From IMG/VR virus record IMGVR_UViG_3300020042_005850, positions 1 through 44,668 of that record: DNA of 44,668 nucleotides; one strand, given 5' to 3'. Positions 1 through 44,668 of this stretch are shown here, piece after piece; within the stretch, counting starts at the first letter, position 1, and each line of letters opens with the position of its first letter. Both the position numbers and the translations under genes were made by a program. The notes under the pieces are model-generated. The model saw nothing but the letters and a program-made list of their open reading frames with translations. It had not been told where the DNA came from and searched no databases. This stretch comes from a virus (lineage: Duplodnaviria > Caudoviricetes).

Positions 1-120
1 TTTCGCAAATTGCCCAAGTGGGTTTTGCTTGTGCAATAATTCTGCGCATTTCCGGCCAGAGGTGGCGTGAATCATCTTGCGCTTTTTGGCTTCCGGCAAC
101 GCTAAAAGGCTGGCACGGGT
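1..120. repeat. Terminal direct repeat, left copy (assembly overlap of a circular contig)
   Basis: 1-120 is identical to 44549-44668. The methyltransferase ORF reads in frame across the join, giving a unique length of 44548 bp. Confidence 0.97.
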
Positions 121-325
121 AGCCACCGGTAATAATGTCAATTCCTGCAAAGTCTTCACCATTTAAAGTTTTAATGTCGTTGTGAATCGGTACGTCTTGG
201 AAATTATTAGCTAAAACTTTTTGGCAAAATGGGTCTATCTCACAGAACGCAACCGTTTCCATATTTGCCCATCTTGCAGCTAAAGCAAATCCGCCTATAC
301 CGCTGAATAAATCCAAGTGCTTCAT
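1..325 (-). CDS. C5-cytosine DNA methyltransferase, main chain, N-terminal part (continues at 44548-44121; 250 aa in total)
   Basis: Manual translation from ATG 325 gives MKHLDLFSGIGG (motif I, FxGxG), CEID (motif II) and GGYPCQPFSVAG (motif IV, catalytic PC). Confidence 0.95.
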   Translation of the reverse strand, partial: MKHLDLFSGIGGFALAARWANMETVAFCEIDPFCQKVLANNFQDVPIHNDIKTLNGEDFAGIDIITGGYPCQPFSVAGSQKAQDDSRHLWPEMRRIIAQAKPTWAICE

Positions 326-333
326 TGGCGCTC

Positions 334-418
334 ACTTAACAAGTCGTTGAAAATGGACGGTCTGCCCATTTGTGTTTTTAGCTAAATCTTCATGCCGCCT
401 TTTAACTCGGCGTTAGCT
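334..418 (+). mobile_element. attC site
   Basis: R'' ACTTAAC, 5 nt spacer, L'' GTTGAAAA ... L' TTTTAAC, 5 nt spacer, R' GTTAGCT. Confidence 0.9.
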
Positions 419-628
419 GTGTATTGAGAAATAAAAGTTAATCGCGGCATCGTTGTACTTTTCAGCACATTCGTAGGCTTTCTTGTCAGCTTCAATACTG
501 GCGTGCGAATTATGATCACATGCTACGCAACCTTTAGCCGGTGATTTCAAATCATCTTTGCATTTTTCAATCTTGGCCTGTAGCTCAAATTTAATTCTGT
601 AAAGCTCTTCCAAATACTTTTTGTTCAT
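413..628 (-). CDS. Cassette-borne hypothetical protein (71 aa, coiled-coil-like with CxxC)
   Basis: GGAGTG RBS upstream of the ATG; stop in R'. Confidence 0.8.
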   Translation of the reverse strand: MNKKYLEELYRIKFELQAKIEKCKDDLKSPAKGCVACDHNSHASIEADKKAYECAEKYNDAAINFYFSIHS

Positions 629-649
629 GTTTTCACTCCGTTAAGTTTC

Positions 650-718
650 ATCTAACAAATCGTTGCAGCGCGATGCGGCAAGAGTTGTCTAAATATTGTA
701 GGCCGCCATTAGTTAAAT
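650..718 (+). mobile_element. Partial attC site (left arm intact, right arm degenerate); array boundary
   Basis: ATCTAAC-AAATC-GTTGCAGC-GCGATGCGGC ... GCCGC, then no proper L' or spacer before GTTAAAT. Confidence 0.65.
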
Positions 719-734
719 TGTATTACCTAATGAT

Positions 735-3254
735 TTATTTCTGCAAGTGTACAACATTGTTTGTAGATTGTACAACACCTTTATTTTTATACACCACTGC
801 AACTTCACTTGGTGGTAAGTGTGAATACAAATGATGGTTACGTATTATCCACAACACTCCAATTTCGCTATTAACTGAGTAGTGACCCTGCATCATTTCT
901 TTCAGTAATGTAGTTAATCGGGACGCGGGTAGCGCATGTTTTATTTCACTGCAAAACATTAGGTCAGCATGGAATGCGGATGCTGTAATTAATACTGCGT
1001 TTATTTCGTTAAGCGTAACTACGTCATTAACCAAAGCACCGAGTTTATGGTTTATCAATGATTCAACAGTAAGCATTAATGGTGATTTACCACTGTCGAC
1101 AATACTACGTAAATAATCGGTCACTGGTGGCGGTAAGCCTGGATTAAATTTACTTATGTCCACTTTTGTGCGTAAGTGATTAATACATATATCAGCACCC
1201 CCATTGTCCATCCACGCCCAGTGATCAGTCCAGTACGCCTGCCACTCAGGTGTCATGTCACCACGCGCATTGCGCACGTTGAGATCGGTCCATAGCGCGA
1301 ATATCCGGCGCGACTGACCTTTTAACGATACCGGCAACAGTGAGTTAGTGGTCATGGTTACTGACACAATATTTCGTACACTCACTTTCTTTGCGAACTT
1401 TTCGTTAACACGCAGTCGATCTGGTGGCGCAGCTGCCAGTGGTTTCAACTTAGCAGAAACAGCCATCGCTTCTTGACGATCGCCCAACTCAGCTTCATTG
1501 ATATGCAGGTATTTCGTTGATAACAAATAATCATTGAAACCCTCTAAAAGCTCTTCAGCATTAATCATTGTATAGTCGCGACCCATTGCTTTAGTCAGTG
1601 GTGCTAGTAACCAATCCTTACCACAACCTTCTCCACTACCAAAGATGATCATATGGTTAATTTTAATATCAGGGTGTAATAACGTGAAAGCCATCCACTT
1701 CAAACAATGTTCTCGCTGTTCGCCACCCCACCCCAGTAAGTCAAAGTGGTTAAGCCACGGTGAAGCATCACCGTCGACGCCTATCACTTGGGCGCTGCTG
1801 GACCATGAATTGCCATACAAAATACCCTGTTCTTCAAAAATAGGAGGCTTCATAGGTGCAAAATCAAGCTTATCAACTTTGGATACTCTGCCGCCTTGAA
1901 GTGCTTCCTTACGTGCGTCTGAATCAAGGTGTGCGTACACGTTCTGGTATGCTTCCGCGCTGTACCACATTCGCTTTTTACGATCAAAAAATTGATTCTG
2001 CTCACCGACGTATATCGTGTCATCGAAAAAGTTAATACCGGCTTTATTATCGCTATACCATGTGGCACGTAGGTCTTTGAGTATTCGGTCAAACTCTCGT
2101 TTATCCCAGTTCATAATATCGCGCACTTGACTATGCCAGTTAATTTTCTGAATTTCAGGTAATGAGTCGATTGTCTTTAAAACGACAGTGGCGATATTTA
2201 CTGATTGAGTGCTGCCAGGTATCTCAGACCGCAGTTGTCGTATAGCGTCTGCGAGCGGGTCAGTAGCTAATATGGGTACTACGGGTGACTCGACCATTAT
2301 TGCGGGTGTTGCTAAATCAGCAAATGCACGACGCATTTGCCACCCGCTTAATACGGAACTAAACCCAGGTGAACTAACTTCGATGTGATCGAGCAGGTTA
2401 CGACCGGTTCTTTCTTGACACGCCCCGTGGTGACATTTAAAACCGATAGTACCGTCACCGTTGGTGAACACCGCTGAACCGCTGTCATCAGCATTAGTAT
2501 GCTCGTCAACCCACGGACAAGTAATATCAAACCTACCGTTACCGCGTACTTCCTTTACATGGATTAAATCAGAGATTTGTAATAACGGATGATCCGCGAT
2601 ATTACTGGCACCATCCACGCGTGACTCACGTCGTGCAGCATTTAAGTCAACGTGAAATGGCGACGCTAATTGTTCGAGAGTTACTGTATTAAACGGGTTC
2701 CACTGCAACATACGGCATTTGAACGGCGCACCATTGACCCACCGTGACGCTTTAGTATTATAACCATCAGGTAGTCGAACATACCGAGTGACACCTTTCA
2801 TCCCTGGGTCACGCCCCTCTGGAGCCAGACCATTGGATACCAAACCATCTAACAAATTTTCAGCTTTTGTACGATCCGTGCAGGGTGTACTCAGTATATA
2901 ACCCCATTGCTCGCTGCCACCGGATGTTTCGAGTACCCACGACGGCGAAGGTAATTTAGATACTTCCGCCATTGATAGTTTCTCACGTACATCATCAAGT
3001 ACAATGCAGTGAGTAGCACTGTACAACGACTTGCGACGACGTGCGTCACCGCGTTCGTCAGCTTTAAATGTCGATATAGTAAAATACTGGTTTGTGTCAT
3101 TACCAAAGCTGTATTGTCCAAAATAGTTGCCTCGCCATGCCATCAAGTGTTTACCAGGAGGTATAGCACCAGGGTCATCTTTGAAGTCAGTAACGTGTAC
3201 TATTGAAACGCTTGTGCCGAAAATCGCACTTAAAAATTCATAATTTGTTGGCAT
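735..3254 (-). CDS. Primase-helicase (RepB/AEP-like primase, Cys/His zinc region, DUF5906/SF3-like P-loop helicase)
   Basis: IVLDD, WVLETSGGSEQWGY and RYVRLPDG primase motifs; CPW..H..C.H..C; Walker A GSGEGCGKD; Walker B-like LHINE. Confidence 0.88.
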   Translation of the reverse strand: MPTNYEFLSAIFGTSVSIVHVTDFKDDPGAIPPGKHLMAWRGNYFGQYSFGNDTNQYFTISTFKADERGDARRRKSLYSATHCIVLDDVREKLSMAEVSKLPSPSWVLETSGGSEQWGYILSTPCTDRTKAENLLDGLVSNGLAPEGRDPGMKGVTRYVRLPDGYNTKASRWVNGAPFKCRMLQWNPFNTVTLEQLASPFHVDLNAARRESRVDGASNIADHPLLQISDLIHVKEVRGNGRFDITCPWVDEHTNADDSGSAVFTNGDGTIGFKCHHGACQERTGRNLLDHIEVSSPGFSSVLSGWQMRRAFADLATPAIMVESPVVPILATDPLADAIRQLRSEIPGSTQSVNIATVVLKTIDSLPEIQKINWHSQVRDIMNWDKREFDRILKDLRATWYSDNKAGINFFDDTIYVGEQNQFFDRKKRMWYSAEAYQNVYAHLDSDARKEALQGGRVSKVDKLDFAPMKPPIFEEQGILYGNSWSSSAQVIGVDGDASPWLNHFDLLGWGGEQREHCLKWMAFTLLHPDIKINHMIIFGSGEGCGKDWLLAPLTKAMGRDYTMINAEELLEGFNDYLLSTKYLHINEAELGDRQEAMAVSAKLKPLAAAPPDRLRVNEKFAKKVSVRNIVSVTMTTNSLLPVSLKGQSRRIFALWTDLNVRNARGDMTPEWQAYWTDHWAWMDNGGADICINHLRTKVDISKFNPGLPPPVTDYLRSIVDSGKSPLMLTVESLINHKLGALVNDVVTLNEINAVLITASAFHADLMFCSEIKHALPASRLTTLLKEMMQGHYSVNSEIGVLWIIRNHHLYSHLPPSEVAVVYKNKGVVQSTNNVVHLQK

Positions 3255-3294
3255 AGTTATTGCGAGCCTTTATACTAGTTATGTTTCAGTCTTT

Positions 3295-3322
3295 GCCGAT
3301 CCGTCGTGGTCGGCTTTTTTTT
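3295..3322 (+). terminator. Rho-independent terminator-like hairpin
   Basis: GCCGATC-6 nt-GGTCGGC followed by T8. Confidence 0.6.
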
Positions 3323-3364
3323 GTCTGTCAATTATACACATACAATTAATTGTTGCACAATTGT

Positions 3365-3393
3365 TTGACAATGTATAACCGAATAAATATACT
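3365..3393 (+). promoter_or_regulatory. Sigma70-type promoter for the replication operon
   Basis: TTGACA-17 nt-TATACT, overlapped by the inverted repeat AACCGAA-N9-TTCGGTT (3377-3399). Confidence 0.85.
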
Positions 3394-3427
3394 TCGGTTG
3401 CGGTATCAAATTAACTAGGGGAACCCA

Positions 3428-3652
3428 ATGTCTGAATCAATATTAGATGACCGACTCGACATGCGAATTAATAGTGCTGATAAATTAGCACTATTTAATA
3501 AATGTGCAGAGTTAAACGTGTCACATCAGATATTAATGCGTGAAATTATCCAAGCATTAATTGAAGATCGTTTAAAAATTGTAGTACCAAAATCACATGT
3601 GCAAAGAAGTAAACTGTACATTAAATCAAACCTTAAAGTTATAGGTAATTAA
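3428..3652 (+). CDS. Small DNA-binding protein, ribbon-helix-helix-like
   Basis: 74 aa; RLDMRI strand followed by two amphipathic helices; first gene after the promoter; GGGG RBS. Confidence 0.55.
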   Translation: MSESILDDRLDMRINSADKLALFNKCAELNVSHQILMREIIQALIEDRLKIVVPKSHVQRSKLYIKSNLKVIGN

Positions 3653-3653
3653 T

Positions 3654-4106
3654 ATGTCAATCGAAAATACACTTGAAAGAATTGCCGTGGCGCTTGAGCA
3701 AATATCTGTGTCAATGCGGTATGTTAAAACAGATGTCACCGTTAGCGGTACACCGAGTACCGCTACTGCCACACTAAAGGTTATAGAAGAACTACCCGGT
3801 GAACAGACGCCAGCTCCAGCTCCAGCTCCAGCTCCAGCTCCAGCTCCAGCTCCAGCTCCAGCTCCAGCTCCAGCTCCAGCTCCAGCTCCAGCTCCAGCTC
3901 CAGCTCCAGCTCCAGCTCCAGCTCCAGCTCCAGCCATGGGTGTAACTGAACTTAACGCTGCCCTTGTTGTCGCATCCACTCGCTTGGGTAATAACCGCGC
4001 ACCTATCGACGCTGTGCTTCGCAGTGAGCCATTCAATGTACAGTCGATCACAGACTTGCGTATTGACCAATATAACGATGTTCTTGCCGCAGTCAATGCG
4101 TTATGA
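3654..4106 (+). CDS. Hypothetical protein with a (Pro-Ala)21 linker
   Basis: MSIENTLERIAVALE N-terminal helix, PA repeat and small C-terminal domain; sits directly before DUF2800. Confidence 0.8.
   Translation: MSIENTLERIAVALEQISVSMRYVKTDVTVSGTPSTATATLKVIEELPGEQTPAPAPAPAPAPAPAPAPAPAPAPAPAPAPAPAPAPAPAPAPAMGVTELNAALVVASTRLGNNRAPIDAVLRSEPFNVQSITDLRIDQYNDVLAAVNAL
3810..3935 (+). repeat. Perfect hexamer tandem repeat (CCAGCT)20 + CCAGCC
   Basis: Read directly from the sequence. Confidence 0.97.
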
Positions 4107-5431
4107 GTCATGCAAGGTTAGGGCCATCGAATCACCGATGGCCACACTGCCCTGGCTCAGTACGTGAAGAAGCGTCATATCCCGACATAGCCGGTGACGC
4201 GGCTATCGACGGTACCGGCAGTCATACCCTACTTGAGTTGTGTTTAGTTAATGGTGTACGTGCTGACGCTTATGAGGGTCAGATCATTGGCGTAGGTCAT
4301 CACGATCAACCGATGGGGTGGATTGTCAATCAAGACCGCATTGATCGTGTACAAATGTGTCTCGATTACGTGACCCGTAGAGTAACTGAGCTACGTGATG
4401 AGTATCCAAATCACACTGTAAAAGTAGCTGCTGAAACTAAATCCGACCCGGGTGGTATGTTCGGTCGTGATGATTGGTGGGGTACTACTGACATCACGAT
4501 TACCGTATGTAATGACCATAATTATTATCCATTGATTGAAGTGTGTGATTATAAAGATGGTCGTGGATGGGTGCCTGCGAACGATAACACCCAGCTTATA
4601 AGTTATATGGCCGGTAAGGTACGACCAATCGTGAGTAGTGGTCCTCTAATGGTTAGACCATTTAATACGATTAAAGTTGGCATATGTAGAATGAGTATCG
4701 TCCAACCTAAGACTACACCAGTTGTACGTTATCAAGATGTTAGTGTGAGTTGGGTAATAGATCGCGCTGAAGAGTTATCACTCGCTGCATCACGCACGGA
4801 CGACCCTGTCGCACCATTGGTCAGTGGTAAACACTGTCAGTGGTGCAAGCACAAGAAAAACTGTACTGCTGAATCTGAGCAGTCGTTACAAGTAACCGGG
4901 GCGATTATGACAGACGTAACAGCAAGTGATGGTGTCAGCTTATTTGAACTGGTGAGCAATACGCTAGTTAACATGGGTGATTTAACTTCAGATCAATTAT
5001 CACAACTAGCCGACGCACGCGCGGGTATCGAAGCAGTGTTTGATAAAGTTGAATCTGAAATTCAACGACGTGTTGAAGCGGGTGAATTAGTACCAGGTTA
5101 TGCAATGGTGCCAGGTAGAAACTCGAATAAGTGGAATGTCGATGAAGAATCAATTGCTAAGATGTTAAAGGCTCGCAGGTTAACTAAGAATATAATTTAT
5201 CCGACATCGTTGATCTCACCGGCTCAAGTTTTAAAGCTAAAAGAATTAAACGATGAGCAAAAAGCTAAGATTCAAAAGGAATATATTTCAACAGTGTCGA
5301 GTGGTTCAAAACTGGGAAAGGTTGCCCGTGAATCTAAAAAACCAAACATTGAAAATATGTTTAATGAAGTTGTTGCACAATGTACAACTGATGCTGTAGA
5401 ATCAGTTCCTCAAGCAGTCTCATTCTTCTAA
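4103..5431 (+). CDS. DUF2800 family Cas4-like PD-(D/E)XK exonuclease
   Basis: HARLGPS..RWPHCPGS, GTTD, DYKDG, QL..Y and HCQWC.HK..C cysteine cluster. Confidence 0.85.
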   Translation: MSHARLGPSNHRWPHCPGSVREEASYPDIAGDAAIDGTGSHTLLELCLVNGVRADAYEGQIIGVGHHDQPMGWIVNQDRIDRVQMCLDYVTRRVTELRDEYPNHTVKVAAETKSDPGGMFGRDDWWGTTDITITVCNDHNYYPLIEVCDYKDGRGWVPANDNTQLISYMAGKVRPIVSSGPLMVRPFNTIKVGICRMSIVQPKTTPVVRYQDVSVSWVIDRAEELSLAASRTDDPVAPLVSGKHCQWCKHKKNCTAESEQSLQVTGAIMTDVTASDGVSLFELVSNTLVNMGDLTSDQLSQLADARAGIEAVFDKVESEIQRRVEAGELVPGYAMVPGRNSNKWNVDEESIAKMLKARRLTKNIIYPTSLISPAQVLKLKELNDEQKAKIQKEYISTVSSGSKLGKVARESKKPNIENMFNEVVAQCTTDAVESVPQAVSFF

Positions 5432-5443
5432 AAGGTAACAATC

Positions 5444-6175
5444 ATGCAAATCAAAGGTATTTTAAGTTTCCCAGCTTTGTTCCAAGCTAAAACACCAACT
5501 GGTTCAACTGAGGCTAAGTTTTCATGTGCAGTTCTCATCGCACCAAATGATCCTCAAATAGCAACTATCAATGCTGCTATTGAAATTTCGTCACGCGACA
5601 CGTTCCCATCAGGTTTTCCAAGCAAGGGTGATAAGTGTTTTAGTCAATACGATGAAAGATACCGTGGTAAAGAATACTATGATCCAAAGTTCAGCGGTTA
5701 CTGGGTGTTCTCATGCACTGCAAAAGAAGCTGACAAACCTGCTGTTGTAAACTCACAGCTTCAACCAGTCATGGACCCTGCAAAAGTGTTCCCAGGTGCA
5801 GTGGTGTGGGTGAACGCGGGTATCAGTGGTTACACCAAAGGTACTGGTGGTATAGGCGGCTGGTTGAATGGTGTAATGATTACAGATGAAGAACCACCAA
5901 TGGGTCGTTTAGATAACAAGCCGTCAGTGGAACAAATGTTTGCCAACGTGGGTACACCTCACCATGTAAGTGCAACCGGTGTCGTTGTTCACACACCACC
6001 ACCTGCACCCTTAGCACCACCACCTGCACCCTTAGCTGGCCCACAATACGTAATGACTGCCGCAGCAAACGGTATCACTCGTGACTCATACATCGCATCC
6101 GGCTGGTCAGACGCTTTGTTAATTCAACATGGTTACATGCTGCCACCAAACGGTGTTACACCATCCTTCAACTAA
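5444..6175 (+). CDS. DUF2815 family ssDNA-binding protein
   Basis: LSFPALFQAK and G.GGWLNGV motifs; position after DUF2800; Pro-rich tail with a 21-bp duplication near 5995-6036. Confidence 0.8.
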   Translation: MQIKGILSFPALFQAKTPTGSTEAKFSCAVLIAPNDPQIATINAAIEISSRDTFPSGFPSKGDKCFSQYDERYRGKEYYDPKFSGYWVFSCTAKEADKPAVVNSQLQPVMDPAKVFPGAVVWVNAGISGYTKGTGGIGGWLNGVMITDEEPPMGRLDNKPSVEQMFANVGTPHHVSATGVVVHTPPPAPLAPPPAPLAGPQYVMTAAANGITRDSYIASGWSDALLIQHGYMLPPNGVTPSFN

Positions 6176-6211
6176 TCATTCAAAGCCGCTCGAAAGGGCG
6201 GCGGAGCTAAA

Positions 6212-6793
6212 ATGAATCAAAATAAAATTATTGACCTCGATATAATTAACGACCTTGCGTTAAAAATCCATGTACAGAATGTGTTAGCAGGATGGTGGCC
6301 GGACCACTCTAACTTATTAACCAAAGTGCAGTTAGTCCTGACTGAAATCGCTGAAGCAACGGAAGGTGTACGCAAAGACTTAATGGACGATCACCTAACG
6401 CACCGCAAAATGGAAGAGGTCGAGTTGGCGGATACTCTAATTCGTGTTTTGGACATTGGTGGGTTTTGTGGTTTCGATTATGTAGGTAGCACTACTTTTG
6501 AAGACGTTGAAAATGAAGTGATTGCTAACTTGGATCACCCCGCCGCATTACATTTTATAATATCAGCACACGCTACCGCCTTCGGTTGCATTTTTACTAC
6601 AACTGTGGGTGTAGAAGAGTCACTCGAACGTCACAATGATTTATATAGTCGACTAATTGATATTATTCTCATCATAAGTAACATTCGCCAGTTTGATATC
6701 ATCACTGCAACTGAAGAAAAACTTGAATATAACAAACACCGCAACGATCATAAATTAGCTGTTCGTCAAGCTGAAGGTGGGAAGAAATTTTAA
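6212..6793 (+). CDS. MazG-like nucleotide pyrophosphohydrolase
   Basis: TEIAEATEGVRK and EEVELADTLIRVLD (ExxE...ExxD) motifs; EKLEYNKHR. Confidence 0.8.
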   Translation: MNQNKIIDLDIINDLALKIHVQNVLAGWWPDHSNLLTKVQLVLTEIAEATEGVRKDLMDDHLTHRKMEEVELADTLIRVLDIGGFCGFDYVGSTTFEDVENEVIANLDHPAALHFIISAHATAFGCIFTTTVGVEESLERHNDLYSRLIDIILIISNIRQFDIITATEEKLEYNKHRNDHKLAVRQAEGGKKF

Positions 6794-8811
6794 TGACTAC
6801 TGACTTCATATTCAACTTACCACCACAGTCAATGATCTGTTACGACATTGAGTCATACCCTAATGTGTTTACATTCACTGCTCGAAAAGGTGGTCGTAAG
6901 TGGGTGTTTGAAGTTAGTGAACGAAGAAATGACCTTGCACTTTTTATCTTGTTTATGGATACGTGCCGACAGTTAAACATTGAATGGGTGGGTTATAACA
7001 ACATTGGTTATGACTACCCAGTTTGCCATTACATTTATAAATCTCAGCGTGCCTCAATTGGCGCAGCTGAGATTTATTTAAAATCAATGTCGATTATTAA
7101 TGCAACTGATCAAGCACGCTTTTCAAATACAGTGTGGGAATCTGATTGGGTGGTGCCTCAAATTGATTTATATAAACTTCATCATTTCGATAACATGGCG
7201 AGGGCAACATCATTGAAGGTGTTGGAATTCAACATGGGAATGTTGAACATTGAAGAGGCACCGTTCCCATTTGGCACACCTGTAGCTATTGAACAGATAG
7301 ATTCATTACTCGCGTATAACGATCACGATGTTATAGCGACTGAAATGTTTCTTGAAAATTCGAGTAAACAAATTGACCTACGTCGCAAGCTTAGTGAAAA
7401 ATATAATACTAATTTTATTAATCACAACAGCACTAAAATCGGCAAAGATATTTTAATTACAGCATTAGAAAATGCATCACCAGGGTGTTGTTACAATTAC
7501 TCATCCGGTCGTAAACGAATGGTTCAAACTAAGCGTGACCAAATTGTCATTGCGGATATTATTTTTCCTTACGTACAGTTTAATCACCCTGAATTTAATC
7601 GTGTTCTAACATGGTTTAAAGCTCAAGTGCTGACTGAAACTAAGGGGTCAATTAAAGACGTAAATTGTAGTATAAATGGATTCCAATTTGACTTCGGTAC
7701 TGGCGGTATTCATGGGTCAGTTGATTCTCAAATTGTTAATGCTGGTAACGGTTTTAAAATAATCGATATTGACGTGAAAAGTTATTACCCGACACTGAGT
7801 ATTCGCAACAATGTTTATCCTGCGCATTTGAGTAGTGTGTGGTGTGAAATTTATGGTGGGATATTTAATACTCGCCAGAATGATTACCCTAAGAAAACAC
7901 ACCCTATTGAGAACGAGGCATTCAAGCTTGCACTCAACGGTGCATACGGTGATACTAACTCTGAATACTCACCACTGTACGATCCTCAGTACACCATGAC
8001 CATCACTATCAACGGTCAACTGTTGATCTGTATGCTCGCTGAAGCGCTCATGGCTGCGAGTAATCTAACTGTGGTTCAGGTTAATACTGACGGTATCACT
8101 GTTAAAATACCTAACCACCTTGAGCAGTGGGTCATGTCTGTGTGCAAGTGGTGGGAAAGTGTTACTAAGTTAGAACTAGAATATGCGAACTACTCACGCA
8201 TGTTTATTCGTGACGTGAATAATTATATTGCTGAGTACACCAATGGTGATTTAAAGCGCAAAGGTGCCTATGAATACGATATTGATTGGCACCAGAACCA
8301 CTCGGCACTTGTTGTACCTAAAGCGGCTGAAGCTGCACTGGTACATGGTGAAAACATTCGTGAGTTTATTATCAACCACAAAGATATTTTTGATTTCTTT
8401 TTATGCGCTAAAGTACCTCGTTCATCGCATCTTGAATATCGTGGTGAGAAGGTGGGTAACATCGCTCGGTATTACATAAGTCACGATAGTTCACCGTTAT
8501 TTAAAGTCATGCCATCCAAAGGTGTAGCAGGTGAATATAAACGCGCTAACAGTATTCCCGATCATATTTATAATCAAATAAAATCTGAAGTAGGTAGTGT
8601 ATGGGACGCCCGAATTAATACTAAAAATAAATCTGTGTATGATGCTGAAAATAGAACTGGTATTAATTCGGGTTGGTGTGTAACATTGTGCAACAATTTG
8701 AATATCCATACTGTGGATGATCTAAATATCGAATGGTACATCAAAGAAACTGAAAAACTTGTTTACTTACTGAAGGGTGAATCCGATGGGCGTGAGGGAA
8801 AACAAAGTTGA
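6793..8811 (+). CDS. DNA polymerase, family B-like, with 3'-5' exonuclease
   Basis: YDIE and GYNNIGYD (exonuclease); DVKSYYP (motif A); KLALNGAYG (motif B); NTDG (motif C). Confidence 0.92.
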   Translation: MTTDFIFNLPPQSMICYDIESYPNVFTFTARKGGRKWVFEVSERRNDLALFILFMDTCRQLNIEWVGYNNIGYDYPVCHYIYKSQRASIGAAEIYLKSMSIINATDQARFSNTVWESDWVVPQIDLYKLHHFDNMARATSLKVLEFNMGMLNIEEAPFPFGTPVAIEQIDSLLAYNDHDVIATEMFLENSSKQIDLRRKLSEKYNTNFINHNSTKIGKDILITALENASPGCCYNYSSGRKRMVQTKRDQIVIADIIFPYVQFNHPEFNRVLTWFKAQVLTETKGSIKDVNCSINGFQFDFGTGGIHGSVDSQIVNAGNGFKIIDIDVKSYYPTLSIRNNVYPAHLSSVWCEIYGGIFNTRQNDYPKKTHPIENEAFKLALNGAYGDTNSEYSPLYDPQYTMTITINGQLLICMLAEALMAASNLTVVQVNTDGITVKIPNHLEQWVMSVCKWWESVTKLELEYANYSRMFIRDVNNYIAEYTNGDLKRKGAYEYDIDWHQNHSALVVPKAAEAALVHGENIREFIINHKDIFDFFLCAKVPRSSHLEYRGEKVGNIARYYISHDSSPLFKVMPSKGVAGEYKRANSIPDHIYNQIKSEVGSVWDARINTKNKSVYDAENRTGINSGWCVTLCNNLNIHTVDDLNIEWYIKETEKLVYLLKGESDGREGKQS

Positions 8812-9085
8812 GAAATACCTCGACTCAGAAATAATAAAGTTAGGCGGAATTACGCGCAAGTGGGTATCACCAGGGCGAGACGGTGTGCCCGATCGCATTT
8901 GTTTATTACCTAGTGGTATTGTGTATTTTGTTGAAGTGAAAACAATAGACGGTTCAATTAGTGAAGTTCAAAAGCGTGAACAAAAACGAATAGCTGATAC
9001 TGGTGCATTTGTACGCACTGTCTTCGGCGAAGAAGAAGTTGACCAATTAATCAACTGTTTAAAATTAATACTGAGGCATTCATGA
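8786..9085 (+). CDS. VRR-NUC domain nuclease
   Basis: KWVSPGRDGVPDRI...FVEVK...Q motif. Confidence 0.88.
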   Translation: MGVRENKVEKYLDSEIIKLGGITRKWVSPGRDGVPDRICLLPSGIVYFVEVKTIDGSISEVQKREQKRIADTGAFVRTVFGEEEVDQLINCLKLILRHS

Positions 9086-9552
9086 AAATTCTAATTCTCG
9101 GACACGGTGGTCATGGTAAAGATACTTTCGCTGAAATGATTCAACGTAAGTGGGGTCTTACATTTCAGTCATCGAGTCGTGCTGCACTGGATGCAATCTA
9201 CCCACATCTTGTATCCACACTCGGTATCACCGATAAAGAAGAACTGTATCGCACCCGCAGTGAAAACCGTGGCTTATGGAAGGGTTTAATTACTGCTTAT
9301 AACACCCCCGATAAATCGCGCCTTGCTTGTAAGATTATTGAAACAAGTGATATGTATGTCGGAATGCGTTGTATTAATGAATACCAAGCAAGTAAACATT
9401 TATTTGATAAAGTATATTTTGTCGATGCAATGATTCGCTTGCCCACAGAATCAACGATGTCAATACCTTATCTACCATTAGAAATGGAATACATCTATAA
9501 CCACGGCCCCAAATCATTTTTACTAAACCAAGTTGCAGGGTTGGAGTTGTGA
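9082..9552 (+). CDS. P-loop nucleotide kinase (dNMP kinase-like)
   Basis: N-terminal ILILGHGGHGKD; GMR...E. Confidence 0.7.
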   Translation: MKILILGHGGHGKDTFAEMIQRKWGLTFQSSSRAALDAIYPHLVSTLGITDKEELYRTRSENRGLWKGLITAYNTPDKSRLACKIIETSDMYVGMRCINEYQASKHLFDKVYFVDAMIRLPTESTMSIPYLPLEMEYIYNHGPKSFLLNQVAGLEL

Positions 9553-9596
9553 ACAACTGTTTTAAAATGGATAGACCAACGGATACAACAACAACT

Positions 9597-11981
9597 ATGA
9601 AACTACTCACCCCCGCCCAGCTCCATGACTACCAGAAGGAATGTGTGCTTCATGGTTTGTTCAATGACGACTCCATGTTCTGGCTTCAAATGGGTCTGGG
9701 TAAAACGCCAATCAGCCTAACTGTCCTTGTGGATCGTATGCGCGCAGGTCAAGTGAAGAAGTGTCTGATTTTTGGACCACTACGTGTGATCCAATCAGTG
9801 TGGGCACGCGAGTGTAGAAAGTGGGAACATACCAAACATCTGCGTTGTAGTGTGCTGCACGGTGTGAAAGACAAACGTACCCGCGCATTATTCGCGGATG
9901 CTGATATTTTTCTATGCAACTATGAAAACATGAATTGGTTGGCTGAAACACTCGACCACTACTACACCTCTCAAGGTAAAGAATTACCCTTCGAAATGGT
10001 CATCTATGATGAAGTGTCGAAGCTCAAGAACTCTACTACCAAGCGCATGGGTGGTGGCAAGCGTGACCGCACAGACCGGTGGGGGACCACTCACACTGTG
10101 AAGGTTACTGGGTGGCGTAAGATGATCGACAAGTTTAAATACCGTATCGGCCTCACCGGTACACCAGCATCAAATGGGTACTTAGACCTTCATGGTCAGT
10201 ACCTAGCAGTCGATGGTGGCAAGCGTCTCGGTGAGTACATCACCCATTATAAAGATAGTTACTTTATTAGTGACTACATGGGTTGGGGTCACACCCCCAC
10301 TGAAGAAGGCAAACAGTGGATCGAGCATCATATCGCTGATATCACTAAAAAGATGGATGCTAAAGACTACCTCGATATGCCTGCTGTTACGATCACCAAT
10401 GTCATGGTGGAGTTACCCGCTGCTGCGCGCAAAGCGTATATGGAAGTGGAAAAGAACTTGTTCACTACACTCGACAGTGGTTCTGAAATCGAGATATTCA
10501 GTAAGAGTTCGATCTCGAATAAATGTTTACAATTTTGTAATGGTTCACCATATCTGAGTAGTGATAGTCCAGAGTATGCGCCCGTACATGACGCTAAACT
10601 GGAAGCACTCGATGACATATTAGAAGAAGCGGCTGGTCGACCTGTACTATGTAGTTACACGTTCAAAGCAGACGCAGATCGTATTATGAAGCGGTTCAAG
10701 TCGATGCACCCCGTGAACCTCACGACTACACCATCGAGTAAAACTGAGTCAGTGGTAAACGATTGGAACGCAGGTAAGATTAAACTATTGGTGGGACATC
10801 CTGCCTGTTTACATCCATCGACTCAAGTGCTGACTAAGCATAGGGGTTGGGTGAGGATAGTGGACGTACTACTATCTGATCAGGTGTTCGATGGTATCGA
10901 GTTTGTATCACATAGTGGGTGCTCATATTCTGGTTATGAGGAAATTGTAGACGTGTTCGGTATACAAATGACACTCAACCATCAACTATTGGTCGATGAA
11001 AAATGGGTGATAGGTAACGATGTTAGAACTAATTCAGAAGCTAGAGAAAAAGCATTATACAAGTACGAAAGTGATGGCACTCGCCTTAGTGAGATGTTGT
11101 CGATGTCTAACTCAGTTCGAGATCATTCACCAGAATTTTGTAAAACACAACCGACTGAAAAGAACCCATTGCAACCATTGTGTAGAAGATCGTTATCACA
11201 ATATGACGGGTACGAGGATATGGCGTATATGGATGGGTATGAAACATCGCGCAACGGATCAGCTCGACAAACATTATCAGGGTCGCGGAATTGGTATAGA
11301 CCCTCAGTGGTTGGAGTTTGTAAATTTTTACGACGATACGTTGAACGGGTACTCGGACGATTTAACAATCGAACGTATCGACGTGAACAAGAGTTACAGC
11401 AAGGAGAATTGCGAGTGGGTTACAGCGTTCGCTCAACAATCGAACAAGAGAACCACACGACGACTGACCTACAATGGTGTAGAAATGCACTTAGCCGAAG
11501 TGTGTCGTCAATCTGGTGTAAGCAAGATGAAAATGTTAATGAGATTGAATCGCGGGATGAATGCGGATCAAGCAGTAGCCGACGCGAGAGCGTCACCTTA
11601 CGGAAAAAAGCGCATGTCTATGACTTAGTAGATTGTGGACCACGGCACCGATTCCTAGTTAGGAATGACACTGGTGATATGTTCATTTCACATAACTCAA
11701 TGGGTCATGGCATCGATGGCCTTCAGGATAGTGGTTCAATTATGGTGTGGTTTGGAATGAACTGGTCACTTGAACTGTATGACCAAATGAACGGGCGATT
11801 GAATAGACAAGGCCAAACTCAACCGGTATCAATCATCAGGATACTTTGCGCTGATACTGTTGATCTAGCTGTTGCGGATGCTATCGAGCGTAAGACTGAC
11901 GACCAAGATGGTCTTAAATCTGCACTCGATAGATACCGTAAAGGGATCACCACTAATGATTTAAGTGTAAACTTTTTCTAA
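9597..11981 (+). CDS. SNF2-like superfamily 2 helicase containing an intein
   Basis: MGLGKT, DEVS, LTGTP, HPA|SMGHGIDGLQ (interrupted), Q..GRLNRQGQ. Start chosen at ATG 9597; the frame is open from 9549. Confidence 0.92.
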   Translation: MKLLTPAQLHDYQKECVLHGLFNDDSMFWLQMGLGKTPISLTVLVDRMRAGQVKKCLIFGPLRVIQSVWARECRKWEHTKHLRCSVLHGVKDKRTRALFADADIFLCNYENMNWLAETLDHYYTSQGKELPFEMVIYDEVSKLKNSTTKRMGGGKRDRTDRWGTTHTVKVTGWRKMIDKFKYRIGLTGTPASNGYLDLHGQYLAVDGGKRLGEYITHYKDSYFISDYMGWGHTPTEEGKQWIEHHIADITKKMDAKDYLDMPAVTITNVMVELPAAARKAYMEVEKNLFTTLDSGSEIEIFSKSSISNKCLQFCNGSPYLSSDSPEYAPVHDAKLEALDDILEEAAGRPVLCSYTFKADADRIMKRFKSMHPVNLTTTPSSKTESVVNDWNAGKIKLLVGHPACLHPSTQVLTKHRGWVRIVDVLLSDQVFDGIEFVSHSGCSYSGYEEIVDVFGIQMTLNHQLLVDEKWVIGNDVRTNSEAREKALYKYESDGTRLSEMLSMSNSVRDHSPEFCKTQPTEKNPLQPLCRRSLSQYDGYEDMAYMDGYETSRNGSARQTLSGSRNWYRPSVVGVCKFLRRYVERVLGRFNNRTYRREQELQQGELRVGYSVRSTIEQENHTTTDLQWCRNALSRSVSSIWCKQDENVNEIESRDECGSSSSRRESVTLRKKAHVYDLVDCGPRHRFLVRNDTGDMFISHNSMGHGIDGLQDSGSIMVWFGMNWSLELYDQMNGRLNRQGQTQPVSIIRILCADTVDLAVADAIERKTDDQDGLKSALDRYRKGITTNDLSVNFF
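10806..11696 (+). mobile_element. Intein (297 aa) in helicase motif V
   Basis: Begins CLHPSTQV; block B TLNHQLLV; block F VYDL; ends SHN followed by Ser(+1). Removal restores HPASMGHG. Confidence 0.93.
11020..11628 (+). CDS. HNH homing endonuclease in the +1 frame inside the intein
   Basis: YQGRGI...W..F..F..D, TIERIDVNKSYSKENCEW...Q..NKR; N-terminal Cys pairs; C-terminal HTH-like segment; AGGT RBS before the ATG. Confidence 0.88.
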   Translation: MLELIQKLEKKHYTSTKVMALALVRCCRCLTQFEIIHQNFVKHNRLKRTHCNHCVEDRYHNMTGTRIWRIWMGMKHRATDQLDKHYQGRGIGIDPQWLEFVNFYDDTLNGYSDDLTIERIDVNKSYSKENCEWVTAFAQQSNKRTTRRLTYNGVEMHLAEVCRQSGVSKMKMLMRLNRGMNADQAVADARASPYGKKRMSMT

Positions 11982-12286
11982 AACTTAGGCGGGTGAAATA
12001 GGTAGTTGAATAACCCGTACAAACCAGCACCAATTAAGGGCCACTTAATCAACCAAAGGCCGAACTTTTGCAGTGATTGACCTATAACTACTGCGCCCCG
12101 GATATGGTTATAGGTTTCAATCATGTCTTTGGTAGCAGTGGTTAAGTGATTTAGTGCGTCAATAGTTTCAGTCTGAGCGTGTAACATCTTATTAAATTGT
12201 TCATCACGCTCATTAAACCGTCGTTCACAATGTGTTGTATGATTATTGATCATAGTTTCAAGTTGATTAAATCGTTCTTCACTCAT
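11978..12286 (-). CDS. Small coiled-coil membrane protein (possible holin or lysis accessory)
   Basis: N-terminal coiled coil and C-terminal hydrophobic helix; last gene of the late operon. Confidence 0.5.
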   Translation of the reverse strand: MSEERFNQLETMINNHTTHCERRFNERDEQFNKMLHAQTETIDALNHLTTATKDMIETYNHIRGAVVIGQSLQKFGLWLIKWPLIGAGLYGLFNYLFHPPKF

Positions 12287-12287
12287 A

Positions 12288-14585
12288 TTAATTATCCATC
12301 ACACATATAGGGTAAATTGTGATTGTTTGTGAAGCAATGCTGATTACTCGTAGTTTAAGTAATCGTGTTTTATTCGCAGGTATAGTAATTGCGCTACTTA
12401 ATGTAACCCCCGTTCCTGCGGCCAAGGTCAACGTCTGAGCCGTCACGTTTTGAATATACAAATCGTAACCGGTAAGCACTTCCGCGCCACCAATTAGCGC
12501 GATAATGCTCGCAGCAGTTGGGGTGGTATCTGTAAATGGTGCGGCGGGACCACTACGAACAATGAAATTTGTAAAAAATTGTGCAGCTGTATACGTCGTT
12601 CCAGCACCAGCAGTGACACTACCGAAGTCAATGCGTGAAGTGAGCCTTCCGCCAAGACAAGTTGATGTTTGTGCATTGCCAATTTTTGCAGAGTTAGCTA
12701 CTTGTGTTTGTGCATTTGTACCTATCGCAAGTGCGTTAGTAATTGGTAGCGCCAACGTACCTGCTCGCGTAAACGTACCGACAACACAGTTATCGTCACC
12801 GTATGCCCATGACTGCCCGCCGACACTTACTTGGTTGTTGTTTGAGCTATCACCCGCGCCGTTGCTTTCACCATATCCAGCATAGGCACCAACATATGTA
12901 TTATTACCACCAGCAAGCTGTTTTAGTCCAGACCTAGCACCAAGGAACGTATCCAAACCTGTGCTTGTAACATTGCGCCCCGCGTACCACCCGACCATTG
13001 TTAAGTCGTCACCTGTAAGATTAAGTCCGCCCGCCCAAAAACCAAAGAACGCACCACGTGAAGCCGTTGTACCTGACACACCCGCCTTGTATCCAACGGC
13101 GGTTATCTCTTGTCCCTTTGTATTTCGTTTACTTGCTGAATAACCCACAGCTACATTGTTTGAGCCTTCGTTATATTGAAGCGTAAATGATCCGCATCCA
13201 GTGTTTTCATCGCCGTGCAAATTACTCGATAACGTTCGTGATCCAGCTGCAAAGTTGTGCGCTGGTGTAAGCGCTAGGCCGTCATATTGAAACGCACCTA
13301 ATGTAAATTTATCACCGAAAGCCATATCGTTACGATTGAAGCCTGTTAACTTAATTCCGATTGGATTATTAAAACCCGTGTCATCACTAGCAGTTCCAGA
13401 AGCTACCATTTTTATCGGTGATACTGCTTTTAAATTAACATCAGTAATAGTTCCAGCCCACAGTGTGTCTGTAGTGATTGTAATAGTGGAAGCGGCGAAC
13501 GATGAAATCCCAATCATAAACGTATAGACGTTCGAGTTTAAAATTCGATTGTTTTCAATACCATCTGTGTAAATTGCAGCAGTAGAAAAATAATAACCCA
13601 GCGGCGAATCGTCCATTAAATCATCTGAACCCACTGTGATATTGATATTTCCATTCGCAGTTGTAGTGAGCGTCAATGTTAAAATACAGTATGTTTGCGC
13701 AGGAATAGTAGTTATAGCAGACGACAAAATTCCAACTGTACCAGCAGAATGCACGCGGGAAACATCGAAGTTTGTTCTTGAGTAAGTAGAAATTGCAGGA
13801 AGTAAATCAGTACCAAGTGTTGCATAATCCGATGTATTTTTGGTATTTTTACCACTTGTGAAATTAGTTCTATTAACTCTTTTCCAGTAGATACCGGCTG
13901 TTGCAGAGTTAATGTATTCGTTCGTTACTGTTGTCACACTTCCAGAAGTTGCTATGTAAAAGTCAGCATTTGTACCACTCACAGTTCCACCCTTGGTTTG
14001 CACCATATCGTCAATAGATGCTGTGACTCCAGCTAATGACGCAAATGTGGGGGTGCTTGGCACAAGCGTGCTCACCGGGTAAGCGTCGGGGTCAATTAAA
14101 CCTATTCCGACGTTCTCAATAGCATCACCCGTAGAATTCCACCTCAATAATTTCAATGGGTCTGGTGATAGCTCAGGCATAACACCGTTCAGATCAGACA
14201 AGGGTAAACGTAAGCATCGCCCTTGCACGTCGTCTAATTGCTGGATGAGGATCACTTGTTTATCGAGTGCGTCTTCATGTACATCTGGGTAAAAGCCACC
14301 CTGACTATCAAAGTCAGTGAGTTGCTGAGGCTCATAGTTTGAACGTATGTATACTTGGTCACCCGATGCCGGTGCTGTAATAAAAACAATATCACCGCCG
14401 CCATCGAGAGTAGTACCGGTAACAGAGTAATGAGTACCTAGTACCTGTAATATTTGAGCACCACTGTGAGTCAAGTACACAGATACATTCGCGTCGGTAA
14501 ATGCCTTAAATGTATAGGGGAAGCTGGTGGTTACACCGTTACCTGTGTAGGGGCCGGATGTGATGGACGTAGTATTAACAGTCAT
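12288..14585 (-). CDS. Tail fibre / tailspike
   Basis: T7 gp17-like N-terminal anchor (YTGNGVTTSFPYTF...EDALDK); Gly/Asn-rich beta-helical repeats (N.A.GY.AG). Confidence 0.85.
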   Translation of the reverse strand: MTVNTTSITSGPYTGNGVTTSFPYTFKAFTDANVSVYLTHSGAQILQVLGTHYSVTGTTLDGGGDIVFITAPASGDQVYIRSNYEPQQLTDFDSQGGFYPDVHEDALDKQVILIQQLDDVQGRCLRLPLSDLNGVMPELSPDPLKLLRWNSTGDAIENVGIGLIDPDAYPVSTLVPSTPTFASLAGVTASIDDMVQTKGGTVSGTNADFYIATSGSVTTVTNEYINSATAGIYWKRVNRTNFTSGKNTKNTSDYATLGTDLLPAISTYSRTNFDVSRVHSAGTVGILSSAITTIPAQTYCILTLTLTTTANGNINITVGSDDLMDDSPLGYYFSTAAIYTDGIENNRILNSNVYTFMIGISSFAASTITITTDTLWAGTITDVNLKAVSPIKMVASGTASDDTGFNNPIGIKLTGFNRNDMAFGDKFTLGAFQYDGLALTPAHNFAAGSRTLSSNLHGDENTGCGSFTLQYNEGSNNVAVGYSASKRNTKGQEITAVGYKAGVSGTTASRGAFFGFWAGGLNLTGDDLTMVGWYAGRNVTSTGLDTFLGARSGLKQLAGGNNTYVGAYAGYGESNGAGDSSNNNQVSVGGQSWAYGDDNCVVGTFTRAGTLALPITNALAIGTNAQTQVANSAKIGNAQTSTCLGGRLTSRIDFGSVTAGAGTTYTAAQFFTNFIVRSGPAAPFTDTTPTAASIIALIGGAEVLTGYDLYIQNVTAQTLTLAAGTGVTLSSAITIPANKTRLLKLRVISIASQTITIYPICVMDN

Positions 14586-14618
14586 GATGTAACCTCAGCA
14601 ATAGTTGTACCAATAATA

Positions 14619-17600
14619 TCATTGTTTCTTAACTGGTCCAATAACCAATTCGCGGAATGTCAACTCTTCACCTTCAGCAAGTACATTATAAATATGCTCG
14701 CCACTGTTCCACGCTTGACCAGTACCAGGTATGCCGATCCACGCCGCCGCAAGTTTCGTTACATTTTTAATATCCCGCGCTGAGACATCTTCACCTTCCC
14801 AAACTGAACTAGCAATACCGGTCGTACCTTCGATACCTTTAGCAACAAGGGATGCAACTGGTGACATACTATAATCAAAATCGGTAGCACCCGCATTTGC
14901 AAGATCCCTTACAAACGGTATTGATTGGATCGGGAACAGTGCAAGTTGCAGCGCTAGTTTCTGTGCGATTACTTCCTCGTCATCCTCATCGTCAAACTTA
15001 CCACGTAACAACATCTCGAACAGCACTGGTAAGGTGAAAAAGAACAACCCTTTAGCTGCTAAGTCAATCGCATTATATCTACCCGACTGAGTACCCTTCA
15101 CAATATCGCGCTCGATATTCCACAACGATGAGAAGAACGTCATAAACATAGTAAGCGAACGGTGTATCTCACTTTGATTGCGAAACAGTGCCGCCATGTC
15201 TTTGGTTAAACCCGAACCTTGGATCTGTTCGACCATCCAATCACCGTACTGATAGGCACGTTGCTCGTCACCATGCTCTTTCATCGCTTTGAGGTAACCA
15301 GCGTACCAACTTGGCAGATCCACCATGTAGAGCTGAATATAGGCGATATGTAACATCGAAACAGTCTGTAGATTTGCGAGTTTGCCAGACTTGTTTTGTA
15401 GAGTGCTCAACACGTTTTGGATTTCGCGGTCGAAACTTTGTGCGCGATGACTCAATGTTTTCGAGTTAGCTGAAGCAAACTCCCAAGCACCTTTGATACT
15501 ATCGGGACCAGCTAATATAGTACGGATTGCCTGAATCGTATTAGCCGCACCAGCCTCACCCATTGTGTTGAAGATACCTGATGTTTGAAGGAGTCCAGTT
15601 GTAGCCTTGAACCCCATCACACCGAGGGTAGTACCAAGGCGCAACTTGCCAAACGCTCTTTCAATAAATGTTTTGGTCTTGGTTTCACCCCCGTCTTTCG
15701 CAATGTCATTTAACCACGGTTTCAGTTGCGCGAATTCCTCTGGTCCCATCTTAGCCTTGATTGATTCAGCAATTGACTTGTTACGAATCAGCTTGTTGAC
15801 CTCACGCACCGCGTCATGGTGGGTGATAAAGTGGATCACCTCTTGGAAGTGGTTAGGTACTACGTCCAAGCTCAAACGAACCGGTGCATAGTATTTAGTA
15901 CGCTCGTTAGTAGCTGACGCATTCACCGATGATTGAATACTACCCGTAGTGCTAAACATTGATTCTGTGTTAGCGTTCAATCGTTCATCATTCAACTCAG
16001 CTTTATGTGACCGGTTAGGGTCGTACTTCATTGGATAGTAACCACCGCTGAACGTACCGAATGGCGTGACCACGGGCGTCGCTTCAACCTTCGGTGGAGT
16101 GAGTCCTGTGGTGCGACGGTGTACTTCAGCCAGTTGCGGATAAAGCTGATCCATACGATCCCAGATAAGCTGTACCAACTGCCAATCTGATTTGGTCATA
16201 TGTTTGAGCACAGCCTGCAACTTATGATTGTTGAAGCTGATCTCAGCGTCATTTTCAGGATTCGCCCAACCCTCACCCAGTAACATTTTACGAAGGTTGC
16301 CCGCGTTACCTGTGTTGAGCGCCACCGCTAATATCTGGTGGCCCATCAAGTTACCATCATTTTTATCGTCTTTAATTTCTTCAATAAACACTTTTGCATT
16401 GTGGCGCTTCTTATCCGCGTTACTGCGGTTCTCGATAGCTTTCATCACATCATTACCGATCTGTTTCCACAGTGCGACCTCAGCATGCTTAGCATCATTA
16501 AACACTTGCACGAATACACTGTGAGTTAAACCCACACGTTCACCACCATCGAGCCAGCTTGCAAGGTAAGGAATCTTAGTCATTTGACCCATTGCCCAGC
16601 GGCCATAGTTCTTATCTTCAACTACGGTGGTGCGTTGTGACTTGAATCTAGCTGGCAATGCCGACCAATGATCCACTAGCTTGTTGACCAGTTTCTTGAA
16701 TGTGATTTCTTCACCCATACGAACCATTTTGTTGGAGTAGCGCGCTACGTGTTCAATATTCTTAACAGAATCCGATACACCTTGAATGTCGTTGTACTTA
16801 ACATTTTTCCAATGGTCTTTATACAACTCGTTCAGCACCACTGGTGACAGTACAAGACCATCGCCATCGAGCCCCATACGCTCAGCAGCCCATGTGTTAA
16901 TGTCTTGATTATGCTGTTCAACCGAGGTGAGTGTCGCTGATTTACGGAACTCGAATCGTTCAAGGATTTTGACGATCTGCTCCCAGTAACCGTTCTCAGC
17001 TTTCATAATTTCTTCGCGCACTTCCTTCTTGTTGTAGCGACCCATAGTGTCAACAATCTTGGTGATGTTGTTCTGTGCCGCTACCGCTTCCATTCCTAAG
17101 AAGTAATTCATTACTTGACGCGCTTTAGCTGCTGCTGCACCTTCCATGTTACCTTTCGCAAACATGGAAGCCGCTTCCATAGCCGCCTTGATCTCAGCAT
17201 TACGGTACTTGTTCGGGTGAATCTGGCGGTAGCTCAGCTTACCAATTGTTTCTTCAGCAAGGCCACGGATGATTTCCCGGTCGATGCTGCGTTGACCACG
17301 GCTGAGTATCTTCAGCTCAGCAAGAATCAAGCGGCCGCGTTCTTCATTCTGCACTGCGTCATCAGCTTCCTTCTCAATGGAACCATCGTTCAAGATGTCA
17401 CCATGTCGATCTAACATAATCACTTCAGCACGATCGGCAGCAGCCTCACCGATGGGTTTAGCTTTGGTGATAGCGTCGATCATCTCAGCGCCAGAACCGT
17501 AACCGAAGAATGCAGCAGCCTCGTCGGGGTGAACACCAGTGGCACCCTTAGCGGTCATGTTGGTAAGTGCTGAAGGTATACGGGTTGAGGTGATACCTCG

Positions 17601-20600
17601 TGCATCAGTTTTCTCAGTACCGTAAAGTTCTTTTACAGTAGCGTGGTCAAGTTTGAAGTCACCATTACGTAAGGTGTCGATTGATTTATACACCGGCAAT
17701 GCTTTCAATACTGTCAACTCAGTGTCGATGAGATCTTGTTTCTCATCCTTCCATGCTTGCTTCTTGGTGCGGGTGATCTGGGCGATTAACTTGTCGCGAA
17801 GTGTTTCAGTAGACGCACCTTTAACCTTTTCTACTCTTTCATTGTATGCTGTGAACTCAGCCTCGGTCATACCCGCCGCCGCTGCATCTGTGAACATTGG
17901 TGCGAATCTTGCACGAGCTTCAGCCATCTTGATTTGTTCTTCAGTGGCGATCATGGTGTCGAATACTTTACGCATCTCGTCATCAAGTTTTACATTAAGC
18001 CCTTTGATCGACTTGTAAATCTCAACGAACCAACGGGCGAAGGTACGGAACACATTACGCATCTCGATAGAAGGCGCTTTACCTTCCATCAGGTACGCTT
18101 CCCATCCACGGGCGAACTGTTCATGTGTGGTAATGCGAAGTGCTGAGTCAATGTCAGTATCACCAGTGGTGCCGTTATCGAGGTACAGGGTCACATCGCT
18201 GGGGGTGACCACCAATGGTGGACGAGTGAAGTCAGGTTGTTCTTTAGCGATAATCTCGTTAGCTTCTTTTGCAACATCAACCGCGTTACGCTTAAACCAG
18301 TTGTGGATACCTTCAACTTTTTTACCGTTCGACTTCAACTCAGTCTCATACATGAAGTGTGCGAACTCGTGCATGAACGTGGAAAGGTTCGATGCTTCAG
18401 TTAAACGAATGAGTGAGTTTGCGGGTTCGTAGTAGCCGCGTGACTTTTGTGCAAAAGATTCAGGCGCACTCTTACTCAACGCTTCAGGTACAGCCAGCTC
18501 CATGCCGCCCATCACCACGATAGCCTCACTCATGGGAACGTCAGCATCAGTCGCTATGGATCTTACACGGCGTTGTTCTGGGGTGAGCTTCAACCGAGCT
18601 TGTGTGATACGCGCTTCGATCTCGCCACCTAACGCGAGGTAAATGTCATGCGGTGTCTTGAAGCGTACCGAACTCGCAACCACTGCCGCGCGCTTAGCTT
18701 TACCAAGCAGCTCTTGACGTGGTTTCAATAACTCTTTAGCTTTGGATGCTTCGCGACTAAGCGCCTTGATCATACCCGCCATGGTGCGGGTATCGTTCTC
18801 AAACATGGTGATTTGAGCTTCAGGGATCTGCGACTTCAGGAACGCACCAATGCTGAACGCAATGTCACGTGCAGCTTCTTGACGCTTTGGTCCACTGCGA
18901 GGTATGTCGTAGAACTTGCGTTGTAGGTCATTAGCTTCACGGTTACCACGGAACTTGTCGTCATAGATCCATTGTGATTCGTTCAGGATGTTACGAAACA
19001 CACCGCTTGGTTTATCACGGGTGGAGTATTCAATGAGGCGTTTGTAGGATTGGTACATCAGCGCGTTGCGTGACAGCTCCGCAGCCTTATCAACGGTTTT
19101 AAACTTCCACTGGTTGCGGTAGTCCCACGTATCCAGTTTGTTGGTCATGTCAGCATCGAGGCGTTGCAGTACCGCCTTCACGCTATCGGTGAAGGGTTTA
19201 CCGTCGTTGCCGCCGCGTGCGAAATCTTCAAGCTCTTGAATAGCGTGTTGGAGTTCATGCATCAGGGTTGATAGTTGCTCGCTTTCGCTCTTGCTGTTGT
19301 TTATTGCAATGGTATTTGTTTTAGCATCATAGTAACCATTTTCATTATCGGGCATTTTCTCAAAAACTAAGTTGATATTGCGAAGTGATGGGTACGCTTT
19401 GAACAGTGCAGAATGGTTCAGCACTCCACCAACGGTGTTATATTTTTTAACCTTAATCTCAACTAATTCAATAACTTGTTCACGTTGGTTTTCATCAAGT
19501 GACCCGAAACTTTCATCGAACAATTCACGAGCCGAACTCCTTACCAAATGACGATGTTCAGGAATCTCACTCGGCTTAATCGACCACTCAGCCTCATGGT
19601 CACTAATCTCATAGCGCCACTTACCATCCACCCCCATGAACCAACCGGTGTCACGCTGGATCGCGTTATTACCTAAACCCTGTTCGCGCATGTGTTTAGC
19701 ACGATCAAGCTCAGCCATTGGCACGCCTTGTGCATTGACGCCTACGAACTGGTTGAACTTAGACGGTGTAGCTGGTGTATATGTAAAACTGATCGGCGGC
19801 GTGTACGCTTCACCATCGAAGTCTAATGTAACGTCATCCTGTTTTAGATAACTGATTTTTTCATAGTAGGATTTCGCACTTTTAGTGGAATCTACAACCG
19901 CAAGTCGTTTACCGGTTTGATCCGCGTACTTTTTAAGTTGGTTGATTACAGACGTACCACGACCCGTACCTGTTGCAACTTCAGCAAGATCATCTAATTT
20001 CTTAGCAGCAATACTGGTGAGATAAATGTTATTTTCGTCTTCACGAATAGACGCTTGTACTTGAGCATTGTCAAATTTCAATACAACACTTTCACCCAGT
20101 ACCGAGTCTGGTTTACCCTCTTTGACCACTTCACCGAGTGATTTAACACTATCCATAGCCGTACTGAACGACTGATTCAACGCATCCAGCTCAGCACCCA
20201 TGCGAGCAGCTTCGCCCGTCTGTGGCCCCTGAATCACAAGGCCAGATTGTTCATAAGCCTGTTGAATAGTAATCCCGTTATCACGCGCAAACACGGTAGC
20301 CCACGCGGGCACAATGCGCGCCATCGCATCCGCATTCTTAGAATTGATTCGACCGGTATCTATCAACTGCTGCTTAACAGTATCAAATATCTGTTGAGAC
20401 TCGACATACTGACTCGCGTTCTCATTCGCACGAGCCATCATATCAGTCATATAAGTTTCGGTTTCATCCTGCGACTGCTTCAAGCGAAACGGTGACGGGG
20501 CGGTACCGTTCAGGTTCATAAACTCACGTAACGCGGTGAAGTGTTCTGTTCCTGCAATGTGAGTAGCGAAGTCGGCAATGGGTATCACAACATCACTACC

Positions 20601-22082
20601 GAGTGTCGCCGCGTCATTGACACCTGCTGCTAGTAACTTGACCGCTGGTGATTGTTTATCGTCAACGGTGTCGAGATACAACTTAGCTTGTACCCCATCA
20701 ATGAATACGTGAGTGTTGTTATCACCGTTGGCCTGTGACATGAATTGGTGAAATGAATCAGTATCACGGCGACGCAACTCTGAGTTATTGGCATCTACCG
20801 CGATTGAATCAATGGTGGTTTGATCAGTTTGAAACTGTGATATTTCTTCATCACGCTTTTTAGCAAAGTGTTCGATGGTCTTACGCAATCCACCTACACC
20901 ACCGGCTTGAATAGAACCCGCAACCACAGTAGAACCGAGCGTGATTAATTGACGCTCAGCTTGTAACTTGATTTTTTCTTCAAGTGTAGTGGCGTTGTTC
21001 CACTCATCATCAATACCGTTCAACACTGCATTGGTAGTTTGCCCCGCTGTTGCTACTTGCTCACCTAATACTTCGGTAACGGCGTATTTTAATATTTTCT
21101 TTTTAAGATCACCACCATCGAGAGCACTACCTAATGCCTTTGTAGGAAGGTATTCAGTACCCATTTCGATAATAGAATCTACTGAACCATAGAGTAAAGC
21201 ATCGTCGTGACTCAACCCACTGCGACGACCTTCTGCGTAAGAATCACCGAAGGTAAACGTACCCGCTGATACAATCGCAGGAGTGGCGCTGCGGGTAGCT
21301 AAGGAGGCAATTAAACCAGGTGCCGATACCATTACAGACTCAACTCCACCACGTAACATTTTCTGACCCATGTTCAAGTCGCGAGGTGTGTTTTCTGAGA
21401 TCTCTTTATGAAGGGTTGCGATACGCTCATTAACTTTAGCAGTGTTCGCTATGAATTCAGGTGACGAGGTATCTTCAACACCTAGGGTTTTCGCCATTGC
21501 AATCTGTTCAGGTAATAACTTTGAGTAATCAATACCGTCACCCTCGGACGACGCTTGTATCAGACTTCTGCCGGCTAGCTCCATTCTGCGAATGAAATTA
21601 CCCCCTGAACCTTCGAATGTATTGCCGATACGGTTCTCAGTAATTACCTCGGTATCGGCTGTGAATTCAGTAACTTTTCTCAGTGCTGATTCAATCTTCT
21701 TCAACACACTAATGTCATCATGAGCAATGGATGCTTTGTTGAAGTCACTCATGAATTTACCGGTAGCTGGGTGATCTGTAAAATCCTCACTAGCCACTTT
21801 TTGAGCACGGTGATCTGCTTCGATACCTGCGGGGTCAACCTCAACATCAGCGACAGGAATGCCCGTGACTTTACTGAGGTTGTTCAGCTTGACTTGTTGA
21901 TCTGGATTTATGCGAGCAGCTTCAGATAGTACAGCACTTGCCGCGGGTTGGTCTTCAAACATGGACAAGTCGAGAGGGGAGTCGGGGGTTAATGACCCCT
22001 GTTTAGTAGTGATGCCTTGAGTCTGTTGTTCGGTGGTAGTGGGTTGGTCTTCAAACATTGACAGGTCTAAGGTATCACTCAT
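14619..22082 (-). CDS. Large internal virion (DNA ejection) polyvalent protein, 2487 aa
   Basis: Position after the tail genes; largely helical; GWFMGVDGKWRYEISD, two HExxH motifs (HELQH, HEFAH) and a GNAT-like GTGRGT segment. Confidence 0.8.
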   Translation of the reverse strand: MSDTLDLSMFEDQPTTTEQQTQGITTKQGSLTPDSPLDLSMFEDQPAASAVLSEAARINPDQQVKLNNLSKVTGIPVADVEVDPAGIEADHRAQKVASEDFTDHPATGKFMSDFNKASIAHDDISVLKKIESALRKVTEFTADTEVITENRIGNTFEGSGGNFIRRMELAGRSLIQASSEGDGIDYSKLLPEQIAMAKTLGVEDTSSPEFIANTAKVNERIATLHKEISENTPRDLNMGQKMLRGGVESVMVSAPGLIASLATRSATPAIVSAGTFTFGDSYAEGRRSGLSHDDALLYGSVDSIIEMGTEYLPTKALGSALDGGDLKKKILKYAVTEVLGEQVATAGQTTNAVLNGIDDEWNNATTLEEKIKLQAERQLITLGSTVVAGSIQAGGVGGLRKTIEHFAKKRDEEISQFQTDQTTIDSIAVDANNSELRRRDTDSFHQFMSQANGDNNTHVFIDGVQAKLYLDTVDDKQSPAVKLLAAGVNDAATLGSDVVIPIADFATHIAGTEHFTALREFMNLNGTAPSPFRLKQSQDETETYMTDMMARANENASQYVESQQIFDTVKQQLIDTGRINSKNADAMARIVPAWATVFARDNGITIQQAYEQSGLVIQGPQTGEAARMGAELDALNQSFSTAMDSVKSLGEVVKEGKPDSVLGESVVLKFDNAQVQASIREDENNIYLTSIAAKKLDDLAEVATGTGRGTSVINQLKKYADQTGKRLAVVDSTKSAKSYYEKISYLKQDDVTLDFDGEAYTPPISFTYTPATPSKFNQFVGVNAQGVPMAELDRAKHMREQGLGNNAIQRDTGWFMGVDGKWRYEISDHEAEWSIKPSEIPEHRHLVRSSARELFDESFGSLDENQREQVIELVEIKVKKYNTVGGVLNHSALFKAYPSLRNINLVFEKMPDNENGYYDAKTNTIAINNSKSESEQLSTLMHELQHAIQELEDFARGGNDGKPFTDSVKAVLQRLDADMTNKLDTWDYRNQWKFKTVDKAAELSRNALMYQSYKRLIEYSTRDKPSGVFRNILNESQWIYDDKFRGNREANDLQRKFYDIPRSGPKRQEAARDIAFSIGAFLKSQIPEAQITMFENDTRTMAGMIKALSREASKAKELLKPRQELLGKAKRAAVVASSVRFKTPHDIYLALGGEIEARITQARLKLTPEQRRVRSIATDADVPMSEAIVVMGGMELAVPEALSKSAPESFAQKSRGYYEPANSLIRLTEASNLSTFMHEFAHFMYETELKSNGKKVEGIHNWFKRNAVDVAKEANEIIAKEQPDFTRPPLVVTPSDVTLYLDNGTTGDTDIDSALRITTHEQFARGWEAYLMEGKAPSIEMRNVFRTFARWFVEIYKSIKGLNVKLDDEMRKVFDTMIATEEQIKMAEARARFAPMFTDAAAAGMTEAEFTAYNERVEKVKGASTETLRDKLIAQITRTKKQAWKDEKQDLIDTELTVLKALPVYKSIDTLRNGDFKLDHATVKELYGTEKTDARGITSTRIPSALTNMTAKGATGVHPDEAAAFFGYGSGAEMIDAITKAKPIGEAAADRAEVIMLDRHGDILNDGSIEKEADDAVQNEERGRLILAELKILSRGQRSIDREIIRGLAEETIGKLSYRQIHPNKYRNAEIKAAMEAASMFAKGNMEGAAAAKARQVMNYFLGMEAVAAQNNITKIVDTMGRYNKKEVREEIMKAENGYWEQIVKILERFEFRKSATLTSVEQHNQDINTWAAERMGLDGDGLVLSPVVLNELYKDHWKNVKYNDIQGVSDSVKNIEHVARYSNKMVRMGEEITFKKLVNKLVDHWSALPARFKSQRTTVVEDKNYGRWAMGQMTKIPYLASWLDGGERVGLTHSVFVQVFNDAKHAEVALWKQIGNDVMKAIENRSNADKKRHNAKVFIEEIKDDKNDGNLMGHQILAVALNTGNAGNLRKMLLGEGWANPENDAEISFNNHKLQAVLKHMTKSDWQLVQLIWDRMDQLYPQLAEVHRRTTGLTPPKVEATPVVTPFGTFSGGYYPMKYDPNRSHKAELNDERLNANTESMFSTTGSIQSSVNASATNERTKYYAPVRLSLDVVPNHFQEVIHFITHHDAVREVNKLIRNKSIAESIKAKMGPEEFAQLKPWLNDIAKDGGETKTKTFIERAFGKLRLGTTLGVMGFKATTGLLQTSGIFNTMGEAGAANTIQAIRTILAGPDSIKGAWEFASANSKTLSHRAQSFDREIQNVLSTLQNKSGKLANLQTVSMLHIAYIQLYMVDLPSWYAGYLKAMKEHGDEQRAYQYGDWMVEQIQGSGLTKDMAALFRNQSEIHRSLTMFMTFFSSLWNIERDIVKGTQSGRYNAIDLAAKGLFFFTLPVLFEMLLRGKFDDEDDEEVIAQKLALQLALFPIQSIPFVRDLANAGATDFDYSMSPVASLVAKGIEGTTGIASSVWEGEDVSARDIKNVTKLAAAWIGIPGTGQAWNSGEHIYNVLAEGEELTFRELVIGPVKKQ

Positions 22083-23728
22083 TATTTAGTCTCTTTAAGT
22101 GCTGCCTCCCTCGCGGTGGCATTGTTTTTGAATTTCAGAAGGTTTTCAGTTGTCACCAGCTTACCATTCTTTTTCAAAAATGCCGAGTAAGCATCAATTT
22201 CATCTTGAGGTAAATCTTTTAACCTAACATCATTTGTACCCCACAAATTACCAGGTGTAACAACTGACCGTGAGAAGTCACTCAATACCTTGCGATATTC
22301 ATCATCACTCAGAAATGATTTACCTGTTTCCTTCATTTTACTTTCGAGCATCGCGTCAACAGTACGATTCATTGCATTAAATTTAATAGTTTCATTACCC
22401 GCCTTCGGATTACGAATACCGGTGAGTTCGCTGATCCTATCCTTTTTCTGTTGATCGCGGGTAGTCATACCATCGGCTTGACCCTTACGTGCGGCAAGCA
22501 CTGCGGTAGTGAGTTTCTCACGGTGAGCTGAGTCGAGTTGACCTGCATACTCGGACGGGTTCACCATTGCTAACCTATCAAGTGGTTGACTAACCAGTTT
22601 GAAGTATGTGTCATAATCATTGACTACACCTTTACCAGCGGCAAGTGCTTGCTGCTGTACTGCTGACATCTTTTGCCACCCGCTAGGGTTATTTGATTTG
22701 TATTGTTCAATAGTACCACCTCCACCAGTAAATTTGAGCGCATCATCAAAAATCTTAGCGGTTTGCTCAGTCTCAGCCTGTTTCACCATGTTGAGTTGAT
22801 ACATTGATTCCTTCATCACACTATTGCGTAACTTAGGGTCAGTGATCTTATTCACTTCCTCCATTAATGCACTGCGAGCATCATCACGACCAGAGAACTG
22901 AGCTACTAAACTATTGGATTGAATAACTGCTTGATCTGCCTCACTCTTGATCTGCTCAGTTTTTTGCTTAGCTTCAATCTGTTGTTGGAGTTTTACTAAT
23001 TCAGGACCCTCTAACGAAGGTTTATATTTTTCAAGTAATGCTGTTGCCTCAGTTGAACTTTTCTGCATAGCAGCTTGTACAGCCATCGATGTAAAAGATG
23101 ACTCATAGTTCTGCAACTCTTCATTGGTAGCAGCTAACGAGCCATCGCTTCTTCTCAATGCTTTATCTTGCACACTTTGACGACCCATTTCTCGCTGTAC
23201 CGAGAGCTTCTTTTCGTCATTCCAATATAGTGCAGCATTCTCAATAGAATTAGTCACCTGTGCTTCAGCGGTACTCACTTCCCATGCTTTAAGGCCTTTA
23301 GCACTGTGTTGCATTATGTCCTGTTGTGCGGCAGTGATGTGACGGTCAGCAACACGACTAAATGACTGTTTACCATCCGCTGTTTTCAGTGAGTCACCAT
23401 ACGTGCGTTTCAATTCATCAAGCTTCTTATTAACTTCAGGTGCTTGGTTGAGTGAGTCTTGACCTACGGTATTGAAGTACCCATTTTTAGGATCGAAAAA
23501 TAAGGCGTTCTTATCACGTTCAAACAGGGTGACAGCCTGTTCAGCTTCAGTATCAGATATCTTTTTCTGTATCGTTTGGTACTGCTTATAAGCAGTACCC
23601 GCAGTATCAGCTAGTGCAGCAACTTGGTTACCGCTAAACGCCATCGCAGGTACATTATCCGAAGCCATTGGTGCCCGTGTAATCTGAGTTTCAACCTTTG
23701 ACCCACCGTACTGTTCCACCTTTAACAT
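22082..23728 (-). CDS. Putative internal virion / ejection protein
   Basis: 548 aa, helical and Gln/Ala-rich; synteny with T7 gp15-like genes. Confidence 0.65.
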   Translation of the reverse strand: MLKVEQYGGSKVETQITRAPMASDNVPAMAFSGNQVAALADTAGTAYKQYQTIQKKISDTEAEQAVTLFERDKNALFFDPKNGYFNTVGQDSLNQAPEVNKKLDELKRTYGDSLKTADGKQSFSRVADRHITAAQQDIMQHSAKGLKAWEVSTAEAQVTNSIENAALYWNDEKKLSVQREMGRQSVQDKALRRSDGSLAATNEELQNYESSFTSMAVQAAMQKSSTEATALLEKYKPSLEGPELVKLQQQIEAKQKTEQIKSEADQAVIQSNSLVAQFSGRDDARSALMEEVNKITDPKLRNSVMKESMYQLNMVKQAETEQTAKIFDDALKFTGGGGTIEQYKSNNPSGWQKMSAVQQQALAAGKGVVNDYDTYFKLVSQPLDRLAMVNPSEYAGQLDSAHREKLTTAVLAARKGQADGMTTRDQQKKDRISELTGIRNPKAGNETIKFNAMNRTVDAMLESKMKETGKSFLSDDEYRKVLSDFSRSVVTPGNLWGTNDVRLKDLPQDEIDAYSAFLKKNGKLVTTENLLKFKNNATAREAALKETK

Positions 23729-24273
23729 TATGCATACCCTCCATATTTTTGAGTAGCCTGTTCACCGGTCATTGTTGTAGTACTATTACCTATTTTAGCT
23801 GCACTAGTTGGTGTATACCATGAGTCATACAATTTACCAGCACCAGCTAGTATAGAGTTACCAAATGCGCGGTTACCTGCACTTTGAGCGTATGCGCCCT
23901 CAGATAACACCAAGTTAGCTTTATCACTTAACGCATTCGCAGCATCCCCATAGTTAGAGCGAATTCGTAGTGCGTCAACTTCACCCATAGTCGCTGCATC
24001 AGTTTGCATTTGGAGTGGTGACCCTGAATTAATATCGATACCGCTTGCGCCGATTGTAGCAGTTTGTTGCGATATTAATTGCTGTACTTTTTCGCGGTGC
24101 GCATTTTCTTCCTCGGTACCTTTATTGCGGGTCTGAGTAGCTTCATTTTCTAAGTTTCTAGCATTATATTTTGCAACATTATTTTTAAACTTACCTTCTT
24201 GTTGTTGTGAGTAGCCTTCAGATACTGCTGCTACTGCTGCAATTACATAGGGGATTACTGCCGGGCTACACAT
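23728..24273 (-). CDS. Putative small internal virion protein (T7 gp14-like)
   Basis: MC.P hydrophobic N-terminus; GASGIDINSGSPL motif; synteny. Confidence 0.7.
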   Translation of the reverse strand: MCSPAVIPYVIAAVAAVSEGYSQQQEGKFKNNVAKYNARNLENEATQTRNKGTEEENAHREKVQQLISQQTATIGASGIDINSGSPLQMQTDAATMGEVDALRIRSNYGDAANALSDKANLVLSEGAYAQSAGNRAFGNSILAGAGKLYDSWYTPTSAAKIGNSTTTMTGEQATQKYGGYA

Positions 24274-24738
24274 TTAAACACCTCTTGAAAATTGTATAAA
24301 CAGTTCACCATTGACACCATACGGCAGCGGTTCGCCAAAACTAAACCCCATCGATGACAACCACCGTATGCTTTTTATATTATCACAATGCACCCAGTTA
24401 GAAAGTCGGGGACATAACTGCAACATTTCATCAACTCCACTTCGAGTGTGTTCTATGAAACTTCGGCGGTGTTTAAATATCAAATCTGTACCTAATAACC
24501 ATGGTACACCATTGCCCGTTAATATGTTTTCAACAACTAACCCAAATACCGCACATGGTTCATCATTGATTAATGCTACTGAACATAAATTAGACCGGCT
24601 GATACCATTGGTCAATGCTTCGATGGGGGTGTGACCATGAGAGTAGCGGACCTCTAACCGGTCCGCTACTCTCATATTAGCTGCGACAAACTCAATTAAG
24701 TCAGTCGTCGGTTTAACAAACTTAACTAATGTCGACAT
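24274..24738 (-). CDS. T7 gp13-like (DUF2833, acetyltransferase-fold) virion assembly protein
   Basis: MRVADRLEV, PWLLGT, NWVH.DN..SIRWL..MGF. Start reassigned to ATG 24738. Confidence 0.75.
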   Translation of the reverse strand: MSTLVKFVKPTTDLIEFVAANMRVADRLEVRYSHGHTPIEALTNGISRSNLCSVALINDEPCAVFGLVVENILTGNGVPWLLGTDLIFKHRRSFIEHTRSGVDEMLQLCPRLSNWVHCDNIKSIRWLSSMGFSFGEPLPYGVNGELFIQFSRGV

Positions 24739-27016
24739 CAGGCATAATCGCGAGTATTGAAAGTGGGAAGGGTGCACGTTGCTCAATTCTAACGCCGCCG
24801 TTGCGACCCCATTGTGGCTCAATTATAACTGATTGTTTAAAGGTTCTTAGCGGAATTGGTTCATAACCATCAGTATCAAAACGGGGTTTAATTTCAGTCA
24901 TATTACCCGCAGTATCATTATCCATTATGGGACCAATCCACCCTCCGCGTGATTTTTCAACCTCAATAGTAACAAGTGCAATCGACTTATCACTATTTCT
25001 ACTATTCCCATTTTGACTGTTGACGTCTACATTTAATGTTTCAATAACTGGAGTATAAGGTAACCCAATAGATATTTTACTCGCTGCTCTTGGCAAGGTT
25101 ATTGCATTAGAGGTAACTACTAAATGTTTCACCTCTACACCATCCGCAACTACTGCAACAGCTTTACCATTGATATGATCTAACCCAGTTATAGTAGTCG
25201 TTGCAGCACCATTATAAAAAATACCGCAGTCAACAGCATACACGTCACTCGATGAAGTAGTTATCCGCGATTCAAATCGTTCTACGTATCGAGTTACTAC
25301 CCCACCAATTGTACGTTTAACAGTACAGTACAGTGCATCAATATCACCCTCTGCAATAACCGCGACTGACTCAAACTCACCGTCGGTTGTATGGTGGTGC
25401 CACGCCCATACTTGGTGCTCTCGCTGATATGTTAAACCGAGTAACACACCGTCGTCACGTACTGCCCATAAGATACCGTATGGCTCTTGAGAGTACGCCA
25501 GTTCACTGATTGTATACCCTTCAAATAAATGTTCAGCCATAATTGATAAGTCACTGCCACTATATTTATCGCTAGCAAACTCATACTTAATATCACGGAA
25601 CCTTGAGCCTTTTTCTTGAATAAATACCACTGTGTCATTGATTACTTGTGGCTGTACGTGTGATGAACCGTTATACGACTGGGTGCGCACTGCAATAGTA
25701 GAAGGAGTTAATACTTGGTCTTGACCCTCAGTTACTTTGTACTCAGCACCACTAGTTAACAGTATCAGTGAGTCAAGTGACACAATGTGACGCACCTCGT
25801 TCACTTGTCTGTTCTTAATGGTGAACGTGATCGCGTCGTCTGCTCGTGAGGGTACTGACGTGCGTAGTGAATTGTAATAACCAACTTGAGTAGTGAATAC
25901 GGTTTGTGGTTCATTTATTGTGTTTGCAAAAACTTGTCGCTGCTGATAGTAACCTACGGTGGACGGGTAGTTGCCAGTACCAGTAAACGGCTGTCTATCT
26001 TGTGGGGGTGCGTCAGACGTTACAGGCGCCACATTAAAATCAGTAAATGACGTGGTAGAAGTATCGCCAACCCATCCGTATACACCGGTGTTATCTGAAG
26101 GGTCTTTATAGACACGATAATACTCAGCACCAGTGATTGCAGTCCACAGTAACGCCACGCCTGCGGTCGATGTTAATGATGGTGTAGTAATCGAATTCTT
26201 GACACTTGCGACTGACTCTGACCCATCACTTGCCACACTGGTCACAACATAATGATATGCCTTGTTATAAGTACCAGCACCAGTACCCACGGCAACTATG
26301 GACCCCTGATAAGTCGCAGTAGATGGTCCACTGAACGCACCCAGAGCTGTAGCATCGACACCATCTAATGTAAAGTGATCAACATCCACTACGGTAATTA
26401 CGTACAGTCCTGATATGCCGACAATACCACCCGTAATATCCACCGTTGCACCGTTGGGGAACCCATGCGCAGTACATTCTACTGAAGCGGGGTTTGTGTT
26501 CGTGATATTGGTAATGGTTTTGGTCGAATCCACAACGAACGCGGGCGGTAGTATCGTTGGTGCAAAATTGATATAGGCGTGAGTCCACGCGGCATGACCC
26601 GTGCGACTAATTGTCGCCGGTGCGTAGTTAGGGTGAACAATCGTCATCACATCTGCATCTTGAGTGAATGCCAACTGCGGTAAATCAGCCTCAGTGTACG
26701 GTGTCGATATTTGATATGCACTCGGACCACTAAGTACAAAACCACCATCTTTCACCACGCGCATTGTCAAGTGTTCAAATACTAATATGTAATTTTGAGT
26801 GGTATTGAAGCTGAACGGTATTAGTCGCGCCTTCTTAGTAGGTGATGCAAGATACCCCACAAACTTAGTACCAGGGCGAGTGTACGCGCCACCTTGTGAC
26901 CTGATAATGAAGTTTTCACATAGTGCCAAGCTACTCGCGTATCGGGCTAGGTCAGCACGGCTACGCATCGCCGGTGATAGTTCACCGCCTGTGAAACTAC
27001 GCTGAATACTCTGCAT
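24722..27016 (-). CDS. Tail tubular protein B (nozzle)
   Basis: SFTGGELSP, RPGT, YPS.V.YYQQR and AWH.H.T.G motifs. Confidence 0.88.
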   Translation of the reverse strand: MQSIQRSFTGGELSPAMRSRADLARYASSLALCENFIIRSQGGAYTRPGTKFVGYLASPTKKARLIPFSFNTTQNYILVFEHLTMRVVKDGGFVLSGPSAYQISTPYTEADLPQLAFTQDADVMTIVHPNYAPATISRTGHAAWTHAYINFAPTILPPAFVVDSTKTITNITNTNPASVECTAHGFPNGATVDITGGIVGISGLYVITVVDVDHFTLDGVDATALGAFSGPSTATYQGSIVAVGTGAGTYNKAYHYVVTSVASDGSESVASVKNSITTPSLTSTAGVALLWTAITGAEYYRVYKDPSDNTGVYGWVGDTSTTSFTDFNVAPVTSDAPPQDRQPFTGTGNYPSTVGYYQQRQVFANTINEPQTVFTTQVGYYNSLRTSVPSRADDAITFTIKNRQVNEVRHIVSLDSLILLTSGAEYKVTEGQDQVLTPSTIAVRTQSYNGSSHVQPQVINDTVVFIQEKGSRFRDIKYEFASDKYSGSDLSIMAEHLFEGYTISELAYSQEPYGILWAVRDDGVLLGLTYQREHQVWAWHHHTTDGEFESVAVIAEGDIDALYCTVKRTIGGVVTRYVERFESRITTSSSDVYAVDCGIFYNGAATTTITGLDHINGKAVAVVADGVEVKHLVVTSNAITLPRAASKISIGLPYTPVIETLNVDVNSQNGNSRNSDKSIALVTIEVEKSRGGWIGPIMDNDTAGNMTEIKPRFDTDGYEPIPLRTFKQSVIIEPQWGRNGGVRIEQRAPFPLSILAIMPDVDIS

Positions 27017-27660
27017 TAGTTTCTCACTGTCACAAATTGACTATCGGGTACGGTCATGAATTGTTCATTCATTGTGTTCATCATTGCTGATCGAATATAC
27101 GCATTGTATTGGTGTAGTGAATCTGATTTGTACTTTCGACCCTCTGCTGAGCCTGCAATAGGTACGGCCAACTCAGACGATAGTAAATGAGATAGTGCCA
27201 ACACATATAGGTTACTGAATAAATTAGGGTCAGTAATACGGGTGGTGTATTCAATACGTAGGTCTGAGTAATTAGACGCAATTACACGATTACCATCTAC
27301 GTTCACTATCTGGTAGGGTACTGGCGTTTGGGTGTTAATTACAGGTAAATTTGTACCATAAAACTGAGTGTCAGTACGATTCACAGTTTCCCAATTTATG
27401 ATAAGTCGTTTGATTTTTAAACAATCAGTTGGGTACTGATAAGCATTCATCCAGTTAAAAACGGTAGTGTTAGTGAGTAATGCAAGTGATTCAATTTTTG
27501 TTGCGAATTGCCACGGCGCACTTTCTAATACCGTGTCGCGTAAAATTGGATATAACAATTTGCACTGTTGCGCTTGAATACTTGCTTCAGTAAGTGCATT
27601 GATACTCCCACCGCGGATATGCGAGAGCGCAAGATTACAAATTGTTACTTCACTAGTCAT
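27016..27660 (-). CDS. Tail tubular protein A (adaptor/gatekeeper)
   Basis: ICNLALSHI, W.FA and YQYP.DCL motifs. Confidence 0.85.
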   Translation of the reverse strand: MTSEVTICNLALSHIRGGSINALTEASIQAQQCKLLYPILRDTVLESAPWQFATKIESLALLTNTTVFNWMNAYQYPTDCLKIKRLIINWETVNRTDTQFYGTNLPVINTQTPVPYQIVNVDGNRVIASNYSDLRIEYTTRITDPNLFSNLYVLALSHLLSSELAVPIAGSAEGRKYKSDSLHQYNAYIRSAMMNTMNEQFMTVPDSQFVTVRN

Positions 27661-27959
27661 TATTTTCCACCATACATTCTGTCGACACGATCCGCTGCAT
27701 TATCAGCTTTCATTTCAATCATAGTAAACTGAACTGAAACACAATTTTCAACACCCTCACCGTCGTCATAGCTTGATGTAGCTGTTGCAACAACAATACC
27801 GCGTACCATGAATTCTTGACCAACAGTAACCGCACCTAGGTTTAATGATTCTAATAAATCATCTTCTAACCGTAGCTGCGTACCGTATGGGTAAGTTGGC
27901 TCCTCGGTCATTGACATGCAACCTTCAGGTAGTTCTTTTTTAACTTCCACGGCACTCAT
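27660..27959 (-). CDS. Small virion protein (capsid staple-like)
   Basis: YPYG..LRL motif; position downstream of the capsid genes. Confidence 0.5.
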   Translation of the reverse strand: MSAVEVKKELPEGCMSMTEEPTYPYGTQLRLEDDLLESLNLGAVTVGQEFMVRGIVVATATSSYDDGEGVENCVSVQFTMIEMKADNAADRVDRMYGGK

Positions 27960-28234
27960 TACAGTGTCTCAACTGCGTTAGACAACGACGGGGGATTTTG
28001 GAAAGTTACAGCGGCAATGTCGCGTTTGTTCTGGTCGTCAAACTCTTTCATTGAGAGTTCATCACTTAACCGTTGTGCTTTTTCAGCTGGTGTTTCTGTC
28101 TTTACTTTTACTGATTTCAACCAAGAAGGCACTGGTGATAACGGTTTATCGGTAGTTAAAACACGGCGCTTACCTTGTGGATCATACATATTACCATTGT
28201 AAAATCCCGTTGTGATTACTTCATATGTTGGCAT
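27959..28234 (-). CDS. Hypothetical structural-region protein
   Basis: ORF coupled to its neighbours, with an RBS. Confidence 0.7.
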   Translation of the reverse strand: MPTYEVITTGFYNGNMYDPQGKRRVLTTDKPLSPVPSWLKSVKVKTETPAEKAQRLSDELSMKEFDDQNKRDIAAVTFQNPPSLSNAVETL

Positions 28235-28235
28235 G

Positions 28236-28487
28236 CTATTTACCTTTGAATAAATTGATAACCTTATCGACTATGGTTACTTTCGGCACTGCCACTTCAA
28301 CTGGTGGGGGTGTAGGTGCGCTTCTAATGAACCTAAATAATACACTAGGTTCGGGTTCAATAACAGAGGGGATACTAATCATCGATGATGGTATATATTC
28401 AAGTGGTGCGTCAGTAGTAATAATGTCACCGTTATAATAATAGCGGTTATTATAAAAACATTCACGAGTGAACTGATACTGGTACAT
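28236..28487 (-). CDS. Hypothetical structural-region protein
   Basis: GGAG RBS; N-terminus resembles that of the adjacent ORF (Y.....FYN...Y). Confidence 0.65.
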   Translation of the reverse strand: MYQYQFTRECFYNNRYYYNGDIITTDAPLEYIPSSMISIPSVIEPEPSVLFRFIRSAPTPPPVEVAVPKVTIVDKVINLFKGK

Positions 28488-28499
28488 ATTCTACTCCAA

Positions 28500-28525
28500 T
28501 AAAAAACGGGCACTAAAGCCCGTTT
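28500..28525 (-). terminator. Rho-independent terminator after the capsid/cement genes
   Basis: AAACGGGC-6 nt-GCCCGTTT with a T-tract on the minus strand. Confidence 0.8.
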
Positions 28526-28544
28526 AATATTACACCAAAACTGG

Positions 28545-28976
28545 TTATGCACCAGTAATGTTAGTTTGGTTACCCATCGAAATACCCGATGTAAATTTGC
28601 CCAGTGTAGGGCTTGAACCCGTCACAGTATAACGAACACCTAGATAACGTGAAGCAATACCATTTGGTAAAACTTGAGCAAACAATTGTTTACCCACGGT
28701 CAATGCTGCTAACAAGATTGTTTCACTGTAAACAATTGTACCGAGTGAAGTAGTTGCACCTGTTTCAATAGTTACGGTCAAACTTGTCAATGTGTTGAAT
28801 GCTTCAGTGACCTGTACCAAAATCGGTACAAGATTACCCTTACCTACATCCTGTTTCAATGCTGCTCGACCACCATACGGTGTATCAGCAAGACCAAGGT
28901 CAATCACGTTTGTTGAGATTGCTGTAGCAGTGATAGCTTGGTCATCGCTAAAAAGTTGCTGTGCTGAAAGAATCAT
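28545..28976 (-). CDS. Capsid cement protein (BPP-1 Bbp16-like)
   Basis: MIL....LFSD.QAITATA.STNVIDLG...RYL...YTV; directly after the major capsid gene. Confidence 0.82.
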   Translation of the reverse strand: MILSAQQLFSDDQAITATAISTNVIDLGLADTPYGGRAALKQDVGKGNLVPILVQVTEAFNTLTSLTVTIETGATTSLGTIVYSETILLAALTVGKQLFAQVLPNGIASRYLGVRYTVTGSSPTLGKFTSGISMGNQTNITGA

Positions 28977-29010
28977 GTAACTTCCCCTTTATGAGAAATA
29001 AAACGAGTGG

Positions 29011-30009
29011 TTAAACCACTCGTGCTTCAGTGTTGAGGATAGCATCCGATTCGCGAATCGGAATACCGCGATAAGTCATTACCTCTTTACCTTCAATTTC
29101 GGTAGGTTTAAGGCGAATGAACGAATCAGTTGAACCCGCGTTAGTCGCTAAACCATCGAGTGCTTCTAACACATCACGATTACAATAAATCGCTAACTTA
29201 CCACCCGCTACACGGCGTGATTGCAATTTATAATACGCTTTACGTAAGAAGTCATACAGCTTCACAGTACCCGCTTGAATATTTGACACGTCAATATTCG
29301 CAACACGAGCCACGTAACGCCAGTCTTTTACTGCTAAACCTACGTTCCAGCGAAACAATTCTTCTTTAGCGTAGTAAGCGTTACCACCGGCGTCGGTTAC
29401 ACGTTGCGAACCTTTGTCTTCACGACTCACACCAGCCATGGTGCCTTTTGGGTACAACAACGAGCATTGGTTTTCACCCCATGAAATGAACCAGATCGAA
29501 GTGTTATCAGAGCCAGTACCACCAGCGTCAATAATTTGGTTACCGTTGGTCGCAGCCAGTGAGTTAAAACGTGGTGCAAAACCCATAAACTCTTCAGGAT
29601 CTGACGCACTATTACCATAAAACACTTTGGCACAAACGGCTTGACTCATCGCTTCTAAATAACTCATCGCTTCAGAAAGTCGAACCGCACCTTCATTAGC
29701 CGAGATTGCCAATAGGCGTTCGTCAACAGTGCTCAAACCTTCAACAAAACCAGTGGTGTCTTCAACTTGTGCTGTACGGGATTTGCCTTGTGGGATACCT
29801 TGGTACATTTTACCCCACGTAACAGTCGGTAAACCGGTACGTACAGTGTGCAAGTGAGTGGTACCTTTGTTGCATTCTACAGCGATTGCATCGTCGAGAA
29901 TGGGGTTCATTTCTTTCAGCATTTCAATTACTTCAACATACTGACCTGAACCATCTTGTAGCTTGTAGACATCAATTAAGTCTACGAATGTAGCGCCTAG
30001 AGTTGCCAT
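29011..30009 (-). CDS. Major capsid protein (BPP-1 Bbp17-like)
   Basis: 332 aa; N.ILDD, RTGLP, FYGN, TSIW...WG and GIPIR..DAI.NTE motifs. Confidence 0.9.
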   Translation of the reverse strand: MATLGATFVDLIDVYKLQDGSGQYVEVIEMLKEMNPILDDAIAVECNKGTTHLHTVRTGLPTVTWGKMYQGIPQGKSRTAQVEDTTGFVEGLSTVDERLLAISANEGAVRLSEAMSYLEAMSQAVCAKVFYGNSASDPEEFMGFAPRFNSLAATNGNQIIDAGGTGSDNTSIWFISWGENQCSLLYPKGTMAGVSREDKGSQRVTDAGGNAYYAKEELFRWNVGLAVKDWRYVARVANIDVSNIQAGTVKLYDFLRKAYYKLQSRRVAGGKLAIYCNRDVLEALDGLATNAGSTDSFIRLKPTEIEGKEVMTYRGIPIRESDAILNTEARVV

Positions 30010-30023
30010 AATTTAAAACCTCA

Positions 30024-30650
30024 TTAAGAGTTTGGGTAAAGAATACTAGACCGGTCTTTCTTGTTCTGAGGGACGGCATTACCGGTGTTACCTGGTGAGT
30101 CCTCCTTCATAAACTTTCCAACACGCGCCATGAAGCGAATCATTTCAGGATGGTTACCCATGCCAAAATCATCCAACAGTTTTGTCAATTCTGGTGTACC
30201 CAGTTTGTCAAGTGCAACCCTTGCTGTAGCTACATTCTCAGTGAGTTTGTCGCCACCAAGTTCAGGATCATTCTCGGTCTGTGCGCGCCAGTCCTGCTTT
30301 AACTGATCGAAAGATTCAGCTTGACTCTTAATGCCGTTCTGGATTTGCTGTGCGTGAAAGTCCACAAGCTTCTGTGATTGCTCTTTAGTCAAACCTAATT
30401 CCTTGAAAATAGGAACGGCTTGATCAAGTAGCGTAGAGTTTAACTCCATGCCTTCAGGCATAACAAAATCGGTATAAACATTATCGGTACTTGCGTCACC
30501 TTCGCCAGCTTTGGCACCAACTCCTGGTGTTTCTGTAAGAGTGGTGCCTTTTTCGCCAGGTTGAGTGGCATTATCCACCGTTACGGGAATTCCCGTTTCG
30601 ATTGAATCTTGTGGTGCTGTTTCAGTAGCAGCTATAATTTCATCAGTCAT
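30024..30650 (-). CDS. Capsid scaffolding protein
   Basis: Acidic N-terminus; GNHP..IRF..RVGK...ED; ends ILYP; precedes the capsid gene. Confidence 0.75.
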   Translation of the reverse strand: MTDEIIAATETAPQDSIETGIPVTVDNATQPGEKGTTLTETPGVGAKAGEGDASTDNVYTDFVMPEGMELNSTLLDQAVPIFKELGLTKEQSQKLVDFHAQQIQNGIKSQAESFDQLKQDWRAQTENDPELGGDKLTENVATARVALDKLGTPELTKLLDDFGMGNHPEMIRFMARVGKFMKEDSPGNTGNAVPQNKKDRSSILYPNS

Positions 30651-30888
30651 AGAAATTCTCTTTTAATAGTTGTTGGTACTCACCTGGTGCAGCACCTTTC
30701 AACTCATTCACTAAACTTATTGCAGCCGACCGCCTACCTGCATTGAATGATTGAATCATTGGGTCAACTGCAAACGTGTCACTAAAATAACCCATTGATC
30801 GCAATAAACGTGCCATGAAACTTCTCCCACCAGTAGTTTTCATAATACCAGTTACGTCAGCAATTTCAATAGCACGTTGTTCATTCAT
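30643..30888 (-). CDS. Bbp19-like small protein
   Basis: GR.FM.RLL and FNAGRR motifs; precedes the scaffold gene. Confidence 0.7.
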   Translation of the reverse strand: MNEQRAIEIADVTGIMKTTGGRSFMARLLRSMGYFSDTFAVDPMIQSFNAGRRSAAISLVNELKGAAPGEYQQLLKENFYD

Positions 30889-32369
30889 TAAAGTATCCAT
30901 CCCCAGTCATATGCAACCACGAATGTAACTACACCGGATGTAGTCACCACACCGATATTCTTAGCGGCAATTGCTACGAATTCACCAGGGTACACGGGGA
31001 TAGGTCTATCAAATTTAACCTGTACTGTATCACTCACTGCGCCCACTGCTGCTGTCGCTGCGAACTGAATAAACCCTGGTAACGGGATTCTACGCGGTGA
31101 TTTAGTATTTGCTGAGTCAGTGGTTGCCAGTGACACGTTCGTATGACCATAACATAGGCTCGGTATGTAGATCACTGGGGTGGCATTACCACCTAGAACA
31201 GTAGTGACAATAGCTTTAATCGTTACCCCTGAGATCACTAACTGTTTACCCGTGATTGCAACTGTACCGAGTGGGTTCTGGTAGCTACACACGATGCCGT
31301 CGGTGTTAGCCGTCAATGTTGGTAACGCTGAAAACTGACCGCCCATGCCCGTACCGAGTGCCGCAGTGGTGTTAGTCATCGCCGCACCAGCGGTAGGTGC
31401 GAGGGAGTTCGTGTAGTTAGACACCGACCCCATTGTATGACCCGATTGACCCTGCTGCCCACCCGTTAATACTGCTGCGGAGGTAGGTTCTGATCGAGTG
31501 TTGGTTAGACCGTCATTGGTGACAATCGCCTCAACCACGTTCATTGATATAACGCCGGATGCAGCAGTACCACCGATTGCATGTGATACCGATATAGGCG
31601 CGCTACCGCCGTACATAGGGCGACGTGTTGCCGCTGATAAGTTGATTCTGTTGGCGACTTGGAAGCTGTTACCGTCCTGATAATCAACCCAGAAAATAAC
31701 GGATCTGCTAGATGACGATATGATTACATCGTAAGCAGTACCCATCGTCGGCACAAAAGCGGCGCCGCCATTTACTAGCACCCACGGTGTACCTGATTGC
31801 TCAGTACCGTTCACGTTCGCAACACCGAAAACACCGGTGTTATTCGATCTAACAGCAACACCGTCGAGTAGTGCAAAAGGTGTTGTTAAGTTTTTTAATC
31901 CGAGCGCAACTTCCATTGTTGTATTGGTTACGGCCCATGTACCCGTCCATCGGATTTTTAAATAGACATACGTGGCACTCGCACCGAACATCGGATAGTG
32001 CTGTTTACTCTGCCACAACACACCTGTGTTAATCGTCGTGATGCTGGATGCGTTAGTTTGCAGTTGACCACCGTAACCCAGTGTCATAGTTGTATTGGCC
32101 GCTGTAGATTGACCAGTATCCTGTGCTGCTGCGTTGAACTGGTGTAATCCAAGGATAGTGTTAGGACTCATCCGAAACTGGAAATCTTCATTCACCTCAC
32201 CCGCTAATAGACTGGGGGTGCCTGTGATTAAACCTGCATCCACCTCTGATACTGGGCGATTGTAACCAGCTTGTACCAGTACACTCGGTAACGTCACCTT
32301 GGCATTACCGAAGGTATCACCACCCAGTAATGACGCATCACCTGCTAAATTAATTCCTGCACCGGCCAT
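30888..32369 (-). CDS. Putative virion structural / decoration protein (beta-rich)
   Basis: 493 aa, Thr/Gly/Ala-rich; lies in the head module. Confidence 0.6.
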   Translation of the reverse strand: MAGAGINLAGDASLLGGDTFGNAKVTLPSVLVQAGYNRPVSEVDAGLITGTPSLLAGEVNEDFQFRMSPNTILGLHQFNAAAQDTGQSTAANTTMTLGYGGQLQTNASSITTINTGVLWQSKQHYPMFGASATYVYLKIRWTGTWAVTNTTMEVALGLKNLTTPFALLDGVAVRSNNTGVFGVANVNGTEQSGTPWVLVNGGAAFVPTMGTAYDVIISSSSRSVIFWVDYQDGNSFQVANRINLSAATRRPMYGGSAPISVSHAIGGTAASGVISMNVVEAIVTNDGLTNTRSEPTSAAVLTGGQQGQSGHTMGSVSNYTNSLAPTAGAAMTNTTAALGTGMGGQFSALPTLTANTDGIVCSYQNPLGTVAITGKQLVISGVTIKAIVTTVLGGNATPVIYIPSLCYGHTNVSLATTDSANTKSPRRIPLPGFIQFAATAAVGAVSDTVQVKFDRPIPVYPGEFVAIAAKNIGVVTTSGVVTFVVAYDWGWIL

Positions 32370-32370
32370 A

Positions 32371-33672
32371 TTAAACCCCTATACACATAACTGAATAATT
32401 GCCACGAGCTTGCGGCATTGAATAAAGTGTGATTGTAAACCCCACCCCAGCAACCAAGTCGCTAATGACCGGTTTCAAATCTAATAGATACAACTCATCT
32501 GGATCTGCACCCGTAGGTGTTAATACCTGTGCTATAATATCACTAGTTGACGTAACCCATGATTGACCAGTAACTACGGTTTGAGCTTTATCAGTAAATG
32601 TAGCACCAAACGCGAGAGTAACTGTTAATGAATTTCCGCCAGACGACGGTGTATCAAGTATCCATGTGTTGGTACCCGTGCGCTTCGCATAACCTGTGCC
32701 AGTGAGTGCGGCAATAGCTGATAGATCATCATCTATTGGTTGCTTGTCATTCAATGCAACATCTAAACCTGCAATATCACTCATTTCTGGAGCTTTATTT
32801 TCCCATAAGCCGCTTATCGAATTATAAAATAAAACATCACCCGCTGCGACTGATGTTACCATCACATTATGCAGGTCATCAATCTCATAACCATTCTGAA
32901 TTGATACATCTATCTGCCCCTGTGTGGCATGTGCACGAGTAACAACACCTACAAAAACACTATGCATTGGGGCTACTGGCTCTGTGGCAGTGATTGCTCC
33001 CGCAGTCACGTCACTTAAATAAACCAATGCGCCATCGGCGTATGCACTCGTATTTAAACCTGACAAATCGCCACTAACTACAACATACCCATTAGTATTA
33101 GTAGCAATATCTGCTTGAACTAAACCGTAGGTTCTATCTGATAATGCTGCACTACTACCGACTGCCAGAGCTATTGTAGGCTTATTACCACTGGCACCAG
33201 ATATGTAAACAACGGACCCCTTGGTAATAGTGACACCTGAAACATTACGCACTTGCCTTACTAATGTCCCCGCCTGCCCTGCTACAGGAAACGCCGCCGG
33301 AACACCATCACCCATTAGGTACTGAGTAGTATCACCAGTAGGAATGTCGAACTTAGAATTAATCTGAGTAACTAATGTATCGTAGTCAATAATTATTGAC
33401 CATGTAATACCATCACAGATATATAAACCACCTGATTTACGGTTGATTAACCATATGCCGGTTGACTGCTTGACTAGATACACTTCACCCGCATGTGCTG
33501 CTGCGCTGGGTAATAGTGCGTAAGTATCAACCTCGCCATCGATGACTGTACCCGAACCACCGCTACCGAAGTTAATCAGATACTCTTTACCATCGCGCCC
33601 AAAGAACCCTACCGGTGCCTTAGTAACACGGTCCGTAAGGATATAAGCTTGTTGATAATCGTAGTCACTCAT
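32371..33672 (-). CDS. Putative fibre-like virion protein
   Basis: 433 aa with modular fibre-type segments (N.SG.TI.KG.VVYISG; LDVALNDKQP.D.DLSAIA). Confidence 0.6.
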   Translation of the reverse strand: MSDYDYQQAYILTDRVTKAPVGFFGRDGKEYLINFGSGGSGTVIDGEVDTYALLPSAAAHAGEVYLVKQSTGIWLINRKSGGLYICDGITWSIIIDYDTLVTQINSKFDIPTGDTTQYLMGDGVPAAFPVAGQAGTLVRQVRNVSGVTITKGSVVYISGASGNKPTIALAVGSSAALSDRTYGLVQADIATNTNGYVVVSGDLSGLNTSAYADGALVYLSDVTAGAITATEPVAPMHSVFVGVVTRAHATQGQIDVSIQNGYEIDDLHNVMVTSVAAGDVLFYNSISGLWENKAPEMSDIAGLDVALNDKQPIDDDLSAIAALTGTGYAKRTGTNTWILDTPSSGGNSLTVTLAFGATFTDKAQTVVTGQSWVTSTSDIIAQVLTPTGADPDELYLLDLKPVISDLVAGVGFTITLYSMPQARGNYSVMCIGV

Positions 33673-33938
33673 TAGTTAGACATTCTACAAACGATAGAAC
33701 CACTGGTGAATGCCGTACAGTTGAACCGATACAACACCCCACCTGTATTATTTTCATGCAGCAATTCAATAGGTGCTGTGTAGGACGCGATATTTACCCA
33801 TGTTGCACCATCATTAAATGATCGTTGATGGGTGACTGTACCAACAAATGTACCTGAAATTGATACATCAGCTTTACCTAAAAATGTACCAGAGGCACCC
33901 GCAACTACTGAACCAAGTGAATAAGATAGTGTGCCCAT
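33672..33938 (-). CDS. Small beta-sandwich structural protein
   Basis: ISGTFVGTVTHQRS.NDGATW motif; coupled to the portal gene. Confidence 0.6.
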   Translation of the reverse strand: MGTLSYSLGSVVAGASGTFLGKADVSISGTFVGTVTHQRSFNDGATWVNIASYTAPIELLHENNTGGVLYRFNCTAFTSGSIVCRMSN

Positions 33939-35602
33939 TACATTAACCCTGCATTTTTGAGAAGTTGACCAAGCGCATTTTCTTCGCTCATATTTGTTTC
34001 GGATACTGTTTTAGCCGTGTTAGCTAATGACTCACCTTGCGCCGCTGCTTGCGCTTGCGCTTGTTGTTGGCGATCCGCGGCTACTAATTGATTAACTTCA
34101 TCATCACCACGTACAATGCGAGGGTTCACCCCCATTGAGTCAGCATACTCGTCAATCGCCTGTTGTGCATCAAACTTATGACGAGATTCGGGCCAAAGTT
34201 GAGCAAGTTGAGCAGTGAATCCAGTTAACCTTTCCAGCCCACCAATCGATACCATTCGTTGTGCTTGTGCTAATACAGATACATATTGTACTGACATTTC
34301 CACACCGTTCAACTCTGGTGGGGGTGGTGGCAATACACCAGCTTTTTGCAAGATGCTAAAAGTACGATCAATTAGCGGATCAAGTAACTCGTTGTGTAAT
34401 CGCTCCAACACTGGTCCAAGCATCAGCAATTTTTCTTCTTGCTTCTCCGCAACTTCACGCGCTGTAATTTGGCGACGGTCACTATTCACCATCATCAAAA
34501 ACAAATCCTCATAGAACGTGCGCTTAATACGCTGCTCAGCCTCTTGGTTAATTGCAACCATTGAATTTAGATCTGGCCTAAACCCTTCATATACTGAACG
34601 GATTCCCGCAGTAGGCCCCTCGGTCCATATGATCTGACCGGGGTCAATGTTCCCACTGACCTGTGTTTTAAGACCAACATCACCCTGCATTGGTGGATTA
34701 ACAATCATGTCCAATGCTTTGTACTTCTGCTTCTCACCGAGTTGCAGTGATTTAGTATCACCTAATGAATCCATACCTGGGCACGATGTTGCGTAAATGT
34801 CCTCGCCAGTTATGTCCCAACGTGGGCACAAAATAGGAAACTCATCAAAACCAGATTCATTGAGAAATAGCGACTGGTCACCCTTACTTGATGTCTCGTA
34901 ATATACAGAGCGTATATTTTTGTCTTTCGCCCACGGAGACTGCGAATCACGGTCATCGTTAGGCTCAATAGCATGCACAATTGGAACCCATGCTTCAGTG
35001 TTTCCACGTTTCCACTGGTCATTGACTGAGTTGCTACATTTCTCTGGGCCATATTCTTTAATCAACTGACCGACAGTGCGCTCGTATTCTAAATAAAAAG
35101 TGTCAATCTCACTCTTACCGTTCGCACCAATTACATAACTACCAACAGTGTAAGGTCTGCATCGAATCACATTCTTATAATCGAAGTAAACCCCCATAGG
35201 AGCAGTGCCGAACACACCTAACTCAGAGTACACCGTGTGCAAACTGTTGTAGGCATTTGACTGACTGAACACACGGTACATGATAGTCTGCACAGCATGT
35301 AACCACTCTTTAACCGCAGAGTATTCATTCAACTCAACATTAGAGGATTGTAGTTTGAACCACGGTCGTGCCGGTGATGTAATGCCCGCCATCATGCCTG
35401 CTGCCATAGTACGAGCGGCCATACGTGAGGTATTGTTAATTTGGTTCTGGTTGTGCTGATAACCCTTGTTTCGGTCACTCGTGAGGAACCGGCCACGGTT
35501 TGACATATGATAATCACTAAGTGACCGATACACAGGTATGAACGACGACCGTTCTGATTTCAATAGTTCAAGCCGCTTATTGTAGCTTTTAATAGTTGGC
35601 AT
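33938..35602 (-). CDS. Portal (head-tail connector) protein
   Basis: TSPARPWF, TAREV.E..EEKL.MLGPVLERL..ELL.PLI motifs; 554 aa. Confidence 0.92.
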   Translation of the reverse strand: MPTIKSYNKRLELLKSERSSFIPVYRSLSDYHMSNRGRFLTSDRNKGYQHNQNQINNTSRMAARTMAAGMMAGITSPARPWFKLQSSNVELNEYSAVKEWLHAVQTIMYRVFSQSNAYNSLHTVYSELGVFGTAPMGVYFDYKNVIRCRPYTVGSYVIGANGKSEIDTFYLEYERTVGQLIKEYGPEKCSNSVNDQWKRGNTEAWVPIVHAIEPNDDRDSQSPWAKDKNIRSVYYETSSKGDQSLFLNESGFDEFPILCPRWDITGEDIYATSCPGMDSLGDTKSLQLGEKQKYKALDMIVNPPMQGDVGLKTQVSGNIDPGQIIWTEGPTAGIRSVYEGFRPDLNSMVAINQEAEQRIKRTFYEDLFLMMVNSDRRQITAREVAEKQEEKLLMLGPVLERLHNELLDPLIDRTFSILQKAGVLPPPPPELNGVEMSVQYVSVLAQAQRMVSIGGLERLTGFTAQLAQLWPESRHKFDAQQAIDEYADSMGVNPRIVRGDDEVNQLVAADRQQQAQAQAAAQGESLANTAKTVSETNMSEENALGQLLKNAGLM

Positions 35603-35604
35603 AG

Positions 35605-35802
35605 TTATTGCCCAAGCAATGTTTTAGTACCAACACCAGTCAACACAGTATCTGTTGCGCCTTGGGTGCTAGTGAGAATTGTTGACGATGCTCTACGCCT
35701 TTTATCTGCGCTAGCTAAACCCATTGTTGACTGAGTAGGTGCTACGGGCGCTTCAGGCAGTAATGGAGCTGGCGTCGGGGCCTTGGGTGATCCACCACAC
35801 AT
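35605..35802 (-). CDS. Small virion-associated protein upstream of the portal
   Basis: MCGG..K.P...TILT...G....KTLLG pattern typical of podoviruses. Confidence 0.7.
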   Translation of the reverse strand: MCGGSPKAPTPAPLLPEAPVAPTQSTMGLASADKRRRASSTILTSTQGATDTVLTGVGTKTLLGQ

Positions 35803-35835
35803 AATCAATCCTCACTTAAAATTTAATCAATACTA

Positions 35836-37389
35836 CTACATGTTATGTAATGGGTCATATTCTTTTTTAGCGTTACGCTGCATATGTGACTTGTCCTCAT
35901 TCACACGGTTGCGCGGTGCTACAGCATGGGCAAATGTTAGATAAAGCGCATCTGCCCAATCAGGCGAACACCCTAGACGTTTCTTGAGTAGTTTCTTCGA
36001 CTCAACTAATAGTCGATCTTTAGCGTCGTGACCATACTCTCGTACAGTGAGTTCAACTTCTAACTGAGGTTCATCAGGAATGCAACCACCGTTCATGATC
36101 CACTCACGGCAACGATATCCCATCTCAGATACTTTGTTCGCATACTTCTTTTCATCATCAGCAACATGACCAAACCCAACATCAGTTACCGGATAACCAA
36201 GTTGACGTAATCTATCACCAAGAGGCCCCCCGATACCCGTCTCATCAATGAAACATCTATCGGGTTTATGTCGATCCAGAATCATTGTTAGCATTGACAC
36301 AACTTTCATTGAATCACGCGACTTCTCACCTGGTATCCGGTATGTCTTTTCAGACTTAGCATCTTTACCGCGTCGGAACATAATCATGCAGTTATCATCA
36401 CCTCCGCGAGCAATATCTATACCACATACTAATGGATCATCACCCATATATACCGCAGTGCGCTTCATTGCGGCTAGGACGTCATCACCAGGAATGAACT
36501 GCATATCACCAGCACGAGGGAATTGACCCTTCACACGAACTCTGAAGAAGTCACTATCCTCACCCCAGTCACGTTCCCAGTCTTTTATCAGTAATTTATT
36601 CGTCATCTTGGCAGTGCGACTATCGATCTGCTTACAATTCCATGTGTGACGATTAAAGAAGCACTTACGAAATGCACCCGTGTTCCGTGTTGGGTTGCCG
36701 AAGCAAAAGAACATAGGCTCACCGTCGGTTAACCCACCCTCGGCCACTTCCCATATCTTATCCGGTATCGCAGAGGCTTCATCGAATAGGTAGAAAGGCG
36801 TTGAGTTAGCCGCATGTAAACCAGCAAACGATTCACTGTTCTCTTCACGACACGTCTGAGCATCCACACGCCACGACTCAGGCCATGACTTATGGTACAT
36901 CGACATTGAACCCTTGCCGCTGTTCAACTCGAACCAGTGACCCGTGATACACCTTGTGCGCCACTTTGCTAACTCTGACCATGTTTTAGTGCGTAGCTGT
37001 TCACCAGTGTTAGCCGTCACGATACCTTTCGCGTAAGGTCGTGTACTCATAATCCAGAGTATCACCCACGATGTGAGTGCTGATTTACCAATACCGTGAC
37101 CGCTGGCAGTAGCCATACGCACTGCTTTAACTGGGTCAACACCGTTGAAATTGTTATCAGTTACCATCCTACCGACTTCAGTCAACCAATCACATTGCCA
37201 CTCATCAGGTCCCTCGAACCCTTCCAATTCACCGTGGTTCCAATCGAACGCCCAGTTAACCCATCCAAGTGGGTCATGGTAGAACTGTGAGCACTCATCA
37301 GCTAATAATAAATCAGAGGATATGAATTCGTGAACATCACTCGACATGTTCATTGACATTGCGCCAGCGAGCGGTGACTGATTAAACAT
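35836..37389 (-). CDS. terL: Terminase large subunit
   Basis: Walker A ASGHGIGKS; Walker B LFDEAS; GNPTR; nuclease GIDIARGGDD and SPDWADAL. Confidence 0.93.
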   Translation of the reverse strand: MFNQSPLAGAMSMNMSSDVHEFISSDLLLADECSQFYHDPLGWVNWAFDWNHGELEGFEGPDEWQCDWLTEVGRMVTDNNFNGVDPVKAVRMATASGHGIGKSALTSWVILWIMSTRPYAKGIVTANTGEQLRTKTWSELAKWRTRCITGHWFELNSGKGSMSMYHKSWPESWRVDAQTCREENSESFAGLHAANSTPFYLFDEASAIPDKIWEVAEGGLTDGEPMFFCFGNPTRNTGAFRKCFFNRHTWNCKQIDSRTAKMTNKLLIKDWERDWGEDSDFFRVRVKGQFPRAGDMQFIPGDDVLAAMKRTAVYMGDDPLVCGIDIARGGDDNCMIMFRRGKDAKSEKTYRIPGEKSRDSMKVVSMLTMILDRHKPDRCFIDETGIGGPLGDRLRQLGYPVTDVGFGHVADDEKKYANKVSEMGYRCREWIMNGGCIPDEPQLEVELTVREYGHDAKDRLLVESKKLLKKRLGCSPDWADALYLTFAHAVAPRNRVNEDKSHMQRNAKKEYDPLHNM

Positions 37390-37829
37390 TAAATAAAACT
37401 CGGTGGGGGTGTTTGCAGGCGCTTACGAGCGCGCAACAATCTTTCTTTGATCGCTTCATCACTCGCTATTTCAACACGCTCAGCGGCGTATGCGTCAACA
37501 GCGGCATGCTTAGCGATAAGATTCAATGCTGTATTGCTCGCGCTAATATTCCCATTTTGACGTGCTATAAGATGGTTGTCTACCGCTTCCATCAGCACCC
37601 ATTCAGCAGTGATATGTGACGCTTCCAACCGGTATTGAATAATTATATCGAGTGCTGCTTGAATCTCAGGGTCATCGCGCAGTGTGTAACCATAGTCAGC
37701 ACTGTAGCCGCTTACTGCGGCTGCACGGCGTGAATCAAAATCCTTACTTAGTTCAATGACAAAATTGATACGCTTGGGGTCAGTGACACCAGCATCGATA
37801 ATATCTTGCTTACATAAACGTTTTCTCAT
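37389..37829 (-). CDS. terS: Terminase small subunit
   Basis: F..E...DF...RAA..SGYS HTH-like N-terminus; coupled to terL. Confidence 0.78.
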   Translation of the reverse strand: MRKRLCKQDIIDAGVTDPKRINFVIELSKDFDSRRAAAVSGYSADYGYTLRDDPEIQAALDIIIQYRLEASHITAEWVLMEAVDNHLIARQNGNISASNTALNLIAKHAAVDAYAAERVEIASDEAIKERLLRARKRLQTPPPSFI

Positions 37830-37841
37830 ATATCCACGCTA

Positions 37842-38432
37842 TCACAGAAATGAAGGTTTGTCAGCGGGACCATGGTTTGTTGGAAAAAACCATGGGTAAT
37901 CGGGGTGATCATCTTTAACCCACCCCAGTTCTTTACACCGGTTGTGATATTCCACGTTCACGCGGGTGCGTTGTGCTTTGTATTCATTGTACCGCTGTGT
38001 AACTGTCATTTCCTTGTATTTATCATGGTTTCTTATCACCCATACTGATTTATTAAATCTTCTGCTACCGCGTGGAATGTCGTCATCATCTTCATTGTTG
38101 TAATAGCTCGTCATCACCATTGATATTACTTCAGGTATCAATTTCATTTTAGCAGCGATAATTTTAGCCTGACGTCTCATTTCAACTTCATTGTATGCGT
38201 CAAAACCGCTGAATGCGCGTTCTGCTGATATTGACGCCATCACGGTGATAACGTCCTCTGTGCGCAATAGATCCCTATTTAGCATCACATGTTCAATAGT
38301 GTTGATCGCAGTCTGTATTCTACTTGCGAATATGTCCACGGATTTCACCATGGGGGTGTTGGGTACTTTCGCATGGAGCAACTTCGCCACCAGTGCTTCT
38401 AGTTTCTCAACACGTTTTTCAAGGTCTTTCAT
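37842..38432 (-). CDS. Hypothetical protein resembling the primase-helicase C-terminal domain
   Basis: N-terminal coiled coil; WVIRNHDKY is similar to WIIRNHHLY in the primase. Confidence 0.65.
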   Translation of the reverse strand: MKDLEKRVEKLEALVAKLLHAKVPNTPMVKSVDIFASRIQTAINTIEHVMLNRDLLRTEDVITVMASISAERAFSGFDAYNEVEMRRQAKIIAAKMKLIPEVISMVMTSYYNNEDDDDIPRGSRRFNKSVWVIRNHDKYKEMTVTQRYNEYKAQRTRVNVEYHNRCKELGWVKDDHPDYPWFFPTNHGPADKPSFL

Positions 38433-38465
38433 AATTACACCAGAAATGTTGTTGTACATAGTTAC

Positions 38466-38886
38466 GTTACAATGGAACCCATTGTCCTACATGTCCTAAC
38501 ACCTAGCAAGAGAAAAAGGTAAATTGTTGCATCAACACAACACTTCCTGACTAATTTTTTTTGTTAGGACATGTAGGACATTGGTCAAATAAATAGCATT
38601 GTAACGTGCTCAAAGTCGTCTACTTAGCGTAACAATGCTCCAGAGAGAACGCAAATTACAATGGGAATTTGTTAGGACAACGTAGGACATAAGCTTTTAT
38701 TTTTCCATTGTTACGCTAAGTAGGCTGCTTCCAGCACGTTACAATGGGATTCACGGACAATGGGAATTTGTTAAAAAAATGAAAAATTGAAAAATTCCCA
38801 TTGTAACGCATTGTAACATTGATCACTTTTTGATCACGCAAAATTGGGAACAGTTAACAATGCGTTACAATGGGTTCCATTGTAAC
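38466..38886. repeat. Non-coding region of nested inverted and direct repeats (putative origin or packaging locus)
   Basis: 20-bp IR at 38466-85/38867-86; 19-bp IR at 38483-501/38562-80; 41-bp imperfect IR at 38597-637/38706-46; many (GTT)ACAATG(GG) and TAGGACA units. Confidence 0.85.
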
Positions 38887-38887
38887 A

Positions 38888-38916
38888 TTGACGTGTACAA
38901 CATGTTGTATTAGAAT
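38888..38916 (+). promoter_or_regulatory. Sigma70-type promoter
   Basis: TTGACG-17 nt-TAGAAT, with TGTACAACA in the spacer and TGTTGCACA just downstream. Confidence 0.8.
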
Positions 38917-38945
38917 TGTTGCACATTGAACAACAAGAGGTTATT

Positions 38946-39236
38946 ATGAAGACATACATTTATCGCGGTGAGTCATTAACTATGACTCAACTAAACTCAG
39001 AGTTCACTAAACTACACAACAGACCGGTGAACTCAGCAACCCTGTACCAGCGCATTAACCAACACGGTTACAGTGTTGAGCAGGCTGTTGAGACATCATT
39101 ACAAACAGATCCAATTGTGCACAGGACACGGCTTGACGGTAATCGCTTGTCGACATGTCGTCACCACAACGTAGACTTTAACCATCAAACCCAATGCTGC
39201 AAGATATGTGGCTCACCAAGAAGGTCAATAAAATGA
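38946..39236 (+). CDS. Small putative DNA-binding protein (HNH-associated HTH-like domain plus Cys/His tail)
   Basis: YRGESLT...TLYQRI..HGYSVEQAV; C.H...C..C; GAGG RBS. Confidence 0.65.
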   Translation: MKTYIYRGESLTMTQLNSEFTKLHNRPVNSATLYQRINQHGYSVEQAVETSLQTDPIVHRTRLDGNRLSTCRHHNVDFNHQTQCCKICGSPRRSIK

Positions 39237-39445
39237 GAAATAGATACTCAGTAACCGTAACCAATAACAACCAACATATAGACACTCTCGATTTTGGTAG
39301 TATTGGTTATGTAGCACGATACTTAATCGCCAACGAGCAGGATATGCTCGGTCAACAAGTCACCATTAACCAAACCATCGTCAACGGCGTTGTTTCGTCG
39401 TTACCGATCCTAATTGACCGTTTTACGGTAGGGGATACTAAATGA
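39233..39445 (+). CDS. Hypothetical protein
   Basis: ORF overlapping both neighbours by 4 nt. Confidence 0.6.
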   Translation: MRNRYSVTVTNNNQHIDTLDFGSIGYVARYLIANEQDMLGQQVTINQTIVNGVVSSLPILIDRFTVGDTK

Positions 39446-40005
39446 CATTATTATTTGATAGATGCTTCACATACACTATGGGTATGGAAGGTAACGATAA
39501 ATTCACCAATGACCCAGACGACCCAGGTGGTGCCACCAAGTACGGTGTCAGCTTACGCTTCCTGAAGGGAATCACCGAGGGTGACATTGACCATGATGGT
39601 GACATTGACGCAGATGACGTGAGGGGTCTCTCATGGTCTGGTGCTAAGTATATTTATGAGAAGCACTTCTGGCACCCGTCGTTCGAGAACCTTCACCCCC
39701 AGTTAGCCAGTAAACTGTTTGACTTGCGTGTTAACATGGGGCCAGTACAGGCGACTAAGATTCTGCAAGTTACCTACAATGAACTTGAAGATTTAGCTTC
39801 TTGTCTAGCGCCTGTACCATCGTATCAGTTAATAGTAGACGGTGTGATGGGTCCAAAAACAATAAGTGTCGCCACCGGTGACGAGTTACTCAAACCACTC
39901 ATGTATCAAGCCGCCCAGTTCTACTTCAACCTAGCCGACAAGCGACCAGCATCTCAGAAGTATTTACTGGGGTGGCTACGAAGAACCTATGAGGTGATGT
40001 CATGA
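39442..40005 (+). CDS. Endolysin, glycoside hydrolase family 108 with peptidoglycan-binding C-terminus
   Basis: EG....DPDDPGGATKYGV, FD..VNMG, VDG.MGPKT and GWLRR motifs. Confidence 0.9.
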   Translation: MTLLFDRCFTYTMGMEGNDKFTNDPDDPGGATKYGVSLRFLKGITEGDIDHDGDIDADDVRGLSWSGAKYIYEKHFWHPSFENLHPQLASKLFDLRVNMGPVQATKILQVTYNELEDLASCLAPVPSYQLIVDGVMGPKTISVATGDELLKPLMYQAAQFYFNLADKRPASQKYLLGWLRRTYEVMS

Positions 40006-40265
40006 ATACAACTCTATTAATAGCTGAGCAAGACCTTACATGTGATAATTGTCAGCTCTACGAAAAACCAGACATACGACGACGGTGTAAGATAACCCAC
40101 TCATGTGGGTTTTTTTTGGAGTCAAATATGTCAGAAAGTAGATTTGTGAAATACACTCGCCCCGGTCAAAGCTGGTGTTCATTGGTAATGGCATTTATCT
40201 ACATAATGAATGGCGGAACAGATACTACCATTGCTAGGTTATTATTAGCACTACCGTGGACTTGA
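40002..40265 (+). CDS. Hypothetical protein (possibly degraded)
   Basis: ATGA-coupled to the endolysin with GAGGTG RBS; CxxC; contains a T9 run. Confidence 0.4.
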   Translation: MNTTLLIAEQDLTCDNCQLYEKPDIRRRCKITHSCGFFLESNMSESRFVKYTRPGQSWCSLVMAFIYIMNGGTDTTIARLLLALPWT

Positions 40266-40390
40266 GGCAGATTGGTAAGGGTGTGGAATCTTTCACAGCT
40301 AAGTAAATACATGGCCTACGCCGCATTTTCACATTATCAAACCTAAGTTACTGATTTTTATAGATTCGATTTTGTGGAAATGCGGCCTGA

Positions 40391-40412
40391 GCCGCTGAAT
40401 AAACTGTTATGT
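40391..40412 (+). mobile_element. Partial attC (right arm only); left array boundary
   Basis: GCCGCTGAAT-AAACT-GTTATGT, preceded by an inner stem GCCGCATTTTCACA/TGTGGAAATGCGGC. No intact R''. Confidence 0.65.
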
Positions 40413-40413
40413 T

Positions 40414-40566
40414 TTAGTCTTCATATTCCATTATGTGCAAAATTGCTTGTAGCTCTTCTGCTGTAAATGTGCCATCTAATTGAACCTCTTCATCGTCACC
40501 AATAAATTTAATCTCTCTATCTTTTTTAATATCTTTGATTATTTCTCTTGCCTCAAAACCTCTCAT
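40414..40566 (-). CDS. Cassette hypothetical protein (50 aa, not in the ORF track)
   Basis: MRGFEAREIIKD...LHIMEYED; AGGTGA RBS. Confidence 0.7.
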   Translation of the reverse strand: MRGFEAREIIKDIKKDREIKFIGDDEEVQLDGTFTAEELQAILHIMEYED

Positions 40567-40573
40567 AAGTCAC

Positions 40574-40738
40574 CTATTTATTTTTCAGGCTTTCCGCACA
40601 ACCAAGCAGCACAATTTTAAAAAGCTCCGGTTTGTCTTTGTGCCAGTTTATTAAAGTCTGCGCGCTCTGGCCGGTTAATTGCTGAACTTGAAGCAGGTTT
40701 TTTAGTCCTGCCTCTTTTGCCTGTTGGCTTGGGGTCAT
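40574..40738 (-). CDS. Small HTH DNA-binding protein (54 aa, not in the ORF track)
   Basis: MTPSQQAKEAGLKNLLQVQQLTGQSAQTLINWHKDKPELF; HTH pattern; GAGGTG RBS. Confidence 0.75.
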   Translation of the reverse strand: MTPSQQAKEAGLKNLLQVQQLTGQSAQTLINWHKDKPELFKIVLLGCAESLKNK

Positions 40739-40899
40739 TTAAGCACCTCAAAATAATGGCTTTCAATAAATCCACCGCCAACTGCAAAACCTGAAGATGT
40801 TATTTTTTCAGTTCTAACGGTCCAAACCTCACCAGGTTTAAATTTAAACCTAGGAAGAAACGCATCTTTTACAATGCGCACATTTGTATATTTCTCCAT
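40735..40899 (-). CDS. Cassette hypothetical protein
   Basis: MEKYTNVRIVKD...; coupled to the upstream and downstream ORFs. Confidence 0.65.
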   Translation of the reverse strand: MEKYTNVRIVKDAFLPRFKFKPGEVWTVRTEKITSSGFAVGGGFIESHYFEVLK

Positions 40900-40900
40900 A

Positions 40901-41047
40901 TTAAACCACCGAACTGTATGTGCCATTTTCGTACGCAGTGCAAGAGTAAAAGGCTTTGCCTCTTGGTTTTTGGAGCTTGAGAAGTGTGCGCCCGTTAACT
41001 TTCGTTGATTTTATTACTTTGTATTCTTGGCCGTTTATTGTTAACAT
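40901..41047 (-). CDS. Cassette hypothetical protein (48 aa, basic, not in the ORF track)
   Basis: MLTINGQEYKVIKSTKVNGRTLLKLQKPRGK...; GAGGG RBS; directly after a promoter. Confidence 0.7.
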   Translation of the reverse strand: MLTINGQEYKVIKSTKVNGRTLLKLQKPRGKAFYSCTAYENGTYSSVV

Positions 41048-41079
41048 TTTTTAACCCTCGTTTGTGTTTGTATGTTGTT

Positions 41080-41107
41080 AGTATAACAAACTATTTGAAG
41101 GAATCAA
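41080..41107 (-). promoter_or_regulatory. Sigma70-type promoter internal to the first cassette
   Basis: TTGATT-16 nt-TATACT with an extended -10 TG. Confidence 0.7.
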
Positions 41108-41130
41108 GCTTTATTTAAAACTATTTGATT

Positions 41131-41334
41131 TTATGTGTTCGGTGCTGAAAGAAATCGCCAATGCGTGTAGTTGTGTAAATAGTTATGGTCACAATCCCCA
41201 TATTTGTCTATCTTATCAATGTAGTGTAAAGGTGAGTCTCTCATTGTTTTTTCGCCATCGTAAAATTCAACCCAAGTCTCTATTGGTGGCGTGCGGGGTT
41301 TTTCACCAGTACGCCATATTTTTATCCATTCCAT
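41131..41334 (-). CDS. DUF551-like small phage protein
   Basis: MEWIK...P...THW..L..P pattern; GAGG RBS. Confidence 0.6.
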   Translation of the reverse strand: MEWIKIWRTGEKPRTPPIETWVEFYDGEKTMRDSPLHYIDKIDKYGDCDHNYLHNYTHWRFLSAPNT

Positions 41335-41349
41335 ATCTATAACCTCTAT

Positions 41350-41562
41350 TTAGTCTATTCCAAGTTCCGTCACATTTACTGGTTCTATCGTAAAGTTGCA
41401 GCCAAACTGTGCAACATTAAACGCTAAATGTTCGTCACAAAAACAACCATTGGCGCGTACTATTTTTCCCGTTGCTGGTTTTTTGCAGTTAAAAAACTTG
41501 CACATAACAAGCGTATCAACTGGACAAGCCAAGGCGTTGCTGTTTTCTGTCTCAAGTTCCAT
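41350..41562 (-). CDS. Cassette Cys/His protein whose N-terminus is encoded inside attC
   Basis: MELETENSNALACPVDTLVMC is read from the attC left arm; C...C...CDEH. Confidence 0.6.
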   Translation of the reverse strand: MELETENSNALACPVDTLVMCKFFNCKKPATGKIVRANGCFCDEHLAFNVAQFGCNFTIEPVNVTELGID

Positions 41563-41619
41563 AAATTTCACCGTGTTAAAAGTTTTTCATTTGCTTGCGC
41601 AGTTATCCGAGCGTTACAT
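41502..41619 (+). mobile_element. attC site
   Basis: ACATAAC-5-TATCAACT ... AGTTATC-5-GTTACAT. Confidence 0.88.
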
Positions 41620-41622
41620 TCA

Positions 41623-41820
41623 CTAGCCTAACACCTTATTCAAATTCTCAAACTCTGAAAAAGTAATGCTTCGAGTGAAAGTTAAAACCCATTTTTCCGG
41701 CTGTTTTTGTGTGAACAAAATTAGCTCATTAAATTCACCCTCAAATACATCCATATCGTAGTTCCAAGGGTTTGAATTATTAAACTTGTTCTGCCACATG
41801 TAAGAATAAAACCAATACAT
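41623..41820 (-). CDS. Cassette hypothetical protein
   Basis: Strong RBS AGGAGGTGA. Confidence 0.8.
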   Translation of the reverse strand: MYWFYSYMWQNKFNNSNPWNYDMDVFEGEFNELILFTQKQPEKWVLTFTRSITFSEFENLNKVLG

Positions 41821-41851
41821 AAATCACCTCCTAAATTAAATTGCTATGCAA

Positions 41852-41924
41852 ATGTAACCAGTCGTTGGTACTCGCTCGTTCCTCGCTGGACGCACTACGT
41901 GCGCCGCACAACTCGGCGTTATGA
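41852..41924 (+). mobile_element. attC site
   Basis: ATGTAAC-CAGTC-GTTGGT ... GCACAAC-TCGGC-GTTATGA. Confidence 0.88.
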
Positions 41925-42137
41925 CTCTAGCGCTAGTTTTGCTTTTTCTTCTACTCTGTCAAACCCAACTCCGTAAACATTACCTTGGGTTTGTTGCACG
42001 TAGCGTAACCCGCTTCTAGCATCTAGCAACGCATCTTCTAGCTGGCGTGCTTGTCGCGCAAACTCATCCATAGTCCACTCGTCTGGCCTATCAGTTCTAT
42101 ATCGTTCTAATTTTTCGCTTAGCTTCACTTTCATCAC
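41919..42137 (-). CDS. Cassette hypothetical protein
   Basis: GGAG RBS; stop in R'. Confidence 0.8.
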   Translation of the reverse strand: MMKVKLSEKLERYRTDRPDEWTMDEFARQARQLEDALLDARSGLRYVQQTQGNVYGVGFDRVEEKAKLALES

Positions 42138-42149
42138 TCCGGTATTTGG

Positions 42150-42237
42150 TCATAACAAGGCGTTCCAGCACGGATGCTGCAAGAACTCGCCTTGTAGTTG
42201 GTTTTGGTGCTGGCACCGCTGAACATTGGCGTTATGT
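42150..42237 (+). mobile_element. attC site
   Basis: TCATAAC-5-GTTCCAGC ... GCTGAAC-6-GTTATGT. Confidence 0.92.
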
Positions 42238-42489
42238 AGCCATCCAATCAAGATTATCCCCGTACTTTGAGCGTAATGCCGTTGAAAACTCTTCGCCAGT
42301 GGCAGGAGTTTCATTTCTTTGTACTTCTAGCCATTTTGCAATTCTTTCGCGCTCGGCTATTTCTGCTTCCATTACAGATTGTTTTAATGCCTGCAATAAA
42401 CTTCTACTATTCGGCATTCCAACATTTTCCATAAGCTGCTTGTATCTTTCATCTGTTAACATATCTAAATCCTCGCAAGCATCCGACAC
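42232..42489 (-). CDS. Cassette hypothetical protein
   Basis: Fills the cassette from R'' to R'; start uncertain (GTG 42489 or internal ATG). Confidence 0.75.
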   Translation of the reverse strand: MSDACEDLDMLTDERYKQLMENVGMPNSRSLLQALKQSVMEAEIAERERIAKWLEVQRNETPATGEEFSTALRSKYGDNLDWMAT

Positions 42490-42573
42490 ATAACAAAAAT
42501 ATGAACTGGATGCGGTTTAAGTTGGGCGCACTTCTGTTTAGTTAGAAGCGCACCAGTTATATTGGCGTTAAGT
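42488..42573 (+). mobile_element. attC site
   Basis: ACATAAC-5-TATGAACT-GGATGCG ... CGCACC-AGTTATA-5-GTTAAGT. Confidence 0.92.
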
Positions 42574-42768
42574 GTTCTCAATCATCGAGTTCGGCACTCG
42601 TAATTGAAGTTTTTCATAAATGCTTTTTGCTAACCGGTAGTCTTCTTTTTCTAAGTATTCTGGGTTTAGGTCTTGCACGGCGTTGAACCACTGGCATACC
42701 TTGTAAAGCTCGTTTTGCGTAAGCATTTTTTGAACAAGTGGGTCACCGCCTTGATTGTCTTGTGCCAT
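42568..42768 (-). CDS. Cassette hypothetical protein
   Basis: GGAG RBS; stop in R'. Confidence 0.75.
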   Translation of the reverse strand: MAQDNQGGDPLVQKMLTQNELYKVCQWFNAVQDLNPEYLEKEDYRLAKSIYEKLQLRVPNSMIENT

Positions 42769-42808
42769 TTTCTTTAACTCCGTAGTTAAATTTTTACCGT
42801 TAGAATCT

Positions 42809-42917
42809 ACTTAACAAGTCGCTGAAAGGCGACGGTTCATAAATCTGTTTTCTGTTCTGGCATCTTCATGCCGCGCTTTACTCTCATTCCCTGCCGCAAT
42901 TTATAACGGCGTTACAT
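42809..42917 (+). mobile_element. attC site (composite, with two right arms)
   Basis: Left arm ACTTAAC-AAGTC-GCTGAAAG; an incomplete matching arm GCCGCGCTTTACTC; then a second arm GCCGCAATTTATAACGGCGTTACAT. Confidence 0.75.
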
Positions 42918-43106
42918 TTCAATGTTGTTGAAAGCCTTAACCTTTATTTCAACCTCGGATGGCCGTATTGGGTAGAATTTATCATCAATAATTTTTCTGC
43001 AAATATCCAGCAAATTGTCTTTTGATAAATCCGCGTCAATGATTCCAAACCAAAATTTATTTACGTCTTTATTCCAAAGCTCAAACTGCAAAAAATATGT
43101 TTTCAT
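42912..43106 (-). CDS. Cassette hypothetical protein
   Basis: MKTYFLQF...; GGTGGT RBS; stop in R'. Confidence 0.78.
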   Translation of the reverse strand: MKTYFLQFELWNKDVNKFWFGIIDADLSKDNLLDICRKIIDDKFYPIRPSEVEIKVKAFNNIEM

Positions 43107-43118
43107 ACCACCACCAAA

Positions 43119-43201
43119 ATGTAACAAAGTTATCAAACGGATGCGGCTATAACACCGCATTATTTATTTTCGTACTGGCACCGTTTATAACGGCGTTATG
43201 T
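43119..43201 (+). mobile_element. attC site
   Basis: ATGTAAC-5-TATCAAAC-GGATGC ... GCACC-GTTTATA-5-GTTATGT. Confidence 0.92.
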
Positions 43202-43390
43202 GTACGTCCTGCACTTGCTTTCCATGTGCTGGCTTGATTCAAAAAATCCATGCGCCCAATAATCCTCAAAATCACAATCTTTGCATTTCGTGAATGCTTC
43301 GCTAATAATTCCGTTGTCAGTATCATTAGCCTCAACTTCGTTTTTCCCTCCGCATTTGTTGCAAGAGTCTTTAACGTGGTAAGTCGCCAT
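43196..43390 (-). CDS. Cassette zinc-ribbon protein
   Basis: CNKC...CKDC; GGAG RBS adjacent to R''; stop in R'. Confidence 0.78.
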   Translation of the reverse strand: MATYHVKDSCNKCGGKNEVEANDTDNGIISEAFTKCKDCDFEDYWAHGFFESSQHMESKCRTYT

Positions 43391-43400
43391 AAGTAGCTCC

Positions 43401-43484
43401 ACATAACCAGTAAATGAACGCGACGGAATTAGAGCGTCGCAATGTTTTAAATCTTACAGCCGCAGCGTTATTAAGGCGTTATAC
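43401..43484 (+). mobile_element. attC site
   Basis: ACATAAC-5-AATGAACG ... CGTTATT-5-GTTATAC. Confidence 0.9.
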
Positions 43485-43709
43485 GGCGCTCTTGTCGTCC
43501 AGCGTTCTAACTCGCTCAACATTGCCGCACTTGTTGCACTTAACGCGTAAATGGTCTTTTTTGGCAGTAAGCTTGTAAAATAAATCATACTCGCTGCTTT
43601 GCACGAACTCGGTTTCAATCCGCTTTAGAGAAGACGAGTCAATTACGTTTGTTCTAACTATGAATTTAGTATCTAAATCTTTGCTTCCGCACTTATTACA
43701 GTTTTCCAC
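43479..43709 (-). CDS. Cassette zinc-ribbon protein
   Basis: CNKCG...CNKCG; GTG start likely; stop in R'. Confidence 0.75.
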   Translation of the reverse strand: MENCNKCGSKDLDTKFIVRTNVIDSSSLKRIETEFVQSSEYDLFYKLTAKKDHLRVKCNKCGNVERVRTLDDKSAV

Positions 43710-43721
43710 TTCGTCTGCCCC

Positions 43722-43807
43722 GTATAACAAGTAGCGTCAAAATGACGCGGTTTAAATATCAGTTTTTAATGCTTACTCCCAGCGCGCATTTGCGCTAAGC
43801 GTTAAAT
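43722..43807 (+). mobile_element. attC site
   Basis: GTATAAC-5-GCGTCAAAATGACGCG ... CGCGCATTTGCGC-5-GTTAAAT. Confidence 0.88.
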
Positions 43808-44038
43808 ATCATCCGCAACACTGTACGCTGTAATTAGCGTCAGGCTCGATGGAACTTCATATTCGTGTCGTTTATTGATTTCGATAAGCTTTTCAATTGC
43901 GGCTTCTTCTGAATCATGGCCGCCCCAACTATTAAGTGATTCAGTATTGTAATATGCGCCGAATTCTTTTGGCTCTTTCAGCAACCCATCGCTCGTTAAT
44001 TCTTTCCAGTAGTATTTTTTCTTAATCATCGCAAGCAT
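43802..44038 (-). CDS. Cassette hypothetical protein
   Basis: Fills the cassette; stop in R'. Confidence 0.8.
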   Translation of the reverse strand: MLAMIKKKYYWKELTSDGLLKEPKEFGAYYNTESLNSWGGHDSEEAAIEKLIEINKRHEYEVPSSLTLITAYSVADDI

Positions 44039-44043
44039 CCCAA

Positions 44044-44126
44044 ATTTAACGCCGTTATGAAATTGACGGAAATAGAATTCCGCGTTTAGTTAGTTCGTGC
44101 AGCCGCAATTTATAACGGCGTTAAGT
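44044..44126 (+). mobile_element. attC site (fully paired outer stem)
   Basis: ATTTAACGCCGTTAT-G-AAATTG-A-CGG ... CCG-CAATTT-ATAACGGCGTTAAGT. Confidence 0.9.
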
Positions 44127-44548
44127 GGCGCTAATAGCCCGCAAAAGCTCGTAGGCCACCATCGGATCAATTGCGTTACCTAATGATTTATTTCTGTCCA
44201 TCCTATTGGGTAATTCATCATCCACTCTAAGCGCAGGGGGCTTAATTCCCCATCGCCCAATCGCACGGCCTCGCCAGTCCACTCCAAACCGTAAACCGCA
44301 GCGTCCTTCATTGTTGCTATCTTTTTCCGGCCCTTGCGCGCAGTATTCATTTGCCGCGCCATCGCTTCTGGTGACCTCGCTTTCATTGCGTCCATTGCTT
44401 GCGGCGTAGGCCACAATAAAAACTCGCTCCCTGTTATGGTTTGCACCTGTGCTGAGAGCTGGAACAACAAACGGTTGGCAGGCGTAACCAAGGGCTTCCA
44501 AATCGTGCAACACACAGTCCAGTCCCAAAGCGATGTGGCCATAAACAT
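44121..44548 (-). CDS. C5-cytosine DNA methyltransferase, main chain, C-terminal part
   Basis: ENV (motif VI), HNRERVFIVA (motif VIII) and SLGNAIDP (motif X). No motif IX in this frame. Stop TAA lies in the attC R' box. Confidence 0.93.
44180..44548 (-). CDS. Putative second (beta) subunit of the methyltransferase, overlapping in the +1 frame (start ATG at 162 across the junction; 176 aa)
   Basis: Open frame MVKTLQELTLLP...LWPTP...LSPLRLEWMMNYPIGWT, whose C-terminus resembles C5-MTase motif IX. It is fully nested in the main gene. Confidence 0.75.
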   Translation of the reverse strand: MFMATSLWDWTVCCTIWKPLVTPANRLLFQLSAQVQTITGSEFLLWPTPQAMDAMKARSPEAMARQMNTARKGRKKIATMKDAAVYGLEWTGEAVRLGDGELSPLRLEWMMNYPIGWTEINH

Positions 44549-44668
44549 TTTCGCAAATTGCCCAAGTGGGTTTTGCTTGTGCAATAATTCTGCGCATTTC
44601 CGGCCAGAGGTGGCGTGAATCATCTTGCGCTTTTTGGCTTCCGGCAACGCTAAAAGGCTGGCACGGGT
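44549..44668. repeat. Terminal direct repeat, right copy
   Basis: Identical to 1-120. Confidence 0.97.

Follow-up and report, generated by a model that had tools for sequence, protein, structure and literature searches.

The phage genome contained in the window (the whole analyzed stretch of 44,668 nt) probably harbors an integrase-less integron platform, comprising (i) an attI-like entry site, (ii) ten attC-type hairpins, and (iii) mirror-image genes, and likely uses the integron integrase (IntI) of a Cellvibrio-type host. Sequence and comparison together establish the attC architecture, its polarity, the attI match, the G|TT breakpoints, and the absence of a recombinase. The features are collected in Table 1.

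Table 1. Features of the cassette array in the window. CM, covariance-model match; fold probability, bottom-strand recombinogenic fold.
Feature	Position	Strand	Remarks
attI-like entry site	40372..40412	+	crossover predicted at G|TT (40406/40407)
First body	40406..41508	-	fusion of three or four cassettes without their former hairpins; six ORFs
First-body ORFs	40414-40566, 40574-40738 (HTH-like), 40735-40926	-	
First-body ORFs	40901-41047, 41131-41334 (weak DUF551), 41350-41571	-	
Sigma-70-like promoter in first body	41080..41107	-	consensus 9/12, extended -10
attC 1, 118 nt	41502..41619	top strand +	CM E 2e-6; fold probability 0.48
Cassette ORF, 65 aa	41623..41820	-	no family
attC 2, 73 nt	41852..41924	+	CM E 4e-3; fold probability 5e-5
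Cassette ORF, ~72 aa	41919..42137	-	no family
attC 3, 88 nt	42150..42237	+	CM E 6e-5; fold probability 2e-5
Cassette ORF, at most 85 aa	42232..42489	-	no family
attC 4, 86 nt	42488..42573	+	CM E 1e-10; includes CRISPR protospacer 42493-42524
Cassette ORF, 66 aa	42568..42768	-	no family
attC 5, 109 nt, chimeric, likely inactive	42809..42917	+	CM E 7e-3; fold probability 1e-7
Cassette ORF, at most 82 aa	42912..43160	-	no family
attC 6, 83 nt	43119..43201	+	CM E 1e-8; arms 79% like a host attC
Cassette ORF, 68 aa	43196..43402	-	CxxC motifs; PHROG 2993, E 7e-6
attC 7, 84 nt	43401..43484	+	CM E 6e-5
Cassette ORF, at most 83 aa	43479..43730	-	zinc-ribbon-like (below cut-off)
attC 8, 86 nt	43722..43807	+	CM E 6e-9
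Cassette ORF, 75-78 aa	43802..44038	-	no family
attC 9, 83 nt	44044..44126	+	CM E 1e-4; fold probability 0.67; arms 82% like host attC
C5 cytosine methyltransferase cassette, 3' part	44121..44548	-	
C5 cytosine methyltransferase cassette, 5' part	1..325	-	
Terminal direct repeat, 120 nt	44549..44668		copy of positions 1-120
attC 10, 85 nt	334..418	+	CM E 2e-7
Cassette ORF, 71 aa	413..628	-	no family
Broken attC and methyltransferase remnant	645..743	+	R'' and left arm alone (648-705); abuts primase stop

The terminal repeat is the overlap of a circular assembly, so the record is a complete circle and the array (40406-44548 plus 1-705) runs across its ends. Its cargo amounts to 16 predicted genes, mostly small, in 11 cassette bodies set apart by the hairpins. 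The initial annotation had counted 11 cassettes, which holds for the bodies, with the qualifications that the site at 42809 is chimeric, the site at 648-705 is broken, and the first body is a fusion. It was right that no tyrosine recombinase is recognizable: a PF00589 search of all six frames of the circle gives no match, and no intI lies beside the array. Array-bearing virus records are mostly fragments, so a missing intI in them is not proof of absence.

That the array was misassembled through repeated hairpins is hardly credible. Near-identical hairpins do occur in many phages, and among the sequencing runs examined none contains more than one-tenth of the array's words or spans it, but the ten window hairpins are unlike one another in sequence, the core sites match across each body, the circle is complete, and a like layout recurs at 40 other loci, some of them complete circles. 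Moreover, mis-joining within an identical hairpin could change the order of bodies but could not create the R'' junctions described below.

All ten attC sites are present at the starts and in the size range first reported, nine of them intact. A strict motif scan (R''/spacer/L'' with one extra base/L'/spacer/R') of the 4.9-kb array recovers nine of the ten with their top strand on the + strand and none on the - strand, against a mean of 0.35 (maximum 4) in 300 dinucleotide shuffles and two matches in the remaining 39.7 kb of the genome. The covariance-model check that had been proposed was run with a model built solely from 40 bacterial attC sites; it finds 10/10 sites on one strand of the genome (E 1e-10 to 7e-3) and otherwise nothing below E 0.4, and an Rfam search is without a match. 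The R'' (RYYYAAC-type) and R' (GTTRRRY-type) boxes hold the pairing cores TAAC/GTTA in every site, flanked by spacers of 5 and 5-6 nt. L'' and L' pair at 6-7 of 7 positions in nine sites, with an extrahelical base at L'' position 4, and the site at 42809 fails this pattern: it joins two hairpin families, and its L boxes pair at only 5/7.

Folding is weak in many sites, which counts against recombination by IntI. The recombinogenic fold of the bottom strand has a probability of at least 0.1 in four of the ten window sites and of at most 5e-5 in another four. The median is 0.0075 for 246 phage sites versus 0.34 for 71 host sites, and the median phage hairpin is shorter and weaker (85 nt, -8.6 kcal/mol) than that of the host (108 nt, -25.3 kcal/mol). 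Vibrio integrons also include attC sites with low fold values (PMC5371416). The chimeric site, the broken site, and the loss of hairpins beside attI are signs of decay by other routes. The lost hairpins lie where integron logic places the newest cassettes.

Every gene of the window array is antisense to attC polarity and faces attI. This inversion went unnoticed in the initial annotation, as did the attI-like site and the exchange of hairpins at R''. It extends to 160 of 190 phage bodies (2 canonical, 28 unclear), as opposed to 2 of 35 host integron bodies (31 canonical, 2 unclear). Readout from a Pc promoter through attI into co-oriented genes does not describe the window, whose genes all lie antisense to that direction and in which no consensus promoter was found on the + strand upstream of attI. 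The array of phage PH101 is inverted in the same way, while that of TJE1 is canonical. A literature search found no paper on this inversion, on a phage attI without intI, or on hairpin exchange.

The attI-like site scores 41.6 bits against a weight matrix derived from 15 other phage arrays, with the next best position in the genome at 10.4, and the GTTATGT within it can pair at 7/7 positions with the R'' box of attC 1. Among 26 held-out arrays, 15 have such a site at 20 bits or more, which in every case precedes the first attC on its upstream side, and none has one on the reverse strand. The motif is also found in 55 of 277 Cellvibrionaceae genomes (reversed control, 0), 36 of which fall in a 64-genome Cellvibrio genus set. 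In Cellvibrio it lies 204-342 nt upstream of a divergent intI, an arrangement seen, with a spacing of 204-338 nt, at 8 of 30 motif loci; because the other 22 have no intI within 1.5 kb (attC occurs at only 3 of them), the motif may also serve other functions. A search of the 64 Cellvibrio genomes for the 32-nt site of the window itself, allowing up to 3 mismatches, found no match. IntI scores above cut-off in 44 of 61 genomes of the family.

Two further observations link the phages to Cellvibrio. In a related phage, the siphophage-like contig G206, a canonically oriented 200-aa gene sits directly behind the attI-like site; the gene's hairpin and a Cellvibrio attC are 94% identical, and the gene has a homologue in a chromosomal cassette. 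In addition, a Cellvibrio CRISPR spacer (genome G240) matches attC 4 at 31/32 positions with a CC PAM on the - strand, and of 37 spacers in a Cellvibrio CRISPR array, 3 match the phage arrays, one of them the window. The G240 spacer targets a shared hairpin family (31/31 to locus L120), and both intI copies of G240 contain stops. A search for a host with intI, as the initial annotation had advised, points to Cellvibrio, although none of the 277 Cellvibrionaceae genomes has a prophage matching 20 kb of the window's structural genes. The proposal that a host IntI acts in trans is well supported by these comparisons of attI, G|TT breakpoints, the G206 cassette, and CRISPR. Another enzyme acting in trans, such as a host XerCD-like protein or the tyrosine recombinase of a helper phage, could accommodate the use of two crossover points, R' and R'', but is improbable, given that the matching Cellvibrio entry site lies beside a bona fide IntI (TIGR02249, 381 bits) and that a model derived from attC sites linked to IntI recognizes the hairpins. 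Only 2 of 37 array-bearing virus records contain a tyrosine recombinase, and both are ordinary phage integrases rather than IntI.

Shared bodies show where the breakpoints lie. In 21/21 full-length pairs identity begins at G|TT, with only 4-6 common bases to the left; three of these bodies lie behind attI in one phage and behind attC in the other, and cassettes that come first behind attI in one phage are internal in others. Breakpoints at G|TT, which the initial annotation had anticipated among relatives, are thus borne out at the left end, whereas the right end is often AAC| rather than the end of attC: 9 of the 21 shared cassettes keep their own hairpin and 12 have a different one, with the break at R'' AAC. 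Both the body of ORF 41623..41820 (91% identical) and that of 42912..43160 (94%) recur in L089 with other hairpins. Conversely, the hairpins of attC 4 (96-98% identical in L090 and L100, flanks unrelated), attC 8 (97.5% in L095), and attC 10 (98.8% in L087) recur between differing flanks, and in sequencing run X1 the methyltransferase 5' end is joined to another hairpin family. Within a body, the core pairs with the inverse core at 7/7 positions in all ten complete window bodies and in 214/237 bodies overall, versus 27/248 in-situ sites, as expected if bodies moved as units.

Host-derived hairpins and attI might instead be mere linkers by now, shuffled by phage annealing proteins and exonucleases through microhomology at the box ends with no part for IntI. 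The window phage does encode an exonuclease and an ssDNA-binding/annealing protein, many sites fold weakly, and the chimeric hairpin, the methyltransferase remnant, and partial-body matches are all evidence of microhomology events; exchange at AAC, too, is not the canonical product of IntI. Such shuffling is nonetheless unlikely to account for the uniform G|TT start, attI/attC pairs included, for an intact attI at the proper end of 15 of the 26 held-out arrays, or for the precise host-type cassette at the G206 attI. Furthermore, of 391 pairs of hairpins whose left arms are nearly identical, 361 keep left and right arms together.

Alternatively, the array could be a bacterial cassette array acquired once and now an immobile, decaying relic, consistent with its broken and lost sites and with its presence in only 1 of 32 capsid relatives. 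This very improbable reading is, on sequence comparison, largely refuted: the cassettes of hosts have the canonical orientation and roughly double the length (median body 504 versus 251 nt), the host loci compared contain a homologue of just 1 of 237 phage bodies, bodies 91-98% identical occupy different positions in unrelated phages, and among 24 array-bearing contigs a single one shares the GP7 capsid.

Under the favored account of a phage platform served by host IntI, the enzyme of a Cellvibrio-type host would insert, excise, and reorder the phage units during infection. It would act at the R' G|TT of the bottom strand in its folded form, which in this array is the coding strand, with insertion at attI and excision between attC sites. 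Phage promoters at the far end of the array or within it would read the genes towards attI, each from its own ribosome-binding site, with a few genes starting in a hairpin loop. Less firmly, hairpins may be exchanged between bodies, without flipping them, by a second crossover at R'' AAC, for which attC x attC recombination of top strands is the simplest route; IntI may not explain this exchange, since at the sites assayed top-strand recombination was rarer by a factor of 1,000-10,000 (PMC5027507). More speculatively, inversion might leave host cassettes, many of them anti-phage genes, antisense and silent upon landing at a phage attI. A wider picture, in which unrelated Cellvibrio phages share a mirror-image cassette pool run by host IntI and a small set of hairpins descended from host attC families becomes attached to ordinary phage genes and is exchanged between them at R'', is offered only tentatively.

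Phage attC systems were not unprecedented, contrary to what the initial annotation suggested: Qi, Rajabal, Ghaly, Tetu, and Gillings (2023) describe 17 CALINs in phages and show that IntI1 recombines five attC sites of phage origin, including two PH101 sites with a layout like the window's, for which the bottom strand is preferred over the top (PMC9892861). Those clusters likewise lack intI, occur in virulent phages, and carry methyltransferase cargo, and the window sites would similarly be expected to be IntI substrates. The CALINs listed there have 2-4 sites, compared with 10 in the window and up to 14 in L094; in the portion of that report considered here, the sole attI is that of a cryptic, intI-bearing Shewanella prophage, and gene polarity, inter-phage exchange, and hairpin replacement are not discussed (PMC9892861). 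With at least two attC sites on the same strand less than 4 kb apart and no intI, the window array is a CALIN as defined by Cury et al. (2016), and differs from that type as described in having an attI-like site, inverted genes, and signs of ongoing exchange (PMC4889954). Of the elements of a complete integron it lacks intI and appears to have attI, at the 5' end of the top strand. With the sedentary chromosomal integrons of Cellvibrionaceae it shares the attI motif, attC boxes, extrahelical bases, related arms, and core complementarity; it differs in its lack of intI, gene direction, shorter bodies, shorter and weaker hairpins, and almost entirely different cargo. Modular shuffling in phages is also promoted by linker or boundary sequences, T4-type PeSL elements among them. 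As in PeSLs, short common elements between small early genes mark the exchange points, but those of the window are attC-type hairpins with a single-base crossover and an attI partner, whereas PeSLs are promoter-stem-loop modules. The window phage resembles BPP-1-like podophages, and its nearest cultured relatives (Vibrio phages 1.021, 1.185.O, PS25B.1, and MZH0603; capsid 79-80% identical) have the same gene order, divergent primase included; a search of these four for attC found no site.

If correct, this account would make phage attC clusters a working system rather than stray passengers, in which phages keep their own attI and hijack a recombinase of the host that ordinarily handles, among other cargo, genes directed against phages. 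How cassettes acquire attC is described as unknown by Cury et al. (2016; PMC4889954), and hairpin exchange at R'' provides a concrete handle on this question; should the shared mirror-image pool exist, it would represent cassette assembly caught in nature and a way for genes to acquire an attC or replace the one they have. The claim can be tested at once, as host genus, enzyme, and specific sites are all named.

The cargo falls into 200 body families across 41 arrays, uncharacterised small phage genes under strong turnover that are candidates for counter-defence or host takeover. Of the cargo named in the initial annotation, only the methyltransferase, a C5 enzyme, clears the Pfam cut-off (PF00145, E 2.5e-21 and 4e-31), with an intact 250-aa frame over the join (325 to 1, then 44548 to 44121), while the DUF551, zinc-ribbon, and HTH assignments are weak. 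The broken site (648-705, right arm lost), which has no CM match, is fused to a 53-nt remnant of a methyltransferase 3' end with 43/53 identity to 44144-44196 (score 66 versus at most 36 in 500 shuffles). The first body is read as a fusion of hairpin-less cassettes because in L095 and L144 its pieces occur as individual cassettes, each bounded by attC, and the unit at 41131 extends into an R'' box in contigs of runs X2 and X7. Its promoter region is 89% conserved in L095, and the promoter scan overall is not above shuffles. The attC 1 loop includes the predicted start of ORF 41350-41571, and long hairpins of this family begin ORFs in L091 and L096 as well. ORF 43196..43402 has homologues at 13 loci (43-83% identity) without an attC match, ORF 43802..44038 has five (57-88%), none named, and the body with ORF 41919..42137 recurs with its hairpin on a 306-nt contig of run X1.

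The established traits of this array are (i) its attC anatomy, (ii) gene polarity, (iii) breakpoints, (iv) the missing enzyme, and (v) a match to host attI. That a host integron integrase (IntI) acting in trans drives cassette gain, loss, and reordering is quite probable. By definition, the array is a member of the CALIN class (attC clusters without a neighbouring integron integrase, as defined in Cury et al. 2016) and not a complete integron, and its novelty lies in the layout of the integron system.

A strict attC scan of the window recovers nine of the ten sites named in the initial annotation, each with a + top strand; the - orientation gives no site, and the mean over 300 shuffles is 0.35. 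All ten are borne out by a covariance model built from 40 of 74 bacterial attC sites, drawn from Cellvibrionaceae cassette arrays, most adjoining intI; the unfiltered window search places their bottom strand on - with E values of 1e-10 to 7e-3. No further window match falls below E 0.4, and an Rfam search returned no match. Full complementarity between the 7-nt core and its inverse core holds for 10/10 complete window bodies (a body being the gene unit between hairpins) and for 214/237 bodies overall, compared with only 27/248 sites in place. The first body contains six ORFs, and two of its parts occur as separate attC-bounded cassettes in other phages, and its 41131 unit runs into an R'' box in contigs of two sequencing runs. 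The methyltransferase remnant (see the table) implies that a second methyltransferase cassette was deleted. Constrained folding was used because plain MFE folding is uninformative for several sites. Weak folding, as predicted by modelling, counts against current activity, as does decay at both array ends. Neither folding nor skew indicates lower strand selectivity in phage hairpins than in host hairpins. A degenerate hairpin pattern matches 1/151 family genomes, and no sequencing run searched contains more than 0.10 of the array words.

Coordinates of features in and around the array and elsewhere in the phage genome
Feature	Position	Strand	Observation
Accessory region on the circle	40406-44548 plus 1-705		
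Inverted repeat	40320-40387		long, imperfect (z about -3 to -4); just upstream of and overlapping the attI-like site
attI-like entry site	40372-40412	+	41-nt motif upstream of the first attC, ending in G|TTA
Target of a Cellvibrio CRISPR spacer	42493-42524		31/32 identical, with a CC PAM
Chimeric attC site	42809	+	two hairpin families joined
Eleventh attC site	648-705		right arm missing
C5 methyltransferase remnant	691-743		53-nt 3' end in place of the last attC's right arm, overlapping the primase stop
Tandem repeat	about 3807-3934		within ORF 3626-4111; 99-100% to the Vibrio phage MZH0603 repeat, 9115-9223
SNF2 helicase	9549-11981		810 aa vs ~500 aa in Vibrio relatives
Virion protein	14619-22082		2,487 aa, with LPD22, LPD23, and a metallopeptidase-like domain

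The initial annotation knew of no such system in phages, a view overtaken by Qi et al. 2023 (PMC9892861), who report 17 CALINs among 10,705 phage genomes (2-4 sites apiece in those listed) and IntI1 recombination for five of six sites. Gene polarity relative to attC is undiscussed in the available text of that paper. When checked here, its PH101 array is inverted like that of the window (locus L001; NC_029094 75,900-78,000; four model matches, every annotated gene running antisense to the top strand of attC), whereas its TJE1 array is canonical. No publication describing phage arrays with inverted genes, an attI on a phage lacking intI, or R'' exchange of attC turned up in the mostly open-access literature searched, and the accessible portions of PMC12901181, PMC8946536, and 10.1101/2025.06.18.660453 add nothing on inversion, phage attI, or R'' exchange.

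All 16 window ORFs in the array lie on -, which is the attC bottom strand and the opposite of bacterial cassettes. Related loci were fetched by three hairpin motifs from the window, and 41 arrays were kept, comprising the window itself, 37 loci from 36 contigs of IMG/VR, and three phage-like MAG contigs; repeat fetches, L114 (a single site), L145 (no site by scan), and L105 (a chromosomal array) were left out. Since loci were chosen by hairpin motif, family sizes are inflated, while polarity itself is unselected. Under a longest-ORF rule, phage bodies under 520 nt are inverted in 160 of 190 cases, canonical in two, and unclear in 28. The same rule finds host bodies canonical in 31 of 35 cases (two inverted, two unclear), and all 74 host attC sites share a common direction, so the polarity call is sound.

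The stop codon lies within the R' box in 117 of 198 genes. Most genes possess their own Shine-Dalgarno sequence inside the body, and starts come from hairpins only where these are long. The proposal of hairpin starts for most genes was rejected: of 198, 149 have their first Shine-Dalgarno-bearing start in the body, 7 have it in the hairpin, and 42 have none. The 132-133-nt hairpins of five loci (L089, L099, L100, L102, and L121) have arms resembling a host attC family and a loop that encodes a common N-terminal leader, fused to unrelated proteins, along with a ribosome-binding site. Promoter scans found no excess over shuffles. One idea for the inversion is that incoming host cassettes, which are often anti-phage (10.1101/2024.07.02.601686), would end up antisense and remain silent. 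Another is that the attC bottom strand would thereby serve as template for lagging-strand synthesis, an arrangement that increases recombination at sites that fold weakly (PMC5371416).

For insertion at attI or excision between two attC sites, IntI cleaves the bottom strand, in its folded form, at R'; its cleavage of the top strand at R'' is far rarer (PMC5027507). The 237 bodies form 200 families and provide 21 end-to-end homologous pairs from different contigs. The initial annotation proposed that variation among relatives be checked for boundaries at G|TT, the crossover at R'; this holds for the left end, where identity starts at G|TT in 21/21 pairs, and fails for the right end in 12/21, where the break lies at the R'' AAC. 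In three pairs, the body stands behind attI in one phage and behind attC in the other. Nine pairs keep the hairpin with the body, the pattern of an IntI cassette, with hairpin identity of at least 83% in seven of the nine (1.5% of random pairs reach at least 85%). The 12 others, two of which include the window, carry different hairpins, identity dropping to background immediately past the R'' AAC even as the bodies are mostly 90-96% identical. Among 178 hairpin pairs at least 90% identical, the upstream body is common to six and the downstream body to none. Contigs aligned to the array cover hairpins far more than bodies and join the methyltransferase start to another hairpin family, both in agreement with hairpin exchange.

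Top-strand attC x attC excision would allow a body to acquire its neighbour's hairpin with nothing flipped. Both the 12 swaps and the scarcity of flipped units are consistent with this; recombination through microhomology at TAAC is likewise consistent. In a host control for such exchange, none of 39 host bodies is common to different genomes, so the exchange need not be peculiar to phages. The origin of cassettes is called unknown in the text available from Cury et al. 2016. At loci of distant homologues of one cargo gene, attC was found in 0/13, so cargo exists as ordinary phage genes too.

Under a weight matrix built on 15 other arrays, the entry site scores 41.6 bits vs 10.4 for the next-best window position. 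Across held-out arrays, window included, 15/26 score at least 20 bits, all upstream of the first attC, and the reverse strand gives no such score; among the 11 misses, at least 4 are truncated near the first attC site. In Cellvibrionaceae, the family with records under the names Cellvibrio and Pseudoteredinibacter, the motif occurs in 55/277 genomes and the control in 0; 36 of the 55 belong to the 64-genome genus set of a Cellvibrio record. A divergent intI lies 204-338 nt upstream in eight of 30 host motif loci examined; the other 22 are without it, and only 3 of these have attC within 1.5 kb. In G260, a host genome, the site adjoining intI reaches 43 bits and is closely similar to the window's entry site, and the window's 32-nt site has no match within 3 mismatches in any of the 64 Cellvibrio genomes. 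Across the family, IntI is present in 44/61 genomes, and most of 33 intI loci have the short core alone, 2 exceeding 20 bits. The exact 16-nt attI core was rejected as a marker on its own, as 29/30 viral matches have a low motif score and no attC. Four Cellvibrio genomes (G249, G257, G258, and G262) hold 5-11 motif copies, most sampled copies being without nearby intI; such orphan attI sites are a possible seed of the phage platform. An AAGTYATTGAT-like motif recurs ahead of attI in a number of other arrays.

A phage contig with tape measure, RecT, and spanin genes (G206) carries a canonical 200-aa gene immediately behind the attI-like site, followed by inverted phage cassettes. At the end of this gene stands a long, well-paired hairpin with 94% identity to a Cellvibrio attC, and a chromosomal cassette array carries a 34% homologue. 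Judged by sequence, the layout in this one case would be the trace expected from host IntI acting on a phage attI. Two further loci (L101 and L133) have inverted bodies bearing host-type hairpins. In the Cellvibrio genome G240, 3/37 spacers of a type I-F-like CRISPR array match these phage arrays. The spacer matching the window targets a shared hairpin family and thus indicates the host range of the system, not that of the window phage. Both intI copies of this one genome (L319 and L320) are interrupted by stops. The window's structural genes gave one 36-nt match and no prophage in the 277 Cellvibrionaceae genomes.

The record is a complete circular virus genome of 44,668 nt with a 120-nt terminal repeat, placed among BPP-1-like podophages by head, tail, and replication genes (GP7 capsid, Bbp16, and Bbp19); in capsid sequence, four Vibrio phage types are closest among cultured phages (79-80%). 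No tyrosine recombinase is encoded in any frame, in keeping with the initial annotation. Tyrosine recombinases occur in 2/37 array-bearing virus records, neither being IntI; only 6 of 40 searched records are at least 90% complete. The array is present in 1/32 capsid relatives (a loose first look), and the capsid family in 1/24 array-bearing contigs, which argues that the array is no lineage trait. A primase-based search confirmed no related loci, blastn of the array against cultured phages matched only the methyltransferase and one 80-nt stretch, and PADLOC matched 0/12 cargo proteins. Outside the array, the extra C-terminal part of the SNF2 helicase matches PHROG 11354, and its greater length possibly reflects insertion or fusion. 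Vibrio phage 1.185.O (L003 28101-28318) has an annotated mini CRISPR array within a gene.

Follow-up and report, generated by a model that had tools for sequence, protein, structure and literature searches.

An integrase-less phage array of backward genes behind a host-type attI, in which ORFs, cassette ends and attC cores reassort separately

What is recorded when, in an array of small phage genes, the R' heptamer opening each unit is the reverse complement of the R'' heptamer closing that same unit? The window (the whole stretch analysed, 44,668 nt) is a complete phage genome of 44.5 kb, circular with a 120-bp terminal overlap, and its array runs through the circular junction (Table 1; L- and G-numbers are labels of compared contigs or loci). 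The original prediction was that the pattern is a footprint of real excision and integration, each unit having existed as a circular cassette and the array having been assembled recently enough that the signal has not decayed. The R'/R'' match alone is ordinary; the unusual part is an integrase-less phage with a host-type attI and eleven units, all of whose genes are backwards. We think it probable, on sequence comparison, that this array (a Cellvibrio-type attI and ten complete or hybrid attC sites, with reversed genes and no integrase) is loaded and shuffled by host IntI and read from a phage operon at its far end.

Table 1. Features of the cassette array and its flanks, in order around the circular genome. 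Heptamers are given as R'/R'' of the same unit with their first positions; fractions for attC sites are L''/L' pairing.
Feature	Position	Strand	R'/R'' heptamers	Remarks
Terminator-like hairpin after endolysin	40094..40120	+		Consensus scan only; similar post-endolysin hairpin in L001, L003
attI-like site	40372..40412	+		Predicted crossover G/TT at 40406/40407; similarity to Cellvibrio-genus sites
Unit 1, fused block of ~5 small ORFs	40406..41508	-	GTTATGT/ACATAAC (40406/41502)	Internal R boxes decayed; 40578-41126 matches L055 cassette, 41131-41375 matches L161 cassette; 40406-40732 sits behind an attC in a public contig
Promoter-like site inside unit 1	41107-41080	-		
attC, 118 nt	41502..41619	+		6/7
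Body 2, ORF 41623-41820 (65 aa)	41613..41858	-	GTTACAT/ATGTAAC (41613/41852)	In 'shell 1'; 91% identity to L029 body with another core
attC, 73 nt	41852..41924	+		6/7
Body 3, ORF 41919-42137	41918..42156	-	GTTATGA/TCATAAC (41918/42150)	Stop codon within R'
attC, 88 nt	42150..42237	+		7/7
Body 4, ORF end at 42232	42231..42494	-	GTTATGT/ACATAAC (42231/42488)	Leader common to unrelated ORFs in L061, L239
attC, 86 nt	42488..42573	+		7/7; core 100% identical to core behind unrelated L066 body, 88% to one core in Cellvibrio-type host array L239
Body 5, ORF 42568-42768	42567..42815	-	GTTAAGT/ACTTAAC (42567/42809)	
Hybrid attC, 109 nt	42809..42917	+		4/7; one core type's left arm fused to another type's right arm; predicted poor substrate
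Body 6, ORF end at 42912	42911..43125	-	GTTACAT/ATGTAAC (42911/43119)	94% identity to L029 body, core differs (57%)
attC, 83 nt	43119..43201	+		7/7
Body 7, ORF 43196-43387 (63 aa)	43195..43407	-	GTTATGT/ACATAAC (43195/43401)	Free-standing homologues without attC in other phages
attC, 84 nt	43401..43484	+		7/7
Body 8, Cys-rich ORF end at 43479	43478..43728	-	GTTATAC/GTATAAC (43478/43722)	Weak Zn-ribbon matches, below cut-off
attC, 86 nt	43722..43807	+		7/7
Body 9, ORF 43802-44038	43801..44050	-	GTTAAAT/ATTTAAC (43801/44044)	Leader also in L055, L059
attC, 83 nt	44044..44126	+		7/7; core type among commonest (10 contigs)
Body 10, intact 250-aa DNA methyltransferase ORF	44120..44548, on through circular junction to 340	-	GTTAAGT/ACTTAAC (44120/334)	Presumably cytosine-C5-type, by its motifs
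attC, 85 nt	334..418	+		7/7
Body 11, ORF 413-628	412..656	-	GTTAGCT/ATCTAAC (412/650)	R mismatch and leader common to L134, whose ORF differs
Last attC, truncated	650..718	+		R'', L'' kept, L' lost; 17 nt from primase stop codon
Primase gene	735..3254	-		Co-directional with cassette ORFs

Searches of the window for intI or another tyrosine recombinase gene (PHROGs, tblastn with two IntI, a custom HMM) found none, and PF00589 had no match at E 10, in a record that is 100% complete. The window lacks the intI gene that defines a complete integron, and has the attC cluster without nearby intI that defines a CALIN. An Rfam scan of the whole window gave no matches, and Pfam none above cut-off for 23 window proteins; among the cassette proteins of relatives, 21 of 233 could be assigned a family. 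The window primase had no match as a query against viral contigs, and blastn of the array against 50,697 named phages returned three records, limited to short gene pieces. The phage set used below consists of 54 phage or phage-like contigs; loci with fewer than two attC calls or duplicating one contig (most of 61 bacterial hits, and L036, L049, L058, L133, L168, and L169) were dropped.

The attI assignment is one of sequence: 34 of 41 nt agree with the site that precedes a sense cassette in L245 (Cellvibrio genus), and 29 of 41 nt with the attI beside intI in L195. The same type heads 40 phage arrays, belonging to unrelated phage types. Some phage contigs are binned with Cellvibrio genomes, and intI is present in 41 of 64 genomes of that genus; we infer a Cellvibrio-type host solely from the site similarity and these binned contigs. 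The attC architecture is R''-5 nt-L'' (with an extra base)-VTS-L'-5 or 6 nt-R', and nine of the ten window sites pair at 6-7 of 7 L-box positions. Among 189 linkers taken with no hairpin filter, 172 pair at this level with the extra base on the R'' arm, none do so in mirror register, and 11% do so with shuffled arms; 23 different L'' sequences are represented. The + strand is therefore the attC top strand, and the R'/R'' labels of the original prediction are right, by a scanner whose polarity was validated on arrays beside bona fide intI (L090, L131, and L094). Taking the - strand as the true top strand, which would make the ORFs canonical, can be rejected on the mirror-register count, the attI on the + strand and a left core never shared among same-body pairs. 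Folding energies of the linear attC sites showed no consistent bottom-strand bias and did not separate the strands.

Against this polarity all eleven window units are antisense, while integron cassette ORFs are co-oriented with the attC top strand. The same holds across the phage set: 238 of 250 bodies are antisense, with 10 sense and 2 ties, and for well-filled ORFs in the 54 contigs the count is 217 antisense vs. 6 sense. Cellvibrio arrays give 9 antisense vs. 153 sense of 288. The stop codon lies in R' in 132 of the 238 antisense phage bodies. The distal flanking gene is co-directional with the cassettes in 28 of 33 arrays and opposite in 5, and the window primase is likely the upstream part of the cassette-ORF transcript. 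Promoter scans were at chance level (13 vs. 13.7; 9 vs. 8.8), including for a Pc upstream of attI, where the hairpin lies and from which the cassette ORFs face away; the hairpin would block read-through from the attI side. It might be supposed that phage bodies are inverted host cassettes, but they have no tblastx match to host bodies, and the same body was not found in both orientations, so that an inversion step is not observed. A phage array (L059) contains a sense cassette and a host-type array (L239) an antisense phage-type one, which we count as evidence suggesting that cassette traffic runs both ways. A literature search, with subscription journals mostly outside its coverage, turned up no publication that treats reversed phage cassettes, nor any on refilled cassette ends of the kind described below.

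The complementarity itself is real. All 22 heptamers are at their predicted positions, ten of the eleven pairs are perfect, and the eleventh has one mismatch; the pair 44120/334 is legitimate, as it spans the circular junction. Within the linear attC sites, as predicted, none of ten box pairs is perfect, with 1-3 mismatches each. An exact permutation over the 11! pairings gives p = 6.0e-7 for ten matches, well beyond shuffled pairings, and the nine single-ORF cassettes alone give p = 2.2e-5; just three of the seven positions vary among this array's heptamers. The unit 1 pair is weak evidence, because the block it encloses is fused, its internal R boxes having decayed, and the 7-mer of the pair is common (46 of 250 phage bodies). 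R-box pairing extends to position 8 in 196 of 220 cases and falls off at 9.

The recency drawn from this pattern finds no support. The same complementarity is found in chromosomal integrons (55/68, 86/96, and 205/288), and a host cassette with a mismatched pair is repeated at many positions (G024). The match is an ordinary integron trait; since bacterial arrays share it, it is no measure of the array's age and no proof that every unit has been a circle. The portions seen of PMC3518468, PMC2761259, and PMC8946536 contain no direct statement on cassette-wise complementarity.

Comparison among phages shows what does move. L029 contains two of the window cassettes, their ends unchanged; in contigs from a public run, window bodies begin at the R' box behind other attC sites; and the homology of shared bodies stops at R boxes. 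Among the listed sequencing runs that share sequence with the window, none is RNA and all 20 shares are small; four consist of contigs of related phages, which carry no information on expression or habitat, and no self-joining cassette was found among the joints listed for them. After removal of three L066/L071 pairs (same array), 18 of 20 pairs of homologous bodies keep both 7-mers with differing neighbours, as predicted. The closest relative (L001) has 14 attC sites and other ORFs at the same locus. Bodies thus move between phages, like gene cassettes, as units bounded at G/TT, with the left boundary at R'. They do not, as gene cassettes should, travel with their own attC core: phage same-body pairs keep the core at ≥80% in 4 of 21 cases vs. 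12 of 15 for cross-genome host pairs (Fisher p = 5e-4, the pairs being non-independent). Host cores are swapped as well, 3 of the 15 pairs falling below 80%. At ≥96% the right core is shared in 3 of 20 same-body pairs and the left in none, over a background of 0.7%; baseline core likeness at ≥90% is 3.9% in hosts vs. 0.7% in phages, and just 22 of 295 phage cores match the first host-core set.

The ends are separable from the ORF too. A leader is common to an unrelated ORF for 75 of 214 phage ORFs vs. 0 of 153 host ORFs (mid-ORF controls 0 and 2), 'unrelated' meaning no blastp link at E 0.01, a definition under which short proteins can mask distant homology. One such shell of cassette ends holds PF24729 Acb2/Tad1, PF11195 Tad2, and other unrelated ORFs; phage cassette cargo also includes methyltransferases and Lar. 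Because ORF, ends and core reassort separately, matched ends can be inherited from a refilled shell. This separate reassortment is the new element here, and it weakens the claim that each unit was once a circle; even the mismatch of cassette 11 recurs around a different ORF.

The array is likely an accessory-gene array run by host IntI. Host IntI would put circular cassettes into the phage attI by ordinary bottom-strand recombination, and their reversal would be kept since transcription enters from the primase side, with the terminator blocking the attI side. Selection on an 8-bp paired R box would maintain the R'/R'' match, which would belong to a reusable shell (R boxes, leader, sometimes trailer). 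New phage genes would be placed into this shell start-to-stop, illegitimate or microhomology recombination being the probable route and selection the filter. Cores would be exchanged at R'', most simply via IntI top-strand cleavage, an exchange that is indistinguishable from microhomology exchange at the conserved R''-spacer bases. Deletions not due to IntI also act in the window, as the hybrid attC and fused unit 1 show.

That each present unit, ORF plus own attC, was once a free circle inserted singly, with the perfect pairing marking recent assembly, seems unlikely to us. The permutation result, the 7-mers kept in new surroundings and the different content of L001 agree with it, as does the bottom strand's better folding at 7 of 10 in-silico circularised junctions. 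However, chromosomal arrays show the same trait, ends are inherited across unrelated ORFs, in 17 of 21 pairs the body has parted from its core, and unit 1 is composite. What stood of the original interpretation is the movement of units with G/TT boundaries; it had overlooked the antisense direction of every ORF, the attI at the head of the array and the absence of an integrase.

Less probable still is that the sites now serve as linker repeats, at which the phage's own annealing protein and exonuclease reassort genes through homologous or illegitimate exchange without IntI. The window does encode a Gp2.5-like annealing protein and an exonuclease, and no integrase; near-identical cores are common (238 pairs at ≥90%), and besides the hybrid core and unit 1 there is a second chimeric-looking core, in L055. 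Random internal crossovers would, however, break the co-varying paired L boxes that nearly all unfiltered linkers keep, and neither the attI retained in 40 arrays nor the ending of shared-body homology at R boxes fits such exchange. We give very little credence to a third idea, that attI mainly integrates the whole phage into a host attC with cassettes as a by-product: a host-type attI in a complete genome without integrase, and phage contigs binned with Cellvibrio, would suit it, but no prophage lies inside any host array examined, some array-bearing phages own an integrase (L030, L134), and the occupied attI already bears a long, variable array.

The refilled phage ends likely show one way in which new gene cassettes arise, the origin of which is called an open question in PMC5371416 and PMC8618304. 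The arrays hold intermediates that make cassette genesis testable: one gene both free-standing and in cassette form, identical ends with unrelated genes, and one gene with different cores. More tentatively, and with more doubt than belief, phages of integron-rich hosts might let the host integrase drive a mirror-image cassette economy and be active cassette factories, refilling shells (paired R boxes, ribosome site, trailer), including with anti-defence genes, and swapping cores by top-strand recombination. This would be a de novo cassette route without reverse transcriptase, and would explain why new cassettes have matched R boxes at birth. Anti-phage genes are known cargo of integrons; here the same sites appear to serve phages, for methyltransferases, Lar, Acb2/Tad1, and Tad2, and reversal would leave host-captured phage genes unexpressed from Pc.

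Among the nearest known systems are the CALINs of virulent phages, integrase-less attC clusters with a DNA methyltransferase cassette, as in the window, whose attC sites recombined with IntI1 (Qi et al., 2023, PMC9892861). As described in the parts seen, these have typical orientation or occasional divergent sites; the main text and a term search of the supplement gave no attI-headed, integrase-less, uniformly reversed array and no reassortment of ends and cores, although ORF direction could appear in the figures or File S1. Top-strand attC recombination, with cleavage at R'', is described as a rare error in which the entire cassette, with its attC, is inverted (Bouvier et al., 2009, PMC2727003; Nivina et al., 2016, PMC5027507, as far as seen). 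This known reaction could part a core from its body or turn a body round between cores; unlike its product, the phage cores all keep canonical polarity and the bodies alone are reversed. With the sedentary chromosomal integrons of Cellvibrio and other Gammaproteobacteria (intI-attI-Pc-cassettes) the phage arrays share attI sequence, attC architecture and polarity, cassette-wise R'/R'' complementarity, R-box stop codons and some cores. They differ in being antisense and without intI, in smaller bodies (260 bp against 444 bp) and cores (71 nt against 118 nt), in phage-type cargo, and in shells refilled with unrelated ORFs. Phage genome mosaicism also replaces small genes start-to-stop between conserved boundary sequences; here, by contrast, the boundaries are integrase-type sites, and a refilled unit would become a mobile cassette.

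The cassette bodies of the phage arrays, each running from one R′ box to the next R″ box, are mirror images of normal cassettes. A polar attC scanner, validated on arrays adjoining bona fide intI genes, where ORFs are sense, finds sites on the + strand only, both in the window and in its closest relative (L001). As a guard against circularity, an independent set of 189 linkers was defined solely by R boxes and ORFs: the arms of 172 pair at 6-7 of 7 positions, the R″ arm having the extra base (11% with shuffled arms), and none of the 189 pairs in the mirror register. Linker pairing and scanner polarity together make the + strand the attC top strand, and in all 11 window units the ORFs lie on the attC bottom strand. 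Pattern searches that ignored ORF direction yielded 250 distinct bodies from 54 phage or phage-like contigs (five from binned bacterial genomes: two with terminase or portal genes, three too short for certainty), of which 238 are antisense, 10 sense and 2 ties; for ORFs that occupy ≥65% of their body, the counts are 217 antisense versus 6 sense. The Cellvibrio set has 45 antisense and 238 sense bodies (9 versus 153 for well-filled ORFs). The genes flanking the phage arrays belong to unrelated phage types, and R′ contains a stop codon in 132 of the 238 antisense phage bodies. Reversed genes are most likely kept because transcription reaches them from a phage operon beyond the far end: in 28 of 33 arrays the gene past that end runs in the same direction as the cassette ORFs. 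A terminator-like hairpin lies upstream of attI (consensus scan); promoter scans gave matches at chance level.

All 22 heptamers of the window array lie where the original prediction placed them, and they pair by cassette as it claimed: R′ and R″ are perfect reverse complements in ten of eleven cassettes, with one mismatch in the eleventh, and in 0 of 10 linear attC sites (exact permutation of pairings, p = 6.0e-7; nine single-ORF cassettes alone, p = 2.2e-5). The pairing had been read as the footprint of excision and integration, and that reading stands in so far as bodies change neighbours while keeping their 7-mers. The pairing itself, however, is an ordinary integron trait; that R″ matches its own cassette's R′ is reportedly long known from the Stokes and Hall groups. 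Across nine bacterial arrays, 55 of 68 bodies have matched boxes, as do 86 of 96 beside intI (first host set), 205 of 288 in the larger Cellvibrio set and 220 of 250 in phages; random pairing gives 4-13%. In the available text of PMC2674596, a cassette starts at the first T of one R′ and ends with the G of the R′ that follows, its own attC being that of the circular form.

The further proposal, that an undecayed signal marks recent assembly, is not supported. Pairing may run past the 7-nt boxes (PMC2727003, available portion); in phages it extends to position 8 in 196 of the 220 matched bodies and to position 9 in only 38 of those 196, a drop that would fit selection on the integrase-bound box rather than a decaying clock. 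Nor is a perfect match needed for movement, since a single ORF-less host cassette of ~375 bp, its R boxes mismatched, is dispersed to many positions in bacterial genome G024 (L254-L257, L263).

Movement was followed in 20 cross-phage pairs sharing a body (three pairs from one duplicated array left out). Both flanking 7-mers are retained in 18 of the 20, as the original prediction required of homologous ORFs elsewhere, and the neighbours differ. The right-hand attC core is shared at ≥96% in 3 of 20 pairs and the left-hand core in 0 of 20 (random pairs, 0.7%), a pattern in favour of canonical G|TT insertion. Two window cassettes, 41613 and 42911, were found again in another locus (L029). In contigs of one public run the window's first body sits behind an attC in place of attI, and a third core follows body 41613.

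Body and core are also uncoupled. The core is kept at ≥80% in 4 of 21 phage same-body pairs versus 12 of 15 cross-genome host pairs (Fisher p = 5e-4), a contrast that is only indicative because pairs are non-independent and host cores more alike at baseline; it is kept in 15 of 15 within-array repeats from two other bacteria. Where spacers differ, homology ends within 2 bases of the R″ AAC. This breakpoint fits the position of the top-strand cut, placed there in the available parts of PMC2727003 and PMC5027507; short microhomology at R″ fits as well. Non-integrase events act on the array too: attC 42809 has a hybrid structure, and fused within unit 1 are remains of cassettes intact in L055 and L161.

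Ends are reused around differing ORFs. A 22-nt leader with at least 18 matches to that of an ORF without any blastp link was found for 75 of 214 filled phage ORFs versus 0 of 153 host ORFs; 30 of the 75 also share the last 12 nt (mid-ORF controls, 0 and 2). In one such shell the leader stops at the start codon and the trailer begins right after the stop codon; among nine bodies with this shell, only two pairs are convincingly linked by blastp, and further copies add more ORF types. Its cargo includes Acb2/Tad1 (PF24729) and Tad2 (PF11195). Small anti-defence or sponge-type genes are enriched in it, beside other small phage genes (L040, L042, L101, L107, L274, L275, L278, L280, L283). Window body 41613 belongs to a 25-body shell with only three blastp-linked pairs, and the R mismatch of cassette 11 recurs in L134 around another ORF. 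None of four leader motifs tested was found outside cassette context.

Most cargo has no family: 21 of 233 cassette ORFs have Pfam matches (including methyltransferases, Lar, DUF551, HTH, PNKP and RNA ligase domains). Homologues of ORF 43196 occur in 10 named phage records, with no attC in the three contexts scanned. No phage body matched a host body in the sets compared. One host-type array contains an antisense phage-type cassette, its core 88% identical to window attC 42488; one phage array has a sense cassette, and a phage core and a host core share 96% identity. The 158-aa ORF (table) appears to carry a motif absent from the main methyltransferase frame, and we take the two to resemble two-frame enzymes of the M.EcoHK31I type. 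The repeat copy at the primase stop may be what is left of another methyltransferase cassette at the far end of the array, and the L001 array looks as though it had begun at a secondary site overlying the stop codon of a resident gene.

Coordinates of features in the window and in compared loci
Feature	Location	Strand	Observation
Two large ORFs	30888-33672	-	493 and 433 aa, flanked by head-tail adaptor and capsid genes; no PHROG match, no significant Pfam match
IHF-like motif	~40345-40360		40-110 nt upstream of attI in 25/40 phage arrays (raw count)
attI-like site	40372-40412	+	Head of array
Regulator-like ORF	40574-40738		Small; same promoter-bearing cassette as next row
Promoter-like block	41044-41126		Unit 1; an L055 cassette and high-depth contigs from three runs share it at 89%
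158-aa ORF	44121-44597	-	Alternative frame within methyltransferase gene; matches methyltransferase PHROGs
21-bp repeat	44176-44196 / 723-743		Methyltransferase cassette 3′ end recurs at primase stop
Last R′ box	L001 8717-8723		Includes primase gene's own stop codon
attI-like sites	L168 5001; L169 5001		Downstream sequence (L169, 200 nt to its end; L168, 4.5 kb) free of attC calls
Interrupted intI	L094 9280-10393		Shewanella; break near C terminus (two tblastn pieces, different frames)

The window is a circular genome (120-bp overlap, rated 100% complete) whose PHROGs content (primase, polymerase, helicase, Gp2.5-like annealing protein, head and tail genes, endolysin) is that of a tailed phage, with the array between the endolysin region and the primase gene 3′ end. 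PHROGs, tblastn, HMM and PF00589 searches found no tyrosine recombinase gene in it, and the phage loci searched, which are partial contigs, yielded no IntI. The site opening unit 1 is identical at 34 of 41 nt to a Cellvibrio-genus site (L245) heading a sense cassette and at 29 of 41 to the intI-adjoining attI of L195; the genome of L245 (G042), its attI nearly identical to the window's, is without a strong intI match. Attachment sites of this kind head 40 of the phage arrays examined, and L169, from a close relative, also has one; those of L168 and L169, attC-free, are possibly empty phage platforms. Among 64 genomes from the genus to which G002 (contig labelled Cellvibrio) belongs, 41 have IntI, and a Cellvibrio-type host seems indicated.

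From the observed anatomy and reassortment we infer every enzymatic step. The phage most likely borrows a host integrase: circular cassettes would enter the phage attI by bottom-strand recombination, shells that include a ribosome site and R boxes already paired would be refilled by other phage genes, and attC cores would be exchanged at R″.

Phage CALINs (attC clusters without intI) are already published (PMC9892861), and nothing closer was found in the literature searched. The available portions of that paper's main text and supplement terms mention no reversal, attI-headed integrase-less arrays or reassortment. By membership, the window array counts as a CALIN that also has an attI and falls short of a complete integron.

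Follow-up and report, generated by a model that had tools for sequence, protein, structure and literature searches.

A podophage array of integron-like cassettes with genes antisense to their attC sites, an attI-like site and no integrase gene

How is a cassette array organised when all of its genes run antisense to their attC sites, and by which enzyme would it be moved when the genome carries no integrase? The question was raised by the window, a 44,668-nt Caudoviricetes record of IMG/VR (IMGVR_UViG_3300020042_005850) that was analysed at its full length. Integrons are viewed as bacterial and, in the accessible part of a recent study (bioRxiv 10.1101/2024.07.02.601686), as stores of anti-phage genes. 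According to the text available of Nivina et al. 2016 (PMC5027507), no cassettes oriented towards the promoter were ever seen in mobile or chromosomal integrons. Phage attC arrays have already been published as phage CALINs (Qi et al. 2023, PMC9892861), and several of their attC sites were recombined by IntI1 with a preference for the bottom strand, as that text states.

The genome was identified as a complete 44.5-kb podophage, and its 120-bp terminal repeat (1-120 repeats 44549-44668) indicated a circular form, so that the array continues across the circle join up to about 700. The preliminary description had placed the array at 41502..44126. This stretch is genuine but belongs to a larger array, which starts 1.1 kb further left at an attI-like site and contains eleven attC sites, every one with + as the top strand (Table 1).

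Table 1. Features of the array and its flank in the circular phage genome
Feature	Position	Strand	Remarks
attI-like site	40376..40412	+	R box at 40406-40412, with the crossover predicted between 40406 and 40407
Cassette 1, six small ORFs	40414..41505	-	40414-40566, 40574-40738, 40735-40926, 40901-41047, 41131-41334, 41350-41505
Sigma70-like promoter inside cassette 1	41080..41107	-	weak prediction
attC 1	41502..41619	+	118 bp
Cassette 2 gene	41623..41820	-	65 aa; strong RBS; stop just beyond R'
attC 2	41852..41924	+	73 bp
Cassette 3 gene	41919..42137	-	about 70 aa; stop in R'; third-position bias
attC 3	42150..42237	+	88 bp
Cassette 4 gene	42232..42462	-	76 aa; stop in R'
attC 4	42488..42573	+	86 bp; CRISPR spacer match at 42493-42524
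Cassette 5 gene	42568..42768	-	66 aa; stop in R'
attC 5	42809..42917	+	chimeric; left part resembles attC 10, right arm attC 9
Cassette 6 gene	42912..43106	-	64 aa; stop in R'
attC 6	43119..43201	+	83 bp
Cassette 7 gene	43196..43390	-	64 aa; zinc-ribbon
attC 7	43401..43484	+	84 bp
Cassette 8 gene	43479..43709	-	76 aa; zinc-ribbon; stop in R'
attC 8	43722..43807	+	86 bp
Cassette 9 gene	43802..44029	-	75 aa; stop in R'
attC 9	44044..44126	+	83 bp; central spacer entirely paired
Cassette 10 gene, C5 DNA methyltransferase	44121..44668 (3' part) and 1..325 (5' part)	-	250 aa; start at 325; spans circle join
attC 10	334..418	+	85 bp
Cassette 11 gene	413..628	-	71 aa; stop in R'; homolog in array L019 (35%)
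attC 11	650..700	+	left arm only, right arm lost; R'' with 1 mismatch to preceding R'
Decayed copy of methyltransferase 3' end	700..745	-	fused to broken attC 11; overlaps primase stop
Primase-polymerase gene	735..3254	-	co-oriented with cassette genes; flanking, not a cassette

The polarity of the attC sites was read from their arms. R''/R' boxes (RYYYAAC/GTTRRRY) with spacers of 5 nt and 5-6 nt to L''/L' were present in ten sites with both R boxes and one half site, and an extrahelical base at L'' position 4 was accompanied by a second one further in, both on a single arm. With + as the top strand, nine array sites paired at 6-7 of the 7 L-box positions and carried their extra base at left-arm position 4; with minus as the top strand, just two of the nine scored at all (5/7), which bears out the earlier assignment of +. 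A scan for attC sites detected nine in the 3,908-bp array, none on the other strand and none in the remaining 40,640 bp, and 100 shuffles gave a mean of 0.01 sites (maximum 1). The covariance model, in which one pair was mis-set and by which the 118-bp attC 1 was missed, served as a finder only; its 10 matches were all on + and comprised seven training sequences and new ones at 41852, 42814 and 650. No Rfam match was obtained within the window. Across 191 attC bodies, which were chosen with the left-arm model after scanning both strands, this model outscored the right-arm model in every case, and the GA[CT] motif occurred in 156. The L boxes were very variable among sites but paired (149-191 of 191 per position, in sites selected for pairing). 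Extrahelical bases, unpaired spacer and R boxes are placed as in the attC sites described in the available text of PMC5027507, with the crossover predicted at R'. At 10 of the 11 junctions R'(n) was the exact complement of R''(n+1), as expected of units passing through a circle. The bottom-strand fold was favoured in 30/45 phage sites versus 45/45 host sites, with a mean advantage of -0.4 versus -5.0 kcal/mol; the phage sites have nearly lost this advantage, and the computed probability of the recombinogenic fold was below 0.03 in five of the nine window sites.

The candidate attI that heads the array was identified by homology and position. Its R box is the exact complement of the R'' of the attC at 41502, and it ranked best of 66 candidates (15.1 vs 4.2 bits) with a profile built from bacterial upstream sequence only. 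It shared 31/34 positions with a site in a Cellvibrio-related genome (G083). In such genomes the attI motif often adjoins intI and heads ordinary sense cassettes; the core motif was found in 41/151 relatives of genome G004 versus 5 control matches, and a divergent intI adjoined it in 7 of 30 fetched bacterial loci, six of them full-length and about 225 bp off. With the upstream-26-base profile, 16 of 43 loci exceeded the background maximum, and the best site was on the top strand and left of the array in all 16. The site was retained at the array head in unrelated phages, while cultured phages gave no attI match. A consensus scan for a + strand promoter-like site (Pc) near attI detected none.

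The cargo genes, in turn, lie on the minus strand, as had been proposed. Shine-Dalgarno-like motifs preceded 14 of the 16 minus-strand genes, and 135 of 180 single-base codon changes fell at position 3. Of the 24 differences listed for a variant contig of cassette 3, 19 were at third codon positions of the minus ORF. Even for the cassette of greatest ambiguity, matches numbered 41 for minus ORF 42232-42489, itself included, versus 1 for the overlapping plus ORF 42146-42493. The nine TAA stops reported inside R' (413, 41919, 42232, 42568, 42912, 43196, 43479, 43802, 44121) all proved to be ORF ends in that box. A canonical cassette has its ORF on the top strand upstream of attC; every cargo gene of the window is on the bottom strand. 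The ORF 40574-40738 of cassette 1 encodes an HTH-like regulator (phrog_409), and two genes of this cassette recur in arrays L015, L039 and L056 with 87-100% identity. The zinc-ribbon of cassette 7 has a homolog without attC in Pseudoalteromonas phage C7. Expression by read-through from the primase side is plausible from the shared orientation of these genes and the primase. Cassette 1 also has a promoter-like site of its own; sigma70-like matches were at least as frequent in shuffles, but this stretch is common to other contigs. Public sequencing runs listed no RNA data set containing the sequence, and the runs compared were contigs of relatives.

The same layout was found in other viral arrays by a survey of ORF-versus-attC orientation that had been suggested earlier. 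Segments with mismatched R boxes (20 viral, 5 MAG and 66 bacterial) were excluded before counting; the R boxes were complementary across the cassette in 128 of 148 viral segments. The clean viral cassettes from 34 loci (n=128) comprised 113 antisense, 4 sense and 11 unassigned, whereas the same rule gave 60 sense, 34 ORF-less and 4 antisense among 98 bacterial cassettes. By eye, the four sense viral and the four antisense bacterial cassettes resemble shadow ORFs. In three phages with a true IntI (L093, L095, L096) the order was genes, attI, intI, with the attC top strand directed away from intI. In the window, attI and attC keep their normal mutual polarity and the genes alone are flipped, which puts attC 5' of its gene and attI at the far end of the row of genes. 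A mirror-image cassette class with attC 5' of its gene, as first suggested from the window, is supported by three features, namely attI at the 3' end of the genes, the matching geometry of the IntI phages, and the greater likeness of the 5' attC than of the 3' attC in 13/13 non-syntenic pairs sharing a gene. The last count leaves out three pairs in synteny and a single pair adjoining an attI, and the remaining 13 are not fully independent.

No intI was found in the phage: a Pfam search of 46 ORFs returned no recombinase, and PF00589 (tyrosine recombinase) had zero matches in the complete genome. The array is accordingly an attC cluster without nearby intI (CALIN). A tyrosine recombinase occurred in just 2 of the 34 other array phages and was IntI in neither; a tyrosine recombinase adjoining array L049 was weighed as a possible partner and rejected, as it had no TIGR02249 match and looks like a lysogeny integrase. 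Searches of IMG/VR with the primase and then with a single IntI returned zero relatives, and an IntI alignment was required to detect the IntI phages. The nearest cultured relatives hold plain accessory genes and no attC at the equivalent locus. We infer a Cellvibrio-like host at genus level; the attC 4 stretch marked in Table 1 matches a CRISPR spacer of host-group genome G081 at 31/32 positions with CC adjacent. The sedentary chromosomal integrons related to Cellvibrio share attI motif, attC architecture and polarity relative to attI with the phage, and their attI sites are also found without adjacent intI. They differ in cassettes that are sense or ORF-less and longer (median 444 vs 257 bp), in longer attC sites (median 130 vs 85 bp), and in virtually no cargo in common. 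Since the attC lengths differ, recognition of phage sites by the host IntI is an assumption.

On these data, the sequence points to a podophage with an attI-like site and eleven bottom-strand-gene cassettes which, in the absence of its own integrase, are probably added, dropped and reordered by the IntI of a likely Cellvibrio-like host. As in ordinary integrons, the strand folded and cut by this enzyme would be the minus (bottom) one; incoming cassettes would join at attI, at the end of the phage transcript from the primase side. An ordinary host cassette at the phage attI would then oppose this transcript and be silent. In the reverse case, a phage cassette captured at a host attI would run against Pc, and its silence from Pc, as had been argued, would follow from the geometry. 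Because both would be wrongly oriented, polarity likely holds the small accessory and counter-defence genes of the phages in a pool apart from that of the host, under one shared enzyme. No phage cassette was found captured in the bacterial arrays compared, nor any sense-oriented copy of a phage cassette gene, apart from one weak 32-aa match. We infer that such a firewall may be the purpose of the flip, although the lack of mixing could also be selection after random capture. More broadly, and tentatively, unrelated phages that share one host group may keep up a cassette economy of mirror polarity, parallel to that of the host and worked by the host integrase, in which the flip silences host anti-phage cassettes in the phage and phage counter-defence cassettes in the host, and new cassettes arise from phage ORFs behind reusable R''-plus-RBS leaders and by attC body exchange.

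Shared genes were found beside different neighbours in other arrays, the units being reordered between arrays. Gene and attC do not always stay together: in three pairs with genes 93.5-99.6% identical, the identity of the 5' attC was only 48-63%, close to the background mean (56%). In two pairs (L013/L016 and L019/L061) gene and leader were nearly identical and identity stopped two bases past R''; attC bodies are sometimes replaced directly after R''. This replacement and the near loss of the folding advantage soften a strict one-strand picture. Both would suit recombination of both strands, in which IntI cuts R' (bottom) and R'' (top), gene modules, delimited by inverted cores of 7 bp, and attC bodies are partly independent in their movement, and flipped cassettes could originate by gene inversion between R' and R''; the paired spacer of attC 9 and the low-rate top-strand recombination known for some natural sites (PMC5027507, accessible text) agree with it. 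The single polarity of all attC bodies, the constant end of attI, the better conserved 5' attC and the lack of sense copies in the bacterial arrays compared make this reading unlikely. Homologous recombination, with attC arms and shared leaders serving phage recombination proteins as short homology patches and the integron features as a relic, would account for leader families with RBS reused among unrelated genes, one pair switching within the leader, the chimeric attC 5 and the broken attC 11, and the phage does encode an ssDNA-binding protein and a DUF2800 protein. But homologous exchange alone would not preserve L-box pairing, R-box complementarity and an attI in unrelated phages, and we consider it very improbable.

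The flip might instead be driven by replication: with the attC bottom strand on the lagging template, sites would fold and shuffle more while head-on transcription is avoided. Replication forks and phage genes usually share one direction, making the coding strand the lagging-strand template, and many phage sites, given their low intrinsic probability of folding, would profit from being exposed as single strands; according to the accessible text of PMC5371416, a bottom strand on the lagging template boosts recombination and most chromosomal integrons avoid it. Against this, GC skew is inseparable from coding-strand bias and canonical phage arrays occur (TJE1), so that replication as the driver appears rather doubtful, though compatible with shuffling by a host integrase. 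The purpose put forward in the preliminary description, silencing of host-toxic genes upon capture by a host integron, is permitted by the geometry, and 123 of 137 cassette proteins without a Pfam match leave room for toxicity. The named cargo, however, comprises three DNA methylases, three Lar proteins, Tad2, a PNK phosphatase and a PAPS-reductase-like protein, to which the window adds one C5 methylase, and it is mostly counter-defence (methylases, Lar, Tad2); PADLOC gave no match for 15 window proteins. Sparing a host that captured its cassette would also gain the phage little, and no captured cassette was found in host arrays, so that this purpose is quite unlikely.

Like the window, the phage CALINs described in the accessible text of PMC9892861 are attC clusters without integrase and with frequent DNA methylase cargo; that text terms the arrays typical and mentions neither antisense genes nor attI in lytic phages. 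The window differs by its attI-like site and eleven cassettes, all antisense. When published phage arrays were re-scored here, TJE1 was canonical, H101 and P12002L were mixed, and the annotated genes of MW202573 were bottom-strand at both scored sites. In the literature outside subscription journals, no report of phage arrays with antisense cassettes came up; orientation may be shown in the figures or the Dryad file of PMC9892861. A whole inverted cassette would carry an inverted attC, whereas in the window the gene alone is reversed. As far as the accessible texts describe them, gene-less cassettes with antisense promoters (bioRxiv 10.1101/2023.11.21.568050) depart from the usual layout in their promoters and inverted-integrase integrons (PMC13323075) in the direction of intI, not by array-wide bottom-strand protein genes.

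The phage thus appears to retain only the docking site and the cassettes, with gene polarity reversed and the named cargo of its family largely counter-defence. If the system is active, phage adaptation would be supplied by the host integrase, with accessory genes likely swapped from a pool common to unrelated phages. The array family exposes one gene combined with different attC bodies, one leader used by different genes, and a cassette gene whose homolog in a phage is an ordinary gene, features that are hidden by homogeneous bacterial arrays and bear on how cassettes form, a process largely unknown according to the accessible text of PMC5371416. If the reading of leader and attC-body exchange is true, cassette genesis would become directly observable. 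Shared attC sites also constitute CRISPR targets common to many phages.

The attC sites of the window were scored on both strands by L-box pairing. With + as top strand, nine sites showed 6-7 of 7 L-box pairs, whereas with minus as top strand just two of the nine scored, each at 5/7, which upheld the preliminary description in taking + as top strand from the extra bases on the left arm; the nine stop codons that it quoted were all inside R' boxes. Together with a chimeric site and a half site (see table), the attC total was eleven, and each R' was the exact complement of the following R'' at 10 of the 11 junctions, the last having one mismatch. No site was returned from the remaining 40.6 kb of the window, and shuffled sequence gave a mean of 0.01. 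The cassette genes were on the minus strand. This coding strand, proposed before, was confirmed by an RBS-like motif 5' of 14/16 genes, by the 41 database matches (itself counted) of the minus ORF of cassette 4 versus one for its plus-strand ORF ending in R'', and by a cassette 3 variant from a public run, in which 19 of 24 listed differences fell at third codon positions. The chimeric attC suggests cassette loss via imprecise deletion, the paired spacer of another attC possibly came from template switching, and a second methylase cassette probably once occupied 700-745.

Pattern scans revealed attC arrays in more than 30 further IMG/VR contigs. A survey of ORF versus attC orientation, as the preliminary description had proposed, was made with one rule for strand calls: 113 of 128 clean viral cassettes were antisense (4 sense, 11 unassigned), as were 16/18 in phage-like MAG contigs, whereas the 98 cassettes of bacterial arrays comprised 60 sense, 34 ORF-less and 4 antisense. 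The control set included a Neptuniibacter chromosome with one phage-type attC and a sense gene, so the strand call was not biased by the method. Of 142 segments, 100 had an RBS motif in front of the bottom ORF and 5 had one in front of the top ORF, and 135/180 single-base codon changes in ten homologous gene pairs were at position 3. The window capsid had one weak match among 34 records and several array carriers were lambdoid- or temperate-looking; judged by sequence, the carriers are of more than one phage family. Promoter-bearing cassettes recurred in five phage arrays (L039, L015, L049, L060, L069), and a 592-bp cassette, 98% identical between L049 and L060, adjoined attI in both. In two long host arrays (L207, L208) of the probably Cellvibrio-related genome G081, about half of the cassettes were ORF-less repeats of about 370-400 bp from few families.

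Phage CALINs were reported by Qi et al. 2023 (PMC9892861), with five sites recombined by IntI1; antisense genes are not mentioned in the available part of that text. Re-scored here, its arrays were canonical in TJE1, antisense in MW202573 and mixed in H101 and P12002L, so the antisense layout is neither universal among phages nor restricted to the window's family. According to the available part of Nivina et al. 2016 (PMC5027507), promoter-facing cassettes were never observed, and no published description of the mirror class was found in the literature searched, whose coverage excluded subscription journals. By the tests run, the window array works like an integron with attC and attI sites; it differs from a complete integron in having no integrase gene, and from canonical cassettes in gene orientation.

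An attI-like site, absent from the preliminary description, was located left of the array. A 14-base attI core was present in 41 of 151 relatives of G004, another probably Cellvibrio-related genome, versus 5 control matches; intI on the opposite strand adjoined the motif in 7 of 30 bacterial loci examined, and the cassettes that followed were ordinary sense cassettes. The window site was 31/34 identical to one bacterial site of this set. With a profile of the 26 bases that precede the core, built from bacterial sequences only to avoid circularity, 40406 ranked top of 66 window candidates; the best site exceeded the background maximum in 16/43 array loci, on the top strand and left of the array in all 16. 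A stricter core pattern was found in 11/34 viral records, many of which are fragments, with 0 control matches. Cellvibrio-related genomes (L126-L155) each carried several attI-like sites, with a maximum of 7, many without adjoining intI and some heading cassette arrays.

No tyrosine recombinase was detected in the complete window genome, and the two found among 34 array-bearing records were not IntI. An IntI scan of IMG/VR returned 7 loci, of which L093, L095 and L096 passed the TIGR02249 cut-off. Unlike the window phage, these form a separate GC-rich group with their own intI; genes, attI-like site and intI followed in this order on one strand and the attC top strand was directed away from intI, so attC polarity is canonical to intI/attI and the genes are flipped. 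These three phages are temperate, and in each the cassette row ends with the phage's own IntI gene, which has the same orientation as the cassette genes and lies immediately upstream of the region of the lysogeny integrase. As to the window, two MAGs containing phage contigs with arrays of its kind were titled uncultured Cellvibrio, and the G004 IntI was 82% identical to that of one of these MAGs. In G081, a spacer of a type I-F-like CRISPR array matched window attC 4 at 31/32, with CC, the presumed PAM, adjoining the match. Since other contigs matched equally well or better, it marks the attC family, not the window phage alone. Host IntI would act in trans on the bottom strand of phage attCs, and new cassettes would be inserted at attI, at the far end of the transcript from the primase side; a promoter for this transcript was looked for and none was identified, and a separate promoter is predicted as a possibility for cassette 1. 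The flip would silence phage cassettes in a host platform and host cassettes in a phage platform. It may alternatively be due to a replication-strand advantage (PMC5371416), which is compatible with such separation of pools.

Cassettes were shuffled across arrays. The proposal that attC travels 5' of its gene agreed with all 13 non-syntenic pairs, in which the 5' attC was more similar than the 3' attC, and 7/14 5' sites versus 1/13 3' sites exceeded the 95th background percentile. It did not hold in three pairs whose genes were 93.5-99.6% identical and whose 5' attC bodies were at background level; the break point was two bases past R'' in two of them and within the leader in the third. Leaders (R'' complement plus RBS) were reused 5' of unrelated genes in different phages, and the bottom-strand folding advantage, clear in host sites, was nearly gone in phage sites, a gap inflated by the greater length of host sites. 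Because of the 13/13 pairs, replaced bodies, reused leaders and nearly lost folding advantage, the unit is usually gene plus 5' attC, with parts also exchanged; recombination of the top strand and short homology would both fit such exchange.

Pfam matches were obtained for 14 of the 137 proteins encoded by cassettes of related arrays, and 11 of these exceeded the cut-off. The 14 comprised three DNA methylases, three Lar proteins (one of them narrowly below cut-off), Tad2, PNK phosphatase, a PAPS-reductase-like protein, DUF551 (two), DUF7220 and two weak matches. The window itself carried a C5 methylase, and phage C7 has a homolog of one window cassette gene at 66% identity, without surrounding attC. 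By tblastn, phage cassette proteins gave one weak match in the bacterial arrays examined. These results, with 90% of the cargo unnamed, speak more for phage accessory and counter-defence genes than for the host-toxic genes suggested earlier.

The window phage was complete and circular (44,548 bp; direct terminal repeats of 120 bp in the IMG/VR record) and encoded podovirus-type portal, capsid and internal virion genes, a family-A-like polymerase, SNF2 helicase and primase. Its closest cultured relatives by primase were Vibrio phages (48-53% identity), which have no attC array and carry small accessory genes 3' of primase in the same orientation.

Coordinates of features in the window and in other loci
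Feature	Position	Strand	Observation
attI-like site	40406-40412 (R box)	+	complement of first R''; within motif heading other phage arrays
Chimeric attC	42809-42917		left part resembles attC 334, right arm attC 44044
attC with paired spacer	44044-44126		left spacer exact complement of right; normally unpaired
Half attC site	650		
Reused leaders	44031-44050; 628-656		
Second-frame ORF within methyltransferase gene	44180-44647	-	matches phrog_1008, labelled DNA methyltransferase
Decayed methyltransferase 3'-end copy	700-745		fused to broken last attC; overlaps primase stop
Methyltransferase repeat	723-741; 44176-44194		19 identical bases (regions compared: 700-745, 44140-44200)
Virion protein	14619-22082		2,487 aa; LPD22, LPD23, metallopeptidase-like domain
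G081 CRISPR array	L163:1380-1535; L211		several spacers match attC arms or attC-gene junctions common to many phages; two attC-matching spacers adjacent; further spacers match phage contigs of same MAG
Phage H101	L087:3920-5990	both	cassettes have convergent ORFs and repeated promoter-like leaders; not mirror-class layout
Vibrio phage 1.185.O (relative)	L023:22-239		four CRISPR spacers annotated within coding region
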